From: an uncultured Acidobacteriota bacterium
Lineage (GTDB): Bacteria > Acidobacteriota > Vicinamibacteria > Vicinamibacterales > CAVVIG01
Direction: 5' to 3'
Assembly (NCBI GenBank): GCA_963745495.1
Contig: CAVUXJ010000004.1
Span: 299,985-363,984, forward strand
Length of the DNA stretch: 64,000 nucleotides
Shown: positions 1 through 64,000 of the stretch, piece by piece
Layout of the letters: each line of letters begins with the position of its first letter
Position numbering within the stretch: position 1 is the first letter of the stretch
Translations under genes and position numbers: made by a program
Notes under the pieces: model-generated
What the model was told of the DNA's origin: nothing
Databases searched by the model: none
Seen by the model: only the letters and a program-made list of their open reading frames with translations

Positions 1-327
1 GACATCGACGTCGACAATTTCGACAGTCGCATGAAGGCGCTGAAGCCGCGTGCAGCGTTTGCGGTGCCGAACACACTGACCGGCGAGGGCAACATCAACG
101 TCGAGCTCACCTTCGAGAACATGGACGATTTTTCGCCGGCGGCGGTCGCCCGCAAGGTCGACGCGCTCAACAAGCTCCTCGAAGCCAGAGAACAGCTGGC
201 GAACCTGATTACCTACATGGACGGCAAGACCGGGGCGGAGGAGCTCGTGAGCAAGCTGTTGCAGGATCCGGCGCTCCTGCAGACGCTGGCGACGACCAAG
301 AATCCGCAGGACGAACCTTCGTCATGA
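1..327 (+). CDS. tssB: T6SS contractile sheath small subunit TssB (VipA/ImpB), C-terminal part; the 5' end lies outside the window
   Basis: The frame is open from nt 1 (DIDVDNFDSRMKALKPR...DFSPAAVARKVDALNKLLEAREQLANL), a typical TssB C-terminal region. It sits directly upstream of tssC. Confidence 0.85.
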   Translation, partial: DIDVDNFDSRMKALKPRAAFAVPNTLTGEGNINVELTFENMDDFSPAAVARKVDALNKLLEAREQLANLITYMDGKTGAEELVSKLLQDPALLQTLATTKNPQDEPSS

Positions 328-357
328 ATCGCGTGAACCGCCGAGCGGAGAACAGCC

Positions 358-1854
358 ATGGCTGACCCCAAATCCCAGCAGGACGCGCAGCCGGAGGTCG
401 GAACCGTTGAAGTGACGGAATTCGATTCTCTGCTGAGGAAAGAATTCAAGCCGAAGACCGACGAGGCCAAGGAAGCCGTCGAGCGAGCGGTCCGGACGCT
501 GGCCGAGCAGGCGCTCTCGCAGACCAAGCTGATCGGCGCCGACGTCGTCAAGTCCATCGAGGCGATCATCGCCCAGCTGGACAAGAAGCTGACCGAGCAG
601 ATCAACCTGATCCTGCATCACCCCGACTTCCAGAAGCTCGAAGGCGCCTGGCGCGGGCTGCACTATCTGGTGAACAACACCGAAACCGACGAGATGCTCA
701 AGATCCGCTTCATGAACATCAGCAAGCTGGATCTCGGCAAGACGCTGAAGCGCTACAAGGGCACGGCGTGGGATCAGAGCCCGCTGTTCAAGAAGGTCTA
801 CGAGGCGGAATACGGCCAGTTCGGCGGCGAGCCGTTCGGCTGCCTGGTCGGCGACTACTACTTCGACCAGACGCCGCCCGATGCGGAGCTGCTGGGCGAA
901 ATGTCCAAGGTCGCCGCCGCGGCGCACACGCCGTTCATCGCCGGCGCCTCGCCGACGGTCATGCAGATGGACAGCTGGCAGGAGCTGGCCAATCCGCGCG
1001 ACCTCACCAAGATCTTCACCACGCCCGAGTACGCCGGCTGGCGGTCGCTGCGCGAATCGGAGGATGCCCGCTATCTCGGTCTGGCGATGCCGCGCTACCT
1101 GTCGCGCCTGCCGTACGGCGCCAAGACCAGCCCCGTCGAGGAGTTCGACTTCGAGGAGGACACGGGCGCGGCCGACCACAGCCGCTACACCTGGGCGAAT
1201 GCCGCCTACGCGATGGCGGTGAACATCAACCGCTCGTTCAAGCTCTACGGCTGGTGCTCGCGCATCCGCGGCATCGAGTCCGGCGGCTCGGTCGAAGGCC
1301 TGCCGACGCACACCTTCCCGACCGACGACGGCGGCGTGGACATGAAGTGTCCGACCGAGATCGCCATCAGCGACCGGCGCGAGGCGGAGCTGGCGAAGAA
1401 CGGCTTCATGCCGCTCGTCCATCGCAAGAACTCGGATTTCGCCGCGTTCATCGGCGCGCAGTCGCTGCAGAAGCCGTTCGAATACGACGATCCGGACGCG
1501 ACGGCCAACGCCAATCTGTCGGCGCGGCTGCCGTATCTGTTCGCGTGCTGCCGGTTTGCCCACTACTTGAAGTGCATCGTGCGCGACAAGATCGGCTCCT
1601 TCAAGGAGCGGGACGACATGCAGATCTGGCTGCAGAAGTGGATCATGAACTACGTCGACGGCGATCCGGCGCATTCCTCGGAAACGACCAAGGCGCAGAA
1701 ACCGCTGGCCGCCGCCGAAGTGCAGGTGGAGGAAGTCGAAGGGAACCCGGGCTACTACTCGGCGAAGTTCTTTCTTCGCCCGCACTATCAGCTGGAGGGG
1801 CTGACCGTGTCGCTCCGGCTGGTGTCCAAGCTGCCGTCGGCCAAGGCCAGTTGA
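358..1854 (+). CDS. tssC: T6SS contractile sheath large subunit TssC (VipB/ImpC)
   Basis: Uninterrupted 498-aa ORF with TssC-like sequence throughout (HPDFQKLEGAWRGLHYLV, FGCLVGDYYF, PRYLSRLPYG, MPLVHRKNSDFAAF). It lies between tssB and hcp. Confidence 0.95.
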   Translation: MADPKSQQDAQPEVGTVEVTEFDSLLRKEFKPKTDEAKEAVERAVRTLAEQALSQTKLIGADVVKSIEAIIAQLDKKLTEQINLILHHPDFQKLEGAWRGLHYLVNNTETDEMLKIRFMNISKLDLGKTLKRYKGTAWDQSPLFKKVYEAEYGQFGGEPFGCLVGDYYFDQTPPDAELLGEMSKVAAAAHTPFIAGASPTVMQMDSWQELANPRDLTKIFTTPEYAGWRSLRESEDARYLGLAMPRYLSRLPYGAKTSPVEEFDFEEDTGAADHSRYTWANAAYAMAVNINRSFKLYGWCSRIRGIESGGSVEGLPTHTFPTDDGGVDMKCPTEIAISDRREAELAKNGFMPLVHRKNSDFAAFIGAQSLQKPFEYDDPDATANANLSARLPYLFACCRFAHYLKCIVRDKIGSFKERDDMQIWLQKWIMNYVDGDPAHSSETTKAQKPLAAAEVQVEEVEGNPGYYSAKFFLRPHYQLEGLTVSLRLVSKLPSAKAS

Positions 1855-1906
1855 TTGTTCAGGACATCCCTTCAACGGAAACGCATCGTAGGACAGGAGC
1901 ATCGTT

Positions 1907-2389
1907 ATGGCATCAGACATTTTCGCGAAGATCGGCGACATCAAGGGTGAATCGCTCGACGCCAAGCACAAGGACGAGATCGAAGTGCTCTCGTGGTCCT
2001 GGGGAGTTCAGCAGAGCGGCACCATGGCCCACGGCGGCGGCGGCGGTGAGGGCAAGGCGAGCTTCAACGATTTCAACTTCACCCATCACGTCGACAAGGC
2101 GTCGCCGGTGCTGTTGAAAGCGTGCGCGACCGGCGAGCACATCAAGGAAGCGACGATCACGGTGCGCAAGGCCGGCAAGGGCCAGCAGGAGTTCCTGATC
2201 ATCAAGATGACCGACATCCTCATCACCAGCGTCAACCCGAGCGGTTCCGGCGATGCGGCCGCCACGGCGGAGAGCGTCGCGCTGCAGTGCGCCAAGGTCG
2301 ATCTGGAATACAAGCCGCAGAAGGCGGACGGATCGCTGGATGCCGGCCTCCATTTCAAGTACGACATCAAGGGCAACAAGGAAGGGTAG
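1907..2389 (+). CDS. hcp: Hcp (TssD) inner-tube protein, copy 1
   Basis: 160-aa ORF MASDIFAKIGDIKGESLDAKHKDEIEVLSWSWG..., the classical Hcp N-terminus. An AGGAG sequence lies upstream. Confidence 0.95.
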   Translation: MASDIFAKIGDIKGESLDAKHKDEIEVLSWSWGVQQSGTMAHGGGGGEGKASFNDFNFTHHVDKASPVLLKACATGEHIKEATITVRKAGKGQQEFLIIKMTDILITSVNPSGSGDAAATAESVALQCAKVDLEYKPQKADGSLDAGLHFKYDIKGNKEG

Positions 2390-2481
2390 CCGCGACGCGG
2401 TGCTCGCACGGCTCGTCCGGTCGTGCGAGCGGCGACACGCAGTCGGACATACAGGCAGAAAGCTGACGAACGTGACCTCGA

Positions 2482-2989
2482 ATGCCCGTGAGCGGCGGCG
2501 CCGGCGACATGTTCCTGATGGTCAAGGGCGCCAAGCATGGCCTGATCAAAGGGGAATCGCAGGACGATCAGCACAAGGGCGAGATCGAGGTCTTGAGCTG
2601 GTCGTGGGGGATGCAGGCGAAGGCCGAGCATCGGCGGCGGCACCGCGACCGGGAAGGCCACGATCAACGATCTGAGAATCGTGAAGCGGGTCGACAGCGC
2701 CTCGACGGCCTTGATGCTGGCGCTGCGGACGAACGAGCCGATCCAGAAGGCCGTGCTGACGCTGCGGAAGGCGGGCAAGAGCCAGCTCGAATACCTGAAG
2801 ATCACGATCGAGCAGGGGCGCGTGATCTCGCTCACCATCGACGGCGGCGAGACGACCGGCAGCCCGGACGTCGTCGAGAGAGTGAGTTTCTCGTTCAACA
2901 AGATCGAGGTCGAGTACGTGCCTCAAGGGAAGGACGGACTGCCGCAGGGCGGCATGACGTTCGCGGACCAATGGAGCGACCAGACCTAG
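2482..2989 (+). CDS. hcp: Hcp (TssD) copy 2, read across one apparent 1-nt insertion near 2623
   Basis: The N-terminal part (GDMFLMVKGAKHGLIKGESQDDQHKGEIEVLSWSWGMQAK) is in frame 1. Skipping one base at 2622-2624 continues as PSIGGGTATGKATINDLRIVKRVDSAS...FNKIEVEYVPQ in frame 2 (ORF 2681..2989). Confidence 0.85.
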
Positions 2990-3032
2990 CCGGGGCCGGT
3001 CCTTCCAGACGTTTCTCTCAGGATGTCACGCC

Positions 3033-3873
3033 ATGAGCCTCGCCGATGTCGCCGAACAGAGTCTGAAGGGCGGCGATCCTGTCGCCGCGCTGGCTCAGTT
3101 GCAGGAGCAGGTGCGCGCCAAACCGGCTGATCCGAAGCTGCGCATCTTCCTGTTTCAGCTGCTCTGCGTGCTCGGCCAGTGGGAGCGCGCGCTCAACCAG
3201 CTGAACGTCGCCTCCGGCCTCGACCCGGAGGCGCTGGCCATGGCGCAGACCTACGGCGACGCGGTGCGCTGCGAGGCGGTCCGCGACGACGTGTTCGACG
3301 GGAAGAAATCGCCGATGATCTTCGGCCAGCCCGACCAGTGGCTGGCGCTGCTGATCGAGTCGCTGCTCGTCGCGGGCCGCGGCGAGCGCGAGCGATCGCA
3401 GGAGCTGCGCTCCAGGGCCTTCGACGAGGCACCGGCATCGCAGGGCGACATCGACGGACGGCCGTTCTCCTGGATCGCCGACGCCGATTCCCGTCTCGGC
3501 CCGGTGCTCGAAGCGGTCATCAACGGCCGCTACTACTGGGTGCCCTTCTCCCGTCTGACCAAGATCCAGATCGAACCGCCGGAGGACCTGCGCGACATGG
3601 TCTGGATGCCGGCGCACCTGCAGTTCGAGAATGGCGGCGAGTCGGTGGCGCTGATTCCGACCCGATATCCCGGCTCGGAGACGGCCGGCGGACGGCCTGA
3701 TCGCGCTGGCGCGGAAGACCGTGTGGGAGGAGATGGCTCCGGACGCGCACCGCGGTCTCGGTCAGCGCATCCTCGCCACCGACACCGACGACGTGCCCCT
3801 CATGGAGGTCCGCACGATCTCGCTCACCGGCAGCGCGGAGGAGACGACGGATCTCGCCGCCGATCATGGCTGA
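3033..3873 (+). CDS. tagJ: ImpE/TagJ-family T6SS accessory protein, one apparent frameshift near 3685
   Basis: [54 protein letters not shown]...[11 protein letters not shown]...IPTRYPGSE is ImpE-like. After the frame change it continues [14 protein letters not shown]...[10 protein letters not shown] and stops at 3871-3873. The stop region overlaps the tssE start (ATGGCTGA). Confidence 0.8.
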
Positions 3874-4390
3874 TCAACTCCTGCCCCAGGATCGGCTGCA
3901 GCCGGCGCTGCTGGATCGTCTCACCGACGACGAACCGGACAAGAAGCAGGAGCCTCGCGAGGCGCGCGTCCTGTCGAAGAGCCGCCTGCGGCAGTCGGTC
4001 CTGCGCGATCTCGCCTGGCTGTTCAACGCCACGCGGCTCGAAGCGGTCGACCGATCTGGCGAAGGCGCCGCACGTGCGCCGGTCGGTGTTGAATTTCGGG
4101 CTGCCGGCGCTGTCCGGGAAGGACGGCCTCCTCGCTCGACGTGACCGACCTCGCCCGCGCCATCCGCGAGGCCATCCTGACCTTCGAGCCGCGCATCCTG
4201 CCGGCGACGCTGCAGATCAGGACGCTGCTCGAGGCCGGCGACCTCGATCATCACAACGTCATCGGCGTCGAGATTCACGGCCAGCTCTGGGCGCAGCCGG
4301 TGCCGCTCGAGTTCCTGGTCCGCACCGAGTTCGATCTGGAAACCGGGAAGGTGCAGATCGCCGATCTCGCTCCCGCCGCGGGTGGCGTGA
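3866..4390 (+). CDS. tssE: T6SS baseplate protein TssE (gp25-like), about 3 apparent frameshifts
   Basis: The pieces [24 protein letters not shown]...[12 protein letters not shown], then [23 protein letters not shown], then [23 protein letters not shown]...[18 protein letters not shown] lie in three frames. The proposed stop is TGA at 4388-4390, immediately before the tssF ATG. Confidence 0.75.
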
Positions 4391-6277
4391 ATGGATCCGC
4401 GCCTCCTTCAGTACTACAACCTCGAGCTGCAGCACCTGCGCGAGACGGGCGCCGAGTTCGCCGCAGCAGTTTCCGAAGATTGCGGCCCGGCTCGGGATGC
4501 ACGGGCTGGAGGTGGCCGATCCCTACGTGGAGCGGCTGCTCGAAGGCGTCGGGTTTCTGGCGGCGCGCGTGCAGCTCAAGCTCGACGCCGAGTTCCCGCG
4601 CTTCACGCAGGCGCTGCTCGAGATCGTCTATCCGCACTACCTGGCGCCGACGCCGTCGATGCTGGTCGCGCAGCTCACGCCCGATCCGAACGATCCGAAC
4701 CTGGCCGGCGGCCCCACGGTGCCGCGCGGCAGCACGCTGTCGGGCCTGCTGGCCGCCGACGATGCCACGGCGTGTGAGTTTCGCACCGCGCACGACGTGA
4801 CGCTGTGGCCGGTCGAGATCGTGTCGGCGAGCTACTTCTCCTTCGCGCCCGATCTGCCGCTCAACACGCTGCCGATCGCGCAGCGCATCAAGGGCGGCGT
4901 GCGGATCCGGCTGAAGACGACCGGCGGGCCTGAAGTTCGCGCAGACGGCGATCGACCGGCTGTGCTTCTATCTGACCGGCCGCGACGACGTGGCGAACAA
5001 GCTGTACGAGCTGTGCCTGGCGAGCCGGCCTCGGCGCGCTGGTGCTGCCGTCGAAGAGCGCGCACGCGGTGGCACGAGTTTCTTCCGGCGGCGTCGATCC
5101 AGCCGGTCGGCTTCAGCCGACGCCGAGGCGCTGCTGCCGGTGACGCTGCGCTCGTTTCAGGGCTACCGGCTGCTGCAGGAGTATTTTGCGTTCCCGCAGC
5201 GCTTTCGCTTCTTCGAGCTGACCGGGCTCGCGCGGGCGCTCAAGCGGGTCGATGCGGACCAGGTCGAGCTCGTGATTCTGCTCGGCCGCGGCGAGCCGAC
5301 GCTCGAGAGCGTCGTCGATGGCTCGAACCTGGCGCTGTTCTGCACGCCGGCCGTCAATCTGTTCCACAAGCGCGCCGATCGCATCCACGTCAGCGACAGC
5401 GCGCACGAGTATCACGTCGTGCCGGACCGGACCAGGCCGCTCGATTTCGAGGTCTACGAGGTGACCGAGCGTCGTCGGCCACGGCATCGGCACCGACAGC
5501 GAACAGCAGTTTCTGCCGTTCTACTCGGCGTACAGCACCGACGAGGAGCATCAGCAGTCCGCCTACTTCACGACGCGCCGCGAGCCGCGGCTGGTGTCGC
5601 CGACGCGCGAAGCGCCGCGGCTCCCGCTCGAGCTACATCGGGACCGAGGTCTTTCTGTCGCTCGTCGATCCGGCGCAGGCGCCGTTCAGCGGCGACCTGC
5701 GCCAGCTCTCGATCCAGGCGCTGTGCACCAATCGGGATCTCGTGCTGCAGATGCCGGTCGGCATCGGGACGAGCGACCTGTCGCTGGACGTCGCCGCTCC
5801 GCGTGGCGAGCATCCGCGTGATCAGCGGTCCCAGCCGTCCGTACGCGCCGCTGGCCGACGGCGCCGTGTCCTGGCGCGCCATCAGCCATCTGTCGCTCAA
5901 CTATCTGTCGCTCGTGCAGTCGACGCCGGAGGAAGGGGCCGCCGCGCTGCGCGATCTGCTCGAGCTGTACGCGGCGAGCGCCGACGTGAGCGCCAGGCGG
6001 CAGATCGAGGGGATCCGGTCGGTGCGCGTGGGACGCGTCGTGCGCCGGCTGCGCGCGCCGGGTCCGCTCGCCTTCGGCCGCGGCCTCGAGATCACCGTGC
6101 ACGGTCGACGAGCTGGCGTTCGAGGGCGCCAGCGCGTTCCTGCTCGGATCGGTGCTCGATCGATATTTCGCGCGTCACGTGTCGATCAACTCGTTCACGG
6201 AAACCGTGCTGCGGTCCGAGAACCGCGGGGAAATCAACCGATGGGGGCAGCAATGGGGCGCGAGACCGACGCTCTAG
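4391..6277 (+). CDS. tssF: T6SS baseplate protein TssF, at least 9 apparent frameshifts
   Basis: MDPRLLQYYNLELQHLRETGAEFA, then QFPKIAARLGMHGLEVADPYVERLLEGVGFLAARVQLKLDAEFPRFTQALLEIVYPHYLAPTPSM, through to [23 protein letters not shown]. The TssF-like sequence can be followed only by hopping between the frames of ORFs 4391, 3033 and 4990. Confidence 0.85.
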
Positions 6278-7286
6278 CGTTCTTCGCGGCCCTGGCGGCG
6301 GCGCCGTACCGCTACGACTTCTACCAGACGCTGCGCCGGCTGGAGTGTCTGTACGACGGGAAGCCGCGTTGGGGACAAGCGCTGCGTCCGGTCGACGAGC
6401 CGGTGCGGCTGGGACAGGATCCCGATCTGTCGTTTGCGCCCGCGCCGCTGGCGTCGTTCGAGGCCGACGGCGGCGGGCCGCCGCGGCTCCAGGTGAGGCT
6501 GTTCGGCCTGTTCGGGCCCAACGGACCGCTGCCGCTCCACCTCACGGAATACGCGCGCGAGCGGCTGCGGCATGCCGGCGATCCGACGCTCAGCCGGTTT
6601 CTCGACATCTTCCATCATCGGTTCCTCGCGCTCTTCTACCGGGCCTGGGCCCAGGCGCAGCCGCACGTCAACCGCGATCGCCCGAAGGAGGATCGCTTTA
6701 CGGTCTACGTCGGCGCGTTCCTCGGGCATGTCGCCGGCGGCGTTTCGCGATCGCGACGCGCTGCCGGACCTGGCCAAGTTCTTTCACGTCGGCGCGCTCA
6801 TCCGGCAGGTGCGGAACGCCGAAGGGCTGACGCACATTCTCCAGCATTTTTTCCGCGTGCCGGTGCAGATCGAGGAGTTCGTCGGCCACTGGCTGTCCCT
6901 GAGCGCCGGCGAGCGGACGTCCCTGTCGCCGAGGGCGCGACGCTCGGCTCCGGCGCCGTGCTCGGCGGCCGCGTGTGGGACCGCCAGCACAAGTTCCGGA
7001 TTCATCTCGGCCCGCTGACGCTCGCCCAGTACGAGAGCTTTCTGCCGGGCGGCGCGCCGCTCAGAAAGCTGGTCGACTGGGTCCGGATGTATCTCTGCTT
7101 CGAGCTCGATTGGGACGTTCGCCTGCTGCTGAAGCACGAACGAGGTCCCGCCGCTGACGCTCGGCGGCGGCCAGCGACTGGGCTGGACGACCTGGCTCGG
7201 CCGCCGGCGGACGCGACACGCACGCCGACGATCTGTGCCTGGACGCGGAAGCGTTCGTCGATCGCGAAGGAGCGCGCGCCGCATGA
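6241..7286 (+). CDS. tssG: T6SS baseplate protein TssG, about 4 apparent frameshifts
   Basis: [63 protein letters not shown]...[14 protein letters not shown]...[17 protein letters not shown]...[26 protein letters not shown]...LGWTTWLG. The proposed stop at 7284-7286 overlaps the clpV ATG (ATGA). Confidence 0.85.
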
Positions 7287-10016
7287 GTGAGATCAGCCGC
7301 TCGGCGTTGTTCGGCAAGCTCAACAGCCTCGCGTACAAGGCGATCGAGGGCGCGACGGTGTTCTGCAAGCTGCGCGGCAATCCGTACGTCGAGCTGGTGC
7401 ACTGGATCCAGCAGATTCTGCAGACGCCAGACTCCGACCTGCATCGCATCGTCAGGCACTTCGAGCTCGATCCGTCGCGGCTGGCCAAGGACGTCACCGA
7501 GGCGCTCGATCGGCTGCCGCGCGGCGCGACCTCGATCTCGGATCTTTCGTCGCACGTCGAGAATGCGGTCGAGCGCGGCTGGGTCTACGCGACGCTGATG
7601 TTCGGCGAGCCGCGCGTCCGCACCGGTCATCTCGTCGTCGGCATGCTGAAGACGCCGTCGCTGCGGAATGCCTTGATCGGCATCTCGCGCCAGTTCGAGC
7701 ACGTCAAGGCGGACACGCTGACCGAGGATTTCGCGCGGATCGTCAACGGCTCGCCCGAGGACAAGCTCGGCGCGACCGACGGCTCGTCGCTGGCGGCGCC
7801 GGGCGAAGCCAGCGACGCCATGGCGCCGGCGCAGATGGGCAAGCAGGAGGCGCTCAAGCGATTTGCGACGAACCTGACCGAGAAGGCGCGCAAGGGCGAG
7901 ATCGATCCGGTGAGCGGCCGCGACGAGGAGATCCGGCAGATCATCGACATCCTGATGCGCCGCCGGCAGAACAATCCGATTCTGACCGGCGAGGCGGGCG
8001 TCGGGAAGACCGCGGTGGTCGAAGGGCTTCGCGCTGCGGCTGGCGCGAGGCGACGTGCCGCCGCCGCTGCAGAACGTGTCGCTGTACACGCTCGATATCG
8101 GACTGCTGCAGGCCGGCGCGAGCATGAAGGGCGAGTTCGAGAACCGGCTGCGGCAGGTGATCGACGAAGTGCAGGCGTCGCCCAAGCCGATCATCCTGTT
8201 CGTGGACGAGGCGCACACGCTGATCGGCGCGGGCGGCGCGGCGGGCACGGGCGACGCCGCGAACCTGCTGAAGCCGGCGCTGGCGCGCGGCACGTTGCGC
8301 ACGATCGCCGCGACGACGTGGGGTGAATACAAGAAGTACATCGAGAAGGACCCCGCGCTCACGCGGCGCTTCCAGGTCGTGAAGGTCGAGGAGCCGAGCG
8401 AGGACAAGGCGATCCTGATGGTCCGCGGCGTCGCGTCCGTCCTCGAGAAGCATCACCGGGTGCAGGTGCTCGACGAGGCGCTCGAAGCGGCCGTGCGGCT
8501 GTCGCATCGCTACATCCCGGGCGGCAGCTGCCCGACAAGGCGGTCAGCCTGCTCGATACCGCGTGCGCGCGCGTGGCCATCAGCCAGCACGGCGTGCCGC
8601 CGCAGCTCGAGGACTGCCGGCGGACGATCGAGGCCCTGCAGACCGAGCTGGAGATCATCGGCCGCGAGGAAACCGTCGGCATCAACGCGGACGAGCGCCG
8701 GAAGGCCGCGGAAGAGAAGCTCGCGTCGAGCGAGCAGCTCCGCGCGTCGCTGGAGGAGCGGTGGAACGCCGAGCGCGAGCTGGTGGAGCGCGTCCTGGGG
8801 ATTCGCGCGAAGCTCCGGCAAGGGAAGCGAGCCGGTGGAAGGCACGGGCAGCAAGCTGGAGCAGGCCGCGGAGGCGCAGAAGACCGCCGCCGCCGCGCCG
8901 GCCGCCGAAACGGTGACGCCGGAAGAACGACAGCGACTGCTCGGCGAGCTGGCCGATCTCCAGGCGAAGCTGTCGGCGCTGCAGGGCGAGTCGCCGCTCA
9001 TCCTGCCGAGCGTCGACGAGCAGGCGGTCGGATCCGTCGTGCAGGACTGGACCGGCGTGCCGGTCGGCCGCATGGTGAAGAACGAGATCGAGACGGTGCT
9101 GAACCTGGCGGAGACGCTCAACCAGCGGGTGATCGGCCAGCGTCACGCGCTCGAGATGATCGCGAAGCGCATCCAGACGTCGCGCGCGAAGCTCGACAAC
9201 CCGAACAAGCCGATCGGCGTCTTCATGCTGTGCGGTCCGTCGGGCGTCGGCAAGACCGAAACCGCGTTGACGCTGGCCGAGGCGCTGTACGGCGGCGAGC
9301 AGAACGTCATCACGATCAACATGAGCGAGTTCCAGGAGGCGCACACCGTCTCGACGCTCAAGGGTTCGCCGCCCGGCTACGTCGGATACGGCGAGGGCGG
9401 CGTGCTGACCGAAGCGGTGCGGCGCCGTCCCTACAGCGTGGTGCTGCTGGACGAGGTCGAGAAGGCGCACTCGGACGTGCACGAGCTGTTCTTCCAGGTC
9501 TTCGACAAGGGCTGGATGGAAGACGGCGAAGGCCGGCGCATCGACTTCAGGAACACGATCATCCTGCTGACGTCGAACGTCGGCACCGATCTGATCATGA
9601 GCATGTGCAAGGACCCCGAGCTGATGCCGGAGCCCGAGGGCATTGCCAAGGGACTGCGCGAGCCGCTGTTGAAGAAGTTCCCGGCCGCGCTGCTCGGGCG
9701 GCTGGTCGTGATTCCGTATTACCCGTTGAGCGACGCGATGCTGTCGAACATCGTCCGCCTGCAGCTCGGGCGGATCGCGAAGCGGGTGGTCGAGCATCAC
9801 AAGATTCCGTTCAACTACGACGACGACGCCGTGAAGCTGATCGTCAGCCGGTGCACCGAGGTCGAGAGCGGCGGGCGGATGATCGACGCCATTCTCACGA
9901 ACACCGTGCTGCCGGCGATCAGCCGCGAGTTCCTGACGCGGACGATGGCCGGGGCGGCGCTGAACGGCGTGCGTCTGGCCGTGGCCGACGGCGATTTTGC
10001 GTATCGATTCGAGTAG
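7283..10016 (+). CDS. clpV: T6SS AAA+ ATPase ClpV (TssH), 3 apparent frameshifts (about 8030, 8520 and 8825)
   Basis: Clp N-domain ([24 protein letters not shown]), Walker A 1 ([13 protein letters not shown]), [16 protein letters not shown], a coiled-coil middle domain, Walker A 2 ([12 protein letters not shown]) and [11 protein letters not shown]. Confidence 0.9.
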
Positions 10017-10063
10017 GACGGGTTTCAGGACTCAGCGCGCCGAGTGCGCGGTTGATACACAGC

Positions 10064-11415
10064 ATGGAGCAGTCGCCGACAAAGGACCGCGCCGTCAGCC
10101 TGGACGAGGCGATCTCGATCGCGATCCGGCTGCAGCAGAACGAGCAGTGGGCGGCTGCGGACGACATCTATCGCAGGATCCTCGAGGTCGCGCCCGACTA
10201 TCCCGACGCGCTGCACTTTTCCGGCGTGCTCGCGCATCAGCAGGGGCGAGAGCGACGAGGCCGTCGCGCTGATCGAGCGGAGCCTGGAGCTCGAGCCCGA
10301 TCGGGCGGACTGGCACAGCAATCTGGGCATCGTCCTGCGGGATCGCCTCAGGCTGGACGAGGCGATCGCCGCGTTTCAGCGCGCGATTGCGCTCGATCCG
10401 AATCACGCCAACGCGCACAGCAATCTCGGCGTCCTCCTGAGGGCGCAGGGCAAGCCGGTCGAAGCGGAAGCGGCCTATCGGGCCGCCATTCGCGTCAATC
10501 CCGAGCACTCGACGCGTACACCAACCTCGGCATCCTGCTGAACGGCCAGAAGCGGACGCACGAAGCGGTCGTCTGCTTCTGCAAGGTCATCACGCTCAGG
10601 CCGAAGCACCCCGAAGCGCGGCGACTGCTGGCGCTGGCGCACTGCACGCTCGGCGAGGTCGACAAGGCGGTGGAGATCTTCGAGGAATGGCTCAAGGAGG
10701 AGCCGGACCATCCGATCGCGCTGCACATGCTCGCGGCGTGCTCCGGCCGCGACGTCCCGGCGCGGGCGTCGGACGGGTTCGTCGAAAAGACCTTCGACAG
10801 CTTCGCCGCCAGCTTCGACTCCAAGCTCGCGAAGCTGTCGTACCGCGCCCCGGCGCTGGTCGCGGCGATGCTGGCGGACTCGGGTGTCGAGGCGTCGAAG
10901 AGCCTCGACGTGCTCGATGCCGGCTGCGGCACCGGGCTTGTGCGGACCGCTCGTCGCGCCGTATGCGCGCCGGCTGGTCGGGGTCGACCTGTCCGCGCGC
11001 ATGCTGGCTCAGGCCGAGGCGAGGAACGTCTACGACGAGCTGTTCAAGGTCGAGCTGACCGCCTACCTGCGCGACTACCCCGGGGCGTTCGACGTGATTG
11101 TGTCGGCCGACACCCTCGTGTATTTCGGACCGCTGGAGGACGTCGTCGCGGCGGCGGCGGACGCGCTGCGTCCCGGCGGACGGCTCATCTTCACCGTGGA
11201 GCAATTGATCGACGCCGGGTCCGATGCGGGCTATCGCCATCAGCCAGCACGGCCGCTACTGCCACTCGCGCGAGTACGTCGAGCGCGTGCTGGCGGACGC
11301 GAATCTGCGGCCGGAGATCGTGCCGGCGGAGCTGCGTCTCGAAGCCGGCGATCCGGTCGCGGGGCTGGTGGTGCGGGCGACGAAACCGACGGATGCAGGA
11401 ATGAACCATGCCTAG
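10064..11415 (+). CDS. TPR-repeat protein fused to a class I SAM-dependent methyltransferase domain, about 4 apparent frameshifts
   Basis: TPR units (WAAADDIYRRILEVAPDYPDALHFSGVLAHQQG, ADWHSNLGIVLRD..LDEAIAAFQRAIALDPNHANAHSNLGVLLRAQGK, AYTNLGILL). These are followed by SAM-binding motif I LDVLDAGCGTG and FDVIVSADTLVYFG, LRPGGRLIFTVE. Confidence 0.7.
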
Positions 11416-11420
11416 AGTCG

Positions 11421-13605
11421 ATGGAAATCGCCACGCCGCTCGGCGACGACGTGCTGCTGTTCCACGGCATGCACGCGCGCGAGGAGATGGGCCGGCTGGG
11501 CGAGTACCAGCTCGATCTGCTCAGCCTCGAAGAAGGACATCAACCTCGACGACATTCTCGGCAAGAACGTGACCGTGAAGCTCGCGCTGCCCGACGACAG
11601 CACGCGCTACTTCAACGGCTTCGTGACGCGCTTTTCGGCAGGGCGGCGAGCTACGGCCGCTATCACCGCTATTTCGCGGTCGTCCGCCCGTGGCTCTGGT
11701 TTCTGACGCGGACGACCGACTGCCGGATCTTCCAGGAGATGACCGTGCCGGACATCGTCAAGAAGGTGTTCGGCGATCGAGCCGACGGCCGATTTCAAGT
11801 TCGAGCTGACGGGCACCTACCGGAAGTGGACCTACTGCGTGCAGTACCGGGAGACCGACTTCAACTTCGTCAGCCGGCTGATGGAGGAGGAAGGCATCTC
11901 CTACTACGTCAAGCACACGGACGGCCACAACACGGTGGTGCTCACCGATTCCACGGGCAAGCACACGGCGACTCCCGGCTACGAAACGATCCCGTTCATC
12001 TCTCCCGAGCAGGTCGTGAGGCCGGAGCTCGAGCACATCAGCAGCTGGGACTTCTCGCGCGAGATCCAGCCGGGCGTCTACGTGCACGACGACTACGATC
12101 TCGAGCGGCCGAGCGTCGAGCTGCAAGACGCGGAAGGTGCTGCCGCGCAGCTACGCGCCGAGCGACTACGAGGTCTACGACTATCCCGGGCACTATCTGC
12201 AGAAGGCGGACGGCGAGCAGTACGCGGCGGTGCGCATCGACGAGCTCGGCAGCCAGTTCGAGACCGCGCAGGCGGTCACCAACGCCAAGGGGATCTGCGG
12301 TCGGATCGCTGTTCACGCTCGAGGACTGCCCGCGCGAGGATCAGAACCGCGAGCACCTGATTCTGGCGGCGAGCTACGACCTGGAGTTCAGCGACTACGA
12401 AGCGATGCCGGAGGGCGCCGGCACGAGCTACCGGTGCAGCTTCGTCGCGATGTCGAGCCAGCAGCAGTTCCGGCCGAGGCGCGCCACGCCCAAGCCGTTC
12501 GTGCAGGGGCCGCAGACCGCGGTGGTCGTCGGCCCGGCCGGCGACGAGATCTACACCGACAAGTACGGGCGCGTGAAGGTGCAGTTCCACTGGGATCGGT
12601 ACGGCAAGAAGGACGAGAACAGCTCGTGCTGGATCCGCGTGTCGCAGCCGTGGGCCGGCAAGGGCTGGGGCTCGGTCTCGACGCCGCGCATCGGCCAGGA
12701 GGTGATCGTCGATTTCCTCGAAGGCGATCCCGATCAGCCGATCATCACCGGCCGCGTGCTACAACGCCGAGAACCAGCCGCCGTTCGGGTTCCCGGCGGG
12801 CGCGGTGCTGAGCGGGGTCAAGTCGAACACGCACAAGGGCAGCGGCAACAACGAGCTGTCGATGGACGACACGGCCGGGAAGGAGAAGGTCATCATCCAC
12901 GGCCAGTACAACATGGACACGACAGTCGAGAACAATCAGACCAATTCGGTTGGCGTGGATCAGTCGAACAGCGTGGGTTCGAATCAGAAGGAGGATGTCG
13001 GCGCCAAACGAGAGATCAGCATCGGCGCCGACGACAAGGTGACGATCGGAGCGAACCGCGAAACCTCCATCGGCGCCAAGCACACGGTGTCGGTCGGTGG
13101 CGACGAGAAGGTGACTGTCAGCGGCAGCCGCGACGCGACAGTGGCAGGCAAGGAAGACGTGTCGATCAGCGGCAAGAGCAGCCTGCAGGTCGGGGCCAGC
13201 CGCACGGAAACAATAGCCGGCCCTCACACGATCGTGAATCCGCGGATGACAATCACGTCGGCCACACAGTTCACCGTTGCCGCCGGGGCGAACTTCACCG
13301 CAACGTCCCCCAAGGTCAACCTCCTGGCTGGTTCGACGTTCCTCGCGAACTCGGGCGGCAAGATGGACGTGAAATCGGCCGCAGGGCTCACCCAGCAATC
13401 GGGCGCGGCGATGAACATCAACGCCGGCGCGGCCCTCAACGCTCAATCGAAGGCCGCGATGAACCTGAAGTCGGGCGCCGCTTTAAAGGCACAGGCTGGT
13501 GGGGCGATGAACCTCAAAGCGGGGGGCACGATTACTGGAAAGGGATCGTCCATCAAGTTGAACTCGCCCACCAACATCAAGGGCACGACCCTTACCGTCA
13601 AATGA
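11421..13605 (+). CDS. vgrG: VgrG (TssI) spike protein, about 6-7 apparent frameshifts in the first 1.4 kb
   Basis: MEIATPLGDDVLLFHGMHAREEMGRLGEYQLDLLS, YFNGFVTRF, CVQYRETDFNFVSRLMEEEGISYYV, GRVKVQFHWDRYGKKDENSSCWIRVSQPWAGKGWG..PRIGQEVIVDFLEGDPDQPIITGRV, then a long gp5-like beta-helix repeat region ending in TLTVK. Confidence 0.9.
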
Positions 13606-15538
13606 AGGGTTTCACCCGCGACGACGTCATTGCGGCCTACCGTGCCGGAGCTCCACTCGATGGGCACATCCTGACCGATATTGTGCTGCGGAGCACCTCG
13701 CTACGCGGACTGAGGATGCGGGATACGGTCTGGCACCAGGTCGATCTGGCAGGGGCCGACCTGTCGGCGACGGATCTGTCTGGCGCTCGGTTTGTCGGGT
13801 GCAATCTACAGGGCGCGGTCCTTCAGCGTGCAACCCTGAAAGGGTGCCAGCTGCAGGAATGTGCGTGCGCCGCGACGAAATGGGAAGACGCGAGCCTCCG
13901 CGGTACGACGTTGGTCGGCTGTGCCTTCGACGATGCAGCTTTCACGAAGCTGCACCTCGAACAGTGTCATTGGTTGTCGTGCAGTTGTCAGGGTGCACAG
14001 TTCTCCGACAGCACGTTCATAGACGCCGTCTTCGAGGCGACGACGCTCGGTGACGTGCAGTTCGAACGATGCGCCATGCGTGGCGTGCGATTCGCGGACT
14101 GCGCGTTTCCCGGTACCTCGTTCGCAACGGTGCATCTGGACAGCAGTCGCTTCGACGGGTGCGCGTTCGACTCCGCCGGTTTTCGGCTTTGTACGGCGAC
14201 GAGCTGCGCGTTCGGAGACTGCCGGTTTGCCGAAGCCGATTTGTCAGGGCTTCACGGAGAGACTTCCACATTTTCCGGTTCCAGCTTCGTCGCCGTGAGA
14301 GCGCTGCCACAGGATCTCAGGGGAAACGTGTTTGGCGGCGTCGATCTCACCGGAGTTGATCTCTCAGGAAAAAACCTCGAGGGCGTGGATCTATCCGAGG
14401 CGGACCTGACGGAAGCGAGGCTCAACGGCGCGAACATGGAGGGGACCAACCTCTCGCCGCGTGCCTTGCTCGTGTTGACCTTTCGGATGCGAACTGCCGT
14501 CAGGCGATGATGGCAGACGCCAACCTGGATGGCGCGGTGCTCAGCAGCACGGACCTGAGCGGGGCGGTACTGGCGAACTCGACCCTTCCGATCTCCCGCC
14601 TCGCAGACGCGCTTCTGGTCGGAAGCGATCTCTCAGGAACTGATATGACGGGGGCGAAGCTGGTCGATCACGACCTGTCGGGGTGCCAGTTTGCCGGAGC
14701 CGTCGTGACGGACGCGGACCTGTCTGGAACCGACCTGAGGGATGCCGATTTCACAGACGCCAAGCTGCGAGGTGTGAATTGTTTCCGCGCGAAGTTTCGC
14801 GACGCGATCTTGTCCGGCGCAGATTGCACGAAGGCGAACTTTGCTGAGGCCCACTTCGCAAGCAGTTATCTGGACGGCGCTCTGTTAGCCGACGCCAACT
14901 TGCAGCAGGCGACGTTCGTGGAGACCGTCTTGGACGGTGTCGACCTGCGGACCGCCGCTTTTGGGAAGACCAGCTTTGAATCGTGCAGCGTGTCGGATGG
15001 CCGGCTGGATGGCGCGGATGTATCCGACTGCAGTTTTCTGGATAGTGATTTTTCGAGATGCAGCCTCGTCGGAGCTGTGCTGGACAGGGCGTCGTTGGCG
15101 GGTTGCGACTTCACGGGGGCTATGCTCACGGATGCGCACTTGAACAACGTGAAGGCACCCGCTGCGCGTTTCGTTGGTTGTCGGGCCGAACGTGCGATAT
15201 TTCGCCAGGCCGAGTTGCCGTCCGCGCAATTTATCGAGTCTCGTCTGGATGGAGCGGATTTTTCCGGCGCGGACCTTCGGCAAGCGATCTTCAGCGGAGC
15301 CGTCGCACGGCGCGCGCGATTCCGCGGATGTCGGCTCGACTACGCGCAAATCACGCATGCGAACATCGACCAGGCCGACTTCAGCGACGGTAATTTGTCG
15401 TGGACGGACTTCCACGGCACGCAGGGAACGCAGGTGAACTGGACCGGCGCCAGGCTCGATGATGTCCGCCCTGTCGATCCTGACCGCCTCGCAGCCGAGC
15501 AATGGAAAGCAGGAGAGCCCCCCACATGGAGTTCGTGA
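13602..15538 (+). CDS. Long pentapeptide-repeat protein. The ORF track splits it into 13602..14510 and 14507..15538; I read it as one gene with a 1-nt deletion near 14455.
   Basis: The start ATG overlaps the vgrG stop (ATGA). The A(D/N)LxG five-residue periodicity runs without a break across the junction only if the frame shifts at about 14455 (ANMEG TNLSA ACLAR VDLSD ANCRQ AMMAD ANLDG AVLSS). The frame-0 tail SPRALLVLTFRMRTAVRR loses the periodicity. Confidence 0.75.
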
Positions 15539-17740
15539 ATGAAAGTGGGCTGGAGGCGGCCTGGATCGTCGGCAAGATCAATCCACCGCGCTTCTCACTC
15601 ACTGCCATTGTCAAAGGTACGTTTCTCTTACGGCCTGGCGAAACGGCGATGCTCGCCGAAGAACAGCTCCCGCTGACGGGAGACAAGTTCGAGGCCGACG
15701 ACCTGTCCAAGCCTCTGCGCTACCCCGCGGATTTCGCGCCGTTCAAACCGCGTGCGGACGCGTTGCTCGTCGGGACCTGCCACGTGCCGGAAGGCAACCC
15801 CCTGACAGTCGCGCGAGTGACCTTTCAGATCGGGCCGCGGGCGAAGTCGCTAGTCGTGTACGGTGATCGTGAGTGGACGGCCGGGGGCCTCGCGACGGAT
15901 CCCGCGCCGTTTACTGTCCTTCCACTGTCGTGGGAACGAGCGTACGGCGGCGCGGCGTTCGAGCGAAACCCTTTGGGCAGGGGCTTCGAACTATCGGTTG
16001 GCGGGGCTGCAATCGACGGGCATCCACTACCCAACGTCGAATTCTCCGGCCGTCCATTGCGGTTGCCGGCCGACAGGGTGGAGCCTGCCGGATTCAATCC
16101 TATTCCTGACAGCTGGCCCCAGCGGGCGCAGAAGTTCGGAACCTTCGACGATCGATACCTGAAGGAGCGGTGGCCATGGGCACCCGGGAATATTGACTGG
16201 GGCTTTTTCAACGCTGCGCCGGTGGACCAGCAGATCGAAGGGTACCTCCGTGGCGATGAAGAGTTGTACATGGAGAATCTTCATCCGACGACGCAGCACT
16301 ACAGAAGCCGCCTGCCAGGGCTTCGAGTGCGCTGCTTCCTGAACGAGTTGGTTCGGGACCGCTACGGGTTGCGCGAAATCCCGATGCGCCTGGACACGTC
16401 GTGGGTCGACATGGATGCTGAGACGCTGGTGCTGGTCTGGCGCGGCGTTGTCGACCTGCGCAGCCGTAACCTCATCGGGATCGAGCATTTCTTCGTGCTC
16501 ACGGAGCCTCTGGAGCGGTTGCCTAACAACGTGAAGCAGTGTGCGCAGCTTCTGGAGGGGGCGCTCGCACGCCGCGAAATGCAGGACGACGAGCTCGAGG
16601 CAGAGGAACCGGAGGAGCTCGTGGACGCGGACGAAGCCCAGGACCAAGATGAAGAGCCCGCAGCGGAGTCGGCGTCTGCGTCACCCGCCGGTGATGGTGC
16701 AACCCTGAGCAGCGATGCGGCCTCTGACGCCGACCCTTCCAGCGATGCCGAGGCAAGTCTACCCGACGCAACTCCACCCGACGACGAGCCTTTGAACGCA
16801 ACGCCACTGGACGAAGCGCCGCTCACGGCGGAACGCGTGCGGGAACTGGCTGCCCAGCACGCGAGCTTCGCCGGCTGCGACCTGAGCGGTCTCGCGCTGG
16901 CCGGTGTCGACCTCAGAGGTCTGGATTTGCGGGAAGCGATACTGGTGAACGCGACCCTCGTGGGCGCGAATCTCTCCGGGGCCGACCTGACCGGATCTGT
17001 TCTCACCGGCGCGAACCTGCGAGGCGCCACCTGTACGGAAACAATCTTCGCCGCAGCCGACCTCACCGAAACGTGGTGGACCGGGGCCGATCTTTCCGCC
17101 GCGGTCCTCGTGGGCGCGAATCTCGACGAAGGCGAGGCTGCGGCTGGCCCGGATGGCTGGCGTGAAAGCGGCGGAAGCCGTCTTCGTCGAGGCGGACCTA
17201 TCGGACGCGATGTTAGTCGGCGCGAACCTCAGCGCGGCTGACTTGTCCGACGCCTGCCTCCACCGAACCGATTTTTCACGGGCCAATCTGTCGGAGGCTG
17301 CCCTCGAGAACGCGTGGGGCCGGCATGTCAGGGCATCGGCGCCACATTGATGAAGGTTCGCGGCGCAGAGGCGCTGATGTGCCAGGCCGACTTCCGGGAC
17401 AGCGCCGGCGACGAGTCGGTCTGGGAATCCGCTCAACTCTTCGGTGCGAGGTTCAGCGGCTCGAGACTGAATGGCGCGGAGTTCTCGGGTGCGTATCTCG
17501 CCAATACGCCCGTTCGACGCGTCGGAGTTGAAGGGCGCTCGTTTGAACGAAGCGAAACTCCGCGGTGCGCAGATGCGCCGGTGCAATTTTCTTGAGGCAT
17601 CGTTGGACGAAGCCGACCTGACGGACGCAACCTTCAGAGAGTCGAATCTTTTCGGAGCCACGCTCGTGGACGCGGTGCGCGACGGAACGCGCTTCACCGG
17701 TGCGAATCTGCGTCGGATCAAGAGCAGGGAGGACGCACAG
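15526..17740 (+). CDS. DUF2169-family protein with an acidic linker and a C-terminal pentapeptide-repeat domain, about 4 apparent frameshifts. The 3' end is not resolved.
   Basis: MEFVNESGLEAAWIVGKINPPRFSLTAIVKGTF...PLSWERAYGG...NPLG...WRGVVDL matches my memory of DUF2169. Next comes a D/E-rich linker, then repeats (CDLSGLALAGVDLRGLDLREAILVNATLVGANLSGADLTG...) followed through the frames of ORFs 15502, 17153, 17314 and 17471. Confidence 0.7.
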
Positions 17741-17744
17741 ACGA

Positions 17745-18290
17745 TCGTCGAGCCGTCAGGATACCTGGGGTCGGCCAGAGTGCTGGCGGCCGGCGACATC
17801 AGGTCATGTTCAGGTCGCGATGGCAGGCGACGGCGTCATGTGGGCGCGGATGGCGATGGCCGTGCCCTACAAGCCCGAGCCAGGAGACGAGGTGCTGGTG
17901 ATTTGCAACGAACCGCCCCATGCGTATGTCATTGGTGTTCTGCAGGGTCACGGCACAACGACGCTGCAGGTCCCCGCCGACCTGCGCTTCGAGGCCCCGC
18001 GAGGCGAGGTGCACATTCTCGCCGGCAAGGCCATCCAGATGCGGAGCGACAGTGGCGCTGGAGCTGGATGCGCCGCGCGGACGTTCCGATTCGTCTCGGC
18101 TGAACCTGCTGGTCACGACGCTCGTGCAGCGCCTGACCAACGCGTTCACCTGGGCAACAGGCCTCGTTCAGTGCAAGAGCGGGCGGTTGCGCGGATCGCC
18201 GAGGAAAGCTGGTTCGTGCGCGCGGGGCGCGCCCACGTGAGAACGACAGATAACATCCATATCACCGGAAAGACCCTTCACCTGGGGTGA
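17745..18290 (+). CDS. DUF3540-like protein, 2-3 apparent frameshifts; the start is uncertain
   Basis: YLGSARVLAAGD..VQVAMAGDGVMWARMAMAVPYKPEPGDEVLVICNEPPHAYVIGVLQG...HITGKTLHLG resembles the small proteins found between DUF2169 and DUF4150 genes in vgrG islands. The family assignment is from memory. Confidence 0.5.
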   Translation, partial: SSSRQDTWGRPECWRPATSGHVQVAMAGDGVMWARMAMAVPYKPEPGDEVLVICNEPPHAYVIGVLQGHGTTTLQVPADLRFEAPRGEVHILAGKAIQMRSDSGAGAGCAARTFRFVSAEPAGHDARAAPDQRVHLGNRPRSVQERAVARIAEESWFVRAGRAHVRTTDNIHITGKTLHLG

Positions 18291-18293
18291 GCC

Positions 18294-18672
18294 ATGTTCG
18301 AGGTTGCGAGCAACGTCTTCCGGCGGTCAGTGCCTTACCACGGGGCCGACCGATTTCTGCAAGACGCCGACTCCGGGCGGCCCGGTACCGATGCCGTACC
18401 CGAACATCGCGAAGACCGGCGACGGCCGGGGTTCGACGAAGGTGAAGGTCAAGTGCAAGCAGGCGCTGCGAAAGGGAGACAAGATCTTGATGTCTTCCGG
18501 CGACGAGGTGGGCGTGGCGATGGGCGCCGTTTCCAGCAAGATCAAGGGCCCCGCCGAGTTCATGTTGGGGTCGCCGTTCGTCAAGGTCGAGGGCAAGATG
18601 TGGGCCCATCACACGGTGCCGATGAAACAAAACGATGGGAATACGGTGGGCGTCCACATGGCCCCGTGTTGA
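18294..18672 (+). CDS. PAAR-like DUF4150 spike-tip protein. Either ATG 18294 plus a frameshift near 18322, or TTG 18304. The C-terminus may extend beyond 18672.
   Basis: GPTDFCKTPTPGGPVPMPYPNIAKTGDGRGSTKVKVKCKQALRKGDKILMSSGDEVGVAMGAVSSKIKGPAEFMLGSPFVKVEGKMWAHHTVPMKQNDGNTVG is the DUF4150 signature (CKTP.P.GP.P.PYPN ... SSGDE.G ... VK.EGK). Confidence 0.8.
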
Positions 18673-18702
18673 TGGTCGACCCTGACGTGAAACGGACCGA
18701 CA

Positions 18703-19314
18703 GTGGTCGTTAAAACGAAACCCGCTGCCAAGTCAGCCCGCGGATCGGCGGCTGCAAAGAAGGCGAAGGCTCGCAAGAAGAAAGCCGGAGGGGGGCGCCG
18801 GCCCAAGAAGCGCAAGGCTCCGAAGAAGCCGAGGAAGCAGAAGAAGAAGCACAAGTGTGGTGATAGCGGCAGCTATGGCCACATGAAAGATAACTACAAG
18901 GCCGATGGGAAAGAACGCGACCACGTTCCGTCGTGCGCAGCTCTCATCCACAATGCCAGGAACAATGTACTCCCCAGGGGCACAGAGCTCTGCCCCGCCC
19001 AGGAAAACGCCATCGTGCGAGCTGCGTCGGCCTGCGTCATTCCGAAACCCGTTCACGACAACTACAGTCCCACCCACTCGCACAAGAACAACGTAAAAGA
19101 CCCCCGTACAGGCAGGACACGAGCCCAAAGAGATGGCAACAACAAGAAGAAGGCCGCGAAACGAGATACGGACGCCATCAAGAAAGGCTTGAAAGACAAG
19201 AAGGCGAGCAAGCGGTGCCAGAAGAAGTACGCCGCCTGGGCCGAGAAAATCAAGGAACGGGATCAGAGCTGGTACGAAGGAATGATTAAGAAGGCGGTAA
19301 ACAAGGCAACGTGA
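18703..19314 (+). CDS. Highly basic (Lys/Arg-rich) putative T6SS toxin with an H-N-H/EndoVII-like motif. It may be the detached C-terminal domain of the PAAR-like protein.
   Basis: GTG start 31 nt after the PAAR stop, in the same frame. About 50 N-terminal residues are AKKAKARKKKAGGGRRPKKRKAPKKPRKQKKKHK-type. The core ERDHVPSCAALIHNARNN...ACVIPKPVHDNYSPTHSH resembles the HH-x2-P ... V-x-P-K-x-H ... H layout of colicin-type DNases. This is motif-level evidence only. Confidence 0.55.
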   Translation: MVVKTKPAAKSARGSAAAKKAKARKKKAGGGRRPKKRKAPKKPRKQKKKHKCGDSGSYGHMKDNYKADGKERDHVPSCAALIHNARNNVLPRGTELCPAQENAIVRAASACVIPKPVHDNYSPTHSHKNNVKDPRTGRTRAQRDGNNKKKAAKRDTDAIKKGLKDKKASKRCQKKYAAWAEKIKERDQSWYEGMIKKAVNKAT

Positions 19315-19338
19315 GGAATCGAGCGGAGCTGTGGTGAC

Positions 19339-19815
19339 ATGAGCGGCAATGAATTCATCACATTACTCGGATTGACCTGGGACGATGACGAGGTGCAGCG
19401 ATTTCTCGCGAAGTATGGCCTTGCGAAGAAGAAACCGAAGCTCAGCCCGTACAGCGGCGCCGGTTATCTTACGAACAAGAGGTTGGGCTTGGACATTACG
19501 TTCAGGGATGAGCAGGATGTCCCGGTGAAGTCAAAGGACTACGACGAGGGCACCCTTGTCCTGACGAACATCCGCATGTACGGTGAAGGAAGCACCCAGG
19601 GGTATGAACCGTTCGACGGCGAATTTCCCCATGGACTGAAAGGGAATTTCGGACTGAAGGAAGTCCAGGCTCGCCTCGGCAAACCCGCAGAGGCGAAGAA
19701 AGACGTCGCAATGGCGCGGTGGGACCTCAAGGGTCACGCGGTGTTCATCAACTTCGATAAGGACCATAAGCTGATCCGTTCGGCTGCGGTTCAGTTGCCG
19801 GTGGCCGCCAAGTAA
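19339..19815 (+). CDS. Hypothetical cytoplasmic protein, candidate immunity protein (module copy 1)
   Basis: Intact 158-aa ORF, 25 nt after the putative toxin, with no signal peptide. It shares a module with the next gene (FITLLGLTWDDDEVQRFL ... GLDITF ... GEFPHGLKGNFGLKEVQARLGKP ... HAVFINF). Confidence 0.6.
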   Translation: MSGNEFITLLGLTWDDDEVQRFLAKYGLAKKKPKLSPYSGAGYLTNKRLGLDITFRDEQDVPVKSKDYDEGTLVLTNIRMYGEGSTQGYEPFDGEFPHGLKGNFGLKEVQARLGKPAEAKKDVAMARWDLKGHAVFINFDKDHKLIRSAAVQLPVAAK

Positions 19816-19846
19816 GCCGTGTCATTCATCTTTGTGAAGGATTAGC

Positions 19847-20855
19847 GTGGCTGTGGATGCCGATCGACTTCTTCCTCTGTTGGGCCGCCGGAGCGACGAG
19901 CCGGAGGTGGAGGCCGCCTTCGTCGAATTGCGAACACGCCGGCGGCCGGAGCTGGATCCGGAGGATCCCGACGCGCTTCGCGACTGGGTCCTGGTGCGAC
20001 GGCAAGGGGTTGAGCTGGGGTTCATCGACGAGGCGTACTTCAACGCAGACAAGGAATGGAAACGTCGCCGGGAATTGACCGCGTTGCTCTTGTATCAGGT
20101 GTATTTCTACACGGCGGACGCGGAGCTACAAATAACGCAGTTCACGGGCAGGCTGCCATTTGGTCTCGAATGGTCGGACGATCGAAAGGAAGTGAGGCGG
20201 AAGCTTCAATCGTATGAACCGTTCCGTCGCTCGTACCGGCGGGATGCGTGGCAGCTGCCGCAGTTCGCGATATCGGTCACCTACAAGAACGCAAACCGGG
20301 CCGTGGACAGCGTCATATGTCAGAGCGACCTCAAGCCATGGCCTGAAGAGGGCCGGGCGCAACCTGCCCTGTCGGTAAGGGGACTGGGTCGAGATCCTGG
20401 GGCTTCCGGCAACCTCGGCTGACCTCCGCCGGCGGATTCAACCGCTCGACCTCGCTAACAGAATCGCGGACGATGAGGATGACGAGGAGGTCAACTTCCG
20501 ATACGAGTGCGGAGTGGAGCTGGTGTTTACGGAGGCGAGCAATTTGAAAGGTGCTTACCGGACGCGGCTGGGACGAAGAGTCCGGACACTCTCGTGCTTG
20601 GTGCCGTTCGGTTCTTTCGTTCGCGGGGCCTTGACGCCAGGCAATGGACTGGGGAGTTGCCGTTCGGGCTGGCGTTCGACGACAGCCAGCGCGCCGCGCA
20701 GGTCGAAGATCCGGCGCAAACCTGACGAGCATAAAGACGAGGGTTTGGACGGGTACCTCGAGTGGCGCTTTCCGGAGTACAGCCTTCATGTTCTATACGA
20801 CAACATGAAGAATCGCCTGCTTCGGATTACGATCATGGCTCCCGGGTTCGATTAG
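19847..20855 (+). CDS. Hypothetical protein made of two further copies of the same ~160-aa module, about 3 apparent frameshifts
   Basis: Copy 2: LLPLLGRRSDEPEVEAAF...GVELGF...FTGRLPFGLEWSDDRKEVRRKL...FAISVTY. Copy 3 runs through the frames of ORFs 20514 and 20507: WVEILGLPATSADLRR...GVELVF...WTGELPFGLAFDDSQRAAQV...YSLHVLYDNMKNRLLRITIMAP. Confidence 0.5.
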
Positions 20856-20872
20856 TTGCGTGGCCCGGACCT

Positions 20873-22292
20873 ATGAGGATCTCCGAGGCGCAATACTACG
20901 AGCTCATCGACGCAGTCGTTCGAGAGGGTGACCCCACACTCATCGTTGCACCTCTCTCGAGCACACCGGCCGAGGTGCCGGCCGGCTGGGCGCAACTCCT
21001 GACTTCTCCCGATCCCCGCGCCGCCATCGCCACACTGTGGCGGCCGGTGGCGGATCGTGTCCCTCGTATCTACCGCGGCTTGCAGGAGCGGCTCCACGGC
21101 GTCGGCTTGTTGCGTACCGACGAAATACCAGCAAGCCTGCTCTACTTCTTCAGCGACGGCGACGAATGGATTCCTTTCCGGGGACGTCCGCCGCTCGAGG
21201 AACGCGCGCTCCGACGGAGCCCCCTGCCCAAGGAATTTCTCGAGTTCTACCGAATCCATGACGGCTGGGTTCACCACCATTCCGAAGACAGCGGGCCGCT
21301 GCCGAGCGCTGGATGGTCTCCCGTGTCGACGTTGTGGAGCGAGGTCGTCTGGAAAGTGCCCCCGGGCGAAGAATCGTACGAGACGGCGATCGCCGTGTAC
21401 CGCGACAGCGACGATTTCGCGCTCGCGTACGACACGTCCGCTTCGCCCGCGTTGCCCTTGCGATGTTATGGCGACGGCACCGTGGACGTGCTGTTGGACA
21501 TGTGGGCGGCCGTCGACCGTGAGATTGGTGAGCTTCTCGAAGAGCTCGACTGGAGCGCGACTGCGAGCGGACGACGCGGCCGCTTTCGCGCGGATGCGTC
21601 GAGCACACATGTCTCTCGCTACCAGGAACTGATCGCACGGGCGGCCGAGTGTCACACGCTTGCCGCGCACCTGGGTGGCGGTAGCGCCGACGAGCAAGCT
21701 GCTGATCTTCTCCTGAATTGCGCGCGCCTTGAGAGGGAAGGCGCCGGCGACCGCGACAAGATCGTCGGTTACTACGGTCAGGCGCTGCGGCACTGGTGCG
21801 CGAGCATCGATCTGAGGTGGCGATGCAGGCCCGGAAGAGGTGCTGGACTGGTTCGGCGTCGCTCACGCATTGGGCGATGCACCAACCGCCCACTTCATAG
21901 CGGCTCTACCGACCTCGATCTGGGCCGACGACTCACCAGAGGCATTACAGGCCCGCACGCTGTTCTGTCTGTACCTCGGGGATGTCGAGAACGCGTCAGC
22001 GTTTGTCGAGGAGCTCCTGGGTGTGACCTTCGACGGCGAGTCGGCGCCTGAACCAGAGGCCGAGATCACCGCCTCGCTGCTCCAGGGGCTGAGCCAGAAG
22101 GATGCTGCGGCATACGCGCGGTGGCGGAAGCGAGCGGTTGACGAGCTCTGTGAGGGCAGCACGAATCAGAGGGCATTGCTTCCCTGGACTCTGAGACTGC
22201 GCGGCTTTGATGCAGTGGCTTCAAGACTCGGAATCGAAGGTCGTTCCTCGTCTCATGGGATTCCCACGAAACTGGCTCCACCTGATTCGTAA
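20873..22292 (+). CDS. SUKH (SMI1/KNR4)-domain protein with a helical C-terminal extension, one apparent frameshift near 21820
   Basis: LPKEFLEFYRIHDGWVHH ... AIAVYRDSDDFALAYD ... DMWAAVDREIGELLEEL is SMI1/KNR4-like. The C-terminal part is ORF 21840..22292. Confidence 0.6.
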
Positions 22293-22317
22293 CATTGCCC
22301 AAAACGGGGGTATCGCG

Positions 22318-22944
22318 ATGGGAAATGGCAAGTCACCGTCCGGCATCGACCTCGACACGCCGGGCCCGATCGACGACGGGACATTGGCGCGTATCGGGTC
22401 GCCTGAGCCGGGGCCGATCGGGCTCGACTCGAAAGGCGGCGACGCGAAGCAGAGCCAGCCGAGCATGGCCGATCGGATCGTGAGCTACGCGCGCCGGAAG
22501 CGCGGCGAGCGCGTCGGCGACGGCGAATGCTACACGCTGGTCAATCGCGCGCTGAGCGCCGCGAACGCCAAGACCGCCAGGGACTACGGCCCGGTCTCGC
22601 CTGACGCAGATTACATCTGGGGAACATCGGTCGCACTGACCGAGCTGCAGCCGGGCGACGTGATTCAGTTCCGCGACTACACGTTCAAGCGGGTGGACGT
22701 CACCGACGATGACTCTGGCACGACGACTGACGAGCAGGAGGGAGACCGCCCGCACCACACCGCCATCGTCCAGAGCGTGGACGGCAACGGCGCGGTCACG
22801 GTCTGGGAGCAGAACGCCCCCGATGGCTCTCCGGTCACGCGCACGCAACTGTTCTTCACCTCCCGAAGGACCACGAGCGGCAACCGCACCACGACGATCA
22901 CGGTGCGGGGAACGTTCTGGTTTTACCGTCCCGAGGCTCGCTGA
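22318..22944 (+). CDS. CHAP/NlpC-P60-type papain-fold hydrolase without a signal peptide; candidate T6SS amidase-type effector
   Basis: Start MGNGKSPSG preceded by a GGGGG RBS-like run. Candidate Cys nucleophile in VGDGECYTLVNRAL. Candidate His in GDVIQFRD...RPHHTAIVQSVDGNGAVTVWEQN, the CHAP-like GHVAIV...EQN pattern. The first ~50 aa are Gly/Pro/Asp-rich. Confidence 0.7.
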   Translation: MGNGKSPSGIDLDTPGPIDDGTLARIGSPEPGPIGLDSKGGDAKQSQPSMADRIVSYARRKRGERVGDGECYTLVNRALSAANAKTARDYGPVSPDADYIWGTSVALTELQPGDVIQFRDYTFKRVDVTDDDSGTTTDEQEGDRPHHTAIVQSVDGNGAVTVWEQNAPDGSPVTRTQLFFTSRRTTSGNRTTTITVRGTFWFYRPEAR

Positions 22945-23010
22945 CCACGCGGGCTGGAGGTCGAGCGAAGAAGCCCATTGATGATGGGCGGCGGCAGGCA
23001 ATCGATCGGG

Positions 23011-23797
23011 CTAGACGAGCTCAGGCGCCTGCTGACGTGCAATCTCGAGCAGGCGGCCCTTCAAGGGATCGCCCAGCGCGGCGATGTCCTCGACCTTGAC
23101 GACCTCCTCGAAGACGTCCATCCCGGTCAACTCGGCGCTCTCGATCATGACCGCGTCGGAGGGACGCTCCGTCGTGATCCCGATTCCAATGCGGGTGATC
23201 GGGAGCTCGCCGAACTGCGGGGACTTGCTGGTGGTCAACGGAAAGTGCAGCGCCTCGAACACCTGCATCAGCCCCGGCTCGCTCTTGGTGGCCAGATGCA
23301 TGACCAGATAGTTGAGCACGAACCGCTGAAGCTCCTCGACCGATCGCGCCTTGGCGTCCAGCAGCTCCTGCAGACGGGTGGGCGGAAAGTCGGTGTAGGT
23401 CAGCACCCACGTCAGCGGGCATCGCACCTTGATCCTTCTGCGTGTCCGCGCCCGACTGCGCGACATGGTAGTAGTCGAGCGGCGTGATCTCGAGGCCGAC
23501 GCTGGTAAAGCTCAACGGAGGGGCCAGCTCGCGCGCGAGGTTGTATGGTCTGGCCGTCGCCACCGTTTCGTAGAGCGCCTGCAGATCGCCGAAGGCCTTG
23601 TCCGATTTGCGGCTCGGTTCCTTCGGGCCGCCTTGCACGTAGTCTCCGAGCACCGCCTTCGGCCGCAAGAGCGGTGTCAGCGTCTTCAGGTACTCCGTCA
23701 TCTGCACTCGCACGGCGTCGGTGATGGCGCGAGTCAGTTTCCTGAGCACCAGGAGCGACTGCACGTTGTCGCGTCCGTTCATGTGTGAAGGCTCCAT
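23011..23797 (-). CDS. Hypothetical protein of unrecognised family, one apparent frameshift near 23430
   Basis: ORFs 23021..23827 (N-terminal part MEPSHMNGRDNVQSLLVLRKLTRAITDAV...LEITPLDYYHVAQSG) and 23011..23466 (C-terminal part KVRCPLTWVLTYTDFPPTRLQELL...LLEIARQQ) join into about 260 aa. Divergent from the kinase gene. Confidence 0.5.
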
Positions 23798-24005
23798 AGG
23801 GGGTAGCGTGCCACCCGGGGAGGGCACCGTGCTTCAAAGACCCGGCACAGACTATCGGCCGGCTGGCAGGCTTGTCAACGCACGCAGCCGGAACCGGAGG
23901 ACCGGCTCCGTGCGGCGGCCTCCCAGTGTCGCGACTGTAACGCGGGCGGCCTTTGGCGCACTATATTCAGATCCCGACGTGCTAGGATTCTTGAAATTCC
24001 TGTCA

Positions 24006-26445
24006 ATGCTGCCCCTTCCGTCCCGGATCAGCCGTTACGACATCAAGAGCCTCATCGGGACCGGGGGCATGGGCACCCTGTATCTTGCCAGGGACACCAA
24101 CCCGAACACGAACCGGCTCGTCGCCCTCAAGCTCCTCAATGCCAACCTGGACTCCGGCGACCTTCGAGAGCGATTCGCCCGTGAGGCCCGCGCCCTTGCC
24201 GCGCTGAACCACCCCAACATCGTCAACATCTACGACTCGGGCGAGTTCCAGGGTTCGCCGTTCATCGTGATGGAGTACGTCCGGGGCGAGACGCTCTCAG
24301 AGAAGATCAAGCGAAAGGCTCCGCTGTCGCTCGGACAGAAGCTCAAGCTGATGGGAGAGCTGTGCGCGGGACTCGGACATGCCCACGAGGCGGGCATGAT
24401 CCACCGCGACATCAAGCCGGCCAATCTGATGGTCGATCAGCACGGCCGGCTGAAGGTTCTCGACTTCGGCATCGCCCGCGTCTCGGAAGGCAGCTTTACG
24501 CGAGCGGGCCTGCAGGTCACTCAGTTCAACGTGCGGATCGGCACGCCCGGTTACATGTCTCCGGAACAGATAGAGACCGGCGAAATCGACCGGCGCAGCG
24601 ACATTTTTGCCGTTGGCGCGGTGTTCTACGAGCTGCTCTCGAACAGTGAAGCGTTTTCGGGCGCCAGCACGCGACAGATCGAAAACAAGGTACTGCAGGC
24701 GCAGCCTGCTCCTCTCACGTCGCTCGTTCCCGGCCTCGATCCAGAGATTGCCGCCATCGTCGCCCGCGCGCTGGAGAAAGATCCCGCCAGACGGTATCAG
24801 GATGCCGCGGCGATGGAGGAAGCGCTCGAGCAGCAACTGTGGCGTCTGGGCCGCCAGGACACTCCTGCACCGACTGAGCGTCCGACGCCACCGCCGCAGA
24901 GCGCCGGACGCAAGTCCCGAGACTCACGAGCGGACGTGGCGTTTCAGCGCTCGGCTGCATTCTATCGAGAGGGGGCGGTCGAGGCCGCCCGGCGGTTCGC
25001 GATTGAAGCGCTCGCCGAAGATCCGAATCACGAAGGCGCTTACACGTTCCTTGAACGGCTTGAACGCCAGGAACCGGATCGGTGGCCGATCCCGCGACCG
25101 TCGCTCCCCCCGCCGGCGCCGGGGACCGAGCTCAGAACAGCTATGGAGCCGCCCGCGCGGCAGCTGACGCCGGTGCCGCCAACCATCGTCAGCCCGCGCA
25201 GGGATTCTGGCGGCGTCTTCTTCGGCGAAGCGATCGCGGGAACCAAGGCGATGGCGACGAGCTATGGAGCCGCCACCGCAAGGCCGCGCTGGTCGCGGCC
25301 GTCGTCGCCGTCGCCGCCGGCATTGCGCTCGTCGTCATGCGCCTGCTCGGTGGCCCGGTGGTTTCCGGCCAGTTGCTCACCATTACGAAGCCGACCGGGG
25401 GGACGATTACCAGCCGCGGCATCAACTGCGGCACGACGGGGTCTGACTGCTCGACCACGCTTCCGAGTGGTGAGCCCGTCGAGCTCCAGACCCACGCTGA
25501 TGCGGGATTCATGTTCACCGGCTACACCGGCGACTGTCTCTCGACCGGCCGAACCCTCATGACATCGCCGAGAACCTGCGGCGGAACGTTTGCTCCCCTT
25601 CCTGATGTGCCTGCACAGGTGCCTCGTCTGCTGACCGTCACTCGGCCGAAGGGCGGCACGATTTTGAGTGCCGGCATTCAGTGCGGCACGCTCGGCTCTG
25701 ATTGTTCCGCGACCCACCCGGACGGAGAACAGGTCACGCTGTACGCGCGGGCAGACGAGGGCTTCACCTTCCAGGGCTTCACGGGGGAATGCGGCGCGAA
25801 GGGCCAGCTGCTCATGAGCGCTCCCCGCACGTGCGGCGCGACGTTCGCCCCCCGAGCCGTCCTCGACGCCGCCCAACAGCGCCCCGCAAGTCCCGCAGCT
25901 CCGGGTCCGGGGCGGCCGCCATCCGGAGGAGGGCGGGACGACGCGAGTCCGCCCCCTCCGGAGAACTTTACGTCTGCTCCCGCGCCTCCTTCCGAGCCGG
26001 CTGGCTCGGGCTGCCGCTGCCGGCGGCGGTTTTGAACGACCAACTAGGTTTCCCCGGTGCGACGCCTGCGCCGGCACCCCCGATTGCGCCGGAGGTCGTC
26101 GTGAAGACCAACGTCGACAGACTTCTCAAGGAGTACTGCTCCGCCTATGAGCAGCTCGACGTGCCGGGTATCATGCGAGTGTTCCCGACGGCGCCAGCCG
26201 CCGGGCTGAGGGACCAGTTCAGACAGTACAAGACGGCGGGGTGCGCGTTGATGGGGGCTCCGGAGTTCGTCTCGATGGACCCGCAGGCTGGGATTGCGAC
26301 GGTTGAAGTTGGCGTCAAGCTGACGGCGGAACTGAAGGTCGGGAGCGCGAAACCGCAGGAGACCATCGCCGTCGTGAGGGTGGTCCGGCCGGAGCCGAGA
26401 GGCCTGTGGCATATCGATAGCATGAGGTTTCGGCCTAAGAAATAG
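24006..26445 (+). CDS. Membrane Ser/Thr protein kinase with an extracytoplasmic tandem InlB-B-repeat-like pair and a C-terminal NTF2/SnoaL-like domain, 2 apparent frameshifts (about 25230 and 25990)
   Basis: Hanks kinase motifs GTGGMGTLYLA, VALK, HRDIKPANLMV, DFGIA, GTPGYMSPE. TM segment ALVAAVVAVAAGIALVVM. Two repeats LT(I/V)T(K/R)P.GGTI.S.GI.CG..GSDCS. C-terminal LLKEYCSAYEQLDVPGIMRVFP. Confidence 0.85.
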
Positions 26446-26523
26446 ACTTTTCGATACCTTCCCGTTGGGCTACCCCAACTATGGTAAGGTCGGCACCCCC
26501 GGACTCGCTGGCAGGAGGATAGC

Positions 26524-27610
26524 GTGCCGACGCGCGGACGCTTCGCAGACAAGCTCAAACGCTCGGCCCATCTCGGCATCGCCCTCCTTCAGGCCACAGC
26601 CAGCCGTCCCGCCGCACCGCTCAAGTTGAACTTCTGCCTGACGTACTGGTGTCAGTACAAGTGCAAGACGTGCAACATCTGGCAGCGCAAGCCCGAAGAC
26701 GAACTGACAACCGATGAAGTGATGGCGATCGTCCGCGAGAATCCGAACATCACGTGGGCGGACCTCACCGGAGGGGAGATTTTCCTCAGACCGGACATCG
26801 ACGACATTCTCGAGGCTGTCGTCACCGGCTGGCGGCGGCTTGCGTTTCTGCATTTTCCGACCAACGGGTTTCTCACCGATCGCATCGTGGCGGGCGTCGA
26901 GCGGATCGCGGGCCGGGGCCCGGCGAACACCGTCATCACGGTCAGCCTGGACGGCGACGAGCAGACCAACGACGAGATCCGTGGAATCAAGGGAGGTTTC
27001 AGGCGTCAGATCGAGACGTTCAACGCGCTCCGGCGTATTCCGGGAGTAGCCACGGTCTTCGGGGTGACGGTGTCGGCCTACAATCTCGGCCGATTCACTC
27101 AGACCTTCGACGCATGCGCCAGCGAATGTCCGGGTCTCACCATCGATGACGTCCATCTGAATATCGCGCAGACGTCCGGGCACTACTACGGCAACGACGG
27201 ATTGGACGCGATGCGGCCGGATCCGGTGAAGGTTCGCGCGGAGCTGAACGAGTATCGCCGGTTGAGAGGCCGCCCGCGCTCAGCCAAGAGGGCTTCTCGA
27301 GAACGTCTATCTCGGATATCTGGACAACTTCCTCCTCACCGGGAAGACGCCCATGCCGTGCCACTCGCTCCGCGCGAGCTGCTTCATCGACCCGTGGGGA
27401 GTGGTCTATCCCTGCATCACCTATTCAAGGCCAATCGGCCGGCTGCGAGACACGGGCATGCGTCTGGATCCGATCTGGAATGCCGTCGAGACCACGGACG
27501 TGCAGCGCGAGATCTGGAAGGGACAGTGCCCCCAGTGCTGGACTGCGTGCGAGGCCTACCAGAGCATCCTCGGCAATGTCCTCGCGGGGCGCTGCCCGAG
27601 CCAGCGCCTG
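26524..27610 (+). CDS. Radical SAM protein with a Cys-rich SPASM-like C-terminal region, 1-2 apparent frameshifts. The 3' boundary with the next gene is unresolved.
   Basis: GTG start after GGAGGA. CxxxCxxC cluster (WCQYKCKTCNIW), GGEIFLRPD, then after a frame change near 27290 MPCHSLRASCFIDPWGVVYPC...KGQCPQCWTACEAY. Confidence 0.7.
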
Positions 27611-28405
27611 ATGGGCCCACGCCGACTCGCGCGGGATCCGCGACCAGCCGAGGCCTGTCCGGTGAACGTCGTCTGCTTCACGGACTCGGTGATTCGGGCC
27701 CACCTGGACAAGGCTGTGGCCCATCATGTGGCGACCGACGTGTCGGTGGTGATCGCCGCGAAGCAGGAGGCTCCGAGCATCGCCGACATCATCGACCGGA
27801 CGCGCCGCTATGCCACCGAGATTGTCGTCGTCGATGGACACTCGACCGACGGCACGCCCGAGCTCGCGCAGCGAAGCGGCGCGCGCGTGCTCGTGGACGG
27901 CGGTCGCGGAAAAGGCGAGGCCATCCGTCGCGCCATCCCGCACATCCGGACACCCATCACCGTCTTCATGGATGCGGACGGATCGCACGACCCTGAAGAC
28001 ATCCCGCTGCTGGTCGAGCCGATTCTTGCCGGCCGGGCCGACCACGTCTCCGCGTCGAGACTCCGAGGGGGATCGAGCGAGTTGCACGGCGGGTTCGACG
28101 AGTTCTTCCGCCTGACCGGCAGCTCGTTCATCACCGCGTGCATCAACTGGCGCTTCAACTGCCGATTGAGCGAAAGCCAGAACGGCTTCCGCGCGATCCG
28201 GACGTCCGTTCTCCGTCAGCTCGACCTGCGCGAGGATCTCACCACGATCGAGCAGGAGATGATCATCAAGACGCTGCGCCGCGGCTTTCGGATGACCGAA
28301 GTGCCCAGCCACGAGCATCCCCGGCGTCACGGATCGTCTCACATTCGCGTCTGGCGCTGTGCTCCGCGCTATGTGCTGTCGCTGGTCAAATATCTGTTCT
28401 TCTGA
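27611..28405 (+). CDS. Family 2 glycosyltransferase (polyprenol-phosphate sugar synthase-like); the start is uncertain
   Basis: VSVVIAAKQEAPSIADIIDRT...EIVVVDGHSTDGTPELA...FMDADGSHDP (DxD-type)...SQNGFRAIR. It is in the same frame as the end of the radical SAM ORF with no stop between them, so a fusion or an unseen indel is possible. Confidence 0.7.
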   Translation: MGPRRLARDPRPAEACPVNVVCFTDSVIRAHLDKAVAHHVATDVSVVIAAKQEAPSIADIIDRTRRYATEIVVVDGHSTDGTPELAQRSGARVLVDGGRGKGEAIRRAIPHIRTPITVFMDADGSHDPEDIPLLVEPILAGRADHVSASRLRGGSSELHGGFDEFFRLTGSSFITACINWRFNCRLSESQNGFRAIRTSVLRQLDLREDLTTIEQEMIIKTLRRGFRMTEVPSHEHPRRHGSSHIRVWRCAPRYVLSLVKYLFF

Positions 28406-28435
28406 CGTCCTGTTCCATCGCGAAGCGTATATACC

Positions 28436-30178
28436 GTGAACGTACTTGGCATCTGGGACGGCCACGATTCTGGCGCGGCGCTTCTGCAGGACGGCCGTCT
28501 GCGATTTGCCGTGAACGAGGAGCGGTTGACCCGTCGAAAGCTCGAGGTGCGCTTTCCAACGCGGTCCATCGAGGCGTGCCTCGCGTACGCAGCTCTCGAG
28601 CCTGGGCAGATTGACGTCGTCGCGGCATCGACCGCCGATCCAGCCAAGGCGCTCGGCCGCTGGTGGCCCGGAAGCAAGGAACGGTACTACGCGGTGCGTC
28701 GCCGCAAGGCCCGACCCGGGCCCCTTTCGGTCCTCACTCGCGCGCTGAAGTACCGCATGACCGAATGGTCGCCGGGGCCTGTTTCGAAGACCCTCAGCCT
28801 TGTCGCGCTTCGCCGGACTCTCCGTTCGCACGCCCTTGGTGACGCCGAGCTCAGGCTGTTCGATCACCACGAGGCCCATGCGGCAGGCGCCGCATGGGCC
28901 GCAGACTTCGCGCCATGCGCCGTGGTGACGATCGATGGGTTGGGCGACGGACTCTCCGCCACCATTTCGTCGTTTCACGCCGGTCGCTTGACCCGCGTGG
29001 CCCGGTCACCTGCCCGCAGCTCGCTCGGCGTCTTCTTCGAGCATGTGACGAACCTCCTCAACATGCGCGAGCTGGAAGACGAGGGCAAAGTCATGGCGCT
29101 CGCGGACTATGCCGCGCCGATTGCCGACGAGGACAACCCGCTCTTGTCGTGTGTGCGCGTTCGCGACGGCGTCATCGCCACCGAACGGGCCGGCCATGCG
29201 CTCAGACGGGAGCTGGCGCGAATCCACTGGCGATATTCCAATGAGCAGTTCGCCTATCTCGCGCAGCGCGTCGTGGAACAGACATGCGCTGCGCTCGCGC
29301 GGGACGCCGTTCGTCTCACGGGCCTTCGGCGGGTCGCGTTGGCCGGCGGGGTGGTGTCCAATGTGAAGGCCACGCGGCGTATCCGCCTGCTGCCGGAAGT
29401 GGAGGACGTCTACGTCTTCCCGCACATGGGCGACGGCGGCCTTGCGGTCGGGGCCGCGATTCTCGCCGCGGCGCAGTCGGGAGAGCCGATCGACGTCGAC
29501 TTCGGTCGCCTCGACCTGGGACCTGATTACGACACGACGGCGATTCAGGCCGCGCTCCGCAATGCCGGTTTCGCGACCGCGACGATCGCGAACCTCGCCG
29601 GTCGCGTGGCCGACATGCTCGAAGAAGGGCGCATCGTGATGTGGTTTCAAGGACGCATGGAGTATGGCCCGCGCGCGCTGGGCCATCGCAGCGTCCTCGC
29701 GCGTCCGGATCGTCCCGAGTTGCGAGATCGCCTGAATCTCGCGCTCAAGCGGCGTGTCTGGTACCAGCCCTTCTGCCCGAGCATGCTCGAGAGCGAGGGC
29801 CGACGGGTGCTCGCCGACTGGACCGGCGGTCGCAACGACTCGATGACGATGGCGTACGAGGTGTCGAGCCGTTACCGCAGTCACCTGTCGGGGGTGATGA
29901 GTATCGACGGCACATGCCGCCCACAGCTTGTGGCAGACGATGCGTCCGGGGAGTTTGCAGAACTGCTGCGGGAAGCGCGCCGGCGGTGGGGCATCGGCGC
30001 CGTGCTCAACACCAGCTTCAACATCCACGGCGAGCCGCTCGTCTGCTCTCCTGTGGAGGCGATCGATGTGTTCGTCCGATCGGGTGCGGACGCACTGGCC
30101 ATCGGCCCATTTCTCGTCGAGCGTTCGGTCGCGGCTTCTACGGTAGCCTCGGGCGTCCCGCTCGGAGCGCGCGCGTGA
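28436..30178 (+). CDS. Carbamoyltransferase (NodU/CmcH family)
   Basis: Intact 580-aa ORF MNVLGIWDGHDSGAALLQDGRLRFAVNEERLTRRK...HHEAHAAGA...GLGDGLS...FNIHGEPLV. Confidence 0.9.
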   Translation: MNVLGIWDGHDSGAALLQDGRLRFAVNEERLTRRKLEVRFPTRSIEACLAYAALEPGQIDVVAASTADPAKALGRWWPGSKERYYAVRRRKARPGPLSVLTRALKYRMTEWSPGPVSKTLSLVALRRTLRSHALGDAELRLFDHHEAHAAGAAWAADFAPCAVVTIDGLGDGLSATISSFHAGRLTRVARSPARSSLGVFFEHVTNLLNMRELEDEGKVMALADYAAPIADEDNPLLSCVRVRDGVIATERAGHALRRELARIHWRYSNEQFAYLAQRVVEQTCAALARDAVRLTGLRRVALAGGVVSNVKATRRIRLLPEVEDVYVFPHMGDGGLAVGAAILAAAQSGEPIDVDFGRLDLGPDYDTTAIQAALRNAGFATATIANLAGRVADMLEEGRIVMWFQGRMEYGPRALGHRSVLARPDRPELRDRLNLALKRRVWYQPFCPSMLESEGRRVLADWTGGRNDSMTMAYEVSSRYRSHLSGVMSIDGTCRPQLVADDASGEFAELLREARRRWGIGAVLNTSFNIHGEPLVCSPVEAIDVFVRSGADALAIGPFLVERSVAASTVASGVPLGARA

Positions 30179-30296
30179 CGCACGCGGCATGCGGGTCTCC
30201 GACTTGTTCGCGGCGGCGAGCTCCTCGCCCTCACCGCTGCCTGGCTCCTGGCGATCGGCGCACTGCTGATGTGGGTGTTGAGACACCACCGGCGGC

Positions 30297-31923
30297 ATGC
30301 TTCGTGAGCAGCTGAAGAGCATCCAGTTCTGGTCGCTCGAAGCCTGCGTGATCCTGGGCCTCGCGCTCGGCGCCGTCGTCGCCCGCGATCACCTCAAGCG
30401 TCTGGGCCGGCGCGATCGACTGCGGATGGCCGGCCTGTCGGCGTTGGCCTTGGCGCTCACGCTGTTTGTCGCGCCGCGCACGAACCGCATCTACTACGAC
30501 GAGCAAATCTATCAAAGCATCGGACAGAACCTCGCGGATCTGAAATTGGCTCAAATGTGCAATGACGGCACGGTTGAGTATGGCCGTCTGCAGTGCTGGA
30601 GTGGCGAGTACAACAAGCAGCCGTACGCATACCCGCACCTGCTGAGCCTGGCGTACCGGGCGTTCGGCGTCAGGCCTGCCGCGGCTTTCGCGGTCAATGC
30701 GGTCGTGATGGCGATGACCGTCAGCATGGTGTACCTGCTCGCGCTCATGCTGTTCGACGATCGGCATCGCCGCGTTCTATGCCGGACTGCTCGTCGCTCT
30801 GATACCCGAGCAGCTCGTATGGTCCGCGACCGCCGCGGTCGAACCTTCGGCCTCTCTGGCCTGCGTCGCCGCGATGGCCGCCAGCATGCACTTCATTCGA
30901 TCGAGAAGCACGGTGGCGCTTGGCGGTCGCGGCGGTGTCGGCTGCGTATGCGATTCAGTTTCGACCCGAATCGCTGCTGGTTCTTCCAATCATCGGGTTG
31001 TTGCTGTGGCATCACGCGCGAGACGAATTCAGACGCGCCAGATTGTGGTGGCTCGGCCTCTTGTTCGTGGCGCTCGTGGCGCCCCACGTCGGCCACCTGT
31101 TCGCCGTCAGAAATGAAGGTTGGGGGGCCGCCGATGCGCCGCTGTCGCTTGGGCTACATCGCGGCGAACCTTCGGGTGAACGGGCGATTCTACCTGGGAG
31201 ACGAGCGTTTTCCGTTCATCTTCACGCTGCTCGCCCTCGCCGGTCTGTTCGGCCGCCGGTTCGCCACCGAGCGCGCTGGCGCTGCTCGCATATTTCGTGC
31301 TCTTCTTCGCGATCGATCTCTTGTTCTATGCGGGCAGCTACAACTACGGTGCCGATGTCCGGTATTCCCTCATGACCTATCCGCCCCTTGCCATCCTCGG
31401 CGGACTCGGTCTCGCGCGGATCGTCAGATGGGCCCATCGCGTCCACCCTGTCCTGCCCGCGCACGCGGCGGTGATCGCCGCGCTCGCGTTCCAGTTTCTG
31501 TGGTACACCCCGATCGTCCGTGCGACGACGGAGGAAGCGTGGGCGGCAAGAGCCGACGTCCGGTTTGCGAGATCGTTCGTTCCGTCTCTACCGCGCAACT
31601 CGTACGTGCTGACGCACAATCCCGGAATGTTCCACGTGTGGGGGATCAATGCCGGGCAGATGTCGCTGATTGTGTCGAACCCCAGCTACTTGGGCTATCT
31701 GACCAATCGCTATGCGGGCGGAGTCTACGTGCACTGGAATTTCTGGTGCAACGTTCAGGATCCCGTTCAGCGGGAGTTCTGCCGGCACGCGCTCGAGAAG
31801 AGTCCGGCGGAGATGGTCCGCGAGTACCGCGAACGCGATCAGCGCTACGCCATGTACCGTCTGGAGAGCGACGGCTTCACAGAATCACGACGCAGGCTCG
31901 AAGTAGGAGGAAGTAGGGCTTGA
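30297..31923 (+). CDS. GT-C fold membrane glycosyltransferase (ArnT/PMT, GT39/83-like), about 4 apparent frameshifts
   Basis: Multi-TM protein. IYYDEQIY, KQPYAYPHLLSLAYRAFGVRPAAAFAVNAVVMAMTVSMVYLLA is the typical N-terminal loop and TM pattern of ArnT/PMT-type enzymes. Followed through the frames of ORFs 30297, 30874, 30920 and 31297. Confidence 0.65.
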
Positions 31924-32042
31924 CTTCGAGTACAGGCGGTGCGACTATCATGCGCAGACTCCGCAGGGATCCCGAGATGCCCACATTGACGCCCATTGTT
32001 TTCAAGAGTCGGACGCGGCGGTTTCGATCTCGCGAGCGAGTG

Positions 32043-33282
32043 ATGAGGATCACGCGCAGTCGCAAGTGTTCTCGGCGCCGTGCTTTCGCTTGCGTGGAGC
32101 GCGGCCGCATCGGCGCAAGTGGCCGGGCCGGCGGTCACTCAGAGCGTGGGACTGTCTCTCGCGGAGACGCTGACGCAGTTGACGAGTCCGGTCGGCGGCG
32201 CCCCGGTGGGTGAAGCGCTCGGCCTGGCCACGGCGCTCGAAGTGGCGACCACACCGTTCGGCACATCATCGGGTGGGTTCGTCTTCAAGCTCGATCCCAG
32301 CACCGGACTCCAGGTTCGGACCGCGACCACATTCGGGCCATCGTTCGCGGAAAGGGCGCTGACATCGGGCGAGGGCAAAGTCAGCGTCGGCGTGAATTTC
32401 ATTTCCGCCAAGTACAAGAAGTTGGGCGACCTTTCGCTCGACAACATGCAACTCGGCTCCGTGCAGGCCGGGTCGCCGGCGGTGGCCCGCGTGGGGACGA
32501 CCAGCCTCGCGATCTCCTCCGAGACGCTCGTGATCTCCGGAACGATTGGCGTCACCGACAAGGTCGACATCGGAGTCGCCGTGCCGATGGTGCGGGTGAA
32601 AGTGGACGGTGTCTCGACGCTGGTCAATGGCGCAGGCGATGTGGTGCTGTCCGCAGCGGGCAGCGGGACGTCCTCCGGCCTCGGCGACATCGCGGCCGTC
32701 TTGAAGTACCGGCTGCTCGCCTTTGGCGAAGGCCCCCCCGATCCGGGAGGCCTCGCGGTGCTCGCCACGATGAGGCTCCCGACGGGAGACCGCGAGAATC
32801 TACGCGGCCTTGGTGTCTCGCGCACGTTGGTTTCTCTTGTGTTTTCGAGTGGGCGAGGACGCATCCGCCCGCACGTCAACGGCGGGTTCGAGTGGTGGAA
32901 TGAAGGTGTCGACGTCATAACGAACTTCGAGAAGAATCCGTCCACCGTCACGGCCAGGCACCAGGTTCAATATGCGGGCGGCGTGGAATTCGAGGCCGCG
33001 CCGAAGCTCACGTTGCTCGTCGACCTGCTGGGGCGGCACATACTCGGGGCGGGGAAGATCGGCTTTCAAACGACGGTCCCGCCACCGAACCCGCAGGGCG
33101 TGACCTCGTTCGAATCTGCGGTGGCGCTGCCGGAAGGCATTCAGAAGATCACGCTCGTGCCGGGCCTGAAGGTGAATCTCAAGGGCAGCCTCCTTCTCTC
33201 GCTGAACGCTCTGACGGCGCTCTACGACACAGGTCTCCACTCGCGCGTCACCCCGGTCGTTGGACTCGATCTGACGTTTTAG
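32043..33282 (+). CDS. Outer-membrane beta-barrel protein (MetA-pathway/transport-type barrel), one apparent frameshift in the signal peptide
   Basis: MRITRS then (frame change) AVASVLGAVLSLAWSAAASAQ, with alternating beta-strand pattern, C-terminal VVGLDLTF ending in Phe. Confidence 0.6.
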
Positions 33283-33348
33283 GCAGAACCCTATAGTGGC
33301 AATACCTCCATGGACTCCAGCCGCGGCGCGATGTGAGAATGCAAGGAC

Positions 33349-34725
33349 ATGCGTAAACTCGCACTGACCGTGCTTCTGGCCGCGATGTGCATCGCGTGCG
33401 AAAGCGAGACCCCCCTGGGTCCTGGTACCGTCAAGGTCACCCAAAGCACCTCCACGACGACGTCGACGACGACCTCGACGATCCCTCCAAGCACCACGGC
33501 AGACTTTCATCTTCTCTCCGCTCACACCTGCCGCCCTCGAGGTCGTCAGTTTCAACGCGTTCGGTTCGACCCCGGCTCCGGGACGAACGATCGTCAGCTA
33601 CAGCTGGGACTTCGGAGACGGCCAGAAGAAGATTGGCCAGTCGGTGACCCACGATTTCTTCCCGCAAGGCCTGTATATCGTCACGCTGACGGTGACGGAC
33701 AGCGCCGGCGAGACGGCGAGCGTGTCCAAGCCGATCGGTGCCGGGGTTCCGCTGCCATCAACCACCACGACTTCGATTTCGACGAACACGGCCGTACGTT
33801 ATGTGAGCGCCAGTACAGCCCCCGATATTCCCGCTGACCTGTCATTGTTCTTCCAGCTGCTTGCCGGTCAAAGCGTGCTGCCTCCGGTAGGGGCCAGCGT
33901 GCCAAGTCTCAGGGGGCTGGGCGATTTCAAGTTCGTCCCACTCGCGGATTCCAAGTACAGCGTGCAGGGGTTCTACTCCCAGCGGAATGGCGTGACGGGC
34001 ACGATCTCGGGCGAGCTGGTGGGAACGTTGACGCCTGCGCCCAGCGGGACATTCACAGGGACACTGACGTCGACGCTGAATGGATGCACGGCGACACGAC
34101 CCTTCTCGGGACCCTTATCGAGTGGGTCTCTCCAGTGGAAGGCCATGGCTCCCGCGACCGGCGGCTGTCAGCCCGACCCATTGGCTTTTTCGTCCATGGA
34201 CCTCGTGAAATCCGACGCCCCGCCTCCGTTACCCCCGACGACGACGACCGACGACCTCGTCGACAACGACCTCGTCGACAACGACGACCTCGGTGCTGTG
34301 CAACTACTCGCTGAACCCGGTCAGTGTGACGCTTCCGCCTCGAGGACCCGAATGGGACGGCTGGGTCTGCCTTTCAGACCAGCACTGTCGGGATCACGAC
34401 TGCGGCCGGCTGTAGCTGGAACATGCAGACCTCGACCCCGTGGATCACGCTGGTGTCGCCGACGGTAGGGAGTGGGCCGGCGACAGTTTCTTTCCAGGTC
34501 GCGAACAATACCGACGCGCTGCGTCGTGTCGGGTCAGTCGTCATCGCGGGCATCACCTTCCTGGTCACTCAGGAGGCTGCGGTGAGCAGGTCGACCACCT
34601 CATCGACCACCTCATCGACCACCTACGAGCACCTGCAACGACCACCTCAACCTCAACGACCACGCTCCCGACTACCACGAGTTCAGTGTCGACAACCACA
34701 ACACATTCTCACCATCCTGTGATCG
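33349..34725 (+). CDS. Lipoprotein with a PKD domain and several poly-Ser/Thr linkers, about 4 apparent frameshifts; the 3' end is uncertain
   Basis: MRKLALTVLLAAMCIAC has a lipobox-like Cys. PKD signature YSWDFGDGQKKIGQSVTHDFFPQGLYIVTLTVTDSAGE. Linkers STSTTTSTTTSTIPPSTT, PSTTTTSIS, PPTTTT..., STTSSTTSSTT. A C-terminal domain reads CSWNMQTSTPWITLVSPTVGSGPATVSFQVANNTDALRRVGSVVIAGITFLVTQ. Confidence 0.6.
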
Positions 34726-34851
34726 TCCGCGCAGGTTTCGGCGGAGGGCTGCTATCATCCCGAGGTGGACTCGATGTGCTTCAGCTATCGCACCGACTCT
34801 ATCGAACGAGAAGACCATCACCGCCCGACAGGCCGAAGCTGCCCGCGCCGG

Positions 34852-36445
34852 CTACGGTACGCAATAGACCCTGAAGTCACGGCGACGCTGCGGGTTTCGC
34901 TCTCCCTTGATCTCCTTCACCAGTTTCCAGTCATGAGGCGCTTCACCGGTTTCTAGGACGTTGCGCGCGAAGACAGGCAAGGTCGATTCCACGTACTCGG
35001 CGAGCAGTTCCACACCCCGGCTCCCCCCGAGCATGACGCACCCGTGTCGGACGTGGTCGCGGGTGGTCCCCGAATCGAGGACGCGAAGATTGGGACGCCC
35101 GATACCGCGTGAAGATCTTCAGGTGCAAGACCGCCCAGAGATCCCCAAAGAACACCTTGTCCGGAGTCGAGTGCACAAGGTCGGCGACTGCCCGCAGGTC
35201 GTACAGTCCGGCGCGGTAGTGGTCTCGGGTCCGCGTGATGGCTGCAACAGAAGTGGCGAACAAGACCAGCATCAACAGCACTGAAGCCATCTGACTCGTA
35301 CGACCGATGGCGCACAGAAAATACGCCGCAACAACCACGAAGGGCGCCGTCAGCATCAGGAGGAATCGCTGCTGCTTGAACACCATCATGTATTGCACGG
35401 TCGCGATGCGGCCAGTCGACCGAGAGCCGGAGCGGCCCGAACTCCAGATAGAGAAAAAGCCCGATCGCCAATGTCAGGAGCAGCAGATTTCGTCGGCGAA
35501 TGAGACTGAAGAGGGCCGCCGCGAAGAAAAGGAAGAAGAAGAAGCCGAATTGGTTTGTCGGCCCATCATCCAGCAGGAGGACATTTCGAACGAGCTCGAG
35601 CGGGGCGCCGTTGGTATATCTGACTTGGAGCCATCCCCAGCGGACGCTCGAGACAGACTCGTGCAGGTACTTGTATTGAGACGCACCACTTTGAATGTGA
35701 TAGCTGAGAAGGGGATCGCCCGTGCTTCGGTAGTAGAGAAGTGCCTCGACGCTGAAGATCGCCAGAAAACCGCCGAGAATCCACACAGGCGCGCGCCAGC
35801 TCGCCTTCCGAAAGACCGCCAGCAGCGTCCCGCAGCCCAGGAGCGCGATCAAGAACAGGAGACCGCGCCCGTTCGCCAGATAGGCGCCGGCGGCCGCCGC
35901 TCCCTGACAGAGCGTAAAGCGCCGCGATTGCGCCAGCGCGAGGCCTCAACGAGCAGCAGCAAGGCGACGGATGAAAAGAGACCCAGCTGCACGTCGGACA
36001 GTATTCGCGTGCCGTTGATGACTTCGAGGGGATAGAACGCGCAGAGGAGGGCGGCGACTAGTCCGACCGTTCGACCGTGCAGGACGAAGCCAAGCCGATA
36101 CGCCACCAGCACCGACAGTATGGAGCACAGCCCCGCCCACAGGGCCGCCGCCACTTCTCCGGGACCGAACAGGGCGAAGCTCGCCGCGATCGGATACGTG
36201 ACCATCGGACGGACATGGAATTGATCGATCGGGTTCGCGAGAAAGTCCTCCGGGAGGCCGCGGAAGCGTTCGAGGTACCGTGGCCCATCGGTGAACAACG
36301 CGAAGGCGTTCCCATAGTAGATTCCATCGTCCTGCGGATCGCCCGACACGAGACCGACAAAAAACACCGCCCGCAGCAGGATCGCCAGCAGCAGAATCGA
36401 TCCCATCAAGGCAGTCGTTGGGATTGTCGAAAGCCGTTTCGACAT
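34852..36445 (-). CDS. Second GT-C fold membrane glycosyltransferase (ArnT/PMT-like), about 5 apparent frameshifts
   Basis: MSKRLSTIPTTALMGSILLLAILLRAVFF...DDGIYYGNAF...RPMVTYPIAASFALFGPGEVAAALWAGLCSILSVLVAYRLG. Followed through ORFs 35849..36475, 34953..35852, 34943..35398 and 34852..35034. Confidence 0.6.
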
Positions 36446-36600
36446 AGGCGGCAAGGATACCGCAGATGAAAGCACCGCCTCGTATCGCCACCCGCAAACG
36501 GTCTGCTGGAATCAGAACGTCGAGCGGATTAGCATAGGGATGGCGCGGGGTCGGTGATGACCCGTACGAGTCTCGACCATGCCTGAGTTCCACGTCTCCC

Positions 36601-38077
36601 ATGGTTCCGGCACTGTGCGTTCGCACAGCGGATGGACGTACGTTTCGCTTTACTCGGACGTTCCACATCGGACGTGACCGCGACTGCGAAGTGCGCATCG
36701 AAGACGTCCAGGTGAGCCGGAAGCATCTCGTCGTGTTGTTCGGCAACGGCCGCTGGGAGATCCGCGACCTGCAAAGCAGCAACGGGATGTTTCTCGACGG
36801 CCAGCGTACGACGGCGGTCTCGTCGACGAAGGCGTGACAATCAGGCTGGGGGTGGATGGTCCGCTGGTGGCGTTCGAAGTGGAGCGGCCGGCGTCGGTGA
36901 CGAATCGTGGCGTGATGCCGGCGCAATCGAGCACGGGGGCCGGCGGCGAGACACGGATCATCGCCGACTATGCCGAGCGCTACTTCGGGTCGCGGGGAAG
37001 CCAAGAGGAGGTGGGCGGACGCACTCGCATGATTCGGAAGGCGTTCCAGGACGTCCAGAAGAAGCAACGGCGGAAGTACGGCTGGGTCGTTGCCGTGGCG
37101 GTGCTGGCCACGGTGGTGGCCGGCGGGTACGCGTACTACGGGCATCGGCAGATAAGCCGACAGCGGGCTGTCGCCGAGGAGCTCTTCTACGCGATGAAGT
37201 CGCTGGACGTCGATATGGCGAACATGGAGCAGGTGGTCGCGGCGTCCGGCAACGCAGCAGAGCCAGGAACTAGCTCAAGCAGTACGTGGAACGCCGTCGA
37301 CAGATGGAAAGCACCTACGACAGGTTTCTTGCTGGCTCGAACGTGTACGACCGGAGCCTGACCGAGCAGGAGCGTCTGATTTTGCGGGTGACGCGCGCCT
37401 TCGGCGAATGCGAGATCGCGGCGCCACAAGAGTATCTGGCGGAGGTGTCCAGCTATATCCGCAAGTGGCAGGGATCCGGGCGCTTTGCGCGAGCGGTGAC
37501 CCTTGGTCAGCAGATGGGCTATACCAAGACGATTGCGCAGGAGTTCGTGCGGCAGAACCTGCCGCCTCAGTTCGTGTATCTCGCCATGCAGGAAAGTGAC
37601 TTCGACCCCTTTACGAGTGGTCCACCCACGTCGTTTGGTATCGCCAAGGGCATGTGGCAGTTCATCCCCGAGACCGGCGCCAGATACGGGTTGACGATCG
37701 GGCCGCTGGCCAACGTCCGAAAGCCCGACCCTGCTGACGATCGGCACAACTGGCAGAAGGCGACTGTGGCGGCGACGCGGTACATCAAGGACATCTACTC
37801 GACCGATGCGCAAGCGTCCGGACTGCTCGTGATGGCGTCGTACAACTGGGGCGAGCGACGGGTCATCAATCTCCTCCGGAGCATGCCTGCCAACCCGAAG
37901 GATCGAAATTTCTGGAAGGTGCTCGCGAGATATCGTGGCCAGTTGCCGAAGGAAACGTACGACTACGTGTTCTATATCGTGTCGGCCGCCGTAATCGGAG
38001 AAAATCCTCGACTCTTCGGCTTTTCGTTCGACAGTCCACTCGCGACCGCCGATCTGGCTGGTCGAAGCCGGCCATAA
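36601..38077 (+). CDS. FHA domain - TM segment - lytic transglycosylase (SLT) fusion protein, 2 apparent frameshifts
   Basis: FHA: FHIGRDRDCEVRIEDVQVSRKHLVVLFGNGRWEIRDLQSSNGMFLDG. TM: WVVAVAVLATVVAGGYAYY. SLT: YLAMQESDFDPF...GIAKGMWQFIPETGARYGL...ASYNWG. Confidence 0.75.
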
Positions 38078-38082
38078 CGTGC

Positions 38083-38110
38083 GCCCCTGCAGGGGCTACC
38101 GCTTTCTTTT
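38083..38110 (+). terminator. Possible intrinsic terminator after the FHA-SLT gene
   Basis: GCCCC-TGCA-GGGGC hairpin followed by the T-rich taccgctttctttt. Confidence 0.45.
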
Positions 38111-38126
38111 ACCTCTCCGATAAAGC

Positions 38127-38160
38127 TTGTGGCATAGCTTCGTTAAAAGTTTGTATAATC
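38127..38160 (+). promoter_or_regulatory. Candidate sigma70-type promoter in a locally AT-rich patch upstream of the porin gene
   Basis: Perfect TATAAT at 38154-38159, preceded by TG, within aaagcttgtggcatagcttcgttaaaagtttgtataatcaaaaccaatatttt. The -35 element is poor. Confidence 0.4.
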
Positions 38161-38210
38161 AAAACCAATATTTTGACCACTAAGATGTCGAGCTGGACGG
38201 AGGAGGGTTC

Positions 38211-39540
38211 TTGCTTTTCCTGACCGCATTCCTCGTCGCCATGCTCGCCACGGGACGGCTCTCGGCGCAACCGGCACCGCCGCGTCCGACTCACCCGCTC
38301 CAGGTTCGGTCTCGTCGCCGGCGCTGTCGAGGAGCTCGAGCGACGCCTTCGGGAACTCGCGGCGCGGGTGAAGGAACTGGAATCCGCCGACGGCAGCAAG
38401 GCACCGCAAGACAGCGGCTGCAGATGGGAAATCCAGCGTCGCCGCACCGGGGCAGGCCCCGGAAGCGCCCGCGCCTCCGCGCGACGAACCGTCGACCGTA
38501 TCGCAGACGGGCCCCATTTCCGGCTACATGGATTTCCACCTCAACCGGCCCGAACACCAGGATCCGCTGCTCGACTTTCACCGCTTCGTGCTGCTGTTCA
38601 ACCACAGCTTCACCGACCGCATCCGGTTCATCGGTGAGCTCGAGCTCGAGCACGCGCTGGTCGAAGGCCTTGAAGAATCCGGCGAGCTGGAGCTGGAACA
38701 GGCGTACCTGGACTTCCGGGTGAACCGGGCGTTCAACCTGCGCGCGGGACTGCTGCTCGCGCCAGTGGGGATCATCAACGAGCGCCACGAACCCCCGTCC
38801 TTTCACGGCGTCGAGCGGCCGTTCGTCGACACGTTCATCATTCCGACGACGTGGTTCGACGCCGGCGCCGGTATTCACGGCACGTTCGGCGCGGCGTGGC
38901 ACTATCGCGCGTACGTGATGGCGCCGCTCGACGCGACCCGCATCACGGCCGAAGACGGACTCAGCCGAGGCGCGCCAAAAGGGGTTCTTGTCGAACGTTC
39001 GCAATATCGCGACGACCGCACGGCTCGAATACGGCGGGCTTCCCGGGCTCACGCTCGGCACGAGCTTCTGGCGGGGCGAAAGCGGCTTCAACTTCCCCCG
39101 GGAGGGCGCCCGCGTGGGCGTCGTCGAATTCGACGGCCGGTACCACACGGGTCCAATCGCGATCCGAGGCGAGTTCGCGCAGGTCTTCATCGACGGCGCC
39201 GATGAGCTGAACGATCTGCTGCAGCGAAGCACCGGCGTGAACCCGAACATCGCGCAGCAGATGCGCGGCTTCTACATCGAGCCGTCGTGGCGGCCGCTGC
39301 CGAAGTTGCCGTTCGATACCGCCGTGTTCGTGCGTTACGAGAACTTCGACACGCAGTTCCGCATGCCGCCTGGTGTGCTGCCGCTGAAGCAGTTCGATCG
39401 CGCCGCCTGGGTCGTCGGCGCGTCGTATTTCCCCGATCCCGACATCGCGCTCAAGATCGACTACTCGGTGATCCAGGAACCAGAGCTCGCTGTTCAGCAG
39501 CGTCGACAGCCTGAATGTCGGGCTCGGATGGTGGTTCTGA
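38211..39540 (+). CDS. Outer-membrane porin (phosphate-selective porin O/P-like), about 5 apparent frameshifts
   Basis: Signal peptide LLFLTAFLVAMLATGRLSAQ, a coiled segment, GYMDFHLNRPE...FHRFVLLFNHSFTDRIRFIGELELEHA...ELELEQAYLDF...AGLLLAPVGIINERHEPP. The C-terminus LNVGLGWWF is reached only after a last frame change. Confidence 0.65.
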
Positions 39541-39928
39541 TGGCTAGGGCACCAGGCTCGTCCGCCGCAGCTCGCTCGCGGGTGCCGTGCTCCTCGTGAT
39601 CCTCGCCGCGCCTTCCGGCTCCTCGCAGGACCGCCGGGTGATACGGTTGACGGCTGAGCGCTTCACGTTCAGCCCCTCACAGGTCAAGGTCACACGGGGA
39701 ACCGTTGATCGAGTTCCGCCTGCGGAGCGATGATACGAACCACGGGTTCAGGATCGTCGGATCGGACGAGAACCTGATCATTCCGAAGCGCGGCCGTGGT
39801 GAGGCCACGTTGATCTTCAAAGCCGACACGCCTGGCCGATACACCTTCGAATGCTCGAAGATGTGCGGCGCGGGGCACAGCTTCATGCGTGGCGAGATCA
39901 TCGTCGAAGACCAGGGCAGCCGCAGTGA
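39540..39928 (+). CDS. Small cupredoxin-fold (copper-binding) protein, about 3 apparent frameshifts
   Basis: The ATG overlaps the porin stop. Signal-like AGAVLLVILAAPSGS, IRLTAERFTFSPSQVKV, EFRLRSDDTNHGFRIVG, GRYTFECSKMCGAGHSFMRGEIIV (C-x3-C-x3-H-x2-M type Cu site). Confidence 0.6.
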
Positions 39929-41105
39929 AGCGACCCGTGGCGTTGGCCGCCGGTGTGTGCATCGCGGCGATTTGCGTCGAGGTCGCCGGCCAGTCGGTCC
40001 GGCCGCTGCCCGGCGATCCGCTGCCGGGAATCACCAGCGGCGACTTCGAGGAGTTTCGGCTGGGCCTCGAGGATTTCACGGAAGTCGAGACGGCGAAGAC
40101 GGGCTCGGCCCGGCGTTCAACGGCTCGAGCTGCGCTGTTTGCCATAGCGTTCCATCGATTGGCGGCGCCGGCGTGGTCGCCGAGGTCCGGGCGGCCCGCC
40201 GCGACGAGCGCGGCGAATTTGTCGAGCTCGTCCCGACGTCAGGGTCGCTGTTCCAGATCTTCTCGATTCCCACGCACACGTGTCAGCCGATCATTCCTCC
40301 AGAGGCGAACGTGATCTCCCGACGCGTGCCCATCCCGTTGTTTGGCGCGGGCCTCGTCGAAGCGATCCCCGACGAAACGCTTCTCGCGCTCGACGATCCC
40401 GGCGATCGCGACCGCGACGGGATCAGCGGGAGAGCGGCCGTCATCACCGACATCGCCACCGGCCGACGCCGCGTCGGACGGTTCGGATGGAAGGCCCAAC
40501 ACGCGACGCTCCTGGCGTTCGGCGCCGACGCCTACCGGAACGAGATGGGGATTACGAACGATCTGTTTCCGACAGAGCTCGCATTCGGCATCACCCGGAG
40601 CAGATGACGCTGTGCGACCGGATTCCCGATCCGGAAGACCGCCCGGATCGGCGAACGAGGCGGCGCGGGATCGACAACTTCGAAGCGTTCATGAAATTTC
40701 TCGCGCCAGCCGGACGGGGGGCGATCGACGACACCGTGCGCGCGGGCGAGATGTTGTTTGGCGCCGTTGGCTGCGGGTCCTGCCATGTGCCGTCGCTTCA
40801 GACCGGACCCGACGCGAACCCGTTGTTCCATCACAAGGTGGTGCCGCTGTTCTCTGATCTGCTGCTGCACGACGTGGGGACCGGCGACGGTATCCGTCAG
40901 GAAGCCGCCGAGCCGCAGGAGTTCCGGACGCCCGCCCTGTGGGGCCTGAGGCTTCGGCGTCCGCTGCTGCATGACGGCACCGCGGCCACCATTGAGGACG
41001 CCGTTGGGGCGCACGGAAACGAGGCGGCGTCGGCTCGCGCGTCGGTTCATCGCGCTCTCGCCAACTCAGCGCGCGGCGCTGCTTGCGTTCTTGAAATCAC
41101 TCTGA
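39925..41105 (+). CDS. DUF1111-family di-haem protein (cytochrome c peroxidase-like 'thiol oxidoreductase'), about 3 apparent frameshifts
   Basis: Signal peptide VKRPVALAAGVCIAAICV. Two haem motifs, CAVCH and CGSCH. GRFGWKAQ, FRTPALWGL, LLHDG. Confidence 0.75.
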
Positions 41106-41126
41106 GCCGGCCGCCCAAAGGCCCGC

Positions 41127-43218
41127 TTATTTTGCGAGCGGACCCGGCCGGACCTGGAACTTCACCACCTTCGGCCGCGAGCCCTTGCCGCCTTCCTGGT
41201 GCCAGGGCGTGTACATCGAGTAGCTCGACCAGAGCCCGCGGCCCTTCCAGCCGGCTTTCGGATCGTCGATCCGTCCGGCCGCGTGTCGAGAGTGGAATCC
41301 CAACGGGTAAGGCACGCGCAAGGTCAATGTCTTCATCTGACCGTTCTGCGGCATGATGACCCAGAACGAGTCCGCGTTGACGTCGCCGGCCAGCAACACG
41401 TCCTTCCCGAGACCGAGCGCGTCGTGGTGATCGATGTTGCCCAGGTACAGCATGTCCGTGCTGAGCTCCGGCTCCCCTTTGAACGTGGGGCCGGGCTTCT
41501 TGTGCACGGTCCACCCTTCCGGGCACTGCTGACCGGTGGCCGTCGGTCCGTTCAGGACCTTGCACTTGCGGCGGTCGAAGCTGAAGATCTCGTGGACGCC
41601 CCGCCAGTTCTGCCAGACCACGCCGTGGCTGTCGATGGCCACGCCTCCCGAATACGGCAACGGTATCGTCGACGGCGGCGGCACATAGACCTCGGCCTTG
41701 CACGACATCGGCGGGTTGGCCCCGCGCTCGATGCGCACGAGCGTCTTGTCCTCGTGACCGATTCCCGAGCACCACACGGCCCCGTCGGTCGGGCTGATGC
41801 CAATCGAGTAACAGCCGAATTCGATCCGGTGGTCCTTCTTGGGATCGATCGGCTCATTGGGCTCGGTCCAGCCGGTGGAGATCTTGCCGTCGCCGTTGGT
41901 GTCCACGACGCCGGGGCACCATGCCTGCGAGGCGGCGGCGTCGTGGGTCTTGTCGAACGTCACCGTGTCGACCCAGCCGATGGCATCGTCCTGGCCGAAG
42001 ACGAGCGCGTCTTTGTCGTCGAACAGGTTATGGTCCGCGGCAAAACAGGTGTCGATCATCGTGAACTGTTTCGTCTTCGGGTCGTACAGCTGGACCTGCC
42101 TGTTGCTCGGGCCCGGCATCGGGAAGTACTTCGCGAACTTGTTCGTCGCGCCGTCCTTGCAGAACGCCGGCTGTTGCTGTGGAGCGCGATTCCGTGCCGT
42201 GACCCACACGCGTCCCTTGGCGTCCATCGCCACGCTGCGGGGGTCCGCTTGGCGTTGCCAGATCTTCTCGTCCCCCCACGTCGGAGAGCGCGGCGTGTTG
42301 GCATCGAGCACAGGCCCGTTCGACGGAATCTTGATCTCCGTCGTCGAGTTCTCCTGCGGATCGAGCACCGCGAGAATGTCGGACGTCTGCATGGCCCCGT
42401 AGATCAGCCCGTTCGCGTTCACCGTTGGAGAGCGCTCGTCGGTGCCAGCCGCATCGCTCCGTCGGCTGGTCGGCAGGGCCCAGTCCCACATCGAGATCAC
42501 GAGGTTGCGCTCGACACCGGCGGGACGCGGCGGCGCTTCGGGATAGGCGCCGGCGGCAATCCGATCGGTCCAATCGGCGAACGCCTTGCGCTGCGCCCCG
42601 AGGCGCTTGAAGAGGCCGCCCATGTTCGCGCCGTTGGGTCCCATCGCGGTGTGGCGATCCCAGGCTTCAAGGCTCGAGGCAAACGTGCCAACGCCCTTCG
42701 TCAATTCACGAGTCGCACGGTTGCCCACTTGATGGCATGAGAAGCACGCCTTGGTTTCCAGGGCCACGTGATCGGCCGGAGTGTTCTCCCTTGGGGATTT
42801 CCAGCAGGCCCAGCCAGTAGCTTGCCGGATAGACCTGCGCGGCGGCGCGGCCGTCGGGCGCCACCACCGCTTTGAGGTCGAGTTGCTGCCCCGGCTTGGC
42901 GGTGACCCGCGCCGAGTCCACCAACCCGTACCCGCGGACGAAGACCTGGTAGCCTGCTCTCGGCAGATCCGGCAGGACGTAGCGTCCCTGGTCGTCGGTG
43001 ACCACGATTCTCACGAACTTCGTCGGCAGCTCCGTGGTTTCCGCGACCACCCACACACCGGCCTCTGGACCTTTCGCGCTCGTGACGACGCCGCCGATGT
43101 CATCGGAATCGATGGCGACCGTGGCACCGCTCTTCTGCTGCGCGTTCACCCAGGTGAGTGACGCCGCCAGCGCAGCGATGGCCAAGAAACCAACTTCCGG
43201 ATTCACACGCAACTTCAT
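41127..43218 (-). CDS. Carboxypeptidase-regulatory-like domain protein with a c-type haem motif and a beta-propeller-like body, one apparent frameshift near 42775
   Basis: ORF 42706..43230 (signal peptide, VVTSAKGPEAGVWVVAETTELPTKFVRIVVTDDQGRYVLPDLP) joins the intact 546-aa ORF 41127..42767 (KACFSCHQVGN). Confidence 0.75.
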
Positions 43219-43476
43219 GTGCTCCTCCAATGCGCTTGCTTATACACCCGAACGCGTCTGGCCGGCTCACTAAAAAGGACCGCCTTTCCGAACGTCCGTG
43301 CATCGACTCCGGGCCGCACTGAAAGGAGGCGAAAGTTGGTGCAGGGGACCGTCTCTGGCGCCTTTCGGAGAGGGACGTTCGCCCTGCACGGAGACTGGCT
43401 GACGCGTTCAGTCGACGGCGGTTTGTGCTATCGTCCGGCCCACTCCGTCCATCGCCTGCGTCAGAGGAGGATTCAG

Positions 43477-43900
43477 ATGGCTTGGATTCGTCGAAATATT
43501 CGGTGGATCATGATCGCGTCTGGCGTGCTGACGACCACGATGTTGCAGGCAGTGTGTCGCACCCGAGGCCGCGCTTCGGTCGACGTTCGGCGAATCACTG
43601 AGCGGTCCGCTGGCCGGGATCGTGGTACGCAACTGGGGCGTGCTGATTGCGCTCATCGGCGGGATGCTGATTTACGGGGCGTTCAATCCGCCGGTACGTC
43701 CCCTCGTCTTGATCGTCGCCAGCATCAGCAAGGCGGTGTTCATCGGCCTCGTGCTCACCCTCGGTCAACACTATCTTGGGCGGGTGGGCCTGTTCGTGCT
43801 CGTGGATTCGCTGATGATCGTGCTGTTCGCCTGGTACTTGGTGGCGATGCGCACCGTCTCGGCCAACTCGCGCCCGTTCGCGGCGAAGGTATCCGTGTAG
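43477..43900 (+). CDS. Small integral membrane protein (about 4 TM), one apparent frameshift near 43555
   Basis: AGGAGG lies 7 nt upstream of the ATG. MAWIRRNIRWIMIASGVLTTTML, then VVRNWGVLIALIGGMLIYGAF...VFIGLVLTLG...LFVLVDSLMIVLFAWYLV. Confidence 0.6.
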
Positions 43901-44119
43901 CTGGCGGCGCCACGCACACGGTTGTCGTTGCAGTCCCCGTGCTTCGGCGTGTGACTGGCACACCGGGTTCGGCGCCTGCCCTCAGCGAGGACGTGGCGCA
44001 ACGTTCATCGCTCGACCGCGCACGAGGTGAGCGCCCTCGAGCTCATCAGGACATTCTGCCTGTCGAGCTGTCCGCGTACGGGCTCGGATTATGCAGCCTG
44101 CCGCCGTCGGAGGACGTAG

Positions 44120-44437
44120 ATGAGAAAAATGATCGTGACATGCCTGATCGCCCTTTCGCTGGGCGCTGGAATAGACGTCGCAGCGCAGTCCGGCGCCAAG
44201 GAAGAGACCAAGAAAGCAGGGGAGTCAGCCAAGGAAGCCGGCGAGGATACCGCGGACGCAGCGAAGCACGCGGGGAAAGCGACGGCAAAGGCGACCAAGA
44301 CAGGTGCAAAGAAGGTGAAGAAGGCCGTGACCGGTGATGCGCACGCAACCTGCGTAGACGGTACGCGGCAGGCTGGAACGACTGAAGCTGCCGCAGCCGC
44401 CGCCTGCTCTCACCATGGCGGCGTTGCCAGGCACTAA
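44120..44437 (+). CDS. Small secreted Lys/Ala-rich protein with a DUF3761-like C-terminus
   Basis: Signal peptide MRKMIVTCLIALSLGAGIDVAAQ. The C-terminal ATCVDGTRQ...AACSHHGGV matches the C.DG..S....GACS.HGGV pattern. Confidence 0.65.
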   Translation: MRKMIVTCLIALSLGAGIDVAAQSGAKEETKKAGESAKEAGEDTADAAKHAGKATAKATKTGAKKVKKAVTGDAHATCVDGTRQAGTTEAAAAAACSHHGGVARH

Positions 44438-44699
44438 TCGAACGGAATCGAGGAATCGCGCGAATCGTGCTGGCCCGTCAGCAGGCTTCTTCGTCGGGTC
44501 GTCGCGGTTGATGTGAACATTCATCGAACGCCTGATCGTCGGGGCATGAAGTGCTCGATGCCGGGCGGGGCAATATCGGGGCGGCGCTCAGCGCGCGTGA
44601 GCGCCGCGTTTCGTTGCCGGGCCGATCGCTCGCCTTACGACTCACTTCAGCCTACAAGTCGCGATCGCTGGACGAGGAGTGAGAGTAATTGATAACGAT

Positions 44700-44775
44700 T
44701 GGAGCCGGCGCGCGGACTTGAACCGCGGACCTGCTGATTACGAATCAGCTGCTCTACCAACTGAGCTACGCCGGC
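44700..44775 (-). tRNA. tRNA-Thr: tRNA-Thr (anticodon CGT), CCA encoded
   Basis: The reverse complement GCCGGCGTAGCTCAGTTGGTAGAGCAGCTGATTCGTAATCAGCAGGTCCGCGGTTCAAGTCCGCGCGCCGGCTCCA folds as a cloverleaf. It has a 7-bp acceptor stem, a D-arm AGCTCAGTTGGTAGAGC, an anticodon loop TTCGTAA and a T-arm GGTTCAAGTCC. Confidence 0.93.
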
Positions 44776-45016
44776 CAGGCGGTGGGACGCTGAAACCGTC
44801 ATTCTAACAGAGACGGCAACGCGATCTCCGCACCGCGCGCGGGTGAGGTGACGCGACGTCGGGCGGGCGATCCGTAGCAGAACAGTTCGCCGTCGCCCAT
44901 CGCTCAGGCTGAAGGCCGCTCAGATCACGACGCGCCAGAAATCGCCGGTTCGGGCTGCGGATGCCCGGAATGACGGGGCCTGGGATGCAGTCCCGAGCGA
45001 GGACGCTCCGGCTCAG

Positions 45017-45415
45017 CTATGAGAGGAACGCCCCACTATATTGGTCATCGGTGACCGGCTCGAGCCATTCGGTCGTGACGTTGACGTTGAGAGCCAGATG
45101 CACGCCGCGCGCGCCGGGCACGGCGCCGTGCCAATGTTTCTCGCCCGCTGGAATCACGACGGCATCTCCTCCCTCGACATCCTGCGGCGGCTCTCCCCAA
45201 CGCTGCACGCGAATGGCGCCTTCGACGATGAGGAGCCACTGCGGACCCGAGTGAATGTGCCAGTTCGTTCGCGAGCCGGATTCGAACTCGACGCGATAGA
45301 CGTGGACCGCGGCGCCTTCGCTGTCCGAGGCGAGCAGCTTCGTCCGCGCGGGGCCGACGAAAGAACTCGTGTCGGCGGGACGTGACGCGGTATCGACGCC
45401 CCGAAAGATTTTCAT
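45017..45415 (-). CDS. Cupin-domain protein
   Basis: MKIFRGVD...RTNWHIHSGPQWLLIVEGAIRVQ...GDAVVIPAGEKHWHGA shows cupin motifs 1 and 2. The upstream part of ORF 45017..45655 is ignored. Confidence 0.8.
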   Translation of the reverse strand: MKIFRGVDTASRPADTSSFVGPARTKLLASDSEGAAVHVYRVEFESGSRTNWHIHSGPQWLLIVEGAIRVQRWGEPPQDVEGGDAVVIPAGEKHWHGAVPGARGVHLALNVNVTTEWLEPVTDDQYSGAFLS

Positions 45416-45487
45416 GATTCGCTGCCCTTGAATTCGCCGCCCATCATATGTGCGGGTGTGAGTTGTTGCGGCCGACAGCGGGGGCCG

Positions 45488-45498
45488 TGTATAATACA
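45488..45498 (+). promoter_or_regulatory. Candidate -10 element embedded in a short palindrome; possible MarR operator
   Basis: TGTAT-A-ATACA palindrome containing TATAAT (45490-45495), 16 nt upstream of the marR-family ATG. It lies in the divergent cupin/marR intergenic region. Confidence 0.35.
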
Positions 45499-45510
45499 TA
45501 CCTGAACTAT

Positions 45511-45933
45511 ATGGCAGCTCCGAGTGGCGGCCTCTTCGCGCTTCTCCATGCCGCAGGATCGGCAGAGGGCTTTGTGGAATCGAAGCTGGCAGCCGTCGGG
45601 CTGTCGATTCCGAAGCTGGCGGCGCTGAACCGCCTGGTCGAAGCGGGCGATTCATTGCCCCTAGGGCAGTTGGCCGAGCGACTCGCCTGTGTGAAGTCGA
45701 ACGTGACGCAGCTCGTCGATCGCCTTGAAACCGATGGCCTGGTCGCGCGCGCGCCGGATCCGAACGATCGCCGATCGCGTCTTGCGGTTCTCACCGCGGA
45801 AGGACGTCGCGCGTACGAGAAGGGGTCGCTCGTGCAGGGCGAGGCCGAGCGCCAATTGTTCGATGCGCTGTCTGGCGACGATTCGGTCCGGCTCGCGGAC
45901 ATCCTTGGCAAGTTGGATCGGGCGCGCGGCTGA
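45511..45933 (+). CDS. MarR-family transcriptional regulator
   Basis: LSIPKLAALNRLVEAGDSLPLGQLAERLACVKSNVTQLVDRLETDGLVARAPDPNDRRSRLAVLTAEG is a winged HTH of MarR type. Confidence 0.85.
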   Translation: MAAPSGGLFALLHAAGSAEGFVESKLAAVGLSIPKLAALNRLVEAGDSLPLGQLAERLACVKSNVTQLVDRLETDGLVARAPDPNDRRSRLAVLTAEGRRAYEKGSLVQGEAERQLFDALSGDDSVRLADILGKLDRARG

Positions 45934-45990
45934 CTTTTTTTGGCCATGTAGTGCATGTATGTATCGTCGATGGATGAAAAGGAGAGAGCG

Positions 45991-46354
45991 ATGAAGAAGA
46001 ACATGTTGCGCTGTGGGTTCTGCAGATCGCCGTCGCCGCGGTGTTCGTCGTCTCCGCGCGTGCCCAAGCTGGCCGGCGTGCCGATGATGGTCCAGATGTT
46101 CGACGCCCTCGGATTCGGACAATGGTTCCGTTACTGTCACCGCCGTGCTGGAGCTTGGCGGCGCGGTCCTGCTGCTCGTGCCGGCGCTGGCGGGCATCGG
46201 CGCCCTCGTGCTCGCGATCGTCATGGTCGGTGCGATCCTCGCGCACACGCTGGTTCTCGGCGGCAGCGCGGTGCCGGCGATCGTGCTGCTCGCGGCGACG
46301 CTCACGATCGCCTGGTTCCGGCGCGCACAGGCTCCCTCGCTCGTGCGGGTCTGA
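45991..46354 (+). CDS. DoxX-family membrane protein, about 3 apparent frameshifts
   Basis: MKKNMLRWVLQIAVAAVFVVSA / PKLAGVPMMVQMFDALGFGQWFRY / LELGGAVLLLVPALAGIGALVLAIVMVGAILAH, distributed over three frames. Confidence 0.7.
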
Positions 46355-46474
46355 CCGACGGGCAGCCACTGTCCCGTCGGCCGAATGGATCAGCTGAATT
46401 GCCTCGGTTGCGGGGCTGGGCTACGATTGCTGGTTCAGACCTTCAGCAATTAGCGCACAGAGCCGTAACCGAGG

Positions 46475-49400
46475 ATGCCCGACACCGCTCCACGCGAGGC
46501 TGCCGCCGATCTCGTCGTTCGCGGCGCGCGCACGCACAACCTCAAGAACATCGATCTGACGCTGCCGATCGGCAAGCTGATCATCGTGACCGGCGTCAGC
46601 GGATCGGGAAAGTCGTCGCTCGCCTTCGACACGATCTACGCGGAAGGCCAGCGGCGGTACGTCGAGTCGCTGTCGGCCTACGCGCGGCAGTTTCTCGAGC
46701 GGATGGAGAAGCCCGACGTCGATCGCATCGACGGCATCGCGCCGGCCATCGCCATCCGCCAGAAGAACAGCATCAGGAATCCGCGCTCGACGGTCGGAAC
46801 GACGACCGAGATCCACGACTACATGCGGCTGCTGTTCGCGCGCGTCGGCCGGACGTTCTGCCGGAACTGCGGCCGCGAGGTGGTACGCGAGACGGCCGAA
46901 GTCGTGGCCCGCCAGCTCGGCGAATTGCCCGCGGGCACCCGGCTGCTCCTCGGGTTCGATCTCCCGGTCGTCGAGACCGACTCCGCTGGCGATTCTGGAC
47001 GCCCGACCCGAGGTCGACGAGTTGAGCGAAGCGGAGGGCGACGACGCCGCCGAGCCGGCGCCGCTCGACATCGGTGGAACAGACGCGCCCGACGCCCGCA
47101 CCGGACGCCGGCCCGCGGCCGCCGATGCGGCCAGCGCGGCGTCGGCCGTGGCCGCCAGCATCGAGACGCTGCGGCGCAAGGGTTTCGGCCGGCTGCTCGT
47201 CGCCGATCGGGCGGTGACGTTCGACGAGATCGACGCGGCCGCGCTCGCCGGCCGTTCGACGCTGCAGGTCGTCGTCGATCGTGCGTGCGCAGGCTGGGCG
47301 GCGACGCGAGCGAGACGCGGCAGCGGCTCACCGATTCGATCGAGACGGCGTATCGCGAAGGCGGCGGCGCGGCGTGGGCGATCGAGGTGCCGGCCCTGCG
47401 GCAGTCGCGCAGGAGCCGGTTCCGCGCCGCCGGCGCCGATCGCTCACCGGTTCTCCGAGCGCTTCGAGTGCCGGGACGTGCGGGATCGCGTACGAGGATC
47501 CGCAGCCGCGGCTCTTCTCGTTCAACAACCCGTTCGGCGCGTGCCCGACCTGCCACGGCTTCGGCAACATCATCGAGCTCGACATGAATCTGGTCGTGCC
47601 GGACACGTCGAAGTCGATCGCGCAGAACGCGATCGAGCCGTGGAGCAAGCCGCACTATCGGACCGCAGCTGGCCGCAGCTGAAGCGGGTCGCGCGCAAGC
47701 ACAAGATCCGCCTCGACGTGCCGTGGGCCGATCTGACCGAGGACGAGAAGCACTTCGTCGTCGAAGGCGCGGCTCGTCGAAGGACGACGACTACGCAGGG
47801 CATCCGCGGCTTCTTCCGCTGGCTCGAGCGGAAGAAATACAAGGTCCACGTGCGCGTGTTCCTCAGCCGGTACCGCGGCTATCTGACGTGTCCGGACTGC
47901 GGCGGCGCGCGCCTCCGGCGCGAAGCGCGCGACGTGCGCGTCTCCGGGCAGACGATCGATCGGGTGTCGTCGCTGACCGTTCACGAGGCGCAGCGCTTCC
48001 TCTCCGACGCTGGAACTGACCGAGAAGGAAACGGCGATCGCCGAGAAGGTCCTCAAGGAGATCCGGCGGCGGCTGTCGTTTCTGAGCGACGTCGGACTCG
48101 ACTATCTGACGCTCGACCGGCTGTCGTCGACGCTGTCCGGCGGCGAGGCGCAGCGCATCAACCTCGCGACCTCGCTCGGTTCCGCGCTGGTCGGCACGCT
48201 GTATGTGCTCGACGAGCCGTCCATCGGCCTGCACTCGCGCGACAACCTGCGGCTGATCGACATCCTGCGGCAGCTCCGCGATCAGGGCAACACGGTGCTC
48301 GTCGTCGAGCACGACGCCGACATGATCAGGGTCGCCGATCACATCGTCGATCTCGGGCTGGGCGCCGGCGAGCAGGGCGGGCGCGTCGTGTTCTCGGGCA
48401 CGCTCGACGGCCTGATGCAGGAGCCGCGCTCGCTGACCTCGAAGTATCTGCGCCAGGAACTGGCGATTCCCGTGCCGACGACGCGGCGGCGGGGAACGGG
48501 CCAGAAGATCCGGCTCCTCGGCGCGAGCGAGCACAACCTGAAGGACGTCGACGTCAGCATTCCGCTGAACGTGCTGACCTGCGTGACCGGCGTCAGCGGC
48601 TCCGGCAAGTCGACGCTCGTGCACGACGTGCTGTACGCCGCGATCAAGCGCGCCAAGGGCGGCTGGGAGAAGCCGCGTCGGCGCGTTTCGGAAAGCTCGA
48701 AGGCACCGAGCTCATCACCGACGCGGTGCTCGTCGATCAGGCGCCGATCGGACGGACGCCGCGGTCGAATCCGGTGACGTATCTGAAGGCGTTCGATCCG
48801 ATCCGCGAGCTGTTTGCCGCCACCAAGGACGCGCGCGCGCGCGGGCTGACGGCGAGCCACTTCTCGTTCAACGTGCCGGGCGGCCGCTGCGAAGCGTGCC
48901 AGGGCGAAGGCGAGTGCGCGTCGAGATGCAGTTCCTCGCCGACGTGTTCGTGCCGTGCGATCAGTGCGACGGCAAGCGGTTCAAGCCGCAGGTGCTCGAG
49001 GTCCGCTATCGCGGCCGCACCATCCACCAGGTGCTCGATCTGACGGTGCGCGAGGCGCTCACCTTCTTCAGCAGCTCGCCGAAGGTGCTCCGCCGGCTGC
49101 AGGTGCTCGACGAGATCGGGCTGGGCTATCTGCGGCTCGGCCAGCCGGCGACGACGCTGTCAGGGGGCGAGGCGCAGCGGATCAAGATTGCCGCGCACCT
49201 GTCGTCGCATGGCGGCGAACGGTTGCTCTACATTCTCGACGAGCCGACGACCGGCCTGCACTTCGACGACATCGCGAAGCTGCTGACGGCCTTCCGGAAG
49301 CTGCTCGAGGCGGGCAACACGCTGCTCGTCATCGAGCACAATCTCGACGTGATCAAGACCGCGGACTACATCATCGATCTCGGCCCCGAAGGCGGCGAAG

Positions 49401-49528
49401 GCGGCGGGATGGTGGTGGCGACCGGGACGCCGGAACAGGTCGCGCAGATCGAGGCGTCGCACACGGGCCGCTATCTTCGCGCGACGCTCGCCGAAGGGCG
49501 GTCTCATGCGTACGCTGCGGGACGGTAG
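46475..49528 (+). CDS. uvrA: Excinuclease ABC subunit A (UvrA), about 10 apparent frameshifts
   Basis: [109 protein letters not shown] (twice), [48 protein letters not shown]. Confidence 0.9.
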
Positions 49529-49536
49529 GGCGCAGA

Positions 49537-49600
49537 GGGCAGGAGGGGCGGGAAGGGCGGGAAGGGCAGGAAGGGCAGGAGGGGCAGGAAGGGCGGGCAG
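49537..49600. repeat. G-rich tandem nonamer array (GGCRGGARG, about 7 units)
   Basis: ggcaggagg ggcgggaag ggcgggaag ggcaggaag ggcaggagg ggcaggaag ggcgggcag, directly after the uvrA stop. Confidence 0.85.
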
Positions 49601-49650
49601 TGGCGCAGCTGCAAGCTGGCGAGCGAGCTGACAGCTGATAGCTAGATATC

Positions 49651-50285
49651 GTGAAGCTCCCTCGTGCTTTCTACGATCGGCCGACGCTCGACGTCGCGCG
49701 CGATCTCCTCGGCAAGGTTCTCGTGCATCGGCGGCGCGGCGTCGTCACCAGCGGCGTCATCGTCGAGGTCGAAGCGTACATTGGCGAGTCCGATCCCGCC
49801 TGTCATGCGGCGCCGGGGCCGACCCGGCGCAACGAGCCGCTGTACGGTCCTCCCGGCCATGCGTACGTCTATCTGAATTACGGCATTCACTGCCTGGTGA
49901 ACGTCGTGACCGAGTCGGCGGGCTCTCCCGCGGCGGTGCTCGTGCGCGCGCTCGATCCGCGGGACGGCATCTCGATCATGCGGCGCCGGCGCGCCGGTGC
50001 GATCAAGGGCCGTCCGCGCGCCGTCGAGCTTCCGGACCGACGAGCTGTGCCGCGGGCCCGGCAATCTGACGAGGGCGATGGGCATCACCCTCGCGCGAGA
50101 ACCGGCTGGATCTTCTGGCCGATCGGCTGTTCGTCGAGGATCATCGGCTGCCGGCCGGCCCGATCGCGTGGGGACCCCGTATCGGGATCAGCGTCGGGAC
50201 CGAGCAACCGTGGCGAGCGTTCCTCGACGGCCATCCGGCGGTGTCGGCTCAATCGAATCGTTCACCCCGGAGGCGGCCGGGGTAG
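49651..50285 (+). CDS. mpg: DNA-3-methyladenine glycosylase (Mpg/AAG family), about 2 apparent frameshifts
   Basis: LPRAFYDRPTLDVARDLLGKVLVHR...GVIVEVEAYIGESDPACHA...RRNEPLYGPPGHAYVYLNYGIHCLVNVV...LVRALDP...CRGPGNLTRAMGI. Confidence 0.8.
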
Positions 50286-50496
50286 GTTCCGCGCCGTTCG
50301 CTTCCGTCGGGTTCCGGGTTTCGGGCTTGACCGCAAGCCCAGAAGAGAGTACTAGTTAGAGTGTTGTGTCGAGCTGGATGTCGGCCGGTCGCTGTTGTTG
50401 TTGCGTGGTATCCGTGAGCCGCCGCGCCAGCCGTTCAGGTCCGTTGCTGTCGAGCATTATCAGCTAACCGATTCTCCGTTCCTGAACGACCTGCAG

Positions 50497-50528
50497 CCCG
50501 GGAGGCTCACCTCTTCCGGGCTTTTTTT
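50497..50528 (+). terminator. Intrinsic terminator-like hairpin plus T7 tract, 36 nt upstream of the siroheme gene start
   Basis: CCCGGGAGG-ctca-CCTCttCCGGG followed by cTTTTTTT. Confidence 0.65.
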
Positions 50529-50563
50529 GTGTGCGCGGCTGACGTACGGTAGGCACGGCGTAA

Positions 50564-51227
50564 ATGACTGATCTCCTCCCTCTTTTCGTGAACCTGAGCG
50601 GCCGCCGTGTCGTGCTGGTCGGCGGCGGTCCGGTCGCCGGCGCGAAGCTCGACGCAGCTTCTCGCGGCAGGCGCGGACGTGCACGTCGTCGCTCCGGAGA
50701 TTCACGAGGACATCGTCAAGGCGGCGGTCGCCATCTCGCGGCGTCAGTTCGTGCCCGCCGACCTGGACGGGGCATGGCTGGTGGTTGCGGCCGCGACGCC
50801 GGACGTGAATCGGAGCGTGGCCGCAGCCGCCGAGGGGCGCCAGCTGTTCGTGAACGCGGTGGACGATCCGGCGAATGCGACGGCGTTTCTGAGCGGTGTG
50901 GTCCGCCGTGACGGCGTGACGCTGGCGATTTCGACGAGCGGCGATGCGCCGGGGCTGACGGCGCTGTTGCGCGAGGCGCTCGATGCCGTTCTTCCGCGCG
51001 ATCTCGGCGCCTGGGTGCACGAGGCGCGCCGGCAGCGGGCCGCCTGGAAAGAAGACGGCGTGCCCATGTCGAAGCGGCGCCCGTTGCTGCTCGAGGCGCT
51101 GAACAGGCTGTACCGATCACCGCGGAGCCGCGGAGCACGAGAGCCCGGTGCACTCTGCGGTCTGCGAGCTCTGCGGCGATCGCGTGCGGTGATCGCATGG
51201 TCGAGGCGGGAGGGTTCGTGGCAGTGA
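50564..51227 (+). CDS. Precorrin-2 dehydrogenase / sirohydrochlorin ferrochelatase (SirC / CysG N-domain-like), one apparent frameshift near 50650
   Basis: LPLFVNLSGRRVVLVGGGPVAGAKL, then LLAAGADVHVVAPEI...WLVVAAT...LFVNAVDDP...AISTSGDAPGLTALLRE. Confidence 0.75.
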
Positions 51228-51994
51228 TGGGACACGTCTCGCTCGTCGGCGCGGGCCCGGGCGATCCGGCACTCCTGACGCGCAAGGCGGTCGATGCGCC
51301 TGCGCGCCGCGGATCTGGTGCTGTACGACGCGCTCGTCGACGAGCGCGTGCTTCGGCTGGCCCGCCGCGCGCAGCGGTTCTTCGTCGGCAAGCGCGCCGG
51401 GACGCCATGCGTTGTCGCAGACCGCGATTCACGCGGTGATGATTCGGGCCGCGAAGCGCGGCCGGCGCGTCGTCCGGCTGAAGGGCGGCGATCCGTTCGT
51501 GTTCGGCCGCGGCGGCGAAGAGGCGCTCGCGCTCGACGCGGCGGGCGTGCCGTTCGACATCGTGCCCGGCGTCACGCAGCGCCGTGGCGGCGCCGGCTCT
51601 GGCCGGCATTCCGGTGACGCATCGAGGCCTCGCGTCGGCCTTCCTGGTCGTCAGCGGCCACGACGAGGACGCCTTCGCCGCGTCGATCGGCCAGCTGCGC
51701 GCCGAACGGCCTCACGCTGGTCGTGCTCATGGGCGCTCGGACGCCGCGCCGCGCTCGCCGCGCGCTTGATCGATCGCGGCTGGTCGCGCGAGACGCCGGC
51801 GGCGATCGTGGCCGACGCGTCGCTGCCGCAGCAGCAGGTCTGGCGCGGCACGCTGGACGATCTGGCGTCGGATCGCGCGCGACTCGAGGGCGACGGCCCC
51901 GCGACGATCGTGATCGGCGCCGTGGCGGCGCTGGCGCTGATCACCGTCGATGCACAGCGTGGCGACGGCGGAGAGGGCGCGCAGGCGCTCGTAA
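51227..51994 (+). CDS. cobA: Uroporphyrinogen-III C-methyltransferase (CobA/SirA), about 5 apparent frameshifts; the 3' end is approximate
   Basis: The ATG overlaps the preceding stop (GTGATG). VSLVGAGPGDPALLTRKAV, LRAADLVLYDALV, RVVRLKGGDPFVFGRGGEE, GIPVTHRGLASAF, WRGTLDDL. Confidence 0.75.
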
Positions 51995-52008
51995 CCAGGA
52001 TACGCGAC

Positions 52009-53858
52009 ATGTCTTCAAGCGACAACACCAGCACACACGGCCGCACGCGCCTCTCGTTCGCCAGCGTGGCCGACATCGACGAATTCGTCGCGACGCTCGA
52101 GCGCTACGAGCGCGGCGAGCTGACGCCCGACCAGTGGCGCGCGTTCCGTCTCGTGCGCGGCACGTACGGGCAGCGGCAGACCGCCGACGCGCAGATGCTG
52201 CGCGTCAAGGTGCCGCAGGGCATCCTGACGAGCGATCAGCTCGCGGCGCTCGCCGACGTCGGCGAGCGCTATTCGCGGCGCTTCGGCCACATCACCACGC
52301 GCCAGAACATCCAGTTCCATTTCGTCAAGCTGCACGACGTCGAGCCGGCGATGCGGCGCCTCGCCGAGGCGGGGCTGACGACGCGCGAGGCGTGCGGCAA
52401 TTCGGTGCGCAACATCACGGCGTGCCCGTACGCGGGCGTCGCGGCCGACGGAGCGGTTCGACGTCACGCCGTACGCCGAAGCGTTGACGCGGTTCTTCCT
52501 GCGCCATCGGCTCAGCTCCACGCTGCCGCGCAAGTTCAAGATCGCCTTCGAAGGCTGCGCGCGAGGATCACGTCGCGACGGCGATCCACGACCTCGGATT
52601 CTTCGCCGCGCTGGGTCGCCGGACGGCGACGCGGGGCTTCCGGGTCGTCGCCGGCGGCGGCACCGCCATCATGTGCAAGTCGGCCGGCATCCTGCACGAA
52701 TTCATCCCGGCCGTCGGAGCTCCTCCGCGTCGCCGAAGCGGTCCTGCGCGTGTTCCACCGGCTCGGCGACTACCAGCACAAGCAGCGCAACCGGATGAAG
52801 TTCATGATCAAGGAGCTCGGGTGGGACCGGTGGCGGCAGGAGTACGAGCTCGAGCTGGCGGCCTGCCGCGGCGAGAGCGGGCCGCCGCTTCTGACGATCG
52901 AGCCGCCGGCCGCCGAATCGCCGCTCGAATGGCGCAAGGATGCGCCGCCGTCGCCGTCGCTGATCGCCGCGCGCGTGGCGGCGGCGCCGCCGCGCGGTCC
53001 CGGGCATCACGCCGGAGCTCGTGCCGATCTACCACGCCGCGCGACGAAGCGTACGTGCGGTGGCGCGCCACGAACGTCCGCCCGCAGAAGCAGTTCGGCT
53101 ACATGATGGCGACCGCGACCGTGCCGCTGGGCGATCTCACGAGCGAACAGATGCGCGTGATCGGCGAGCTGGCGCGCGCGTACGGCGATGGCACCGTCCG
53201 CGTCACGCTCGAGCAGGATCTGGTCTTCCGATGGGTGCCTGTCGGCGACGTCCGCGAGCTCTATCGGCGGCTGTCGGCCGCGGGCCTCGGGCTGGCCGAG
53301 GCGTCGACCATCGCCGACGTCACGAGCTGCCCCGGGCGCCGAGTCGTGCCGGCTCGCCGTCACGCAGTCGCGCGGTCTGGGCCGGCTGCTCGAGGACCAC
53401 CTGCGCGCGCGTCCCGATCTCATCGCCGCCGCGGATGCGCGCGCGCATCAAGATCAGCGGCTGCCCGAACGGCTGCGGCCAGCACCACGTCGCGACGATC
53501 GGATTCCAGGGCAGCGTGCGACGCGTGGGCGGGCGCGCGGTGCCGCAGTACTTCGTGATGGTCGGCGGCGGCACGACCGAGCACGGCGCCAGTTTCGCGC
53601 GGACCGCCGCCAAGATTCCGGCCCGTCGCATCCCCGAAGCGCCTCGAGCGGCTGATTGCGCTTCTACCAGCGCGAGCGGACCGACGGCGAGTCGGCGCCC
53701 GCGTTCTTCCAGCGCGATCGATCTGGCCCGCGTCTCCAGCGAGCTGCGAGGATCTGCAGCACTTCACCGAGGCCGACGCCGTGCCGCTCGACTTCGTCGA
53801 TCTCGCCGAAACCGGCGAGTACACGCCGGAGGTCATGGACGGGGAGTGCTCAGCGTAG
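52009..53858 (+). CDS. Ferredoxin-type sulfite/nitrite reductase (siroheme, 4Fe-4S), about 8 apparent frameshifts
   Basis: LTPDQWRAFRLVRGTYGQRQ...MLRVKVPQGILTSDQLAALADVGERYSRRFGHITTRQNIQFHFV...TTREACGNSVRNITACP...TSCPGAESC...IKISGCPNGCGQHH. Confidence 0.8.
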
Positions 53859-54042
53859 CGACGTTCCAGTCGACAGTTCAGCAGTGAGTTCACAGCTGTC
53901 AGCGGCTGCCGTCGCAGCTGATGGCCCTGAACGGCCGAGAGCTGATAGCTACCCATATCTACCAATGTAGATATGTCGATAAAAGCTCTTGCGGACCGAT
54001 TTCGGCCGTCTGGTATATTCCGGACCGAGGACGGCTGCCACG

Positions 54043-54224
54043 TTCTTATCAAGAGTGGCTGAGGGACAGGCCCGACGACGCCACGGCAACCCCGGGACCC
54101 CAAGGGGCGCGGTGAGGTGCCAATTCCTGCCCGGCGGTCCGGCTGAAGCCGGACACTACGACTGCCATTCGGCTCGTCGTAGTGTCCGCCTTCAGGCGGA
54201 CCGTGACCGGGGAAGATGAGAAAG
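54043..54224 (+). promoter_or_regulatory. SAM-I (S-box) riboswitch with an unusually long P4 arm, upstream of hom-thrC
   Basis: TTCTTATCAAGAG-TGGCTGAGGGA-CAGGCCCGACGACGCCACGGCAACC ... GGTGCCAATTCC ... GAAGATGAGAA. All the conserved S-box blocks I remember are present and in order. The 3' P1 strand abuts GAGAAAGGA and the TTG start at 54229. Confidence 0.8.
54136..54202. repeat. Inverted pair of 27-nt REP-like units inside the riboswitch P4 arm
   Basis: Left unit GGTCCGGCTGAAGCCGGACACTACGAC. Reverse complement of the right unit GGTCCGCCTGAAGGCGGACACTACGAC. The two differences are compensatory within each unit's own CCGGC/GCCGG versus CCGCC/GGCGG mini-hairpin. Confidence 0.8.
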
Positions 54225-54228
54225 GACT

Positions 54229-55318
54229 TTGGGTCTCAACTCGTTTCAAACCTCCGGCAACAGCCCCGGCGCGCCACGCTGCCTGGTCGGCATCCTCGGT
54301 TTTGGCACCGTCGGGTCGGCCATCGCCCGGCGGCTCACCGGCCCCGATTCGATTCCCAGCCTCGAGCTCACGCACATCTGCGACCGGCGGGCGCGCGACA
54401 AGCGCGCCCGGCAGCCCGAATCCTCCGACGAACCGCATCGTCTGGACCGACACGTTCGACGACCTGCTCGCCAGCGACGTCGAGATCATCGTCGAAGCGA
54501 TTGGCGGGGCCGGGCCGGCCGTCGACTACGTCCGCGCCGCGCTCCTCGCGGGGAAGTCCGTCGTCACCGCGAACAAGGATGTCATCGCGCACCACGGCCC
54601 GGCGCTGCTCCTGCTCGCGGAGCGGCAGGGCCGGCAGCTGCGGTACGAGGCGGCCGTCGGCGGCGCGATGCCGATTGTGCGCGCGCTCGGCGACGGACTC
54701 GGCGGCGAACGCGTGACGCGCATCGAAGCGATTCTGAACGGCACCAGCAACGCCGTGCTCTCCCAGATGGAAGCGCATCGGGTGCTCGATCGACGAGGCG
54801 ATCGCCGATGCGTGCGCGCGCGGCTTCGCCGAGTCGGATCCGTCGGCCGATCTCGGCGGCGTGGACGCAGCGGCGAAGCTGACGATTCTGTGCGCGCTCG
54901 GGTTCCGGCTTCGCGTCAGCCCCTCGCAGATCGAGACGCGGACGACGCGCGCGGATTCAGCCGGAGGACTTCCGCGATGCGAGCGTGCGGGGCGGGACCA
55001 TTCGGCAGATTGCCCACGCCGACTACGACCGGGAGCGGTCGACGCTGACGGCCTGGGTGGCGCCGGTGTTCGTGCCGCGCGCCTCGCTCTTCGCGAGGAC
55101 GATCGGACCGCAGAACGCGGCCATCGTCACCGGCGCGTATGCCGGGGAGATGACGATTACCGGGACCGGTGCCGGCGGCGAGGCCACCGCCGTGGCCGCG
55201 ATCGGCGATCTCGTCGCGATCGCGCGCGATCACGCGGCGATCGTTCCCGCCCCGATACTGACGGAACCGAAGGAGATTCGAGGGACTCGTGGACCACAAA
55301 CTTGCGGAGGCTGTGTGA
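54229..55318 (+). CDS. hom: Homoserine dehydrogenase, about 4 apparent frameshifts
   Basis: VGILGFGTVGSAIARRL (NAD site), VEAIGGAGPAVDYVRAALLAGKSVVTANKDVIA, LRYEAAVGGAMPIVRAL, ILNGTSNAVLSQM, FAESDPSADLGGVDAAAKLTIL, GAYAGEMTITGTGAGGEATA. Confidence 0.8.
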
Positions 55319-56551
55319 GCGCGCTTACCGGACTGCAGTGTCATCTCTGCAAGACCATGTTTCCGGCCGAAGCCATCTACGTCTGCGATCGGTGCCTCGG
55401 CCCGCTGGAGCCGGTCTACGACTACGCCGTCGATCAAGCTGACCCGGGAGCAGATCGAGCGGCGGCCGAAGAACCTCTGGCGTTATCGGGAGCTGTTGCC
55501 GATTACCGGCGAGCCGAAGACCGGTTTTCATTCCGGCTTCACGCCGCTGGTCCGCTGCAGCCGGCTGGCGGAGCGCCTCGGCGTCCGCGAGCTCTACATC
55601 AAGGATGATTCCGTCAACCACCCGACGCTGTCCTACAAGGACCGCGTCGTGTCGGTCGCGGCGACGCGCGCCGTGGAGCTCGGGCTCGACGTGCTGGCCT
55701 GCGCGTCGACCGGCAATCTCGCCAACAGCGTGTCGGCGCACGCCGCGCGTCTCGGGCTGGAGTGTTGCGTGTTCATCCCCGACAACCTCGAGGCGGGGAA
55801 GGTGCTCGGGTCCGCGATCTTCGGTCCGACCATTCTCGCGATTGCCGGAAACTACGACGATGTCAACCGGTTGTGCACGCAGGTGGCGGATCGGTTCGGC
55901 TGGGGGTTCGTGAACATCAACCTGCGGTCGTACTACGCGGAGGGCGCGAAGACGTACGGGTTCGAGATCGCCGAGCAGCTTGGCTGGCGATTTCCACAGC
56001 ACGTCGTCTCACCGGTTGCGGGCGGCACGCTGCTCCCGCGCATCGCGCGCGGCTTTCGCGAGCTCGTGACCGTGGGGCTCGTCGAAGGCGAGCTCCCGCG
56101 CATTCACGCCGCGCAGGCGGCCGGCTGCGCGCCGGTCGTCCACGCGCTCGACACCGGGGCGGATCATACGGAACCGGTCCGGCCCAACACGATTGCGAAA
56201 TCGATCGCCATCGGCAATCCGGCCGACGGCCATCAGGTGCTGCAGACCGTGCGCGAGACCGGCGGAACGGGCACGGCCGTGACCGACGATCAGATCGTGG
56301 ACGCCATCCGGCTGCTCGCCGAGACCGAGGGCATCTTCACCGAACCGGCGGGCGGCACGACACTCGGCGGCGCGATCGATCTGATTCAGCGTGGTGTCAT
56401 CGGTCCCGACGAGTCCGTGGTCGTGTGCGTGACCGGCAACGGCTACAAGACCGCAGAAGTGCTGACCGGTCAGCTGACCGAGCCCGTGCGTCTCAGCCGC
56501 TCGTTCAAGGAGTTCGAGGCCTGGTGGGAGAGCCGGCAGGCGTTGGCATAG
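55315..56551 (+). CDS. thrC: Threonine synthase with an N-terminal zinc-ribbon, one apparent frameshift near 55440
   Basis: LQCHLCKTMFPAEAIYVCDRCLGPLEPVYDY, WRYRELLP, DDSVNHPTLSYKDRVVSVA (PLP lysine context), ACASTGNLANS, GNGYKT. Confidence 0.9.
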
Positions 56552-56653
56552 CACGCCAGTCTCAAGGCTCAAGGTCTCGAAGGGCTCAAGTGCGGACCTT
56601 TGGCAGGCCTGAAGGCCTGCACGACGTCTGACTTTGAAACGTGCTCTAAGGCC

Positions 56654-56720
56654 AAAATCTCACAATCCGCAATCTGCAATCTGCAATTCAATCTGAAATC
56701 TGCAATCTGCAATCTGCAAA
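56654..56720. repeat. Tandem heptamer array (GCAATCT / AATCTGC, about 9 units), ending 1 nt before the next start codon
   Basis: aaatctc acaatcc gcaatct gcaatct gcaattc aatctga aatctgc aatctgc aatctgc aaa ATG. Confidence 0.85.
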
Positions 56721-57131
56721 ATGATCATGGATGCCGACGAACAGGCGATTCGGTTGCTGATCGCGACCTGGCTGCAGGCGACTGCGGCAGACGATCTGGC
56801 ACGTGTCCTCGACTTGATGGCCGACGATGTCGTGTTTCTCAGCGCTGGAAGACCGCCGATGGTTGGAAAGGACGCCTTCGCGGCGGCGGCCCGCGCCAGG
56901 CAAGGGCACGCACGAGTAGATAGCCGTGCGGACATTCGAGAGATTCGCATCGTTGGCGGCTGGGCGTACTGCTGGAATCAGTTGACCGTCACGCTCACTC
57001 CTGTCGGCGGGGGAACGCCGACCCAGCTGGGTGGCCCGGCCTTGTCGATCTTGATGAAGAAGTCAGATGGGCAGTGGGTGATCGCCCGTGACGCCAATAT
57101 GATTGCGCCAGTCACACCGTCAGGCGGATGA
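56721..57131 (+). CDS. SnoaL-like / DUF4440 (NTF2-fold) protein
   Basis: DEQAIRLLIATWLQATAADDLARVLDLMADDVVFL...GKDAF...WAYCWNQLTVTL...ALSILMKKSDGQWVIARDAN. Confidence 0.7.
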   Translation: MIMDADEQAIRLLIATWLQATAADDLARVLDLMADDVVFLSAGRPPMVGKDAFAAAARARQGHARVDSRADIREIRIVGGWAYCWNQLTVTLTPVGGGTPTQLGGPALSILMKKSDGQWVIARDANMIAPVTPSGG

Positions 57132-57160
57132 TCGGCCCCTTGTACGAGGCTTGAAGGTGA

Positions 57161-57666
57161 GTGGAGTTGAACGTGACCCCCATCGATCCCGCCGTCGACA
57201 TCGGACACGTGCACCTCAAGGTTGCCGATCTGGATCGCGCCTTGACGTTTTATTGCGACGTCCTCGGGTTTGAGCTGACGGCGACGCTATGGGCCGGGGG
57301 CCGCATTCGTCGGCGCGGGCGGCTATCACCATCACATCGCGCTGAACACGTGGGAAAGCCTGGGGGGATCGCCCCCGCCCCCTGGAAGCACGGGGTTGTA
57401 CCACACGGCTATCAGGTATCCCACGCGCGCGACGCTGGCCGACGCCCTCGGGCGGCTCGAGCGGGCCGGTATTCCTCTACAGGGCGCCGCCGATCACGGA
57501 GTCAGCGAGTCGCTCTATCTGACGGACCCCGACCAGAACGGCGTCGAGCTGTACTGCGATCGGCCGCGAAGCGAATGGCCGCGCGGACCTGCGCGGCGAG
57601 ATTGTGATGTATACGCGGCCATTGGACTTGGAGGGGCTGCTTGCCGCCGCGGTTGACGCCAGGTAG
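57161..57666 (+). CDS. VOC/glyoxalase-family protein (extradiol dioxygenase-like), 2 apparent frameshifts
   Basis: IGHVHLKVADLDRALTFYCDVLGFEL, then GGYHHHIALNTWES...GLYHTAIRYP...GAADHGVSESLYLTDPDQNGVELY. Confidence 0.75.
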
Positions 57667-57737
57667 CGTGAAACATGGGTTAATATCGCTGTGGAACCAG
57701 TCGTGGCCGGGCAAGCTCGAGCAAGGGGAGGGTTGGC

Positions 57738-58082
57738 GTGAGGACGTTCATTGCATTGAGTGCGGCATTCATTTTTGCGACCACGGTCTTCCCGGCGGAG
57801 CAGACCTGGTCCGGCGAAATCGCCGACTCGGCGTGCGGTCTGATGCATCCGGAGGATCCTGACGCCGCGGGTGGCGGCAAGGCCGGCCCACCGGACGCTC
57901 GCGAGTGCACGCTCGCCTGTATCAGGGGCGGCTCGAAGTATGTGTTCGTCTCGAACGGAACGGTCTATCAGATCGCCGATCAGAAGGATCCGGCGCTCCA
58001 GACCCATGCGGGTCACATGGTGAAGCTCACCGGCGAGATGAAGGACACCACCATCACGGTCTCGAAGATCGAGACGCCCTAG
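57738..58082 (+). CDS. Small secreted hypothetical protein
   Basis: GTG start, signal peptide MRTFIALSAAFIFATTVFPAEQ, intact 114-aa ORF. Confidence 0.55.
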   Translation: MRTFIALSAAFIFATTVFPAEQTWSGEIADSACGLMHPEDPDAAGGGKAGPPDARECTLACIRGGSKYVFVSNGTVYQIADQKDPALQTHAGHMVKLTGEMKDTTITVSKIETP

Positions 58083-58120
58083 AATCGAGCGTCGTAGATC
58101 TGGGCAGCGCGGGAGTGGCG

Positions 58121-58615
58121 ATGAGCAAGGTCAGCCGGGTCGTCCTCGTCAGCGCCGTGGCGCTTGCCGCGGCCGGGCTCCGGACGTTCACCCTGCGCCA
58201 GGCCGTGGCCGCGGCCCAGAGCGTGTCGCCCGCGTCGGATTCAGCGTGGGCGCTCGCCCACTATGACCACAGGCCACGACAAGGCGGTCTCGTGCTGATG
58301 AACGGGGACACGCACTTCGAGGTTGTTCTCGATACGACGGGCAGCTACAGCGTGTACTTCAGCAGCGGTGTACGAACTCCGTTGCCGGCAACGATCGCCT
58401 CGGAGGTCAGAATCGCCGTGATTCCGAACGGCCGTTCGCGCGAAACGATTGCCATGGAGCCGGACCCGACGAACTCGCATTGGGTTGGGAGGGGCACGCC
58501 GATCGACGATGCCGACGCCATCGTCCGGGTGGGCTACACCGCCGATGCGACGCCCTACTGGATTGATGTGCCGGCCTCGGCATGGATCAGCCTCACGGCT
58601 CCGCGCTCGCAATAG
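58121..58615 (+). CDS. Secreted hypothetical protein
   Basis: MSKVSRVVLVSAVALAAAGL signal-like N-terminus in the frame of ORF 57905..58615. Confidence 0.5.
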   Translation: MSKVSRVVLVSAVALAAAGLRTFTLRQAVAAAQSVSPASDSAWALAHYDHRPRQGGLVLMNGDTHFEVVLDTTGSYSVYFSSGVRTPLPATIASEVRIAVIPNGRSRETIAMEPDPTNSHWVGRGTPIDDADAIVRVGYTADATPYWIDVPASAWISLTAPRSQ

Positions 58616-59990
58616 CGCGCGCCGCACCCCGCTCGCCCGCCGCGGTTCGCCCGACTGTCATCCACAGCACCCAGAAAGCGGCCAGCGCGATGATGACCCC
58701 TATCGCCCAGTTCACCAGCATGCAGCGCCGGAATACTCGCCGGCCATTGAAATGGATACCGGCTCAGGAGCGTGCCGCGATCGACCATCCAATGCCACGC
58801 GATATGGCCGGCCACCAGCGATAGGAGGAACGCCGCTGCGCGGTCGCCCAGCAGGCGGACCAGGAGAGCGACCGCGGGGACAAGGATCAGGAGCACGACA
58901 ATCTGTCCGGCCGCCACGCCCGCGCCGAACGCGATCAGCGACGTCATCGCGTGGGCGCCGGCAAACTGCAGCGCCGGCCGAAGACCGAACGAGAAATGAA
59001 ATCCGAGCAGCAGTCCGAATCCGAAGGCGATCATCCAGCGCCAGCGGACGCCAGCCCCCATCGCGTTTTCGATCGCCATATAGATGATGGAGGTCGCGAT
59101 CAGCAACGCCGATGAGCGGCTGGAACCATAGCGTATCCAACGACAGGTTCGAGGACGGACTCAGCGTGATCGCTTCGGCTACCGCGAATGCCGTCACGAC
59201 GGGCACGAGCGCACGCCATCGCCGCAGCGGAATCGCCAGCGCGAGCAGGAAGAGCCAATAGTCCTGTCCATAAAGGATTCGATGAAACCCGGTCTTGACG
59301 AACCGCGCGGCCGCTTGGTACCACGCGGGGTCGAGTCTGATGAGATCCGGATTCCCTGTGAATTCGAACGTGTGCATGCTGCCATCAGGAGGCAGGAACC
59401 GCAGCGACGTCGTCGTGCTGAGCGCGAGGCTGCTCAGATTCGAGTGGATCGAGAACTGGGACCGATCGGATTGAATGGGGTACTCGAGCAACACGTCGAG
59501 CAGGCCCTGGTTCCAGATGAAATCCACGTTGTTGGTCAGTCGGGGGCCCTGGACGTGGGCCAGGGCTTGTTCGTACGAGGCGAATGAGCCGTCGAAGGCG
59601 AGCGAGGCGCGAACGTCGACGATCCGCGGGGCCGGGAGCGAGACGGTTGTTTTCGTACGCCTCGAGGTTGTTGACGAGCCACAACCCCGCCGCGTCGTTG
59701 AGCACACGGTCGGCCCGGTCGAGATCCACGAAGTCCTGCGAGGTGCCTCGCGTCGGGTACTCGAGATCCACCATGGTCTGGAGGGGCACCCGCACGAGCA
59801 GCCGGAGCCGTTGACCCTCGGGCTTCAGGATCAACTCGATTTTCGCGTCGTTCGGGATGACATGCGCGCGGGCGCAGGCGGGCAGTCCGAGCAGCGCCGG
59901 CAGGGTCAGAATCGCGGCGAGGCGCCAGATCGGGATACGATCACGTTTTACCGACAAAAGCCCCCTCGAGGCTGGGAGACGAGCCCACAT
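58592..59990 (-). CDS. Membrane protein with a periplasmic N-domain and a HupE/UreJ-like TM region, about 3 apparent frameshifts; family assignment is tentative
   Basis: Signal peptide ...LTLPALLGLPACARA followed by HVIP. The TM-rich C-terminal half is WLFLLALAIPL, VPVVTAFAVAEAITLS, MIAFGFGLLLGFHFSFGL, LIAFGAGVAAGQIVVLLILV. Confidence 0.45.
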
Positions 59991-60111
59991 TCACAGAATA
60001 GCCGTGGGTCATACCACCGGCCAAGAAAAAGTTGAGAGCCGCGGCGAAGGCACGTCAATGTGGAGTACACTTTCAGATCGCAAATCACGGGCGGTTCCGG
60101 AGGAGCAGATT

Positions 60112-61369
60112 ATGAGGTCGAGGCGGAGCACTCTTCGAATTGGAGCGACATTTCTGGCCGCGGTCGGCGTTTTCGGGTTGAATCGGGGCGGGCATGAAAC
60201 CCGTCGCCGCGCAGTCGCGGACTGGCGGGCAGGTGCCGAGGTTCGAAGTGGATCGGCTGTGGCCCAAACCGTTGCCGAAGATGTGGATCCTCGGGTCCGT
60301 CAACGGCGTCGCGGTTGATGCTCAAGACCACATCTGGGTGACGCACGGGGGCGTGGGTTCGCTGCAAAACAACGAAAAGGGACCGGAGCTCAAGCCGCCA
60401 CAGAGCACGTGCTGCTTCGCCGCGCCGCAGGTGCTCGAGTTCGATGCGGCGGGCAACCTGCTCAGCGAGTGGGGCGGAGCCGGGCAGGGCTACAACTGGC
60501 CGCTGGTCCCGCACGGCATTGCCGTCGATTCGAAGGGCAACGTCATCATCGGCGGGTCTCAGGCTGGTCACGTCGAGGGGCGTCCGGATCCGCCTCCGCC
60601 GGCGGGACGGGGCGGAGCAAAGCCGCCGCCGAAGCCGGTTCCGCTGCCTCCGCAGGATGCGCACGCGATCAAGTTCACGCGCACTGGCCAGTTCGTGTGG
60701 CAATTTGGAAAGCCGGCGACGGTCGAGGACAACAACGGCACGACAACGCTCAGCCGGCCGGTGGGATTCGATGTCGATGAGGCGGCGAACGAGATTTACA
60801 TCGCCGACGGCCTCGGCAATCGCCGGGTCGTCGTCGTCGACGCGGGCACTGGCGCGTACAAGCGCCACTGGGGTGCCTACGGCGGCAAGCCCGATGAGAC
60901 GGCGCCGCCGCCCTACAATCCGAACCCCGCGTCCAACGCGCCGCTGCCCCGGCAGTTCCAGAATGTCAGTTGCGTGAAGTTGTCGAAAGACGGGATGGTC
61001 TATGTCTGCGACCGTGGGGGCAACCGCATCCAGGTGTTCCAGAAGGACGGTAAGTTCGTGAAAGAAGCCATCGTCTCGCCGGCGACGATGGGCGACGGGT
61101 CGGTGTGGGATCTCGCCTTCTCGAGGGACCCGCAACAGCAGTTCGTCTACGTCGCCGACGGGCAGGACAAGAAGATCCTCGTGCTGCGGCGCGACACGCT
61201 GGACGTCGTGTCGAGCTTCGGCCAGGGCGGGCGCCTCCCGGGCACCTTCTACGCCGTGGGCAGCATTGCGGTCGATTCGAAGGGCAACGTGTATACTGGC
61301 GAGACCTCCGAAGGCAAGCGCGTGCAGAAGTTCATTTATAAGGGACTGGGACCGGCCTCGACCCAGTAG
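60112..61369 (+). CDS. NHL-repeat beta-propeller protein (amidating-lyase-like), one apparent frameshift in the signal region
   Basis: GGAGGAG RBS. MRSRRSTLRIGATFLAAVGVFGL, then VPRFEVDRLWPKPLP...VDAQDHIWV...VLEFDAAGNLL..WGG...HGIAVDSKGNV...IYIADGLGNRRVVVVD...VYVCDRGGNRIQVF...FYAVGSIAVDSKGNVYTGE. Confidence 0.8.
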
Positions 61370-61409
61370 ATGTGGGGATCCTCGGAGGGCTCGTTGGAGG
61401 AGAACGCTT

Positions 61410-62622
61410 ATGAAAAACGCGCGTAATCTGGTGATTGGCGTCACGCTGTTCGTCCTGCTGGTCGCGCTCGGCGCCGTGCGCCATTCGCTCGAGGCGGGTG
61501 TCGCCGCTCAAGGAAATGGAAACGGCAAGGGCAATACCGTCACGGTGCCCCGGTACGAAGTGGACCCGACGTTCCCGAAGCCGATGCCGAATGGCTGGTA
61601 CCAGGGGATGACAATCGGGGCGACGGTCGATGCCCAGGATCACATCTGGGTGATTCATCGGCCCGACTCGCTCTCACCGGGCGAAAACGCCGCGCTCTTG
61701 AGGACAGGAGCGTGCTGCGCCAAGGCGCCCCCGGTCCTCGAGTTCGATCAGGCCGGCAACCTCCTGCGCCACTGGGGCGGCCCCGGTGAGGGCTACGACT
61801 GGCCGAAGAACAACCACGGGATCATGGTCGATCCCAAGGGGAACTTCTGGCTCGGCGGCAACAGCAACCGCGATGGGCAGGTGCTGAAATTCTCGGCGGA
61901 CGGCAAGTTCCTGGGCTCGTTCGGCCGCAAGGCTGCTGCCGACAGCGCCGACGTGTCGAAGTACGGCGGCGTCGCGACCATGAGCTTCGACCCGACGACC
62001 AACGAGGCGTATCGTCGCCGACGGGTACTACAACCACCGCGTGGTCGTCGCCGACATCGACACCATGAAGATCAAGCGGTACTGGGGCGCCTACGGCAAC
62101 AAGCCCGACGATGCCGACATGGGCAACTACAACCCCGACGCGCCGCCCCTGCAGCAGTTCCGCCTGCCTGTGCACTGCGCGGCATTCGCGGCGACCGAGA
62201 AGCTGGTGTATGTCTGCGATCGCCGCAACGATCGCATTCAGGTGTTCAGCACCGACGGCAAGTTCATCAAGGAAAAGATCATCGCGCAGAGGACCCTCGG
62301 CAACGGATCGGTATGGGAAATTGCCTTTTCGAGGGACCCGCAGCAGAAGTTCATGTTCGTCACCGACGGTGCGAACATGAAGGTCTGGATTCTCGATCGC
62401 GCGTCGATGGAGATCCTCACGAGCTTCGGTACCGGTGGAAAGCAACCGGGTCAGTTCTACGCGGTGCACAGCATCGTGCTCGACTCGAAGAGCAACATCT
62501 ACACGACCGAGACCTTCGACGGGAGACGGCTGCAGCGATTCCTGTACAAGGGGATGCAGACGATCGAGAAGGGCAAGGATCAGCTGACTGTCTGGCCGAG
62601 GTCGGCGACCTCGACGAACTAA
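61410..62622 (+). CDS. NHL-repeat beta-propeller protein, tandem paralogue of the preceding gene, one apparent frameshift near 62010
   Basis: Same block order as 60112..61369 (VPRYEVDPTFPKPMP, VDAQDHIWV, VLEFDQAGNLL, HGIMVDPKGNF, VYVCDRRNDRIQVF, FYAVHSIVLDSKSNIYTTE). Confidence 0.8.
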
Positions 62623-62656
62623 GCCAGAGGCGGTTCGATTCGTTCCGTGCTTCAAA

Positions 62657-62699
62657 CCGGTCCGGTTGCACTCGGTTGCACCGGACCGGTCTTCTTTTC
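62657..62699 (+). terminator. Intrinsic terminator after the second NHL gene
   Basis: CCGGTCCGGtTGCA-ctcggt-TGCACCGGACCGG followed by tcttctttt. Confidence 0.7.
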
Positions 62700-62712
62700 T
62701 CGGCTCGCCCGC

Positions 62713-62757
62713 CTGAAATCCAAATCTGCAATCTGCCAGTCTGAAATCCGCAATCTG
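62713..62757. repeat. Second heptamer array of the AATCTGC type (about 6 units)
   Basis: ctgaaatcc aaatctg caatctg ccagtctg aaatccg caatctg. This is the same unit as at 56654-56720. Confidence 0.8.
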
Positions 62758-62815
62758 AGGCTCCAGCTTGTGTATCATCGGAGCCACGGCATCGGTTCCA
62801 GCGGTGGAGGCAGGC

Positions 62816-63514
62816 ATGAAGGGCATCGTCCCAGGACTTCTTTTGGTGGTCGTCGCCACGCTGCAGCCGCGACTGCTCGCGGCGCAGGACCCGAACGATC
62901 CACTGCTGAACATGCAGGCGATAGCCCAGGCGCTGGGCGTTCAGTGCTCGTATTGCCACGTGCGGCAAACCGACAACTCCACGGACTTCCAGGCCGACAC
63001 GAACCCGAAGAAGGCCATCGCGCGCCAGATGATCGCGATGACGCGCGAGATCAACGCACGAGTGCAGGCCGCATCGGGAAAGGCAGCCGGCCAGGCCACG
63101 AACGTCCATTGCCTCACCTGCCACCGCGGTACCCCTGTTCCACAGAAACTGAGCGACATCATGTTGAGGACACTCAGGGACAAGGGGCCCGCCGCGGCGG
63201 TCGCCGAGTACAAGGAGCTGAGACAGAAGTTCTACGCGCGGGACACGTATGATTTTTCAGAGACCGACCTGCTGAATCTTGCGCAGCGGCTCGCGGACGC
63301 GCGGCCCGACGATGCGATTGCGCTGATGATGATGAACCTGGAGTTCAATCCGAAGTCCGCGCGGAGTTATATCGTGCTGTCTCGCGCGTACGTCCGGAAA
63401 CGCGACACCGATATGGCCATCGTGCAGCTGAAGAAGGCGCTGGAGATCGAACCGGAGAATGGAATCGTGAAGGGGTACCTGTCCCAGCTGGAACCAAACC
63501 CGAATCGCCCCTAG
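62816..63514 (+). CDS. Secreted c-type cytochrome (reaction-centre cytochrome c subunit-like haem sites) with a C-terminal TPR region
   Basis: Signal MKGIVPGLLLVVVATLQPRLLAAQ. Haem motifs CSYCH and CLTCH(RG). TPR-like SARSYIVLSRAYVRKRDTDMAIVQLKKALEIEP. Confidence 0.75.
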   Translation: MKGIVPGLLLVVVATLQPRLLAAQDPNDPLLNMQAIAQALGVQCSYCHVRQTDNSTDFQADTNPKKAIARQMIAMTREINARVQAASGKAAGQATNVHCLTCHRGTPVPQKLSDIMLRTLRDKGPAAAVAEYKELRQKFYARDTYDFSETDLLNLAQRLADARPDDAIALMMMNLEFNPKSARSYIVLSRAYVRKRDTDMAIVQLKKALEIEPENGIVKGYLSQLEPNPNRP

Positions 63515-63531
63515 CACAGGTCGGATTACTG

Positions 63532-64000
63532 ATGGCGAAATACGCCGCCTCGATCGGTCTGGTCTGTCTGGGGCTGATCGCGCCCATTCGGGCCGCCGCG
63601 CCGTCCCACGTCGACATCACCTGGATGTCCATCTCGAACACCTACTTCGAGCTCGGGCCGCTTCGCATCCTCGCGGATGGTTACTTCACGCGGCTGCCAG
63701 AGAGCGCGTTCTCCGGCGGTGGCGGTGGCCTCGCCAAGACGAGCCAGGCGTTCAAGCCGGATGTCTCCGCGGTGACGCGCGTCTTCAAAGCCCTCGGCGG
63801 GCCCTCGAGCGTCAACGTCCTGCTGACCGGCCATAGCCATTTCGATCATTCGTTCGACACGGCGACGTGGTCGACCCTGACGGGCGCCCGGATCATCGGC
63901 TCGAAAACCACGTGCTTCCAGGCGCTGGCCGAGAACGTTCCGAAGGCACGATGCCTGCCGGTGAACGGCGGCGAAGCGATCGCGCTGGCGGATGGCGTCA
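63532..64000 (+). CDS. MBL-fold metallo-hydrolase, 3' end outside the window
   Basis: ATG at 63532 (not in the ORF track because no stop is reached). Signal-like MAKYAASIGLVCLGLIAPIRAAA. Metal motif LLTGHSHFDH. Confidence 0.7.
   Translation, partial: MAKYAASIGLVCLGLIAPIRAAAPSHVDITWMSISNTYFELGPLRILADGYFTRLPESAFSGGGGGLAKTSQAFKPDVSAVTRVFKALGGPSSVNVLLTGHSHFDHSFDTATWSTLTGARIIGSKTTCFQALAENVPKARCLPVNGGEAIALADGV

Follow-up and report, generated by a model that had tools for sequence, protein, structure and literature searches.

A TseN/TsiN-type toxin–immunity cassette with a putative second, two-module toxin binder in an uncultured Acidobacteriota bacterium

What are the three related modules encoded directly downstream of a toxin gene in an uncultured Acidobacteriota bacterium, and what might be the role of the gene that joins two of them in one chain? 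The stretch of DNA analyzed here (the window, 64,000 nt) contains, in this order, genes for VgrG, a DUF2169 protein, a PAAR-like protein, a toxin, a single-module protein (M1) and a double-module protein (M2+M3, referred to below as the double). We consider it likely that the modules represent the immunity side of a TseN/TsiN-type system, in which M1 is the cognate immunity protein, the double is a second toxin binder, and the indels that break the double are assembly errors. All genes and sites located below are on the plus strand; the one alignment block has no strand.

The PAAR-like gene (18304..18672) encodes a 122-aa spike-tip protein of the DUF4150 or 'PIPY' type, which matches Pfam PF13665 (Tox-PAAR-like) with an E-value of 1.3e-27 and is 86% identical to its orthologue in locus L003. 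By visual inspection, we took its PVPMPYP sequence to be the PIPY motif described in PMC11883445. Judging from its context, this protein is the delivery module of the toxin. The toxin stop codon and the M1 start are 24 nt apart, and 31 nt separate the M1 stop from the start of M2+M3. The order VgrG, DUF2169, PAAR-like, toxin, immunity is also present in a syntenic JGI contig, where the genes are intact. Another contig, L001, is 70-95% identical to the window except for a block (18649..20046) of 100% identity. The block reaches the end of the L001 contig at 20046, so that its 3′ limit there is set by the contig. The last L001 differences before it (18606-18648) fall in the PAAR-like gene, mostly at every third base. 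We read the block as a toxin–immunity cassette that was exchanged recently.

Three homologous modules and the reading frame of the double

The preliminary description of this DNA proposed that M1 (19339-19815), M2 and M3 (together 19847-20855) are copies of one module of ~160 aa. Pairwise alignments confirm that all three are mutually homologous, and the four sequence blocks listed in that description were all found in M1, M2 and M3. Smith-Waterman z-scores, computed from the window alone against 1000 shuffles, were 12.5 for M1/M2, 12.1 for M2/M3 and 4.9 for M1/M3, and the corresponding two-sequence BLASTP E-values were 5e-8, 2e-6 and 0.08. Taken by itself, the M1/M3 match is weak (18% identity by BLASTP), as would be expected if the resemblance reflected chance or low complexity and a frame-corrected second gene had been over-interpreted. 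Such an explanation has practically no probability left and is already refuted, not just by the shuffle scores but also by profile comparison. With hhalign, the M1 family aligned over the full length with both the N-halves (99.2%, E-value 3.5e-19) and the C-halves (98.0%, 2.3e-13) of the doubles, as did the N-halves with the C-halves (98.8%, 7.8e-17). In addition, the double has 93 intact full-length homologues and a high-confidence two-domain structure model. By eye, the N-termini of M1 (MSGNEF...) and the double (VAVDAD...) show no signal peptide, as stated earlier.

The second gene had been pieced together with about three frame corrections, and the ORF starting with GTG at 19847 indeed needs three frame changes to arrive at the TAG stop codon (20853-20855). 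The resulting two-module reconstruction proved correct: 93 database proteins of ~315-350 aa align over ~99% of its length. The closest of them, P0009 (333 aa), is 75% identical over the full length. Compared with intact homologues, the window gene is broken by three 1-bp indels, which we placed by tblastn of P0009 (residues 1-175 correspond to M2, 176-333 to M3). M2, the N-terminal TsiN-like module plus linker, lies in one frame (19847..20377) and matches the HMM of N-halves with an E-value of 1.1e-69. Indel 1 is one extra base (gta-a-ggg) at the M2/M3 junction (20378..20378). Its removal restores ...SV-GDW..., which corresponds to ...TV-GDW... in P0009. M3, the C-terminal module, occupies 20379..20855, and the HMM of C-halves matches both of its fragments (1.5e-17 and 3.4e-21). 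Indel 2, at 20580..20581, is one base missing from a codon (RR-[gt_]-PDTLVLGAV); P0009 reads RRPPETLVLGAV across this site. Indel 3 is one extra base (cag-g[t]cg-aag) at 20703..20703, accurate to ~1 nt. Deleting the t yields QAKIRRK, the same as in P0009. Programmed frameshifting was rejected, since the indels include both insertions and a deletion and every homologue is read without interruption.

We next asked whether the breaks are a property of the gene or of the assembly. Protein-guided tblastn, used for the counts instead of a GC3 frame plot of the whole window, which is too coarse, revealed ten frame changes in ~10.6 kb of neighboring genes including VgrG, that is, ~1 per kb. With three indels in 1 kb, the double lies near the top of what is seen locally; the indels match this background and tell little about the biology of the gene. 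As a separate observation, the GC3 frame plot hints at more frame changes outside the T6SS region.

It is conceivable that the double is a true pseudogene in this genome, a decaying paralogue that leaves M1 as the sole functional immunity copy. Three independent frame-breaking indels within 1 kb would fit such decay, the more so as the adjacent PAAR-like, toxin and M1 genes have no frame changes and the perfect 1.4-kb identity with L001 indicates that part of the stretch was assembled accurately. On the other hand, the corrected protein retains 75% identity to P0009 and has neither an internal stop nor larger deletions. Frameshifts also affect VgrG (at least four), the pentapeptide protein, DUF2169 and the downstream 466-aa gene. 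Moreover, the frame breaks of L001 are mostly at positions other than those of the window, two of them within its PAAR-like gene, although one VgrG frame change is at the same position in both. Of the gaps in the alignment of the window with L001, 173 out of 184 are 1 bp long, a pattern more readily explained by consensus errors than by a whole T6SS locus decaying in parallel. We therefore regard a pseudogene as unlikely, and the three indels in M2+M3 as probably assembly errors. Nevertheless, such errors are unevenly distributed, given the perfectly identical 1.4-kb block, which leaves the artefact reading of the three frameshifts probable rather than certain.

A TseN-family toxin and a TsiN-family immunity protein

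The gene upstream of M1 (18703..19314; 203 aa), which the preliminary description took for a toxin, encodes a DNase of the TseN family with the catalytic His retained. Its residues 48-191 match TseN (PDB 9j9w_B) in a single-sequence phmmer search with an E-value of 6.4e-5, and a profile of 12 locus toxins matches TseN with E-values of 4e-19 to 8e-20. In the multiple alignment, His118 (codon 19054..19056) occupies the position of the catalytic His254 of TseN; all 12 locus toxins and TseN have His there, as part of the motif (A/C)IPxxxH. The H254A substitution abolished both the toxicity and the DNase activity of TseN (PMC12574953). The DNase domain (residues ~48-191) of the window toxin is preceded by a tail (residues 1-51) with 25 Lys/Arg residues. 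Where TseN of Acidovorax citrulli features an N-terminal nucleolar localization signal and a FIX motif, the window toxin has a Lys/Arg-rich 51-aa N-terminus instead. The FIX-type segment present in longer homologues is absent from it in the alignment of locus toxins.

TsiN is the immunity protein of TseN, a T6SS DNase of A. citrulli (PDB 9J9W, October 2025; PLoS Pathog 2025, PMC12574953). The preliminary description considered the module unassignable. This view has to be abandoned: the modules belong to the TsiN family, for which the same study provides a solved structure and a neutralization assay (PMC12574953). The assignment of M1, only ~19% identical to TsiN, rests on intermediate sequences, since a profile built from M1 and its nearest relatives (A1, 7 sequences) is not significant against 9j9w_A (E-value of 1). 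When 119 relatives were gathered with the M1 profile, the profile built from them (A6) matched TsiN with an E-value of 1.6e-14 (positions 4-157 against 2-148), and still with 1.4e-11 after removal of the 24 members nearest to TsiN. The N-module profile (A2) matches 9j9w_A over the full length with an E-value of 0.001.

Structure prediction points in the same direction. In a Foldseek search with the AF2 model of M1 (pLDDT 84.5), the best PDB match was TsiN (9j9w_A; E-value 8.3e-8, TM-score 0.74 normalized to TsiN), followed by two much weaker matches, both SCP-domain proteins (E-value of 3.4e-4 and above). For the model of the double (pLDDT 96.6, pTM 0.92), TsiN was the sole PDB match at E ≤ 0.001 (6.8e-8, TM-score 0.74 normalized to TsiN). 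Thus, as judged from the models, M1 and the double share the TsiN α/β fold, in which helices pack on a seven-stranded antiparallel sheet.

In 9J9W the α2–β1 loop of TsiN sits over the catalytic pocket of the DNase (PMC12574953). In M1 the AF2 model places a helix at residues 17-24 and a strand at 41-46. Based on this secondary structure and on profile alignments, we infer that the intervening helix 2/strand 1 loop (residues 25-40, KYGLAKKKPKLSPYSG; 19411..19458) is the equivalent of the TsiN loop. In the profile alignments a basic-basic-Pro loop motif is seen as KKRP in TsiN, KKKP in M1 and RRRP in M2; the equivalent stretch of M3 is acidic (DDEDDEE). M1 itself (158 aa, intact) is basic (pI 8.7), whereas most of its relatives and the usual DNase inhibitors are acidic, a point against the immunity reading.

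The published TseN locus runs VgrG5, DUF2169 (Aave_2128), PAAR5, TseN, TsiN (PMC12574953). The homology and fold shared with TsiN, the TseN-family DNase encoded upstream and the gene order, which is that of the TseN locus, make M1 most likely the cognate immunity protein of the 18703-19314 toxin. The earlier proposal of immunity-type genes in a polymorphic-toxin (T6SS) locus is thereby supported, and M1 has both the position and the fold of a cognate immunity protein. In such a system, the toxin would be loaded on the VgrG/DUF2169/PAAR-like spike encoded just upstream. By analogy with 9J9W, M1 would form a 1:1 complex with the DNase domain in the cytoplasm of the producer, and its helix 2/strand 1 loop (residues ~25-40) would block the catalytic pocket.

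Domain databases were of little help. Against Pfam and NCBIfam, M1, M2 and M3 had only sub-threshold, non-significant matches (for M1, Ish1 and DUF2808), and PADLOC reported no significant match for M1, P0009, the toxin or TsiN. The same was true of Pfam scans of all 88 doubles and of TsiN relatives together with locus singles. The family that comes closest is PF19929 (DUF6392), named CdiI_5 in the newer Pfam release used for precomputed tables. In those tables it is 'faint' for M1 and 'weak' for the JGI orthologue of M1. In our scans M1, M2 and M3 had no PF19929 match at E ≤ 1. Homologues of M1 showed weak matches covering the GxLPxGL region, the best at 14.3 bits, under the gathering threshold of 25.9 bits. 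PF19929 does match 19 of the 119 more distant single-module relatives of M1 (E ≤ 0.01; best 1.6e-7), but none of the 88 doubles. Nor did it match any of five relatives of TsiN that were scanned, one of them a Paracidovorax avenae protein 99% identical to TsiN. Since the modules, the doubles and the scanned TsiN relatives do not match, we read PF19929 as a neighboring family of the same superfamily, of which the window modules would be at best outlying relatives. No paper describing a function of PF19929 was found in the literature searched.

Distribution and possible role of the double

How typical is the double in loci of this kind? A neighborhood survey, with genome scans that used the alignment subset sharing DWVLVRRxG as query, showed that homologues of M1 and of the double recur downstream of TseN-type toxins in T6SS loci, in line with the linkage to toxin genes anticipated earlier. 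The gene order of the published TseN locus is shared by Burkholderia ubonensis and by 10 of 14 species-representative genome loci. Specifically, the succession of toxin, single(s) and double occurs in the window, the JGI contig, L002, those 10 of the 14 genome loci (L003-L016) and L017-L020. The double follows a single in nearly all TseN-type loci examined, type loci included, and is present in TseN-type cassettes of Nitrospirota, Myxococcota, Acidobacteriota and Pseudomonadota. In the TseN loci of P. avenae and Xanthomonas campestris it takes the form of a divergent double, a gene of 370/376 aa; the C-half matches the C-module HMM with E-values of 1e-15 to 1e-16, and the N-half match is weak but colinear. 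The closest relatives are metagenomic contigs; among those with a name, Nitrospirota come nearest. Some longer database proteins were discarded. P0226 and P0247 (1388 and 1874 aa, with 5-6 'stretches') are Gram-positive repeat surface proteins and not poly-module immunity proteins, and P0127 (677 aa) appears to be a read-through product that joins a toxin to modules. We found no description of a two-module TsiN-fold fusion gene in the literature searched.

The three cassette genes differ in divergence. Toxin DNase domains are the most alike, with a median pairwise identity of 44%; the medians for doubles and singles are 36% and 26%, respectively. When the tandem cassettes of L005 are compared, the toxin DNase domains are 69%, the singles 30% and the doubles 93% identical. 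Similarity of doubles correlates with that of toxins (rho 0.67), whereas the correlation of either with DUF2169 is ~0 to 0.2; it should be kept in mind that locus pairs are not independent and that toxin–double co-variation can arise from linkage alone. The doubles are acidic (median pI 5.3, compared with 8-10 for toxin domains). Finally, single+double pairs occur at four loci with no TseN-like gene within 10 kb. Upstream of these toxin-less islands are housekeeping genes in three of the four cases, and L012 has a VgrG gene downstream.

Taken together, the acidic character of the double, a divergence that tracks the toxin and not the delivery genes, its near constancy when toxin and single diverge, and its retention with the single in toxin-less islands lead us to infer that it is a putative second toxin binder of broader specificity. 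M2+M3 would be one polypeptide in which, according to the model, two TsiN folds pack as a rigid pseudo-dimer. Such an immunity-type binder would recognize TseN-type DNases through a better conserved surface, and its protection would be broader and less allele-specific than that of the fast-evolving single module.

The preliminary description expected cognate plus orphan or variant immunities. The cognate part is supported for M1, by position and fold; the orphan or variant part does not suit the double, which is fixed, syntenic and better conserved than the single. As an orphan, M2+M3 would be left over from displaced cassettes and specific for toxins of other strains. Loci with arrays of extra singles and doubles could be viewed in this way, in particular one that holds a truncated toxin fragment (L008, 13864-14616; L012 is similar), and so could the toxin-less islands. 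However, orphan arrays vary in content, while the order of toxin, single(s) and one double recurs across four phyla. Furthermore, it is the single+double pair and not a lone double that is repeated in arrays, and no other immunity-type gene of the cassette changes as slowly as the double. We thus find orphan status very unlikely.

Alternatively, the double might not be an immunity protein at all but an accessory factor, such as a chaperone or stabilizer for the basic DNase prior to loading, or a spike adaptor. Its presence once per cassette and its stronger conservation than that of the cognate-type single would be in keeping with such a role, and the pTM of 0.92 suggests a rigid two-lobed scaffold. 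In addition, PMC12574953 reports that TsiN alone protects E. coli and yeast and that the gene after tsiN does not. In A. citrulli this next downstream gene, which failed to neutralize TseN, is Aave_2132 (PMC12574953). If Aave_2132 were the double-module gene, the result would count against a simple immunity role for the double. Based on the gene order of P. avenae, however, Aave_2132 is more likely a second single paralogue. A loading factor would also be pointless in the four genomes that have single+double pairs without a nearby TseN-like toxin, a situation typical of orphan immunity. Moreover, both halves of the double keep the TsiN fold in the model, its N-module keeps the basic-Pro loop motif, which in TsiN covers the active site, and similarity among doubles is not mirrored by that among DUF2169 proteins. 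Hence, an accessory role appears distinctly improbable, and a second toxin binder remains our preferred reading of the double.

A more far-reaching proposal, which we put forward tentatively and with less than even confidence, is that TseN-type cassettes consist of three parts: a toxin, a cognate TsiN, and a tandem-TsiN generalist that inhibits many toxin alleles including those of competitors. A generalist would account for the double accompanying the cassette in four phyla and for its retention, together with a single module, in toxin-less genomes.

Significance and comparison with known systems

TseN kills fungi, hence the interest in the TseN/TsiN family. M1 and the toxin are distant members of this effector–immunity family, first defined experimentally in 2025, and their identification is a useful if unsurprising annotation. 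The point for specialists is the double, an internally duplicated immunity fold that is a fixed third gene of the cassette. If it truly is a broad-spectrum inhibitor, it would represent natural generalist immunity beside specific immunity. This would bear on resistance to T6SS attack by non-kin and on the question of how new toxin–immunity alleles emerge without the cell killing itself.

Arrays of poly-immunity and orphan immunity genes are known from polymorphic toxin systems, namely from Rhs, CDI and T6SS loci. As in those arrays, tandem immunity paralogues are found downstream of the toxin, islands without a toxin exist, and in some genomes there are arrays that contain toxin fragments. In contrast to them, the double is fixed rather than variable, carries two modules in one chain and changes more slowly than the cognate-type gene.

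A working analogy, and a precedent for dual immunity to one T6SS DNase, is provided by Tde5, an H4-T6SS DNase of Pseudomonas aeruginosa, which is followed by two immunity genes, Tdi5a and Tdi5b (J Biol Chem 2026, PMC13392607). One of the two is confined to the toxin context and the other is widespread; they bind different surfaces and form a ternary complex with the toxin (PMC13392607). Homology with this system was rejected: by the published descriptions Tde5 is a ββα-Me nuclease and Tdi5a is all-helical and HEAT-like. The systems differ also in that dual immunity is rare for Tde5 (PMC13392607), whereas the two immunity-type genes considered here are paralogues with a common fold and are paired as a rule.

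The closest known system is TseN–TsiN of A. (Paracidovorax) citrulli. It differs in that the window toxin is short (203 aa) with a DNase domain of ~30% identity, M1 is basic and at ~19% identity to TsiN, and the host lineage is another one; a double-module protein goes unmentioned in the passages of PMC12574953 that were searched. Yet the two systems have in common a DNase domain with its catalytic His, the immunity fold and family, and the grammar of the locus. The resemblance extends to the region downstream, where the type loci too carry extra TsiN paralogues and a divergent double.

Gene order, module repeats and broken reading frames

In the window, a PAAR-like gene (18304-18672; Pfam Tox-PAAR-like, E 1.3e-27), a lysine-rich 203-aa toxin ORF (18703-19314), the 158-aa single-module ORF M1 (19339-19815) and a two-module gene (hereafter the double) form a tightly packed run on the plus strand. 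The double starts with GTG at 19847 and, in its frame-corrected translation, ends with a stop codon at 20853-20855. The delivery genes upstream of the toxin encode VgrG (11634-13599), pentapeptide-repeat proteins (one at 13614-15532, between VgrG and DUF2169), DUF2169 (15502-17728), DUF3540 (17808-18287, after DUF2169) and the PAAR-like protein; the DUF2169/PIPY logic of effector delivery has been described (PMC11883445). The DUF2169 protein is fused at its C-terminus to pentapeptide repeats (16700-17730). The pentapeptide/DUF2169/DUF3540 arrangement recurs in a short-read Nitrospirota MAG (L003) and in a JGI contig syntenic with the window, and is absent from proteobacterial loci. Directly after the double lies a 466-aa gene (20873-22235); this conserved protein of 466-470 aa has no Pfam match and also occurs in L003 (11021-12421) and the JGI contig. 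The next gene (22207-22944) has an AIM3/BBC1-CHAP cysteine-peptidase fold (E 4e-15) and is possibly a further effector.

The preliminary description had proposed three similar modules in tandem, M1 and the N- and C-terminal halves of the double (M2 and M3), and this was borne out. Smith-Waterman comparison of the window sequences against 1000 shuffles gave z-scores of 12.5 (M1/M2), 12.1 (M2/M3) and 4.9 (M1/M3). When alignments of M1 homologues (n = 7), double N-halves (n = 27) and double C-halves (n = 27) were compared by hhalign, every pair aligned over the full length with a probability of 98-99% and E-values of 2e-13 to 4e-19. All four sequence blocks listed in that description are present in each module. 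Three-frame translation from 19847 required three frame changes before the stop and yielded a ~335-aa protein with two M1-like halves. The two-module structure, at first only a reconstruction, is confirmed by 93 database proteins, nearly all of which measure 315-350 aa and match it over ~99% of its length; Burkholderia ubonensis, Thauera and a Candidatus Manganitrophaceae MAG are among the named sources. The closest intact homologue (P0009, 333 aa, 75% identity) pinned the expected three or so corrections to single bases: one surplus base each at 20378 and ~20703, and one base lost from the codon at 20580-20581. With these corrections the protein reads GDW..., RRxPDTLVLGAV and QAKIRRK, in exact agreement with intact homologues.

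With L003 proteins as guides, we counted at least four frame changes in VgrG, three in the double, one each in the pentapeptide protein, DUF2169 and the downstream 466-aa gene, and none in the PAAR-like gene, toxin or M1. Frame-breaking 1-bp indels occur about once per kb across the T6SS cargo genes (~9300-22300). Outside this region, there are hints of further frame changes in a coarse GC3 plot, for example at ~47900-48100, and a kinase ORF (23721-25562) seems by eye to be out of frame near its 3′ end. A related ENA metagenome contig (L001) also has broken reading frames, mostly elsewhere than in the window (twice, for example, in its PAAR-like gene), and 173 of the 184 gaps in the alignment of the two are 1 bp long. 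Consensus errors of long-read metagenome assembly, the probable origin of the frameshifts, account for this pattern better than parallel decay does. The assembly-error reading is nevertheless not proven, because window positions 18649-20046 and L001 positions 9311-10708 are 100% identical. Upstream of this block identity is only 70-95%, and directly upstream the differences fall mostly at every third base. The 5′ edge is abrupt and lies within the PAAR-like gene, eight codons from its end; from there the block covers the toxin and M1 and reaches 200 nt into M2, where the L001 contig stops. Such an abrupt block is a signature of recent exchange, and judging from sequence it looks like a toxin-immunity cassette recently transferred by recombination.

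Relationship of the module to TsiN

Scanned directly against Pfam, NCBIfam and PADLOC, the modules gave no significant match, which explains why they could not initially be classified. The label "unclassified" has been superseded by work published in 2025 on TsiN and TseN. Both profiles and structure prediction place the module with TsiN. The profile of double N-halves matched one PDB chain, TsiN (9j9w_A), in a full-length alignment (E 0.001). When the AlphaFold model of M1 (pLDDT 84.5) was compared by Foldseek, TsiN ranked first (E 8.3e-8, TM 0.74, 160 aligned columns, target of 158 residues). For the model of the double (pLDDT 96.6, pTM 0.92), TsiN was the sole PDB match at E <= 0.001 (TM 0.74 normalised to TsiN). 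Searching exhaustively with the M1 profile, HMMER collected 399 cluster representatives at E <= 0.001. Most of them are single modules (145-170 aa); some are doubles and a few are triples. A profile built from 119 of these matched TsiN with E 1.6e-14, and still with 1.4e-11 after removal of the 24 members nearest to TsiN.

Among the 119 single-module M1 relatives, 19 matched PF19929 (DUF6392; CdiI_5 in newer precomputed tables) and seven matched Pfam BamE (best E 9e-8); M1, the doubles and the TsiN relatives scanned did not reach the PF19929 threshold. At positions ~100-153, the 119-member profile has weak matches to BamE-like and BLIP-like PDB chains (2pxg, 3d4e) as well, so that a BamE/BLIP-type fold is possible for the C-terminal half of the module. 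Three-module proteins and one apparent fusion of a TseN-like DNase to modules were likewise seen in the representative search (P0253, 513 aa; P0101, 541 aa; P0127, 677 aa); the toxin-immunity fusion may be genuine or may result from frameshift run-through.

The toxin and M1

TseN is a T6SS DNase of Acidovorax citrulli, and TsiN is its immunity protein (PMC12574953). That work reports that TseN is neutralised by TsiN in both E. coli and yeast, that in the 2.6 Å complex the TsiN alpha2-beta1 loop lies over the catalytic pocket holding His254, and that TseN delivery requires VgrG5, Aave_2128 (a DUF2169 protein) and PAAR5 (PAAR-like). The window locus shares this upstream grammar of VgrG, DUF2169 and PAAR-like genes. 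Residues 48-191 of the window toxin match the TseN DNase domain (9j9w_B, E 6.4e-5), and a profile of 12 toxins from related loci matches TseN with E ~1e-19; the catalytic His, His118 in the window toxin, is invariant in the alignment. The window toxin lacks the FIX-type segment of longer TseN homologues. Its N-terminal tail, residues 1-51 (18703-18855), includes 25 Lys/Arg; it may act in the manner of the TseN N-terminus, a basic nucleolar localisation signal, or else in loading or DNA binding.

By its TsiN-like sequence, predicted fold and position after a TseN-family toxin, M1 is most likely the TsiN-type cognate immunity gene. The immunity interpretation is supported for M1 and plausible for the double. 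The active-site-blocking loop of TsiN aligns with M1 residues 25-40, both having a basic-basic-Pro motif, and by analogy we infer that M1 would block the toxin active site in the same way. The calculated pI of M1 is 8.7, and that of its presumed target ~10; a basic pI is found in only ~19% of single-module relatives, another example being one single of a Solibacteraceae MAG (L005b, 8.7).

The double across genomes and its putative role

A scan of species-representative genomes, annotated with our own HMMs, gave 14 loci. Among loci with sequence available upstream, one arrangement recurs in the Nitrospirota MAG, Myxococcales, Solibacteraceae, Burkholderiaceae, Roseateles, Chitinolyticbacter and Moraxella: VgrG, DUF2169, PAAR-like, TseN-like toxin, single(s), double. 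Burkholderia ubonensis has the same order from VgrG to the double, and so does the JGI contig, with every gene intact. In the Solibacteraceae MAG L005 (1759-7433) the cassette of PAAR-like gene, toxin, single and double occurs twice in tandem, complete both times. Four loci have a single and double pair but lack a TseN-like gene within 10 kb: L007 (9503-10963), L012 (9989-12544), L013 (9270-10933) and L015 (9491-10993). The genes immediately upstream are housekeeping in the first three (thioesterases, an AraC regulator, DUF480, an Exo_endo_phos nuclease); L015 has a Fic protein and an unannotated ORF. Roseateles loci carry arrays of extra singles and doubles (L008, 11186-16684; L012, 11516-12544 and 18923-19977), and L008 also has a truncated TseN-like fragment (13864-14616). 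These are orphan-module arrays whose repeating unit is the single and double pair.

Across 55 locus pairs, toxin DNase domains had a median identity of 44%, singles of 26% and doubles of 36%, and the per-residue score of the double exceeded that of the single in 47. Between the tandem cassettes of L005, toxins are 69%, singles 30% and doubles 93% identical. Similarity across nine loci correlated between toxin and double (rho 0.67) and toxin and single (0.47), versus about 0 to 0.2 for toxin or double against the DUF2169 gene, the pairs not being independent. All doubles have an acidic pI (median 5.3, n = 88), and toxin domains a basic one (8-10). We interpret toxin, single and double as one mobile unit distinct from the delivery genes, with the single as the fast-evolving, allele-specific partner and the double as a conserved partner, of use even without the toxin. 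This favours a protective, toxin-binding role, and argues against the alternative that the double is a loading factor for the toxin. The double may tentatively, and at best with even confidence, be viewed as a second inhibitor of TseN-type DNases with broader specificity.

"Orphan or variant immunity", as the second gene had been interpreted, does not describe the double, and novelty is confined to this conserved tandem-TsiN gene. At the TseN type loci in Paracidovorax avenae and Xanthomonas campestris, TseN, TsiN and a second TsiN paralogue are followed by a 370/376-aa protein whose C-half matches the C-module HMM (1e-15 to 1e-16) and whose N-half gives a weak but colinear match. The protection assays, in the passages of PMC12574953 searched, covered only TsiN and the next gene, Aave_2132, which gave no protection. 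Dual immunity to one T6SS DNase has a precedent in the Tde5/Tdi5a/Tdi5b system, where a restricted and a widespread protein bind different surfaces (PMC13392607); that system is unrelated to the TseN-type cassette and serves as a precedent for dual immunity only.

Follow-up and report, generated by a model that had tools for sequence, protein, structure and literature searches.

A PF25459-family, CHAP-like cysteine hydrolase closing a vgrG operon in Acidobacteriota: a candidate type VI secretion cargo enzyme

[quoted passage not shown] The final co-directional gene of its vgrG operon (22318..22944, plus strand) is a genuine ORF for a 208-aa, PF25459/CHAP-like papain-fold cysteine hydrolase, which lies 25 bp 3' of the preceding gene and has a GGGGG ribosome-binding-like run upstream of its start. 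The preceding gene encodes a 472-aa protein and is split by one base (20873-21814 plus 21816-22292, together 20873..22292, plus strand). Its partners form an upstream cassette on the same strand (18304..20855), composed of genes for a Tox-PAAR-like protein (18304-18672), a 203-aa protein with a very basic N-terminus that is a putative toxin (18703-19314), a 158-aa protein (19339-19815) and a frameshifted protein of ~333 aa that consists of two 154-aa-like halves (19847-20855). On the other side of the hydrolase gene, the minus strand carries a convergent gene for a 256-aa protein (conv256, 23011..23782), with a frame change within 23417-23466. Upstream of conv256 there is a sigma-70-like promoter match (TTGACA, 16 nt, GATAGT; 23851..23878, minus strand), which was recognized by its consensus alone. 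The two convergent stop codons flank a short inverted repeat, GCCCAT-TGATG-ATGGGC (22973..22989, assigned to neither strand), which may by its base pairing form a bidirectional terminator stem; it has no T-run, and the terminator scan did not call it.

A preliminary description of this DNA had treated 20873-22292 as one gene. The segment is 1420 nt long, which is no multiple of 3, and the window shows two ORFs (20762/20873-22051 and 21840-22292) that overlap but are read in different frames and had been joined silently. We found that the frame is shifted by an extra A at position 21815 of the plus strand (context ...ATC GAT CTG [A] GGT GGC...). Since at least 11 such frame changes occur in the window between 10.8 and 26.5 kb, the extra A is probably an assembly error. 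The gene encodes a single protein in its homologues, and 13 of 15 of them (454-479 aa) covered 96-100% of the joined 472-aa protein. Judged from these homologous sequences, joining the two ORFs into one protein is biologically right.

In the 472-aa protein, an alpha/beta region at the N-terminus is followed by a putative SUKH-like alpha/beta domain (about aa 110-225, motif LPKEFLEFYRIHDGW), and the C-terminal half is helical and TPR-like. The results of profile searches upheld its earlier SUKH (SMI1/KNR4) label at the level of a motif and left it below threshold at the level of a family. The N-terminal SUKH motif type LPxxYxxFLxxxNG is present, and hhalign of the 472-aa family against three true SUKH_1/SUKH_6 proteins of sister loci aligned 23 columns over this motif, with a probability of 61% and a pairwise E of 7.9e-5. 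Pfam/NCBIfam searches with the window protein gave no match at E < 0.1. SMI1_KNR4 was touched by only 4 of 14 relatives, at 12.6-15.1 bits (cut-off 25.4), every time by residues of about 110-155 against profile positions 11-57. No SUKH match to the family was found in the PDB by profile searches, with the full-length protein or the domain alone, or by Foldseek. Like the SUKH immunity proteins of polymorphic toxin systems, the 472-aa protein has an N-terminal LPxxFxxFxxxHxGW; its predicted alpha/beta topology may be compatible with theirs, and its gene stands last in a toxin/immunity cassette. Unlike SUKH proteins, it scores below every curated threshold, is three to four times longer, and has an extra N-terminal domain in addition to the TPR-like C-terminal half.

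In the preliminary description, the two adjacent genes were taken to encode an effector (the hydrolase) and its immunity protein (the SUKH-type protein), with the immunity gene placed atypically upstream. The SUKH-like motif is in keeping with that model, as is the arrangement in the window and in one further locus (L007), where the genes are co-directional and 25 bp apart. Comparison of loci contradicted it. The 472-aa gene was found at five loci (the window, L007, L008, L009 and L016) and closed its cassette at all five, in the order VgrG, pentapeptide, DUF2169, DUF3540, PAAR-like, 185 aa, 154 aa, 333 aa and 472 aa; no known families were found for the 185-, 154- and 333-aa proteins. No hydrolase follows the 472-aa gene in L008 and L009, and conv256 sits between the two genes in L016. 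The hydrolase in turn was found behind unrelated cassettes in more than 40 loci (for example, TIGR02270 with a 54-aa membrane protein, or Rhs with true SUKH proteins), and some hydrolases are placed straight after VgrG or ClpV. The 472-aa family has only 15 members, compared with more than 770 close members of the hydrolase family and 1633 clusters at 50% identity. The 472-aa gene is missing beside the hydrolase nearly always; in sister loci the same slot is filled by true SUKH proteins right after Rhs toxins. When co-occurrence and adjacency were used as a test for a cognate pair, each gene was mostly found without the other. On the ground of synteny, we rejected the pair and regard an immunity function of the 472-aa protein for the hydrolase as very improbable. 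The 472-aa gene travels with its PAAR-like/toxin/immunity cassette, with or without the hydrolase. We take it as the terminal gene of the preceding cassette, probably of immunity type, and not as the immunity gene of the hydrolase. The earlier alternative that the SUKH gene is an immunity for another toxin fits best, with a SUKH identity at motif level only. Where a SUKH-like gene adjoins a hydrolase at the 3' edge of a vgrG island, the adjacency results from the shuffling of cassettes and does not mark a pair.

The papain-fold Cys...His motifs noticed earlier in the hydrolase were borne out by alignment. The motifs GDGEC(71)YTLV, H146-H147-TAIV and VWE164-Q-N166 were invariant among 30 relatives, and so was G113-D114, corresponding to the 'GD' strand motif that is typical of the NlpC/P60-CHAP group (PMC10318531). 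The codons of the catalytic Cys71 in GDGEC (22528..22530, plus strand) and of His146-His147 in HHTAIV (22753..22758, plus strand) specify residues invariant in both the close (A2) and the wider (A7) family alignments. The codons of Glu164-Gln165-Asn166 in VWEQN (22807..22815, plus strand), which provide the third polar member of the triad, specify residues invariant in A2 (the 30 relatives); in A7, Q and N are each conserved to at least 90% and E is variable. In a profile alignment with the CHAP domain of PlyCA (PlyC, 4F88), Cys333 was aligned with Cys71 and His420 with H147, and the PlyCA motifs GDGQC / GHTGI...VTVLEQN match those of the hydrolase. The residue order is the canonical one of CHAP/NlpC-P60 hydrolases, in which a Cys opening a helix precedes a His on a beta-strand and a third polar residue. 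A Pfam search, which had been proposed as a check, gave 57 bits for PF25459 AIM3_BBC1_C (cut-off 27) and 22.7 bits for CHAP, just under the cut-off of 26; the CHAP cut-off was passed by some relatives (L036, 28.9; P0277, 37.6; P0230, 30.7). The AF2 model of the hydrolase had a pLDDT of 80.6, with values above 88 across most of residues 50-208. Its top Foldseek matches in the PDB were CHAP lysins, namely Ly7917 (5d74/5d76) and S. aureus 5t1q, and the Ly7917 match had an E of 0.01 and a probability of 0.99-1.0, with a TM-score of only about 0.35. Alignment and model together support the hydrolase as a papain-fold Cys/His enzyme of the CHAP/NlpC-P60 group with a predicted activity.

The hydrolase is nevertheless distinct from the CHAP hydrolases that are its best structural matches (Ly7917, 5D74; staphylococcal CHAP amidases; PF05257). 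It lies under the PF05257 gathering score, has a separate model in PF25459 and reaches the low TM-score given above. A long beta-hairpin is inserted into its fold, additional strands at the C-terminus end in GxxxxYRP, and it has no cell-wall-binding domain and is linked to T6SS rather than to phage or housekeeping functions. Among curated models, PF25459 scored best for the hydrolase and for every relative. The named members of this family, AIM3/BBC1, are fungal actin-patch proteins, in which the domain forms the C-terminus of large eukaryotic proteins. Unlike these, the bacterial PF25459 proteins are stand-alone and have kept the catalytic residues. The family is abundant in soil Acidobacteriota, and its members are annotated only as "hypothetical protein" or by the fungal domain name. 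A search for annotated plasmid homologues returned one match, a 'hypothetical protein' on a Bosea plasmid without T6SS context. In a literature search, we found no paper on bacterial PF25459 members or similar acidobacterial T6SS effectors, and no secretion, toxicity or substrate data on any member of the hydrolase family.

The N-terminus of the hydrolase is a conserved leader of 48 residues (22318..22461, plus strand) that is predicted to be disordered. In agreement with the preliminary description of a disordered Gly/Pro-rich N-terminus without secretion signal, residues 1-42 had a pLDDT < 50, and no hydrophobic signal-like segment was found in residues 1-48. The leader consensus is MGxG...(I/V)DDGTxAR..SPxPGP(I/V)GL(D/Q)xKxG, in which M1, G2, G4, D19, G21, T22, P29 and P31 were invariant among 30 relatives. 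The motif also occurs in proteobacterial loci, where the hydrolases begin with MAG or MVG, and is kept across phyla, including loci without conv256. Some leader-bearing copies (L093 and L112) lie away from any T6SS gene in the available sequence. In distant homologues and in relatives outside T6SS contexts, the leader is replaced by a Sec signal peptide or lipobox. We found these signals in about 10 of 19 distant genome homologues, the signal-bearing ones coming from Planctomycetota, Verrucomicrobiota, Armatimonadota and Spirochaetota, and also in several of 150 cluster representatives. Two other readings of the leader were rejected. N-myristoylation of the MGNGKS N-terminus was dismissed, as none of 30 close relatives fits PROSITE PS00008, position 7 is a conserved Pro, and the proteobacterial versions start with MAG or MVG instead; among the 150 cluster representatives, 42 start with MG, and only 5 of these fit PS00008. 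As a motif common to other cargo proteins, the leader had one further case only, a truncated gene of L009 with PGPLGLN.

Linkage of the hydrolase family to T6SS genes was seen in three phyla, namely Acidobacteriota, Proteobacteria and Bacteroidota. vgrG operons end with the hydrolase in Acidobacteriota and in beta/gamma-proteobacterial MAGs; the gene lies 14 bp after vgrG in L098 and immediately 3' of a VgrG match in L068. It overlaps the clpV stop codon in L084, starts 20 bp past that codon in L102, and is flanked by pppA and fha in L081. A Bacteroidota T6SSiii cluster (L038) has the order TssD, VgrG, PAAR, unknown gene, hydrolase, ClpV and TssC, and an orphan island (L057/L058) contains TssD, the hydrolase, a membrane-anchored 285-aa protein and a transposase. 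An apparent VgrG-hydrolase fusion in L098 was discarded as an out-of-frame artefact, because vgrG has its stop codon and the hydrolase is in another frame. None of the representatives checked had the hydrolase fused to VgrG, PAAR, Rhs or any other delivery domain. The earlier remark that no periplasmic immunity candidate adjoins the hydrolase was confirmed: its neighbors in the window are the 472-aa protein and conv256, neither with a signal peptide, and most T6SS-linked loci, like the window, had no gene for a periplasmic immunity protein adjacent to the hydrolase. The membrane-anchored 285-aa protein beside the hydrolase in L058, which resembles the product of an immunity gene, is a possible exception.

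The convergent downstream gene, conv256 (read from 23782 to 23011), encodes a cytoplasmic protein without signal peptide, as had been described, and has its own promoter-like site. No known family was found for it in Pfam, NCBIfam or a PDB profile search, and its conserved residues look structural, not catalytic. Of 22 acidobacterial-type loci, 19 have it beside the hydrolase, as do 2 of 8 proteobacterial ones. In a lookup that started from conv256, the hydrolase lay 5-110 bp off in all three loci. The two genes are arranged convergently, divergently (L016, L017 and L029) or on the same strand (L128). conv256 is a steady neighbor of the hydrolase in the lineage of the window, and could inhibit or chaperone the hydrolase until it is exported. 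In many other T6SS-linked members of the hydrolase family, no partner gene adjoins.

We consider the chances about even that the 208-aa protein, a predicted enzyme of the PF25459 family in the CHAP superfamily, is exported as cargo by the T6SS. The family, so far undescribed as a T6SS effector, would probably be a new, Tae-like one. This reading draws on the intact Cys-His-polar triad on a CHAP-like fold, on the position at the end of the vgrG operon with T6SS linkage in three phyla, and on the non-T6SS relatives in which Sec signals or lipoboxes replace the Gly/Pro leader. For the leader we purely infer a loading role, by which the hydrolase would be put onto or into the spike or tube of the T6SS. 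Its catalytic domain would cut an amide or peptide bond outside the cytoplasm of the target, and the substrate would most likely be peptidoglycan, because other CHAP enzymes act there. The absence of a periplasmic immunity gene is atypical for a peptidoglycan-targeting effector and counts against the cargo reading, as does the lack of a delivery-domain fusion among the representatives examined.

In another proposal, the hydrolase would be a toxin acting in the cytoplasm and conv256 its cytoplasmic immunity protein, the two genes forming an effector/immunity module of a new type. The frequent adjacency through three arrangements, the recovery of the hydrolase in 3 of 3 loci started from conv256, and the signal-less product with its own promoter-like site and structural-looking conserved residues all point this way, and cytoplasm-acting papain-like T6SS toxins exist, such as Cpe1 (PMC12136450). 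We nevertheless regard it as unlikely. Most proteobacterial and Bacteroidota loci and many metagenomic ones with T6SS linkage retain the leader-bearing hydrolase but lack conv256, the two genes are separated by others in L005, L010 and L031, and the Sec-exported distant homologues point to a substrate outside the cytoplasm. Moreover, all conv256 loci share one cluster backbone (kinase and carbamoyltransferase), so that inherited synteny may explain the linkage. A broader form of the proposal, in which hydrolase and conv256 make up a new T6SS module of a CHAP-fold enzyme with a modular Gly/Pro loading leader, a non-peptidoglycan (cytoplasmic or eukaryotic) target and a cytoplasmic partner that inhibits or chaperones it, is doubtful but conceivable.

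The hydrolase could instead be an accessory (Tag-type) enzyme working in the producer, for example in the processing of a T6SS component, and no secreted toxin. It has no immunity gene, and the conserved, single-copy gene of fixed length, which often lies among core or regulatory T6SS genes (clpV-hydrolase; tagF-pppA-hydrolase-fha), also fits such a protein. The hydrolase evolves about as the flanking core genes do, with identities in the same loci of 57-82% compared to 60-93% for conv256 and 68-80% for the carbamoyltransferase. We judge this function about as unlikely as the conv256 pairing, given the highly variable position of the gene within clusters of both T6SSi and T6SSiii, the orphan hcp-hydrolase island beside a transposase, the Sec-signal homologues that imply work outside the cytoplasm, and the leader-bearing copies away from T6SS genes. 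Slightly less probable still is an immunity-less effector whose target is absent from the producer, being either a eukaryote (fungi, protists) or a cell-wall chemistry that the producer lacks. It would account for the lack of an adjoining immunity candidate in most T6SS-linked loci, has a precedent in the cysteine proteases Tce1/Tce2 (PMC13323088), and would suit the Pfam model common to the hydrolase family and the fungal AIM3/BBC1 C-terminal domain. Against it, the MGxG N-terminus misfits N-myristoylation, the nearest solved folds are peptidoglycan-cleaving CHAP lysins, and the orphan TssD island has a membrane-anchored, immunity-like downstream gene.

Type VI amidase effectors (Tae) are textbook toxin/antidote pairs with periplasmic Tai immunity proteins. 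Like Tae1-Tae4 (e.g., Tse1 and Tae4), the hydrolase is a small, signal-less papain-fold Cys/His protein of a T6SS locus, with the canonical, non-permuted Cys-then-His order and a cargo-compatible size. It falls outside Tae1-4: no Pfam Tae4 match was obtained, and no Tse1, Tae3 or Tae4 chains appeared in the PDB profile matches (E <= 10) or the top 50 Foldseek matches. Unlike Tae1-4, it has a conserved 48-aa leader and no adjoining periplasmic immunity gene, and it closes the operon as a conserved gene, whereas Tae1-4 are strain-variable. Another parallel is provided by Tce1/Tce2, small cysteine proteases of the P. aeruginosa H3-T6SS that are carried in Hcp3, have no immunity genes and show no toxicity in E. 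coli, Tce2 being toxic to yeast (PMC13323088). Like the hydrolase, they are small T6SS-encoded cysteine hydrolases without a nearby immunity gene, and one of the two has an extended N-terminus (PMC13323088). An enzyme that travels as Hcp cargo and needs no immunity gene can be modelled on them. They differ in their TcdB-CPD-like fold with His then Cys and in their demonstrated binding to Hcp (PMC13323088), and no sequence relationship to the hydrolase was detected. TseH / Tox-Act1 are papain-fold T6SS effectors of the same superfamily as the hydrolase, but they are phospholipases, which act on lipids, have a circularly permuted NlpC/P60 core in which His precedes Cys, and are neutralized by immunity proteins associated with the membrane (PMC12994826). 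The hydrolase has the canonical order.

Taken together, the hydrolase belongs to a large family tied to T6SS genes in three phyla, usually without the expected periplasmic antidote. If the module with conv256 were true, it would be an exception to the pairing of papain-fold amidase effectors with periplasmic immunity proteins, and would connect the fungal AIM3/BBC1 domain with a family of bacterial weapons. If the hydrolase proves to be a secreted effector, it would raise anew the question of how producing cells escape harm from their own enzyme, would represent a fifth or later canonical papain-fold effector family, and its conserved N-terminal leader would be a directly testable candidate loading signal.

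The hydrolase gene at 22318-22944 (+), the last co-directional gene of the vgrG operon, encodes 208 residues exactly as the preliminary description gave it, and our profile and structure searches supported a papain-fold, CHAP-type enzyme. The protein matched Pfam PF25459 (AIM3/BBC1 cysteine-proteinase fold) with 57 bits (cut-off 27), scored 22.7 bits with Pfam CHAP, under the cut-off of 26, and had no match in the NCBIfam search. Comparison of 30 relatives showed that GDGEC71, H146-H147-TAIV and E164-Q-N166 are invariant, as is the G113-D114 motif; such a 'GD' motif is typical of this enzyme group (PMC10318531). The AF2 model had a pLDDT of 80.6, with residues 1-42 below 50, and its best matches were CHAP lysins, including Ly7917 (E 0.01, probability 0.99-1.0) and S. 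aureus 5t1q, while the family profile placed Cys71 and His147 on the catalytic Cys333 and His420 of PlyCA. No Tae1-4 structure was found among the top 50 Foldseek matches or in the PDB profile search (E <= 10). The best curated model for this T6SS-linked family of bacteria, PF25459, takes its name from the C-terminal domain of two actin-patch proteins of fungi, AIM3 and BBC1, and the fit suggests that bacteria and fungi exchanged the domain in an ancient transfer.

Loci from other genomes and metagenomes (L numbers) showed that the T6SS linkage of the family is broad and covers three phyla, and the earlier idea that the hydrolase is a T6SS effector is reasonable. The gene lies 14 bp 3' of vgrG in L098, directly after a VgrG match in L068 and 5' of vgrG in L065 and L066. 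In L084 it overlaps the stop codon of clpV, and in L102 its start follows that codon by 20 bp. L081 and L135 have it flanked by tagF-pppA on one side and fha on the other, and in L027 and L030 fha-tssJ-tssK come immediately after it. The Chitinophagaceae T6SSiii cluster of L038 contains TssD, VgrG, PAAR, an uncharacterised gene, the hydrolase, ClpV and TssC, and TssC, PAAR, TssD and VgrG are near the hydrolase in L110. In the orphan island of L057/L058, TssD and the hydrolase are accompanied by a 285-aa, N-terminally membrane-anchored coiled-coil protein and a transposase. No T6SS genes were found in the available flanks of four copies (L078, L093, L112 and L113).

An exhaustive profile search returned 1633 family clusters (50% identity), of which 752 had E <= 1e-10, and three architectures were found. 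Members with the Gly/Pro-rich, predicted-disordered leader (residues 1-48 in the window; motif MGxG...(I/V)DDGTxAR..SPxPGP(I/V)GL..K.G) come from Acidobacteriota and beta/gamma-proteobacterial MAGs; bare domains of 150-190 aa have no signal; and forms with a Sec signal or lipobox occur in Planctomycetota, Verrucomicrobiota, Armatimonadota and Spirochaetota MAGs and in Singulisphaera. Among the cluster representatives checked, none was fused to a T6SS delivery domain. In L009, the gene that follows the homologue of the 472-aa protein described below (11531-11755) has a Pro/Gly-rich N-terminus with PGPLGLN and PGSTGLN that resembles the hydrolase leader (PGPIGLD), and the contig stops before any catalytic domain; the leader may thus be a modular element.

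The window (G+C ~65%) contains a main T6SS gene cluster whose closest named relatives are Acidobacteriota, chiefly Vicinamibacterales and Luteitalea MAGs. Its core genes include TssC (337-1854), Hcp (1892-2389), ImpE, TssF/TssG and ClpV, and its spike and cargo genes VgrG (about 11.4-13.6 kb), a Tox-PAAR-like protein (18304-18672), pentapeptide-repeat proteins, DUF2169 and DUF3540. Aligned to intact homologues, VgrG fell into at least four frame segments, the kinase gene into three frames, and the pentapeptide, DUF2169, 333-aa (19847-20855), 472-aa (20873-22292) and convergent 256-aa (23011-23782) genes into two each. These at least 11 frame changes in ~15 kb of T6SS and flanking genes (10800-26500) point to assembly error rather than biology; the window probably derives from an error-prone long-read assembly, and 'pseudogene' readings in this region are therefore unsafe. 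Directly 3' of the full Hcp gene, a 130-aa Hcp-like ORF (2597-2989) matching positions 40-129 of Pfam T6SS_HCP may be a fragment or another frameshift-broken gene.

Several further genes accompany these clusters. A TPR and class-I methyltransferase gene directly 5' of vgrG (window 10884-11400; L001:1-1082; also L005, L007, L021 and L140) is kept in Acidobacteriota and proteobacterial relatives. Downstream of the kinase (26524-30178) lie a frameshifted radical-SAM/SPASM gene, a family-2 glycosyltransferase and a carbamoyltransferase, assigned from homologous loci L054-L056 with a direct window match for the carbamoyltransferase (28436-30124) only; in L001 and L054-L056 alike, this group has been kept next to the T6SS cluster. 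A 353-aa beta-ketoacyl synthase-like protein (L001:7468-8529; homologues in L005, L010, L014 and others) is a conserved member of the DUF2169/PAAR-like/TIGR02270 T6SS module and scored 249 bits with PRK06147, under the model cut-off of 342; we know of no T6SS role for it. Near the L001 cluster, a 490-aa protein with FHA, Yop-YscD_cpl and SLT (lytic transglycosylase) domains (20306-20627, running off the locus) may open peptidoglycan for assembly of the machine.

In the window's lineage, the steady neighbour of the hydrolase is the convergent gene at 23782-23011 (-), frameshifted in the window and encoding 256 aa in intact homologues. This protein has no signal peptide and no match in Pfam, NCBIfam or PDB profile searches, and its homologues (at least 1256) are uniform in length. 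It adjoins the hydrolase in 19 of 22 acidobacterial-type and 2 of 8 proteobacterial loci, in all three loci retrieved with it as query and in eight metagenomic loci, and the two are arranged convergently, divergently or on the same strand; a sigma-70-like site lies 5' of it. Genes intervene between the pair in L005, L010 and L031, and many leader-bearing, T6SS-linked hydrolases have no such neighbour at all. Both facts count against strict functional dependence of the hydrolase on this protein, and by the latter the leader does not depend on it either. The gap is a second insertion site, holding 280-aa and 138-aa genes in L005 (10777-12072; a peptidoglycan-binding-like motif was read by eye in the latter), a 354-aa gene in L010 (8656-9720) and, in L031 (9879-10700), a 273-aa gene whose Cys...HHTVVVV motifs indicate that it could encode another papain-like enzyme.

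The upstream gene at 20873-22292 (+) had been described as a SUKH immunity partner. The gene is real, and its 1420 nt in two frames hide a frameshift: 13 of 15 homologues (454-479 aa) span 96-100% of the joined translation, the other two being the window's own 392-aa call and shorter sequences, and alignment placed one extra A at 21815, so that the product is 472 aa. With 15 matches among 5.8 billion proteins, this is a rare family. Support for the SUKH label was weak: the protein had no match in Pfam or NCBIfam, and 4 of 14 relatives touched SMI1_KNR4, at 12.6-15.1 bits (cut-off 25.4), each time with residues about 110-155 on profile positions 11-57. The best of five AF2 models (pLDDT 85.7; the others 56-60) contained an N-terminal alpha/beta part, a second alpha/beta domain (110-223) with SUKH-compatible element order, and a helical C-terminal half resembling the TPR-type proteins Sec17/alpha-SNAP and LGN. 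PDB profile searches with the family found no SUKH entries, and when three true SUKH proteins of sister loci were compared by hhalign, only the 23-column motif LPxxFxxFxxxHxGW aligned (probability 61%). We regard the protein as SUKH-like at the level of this motif.

Synteny contradicted the proposed pairing. The 472-aa gene occurs in five loci (window, L007, L008, L009 and L016), in each as the last gene of one cassette: VgrG, pentapeptide, DUF2169-pentapeptide, DUF3540, PAAR-like, ~185-aa basic, ~154-aa, ~333-aa (two 154-aa-like halves in tandem) and 472-aa proteins. It is followed directly by a transposase in L008, by a different gene in L009, and in L016 by the 256-aa gene and then the hydrolase. 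In the window, the PAAR-like gene is followed at 18703-20855 by genes for a 203-aa putative toxin with extremely basic N-terminal 50 residues, a 158-aa and a ~333-aa protein, none with a Pfam or NCBIfam match, and this whole cassette with the 472-aa gene recurs in only these five loci. The hydrolase has >772 close homologues, all of 196-221 aa, and also closes vgrG operons with other cassettes, among them a TIGR02270 protein with a two-helix membrane protein of 54 aa, and Rhs toxins behind which true SMI1_KNR4/SUKH_6 proteins and orphan cassettes lie. The upstream slot is a hot spot for toxin/immunity cassettes: in L054 (8706-9482), L055 (8362-8988) and L056 (9283-9732) it holds Rhs toxin genes and, after them, those of true SMI1_KNR4/SUKH_6 immunity proteins, together with an Ntox46 gene and several orphans of 150-165 aa. 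A tblastn search found nothing in the window that corresponds to the genes 5' of the hydrolase in L001, L005 and L006. The SUKH-like gene thus came to lie beside the hydrolase through exchange of cassettes at the 3' edge of the vgrG island, and a role of the 472-aa protein as immunity to the hydrolase is very improbable despite their adjacency.

With its CHAP-type triad intact, a confidently predicted fold, operon membership and T6SS linkage in three phyla, the hydrolase would be T6SS cargo. The leader, standing where relatives carry Sec signals, may mediate its loading, and the substrate of the catalytic domain would be an amide or peptide bond that lies outside the cytoplasm of the target, with peptidoglycan as the most probable site. 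The producer could be protected by the 256-aa protein acting before export, by lacking the target chemistry, or by an immunity gene elsewhere. The signal-less 256-aa neighbour would also suit a cytoplasm-acting toxin with that protein as its immunity, a reading we regard as unlikely given the loci in which the two are separated or the neighbour is missing. Copies beside clpV and fha would fit an accessory enzyme of the T6SS, which we regard as unlikely. For an immunity-less effector against eukaryotes or foreign cell-wall chemistry, P. aeruginosa Tce1 and Tce2 offer a precedent: these small cysteine hydrolases are encoded with T6SS genes and without immunity genes, are carried in Hcp3 and are non-toxic to E. 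coli, Tce2 being toxic to yeast (PMC13323088). Their fold differs. We regard this reading, too, as unlikely. TseH and Tox-Act1 are permuted NlpC/P60 effectors with phospholipase activity (PMC12994826), whereas the hydrolase has the canonical residue order, which argues against that activity.

The SUKH pairing is unsupported, and the point of real interest is the hydrolase family itself. This family of the CHAP superfamily is large, unannotated and linked to the T6SS; its leader is conserved, its cytoplasmic partner is specific to one lineage, and a gene for periplasmic immunity is usually absent.
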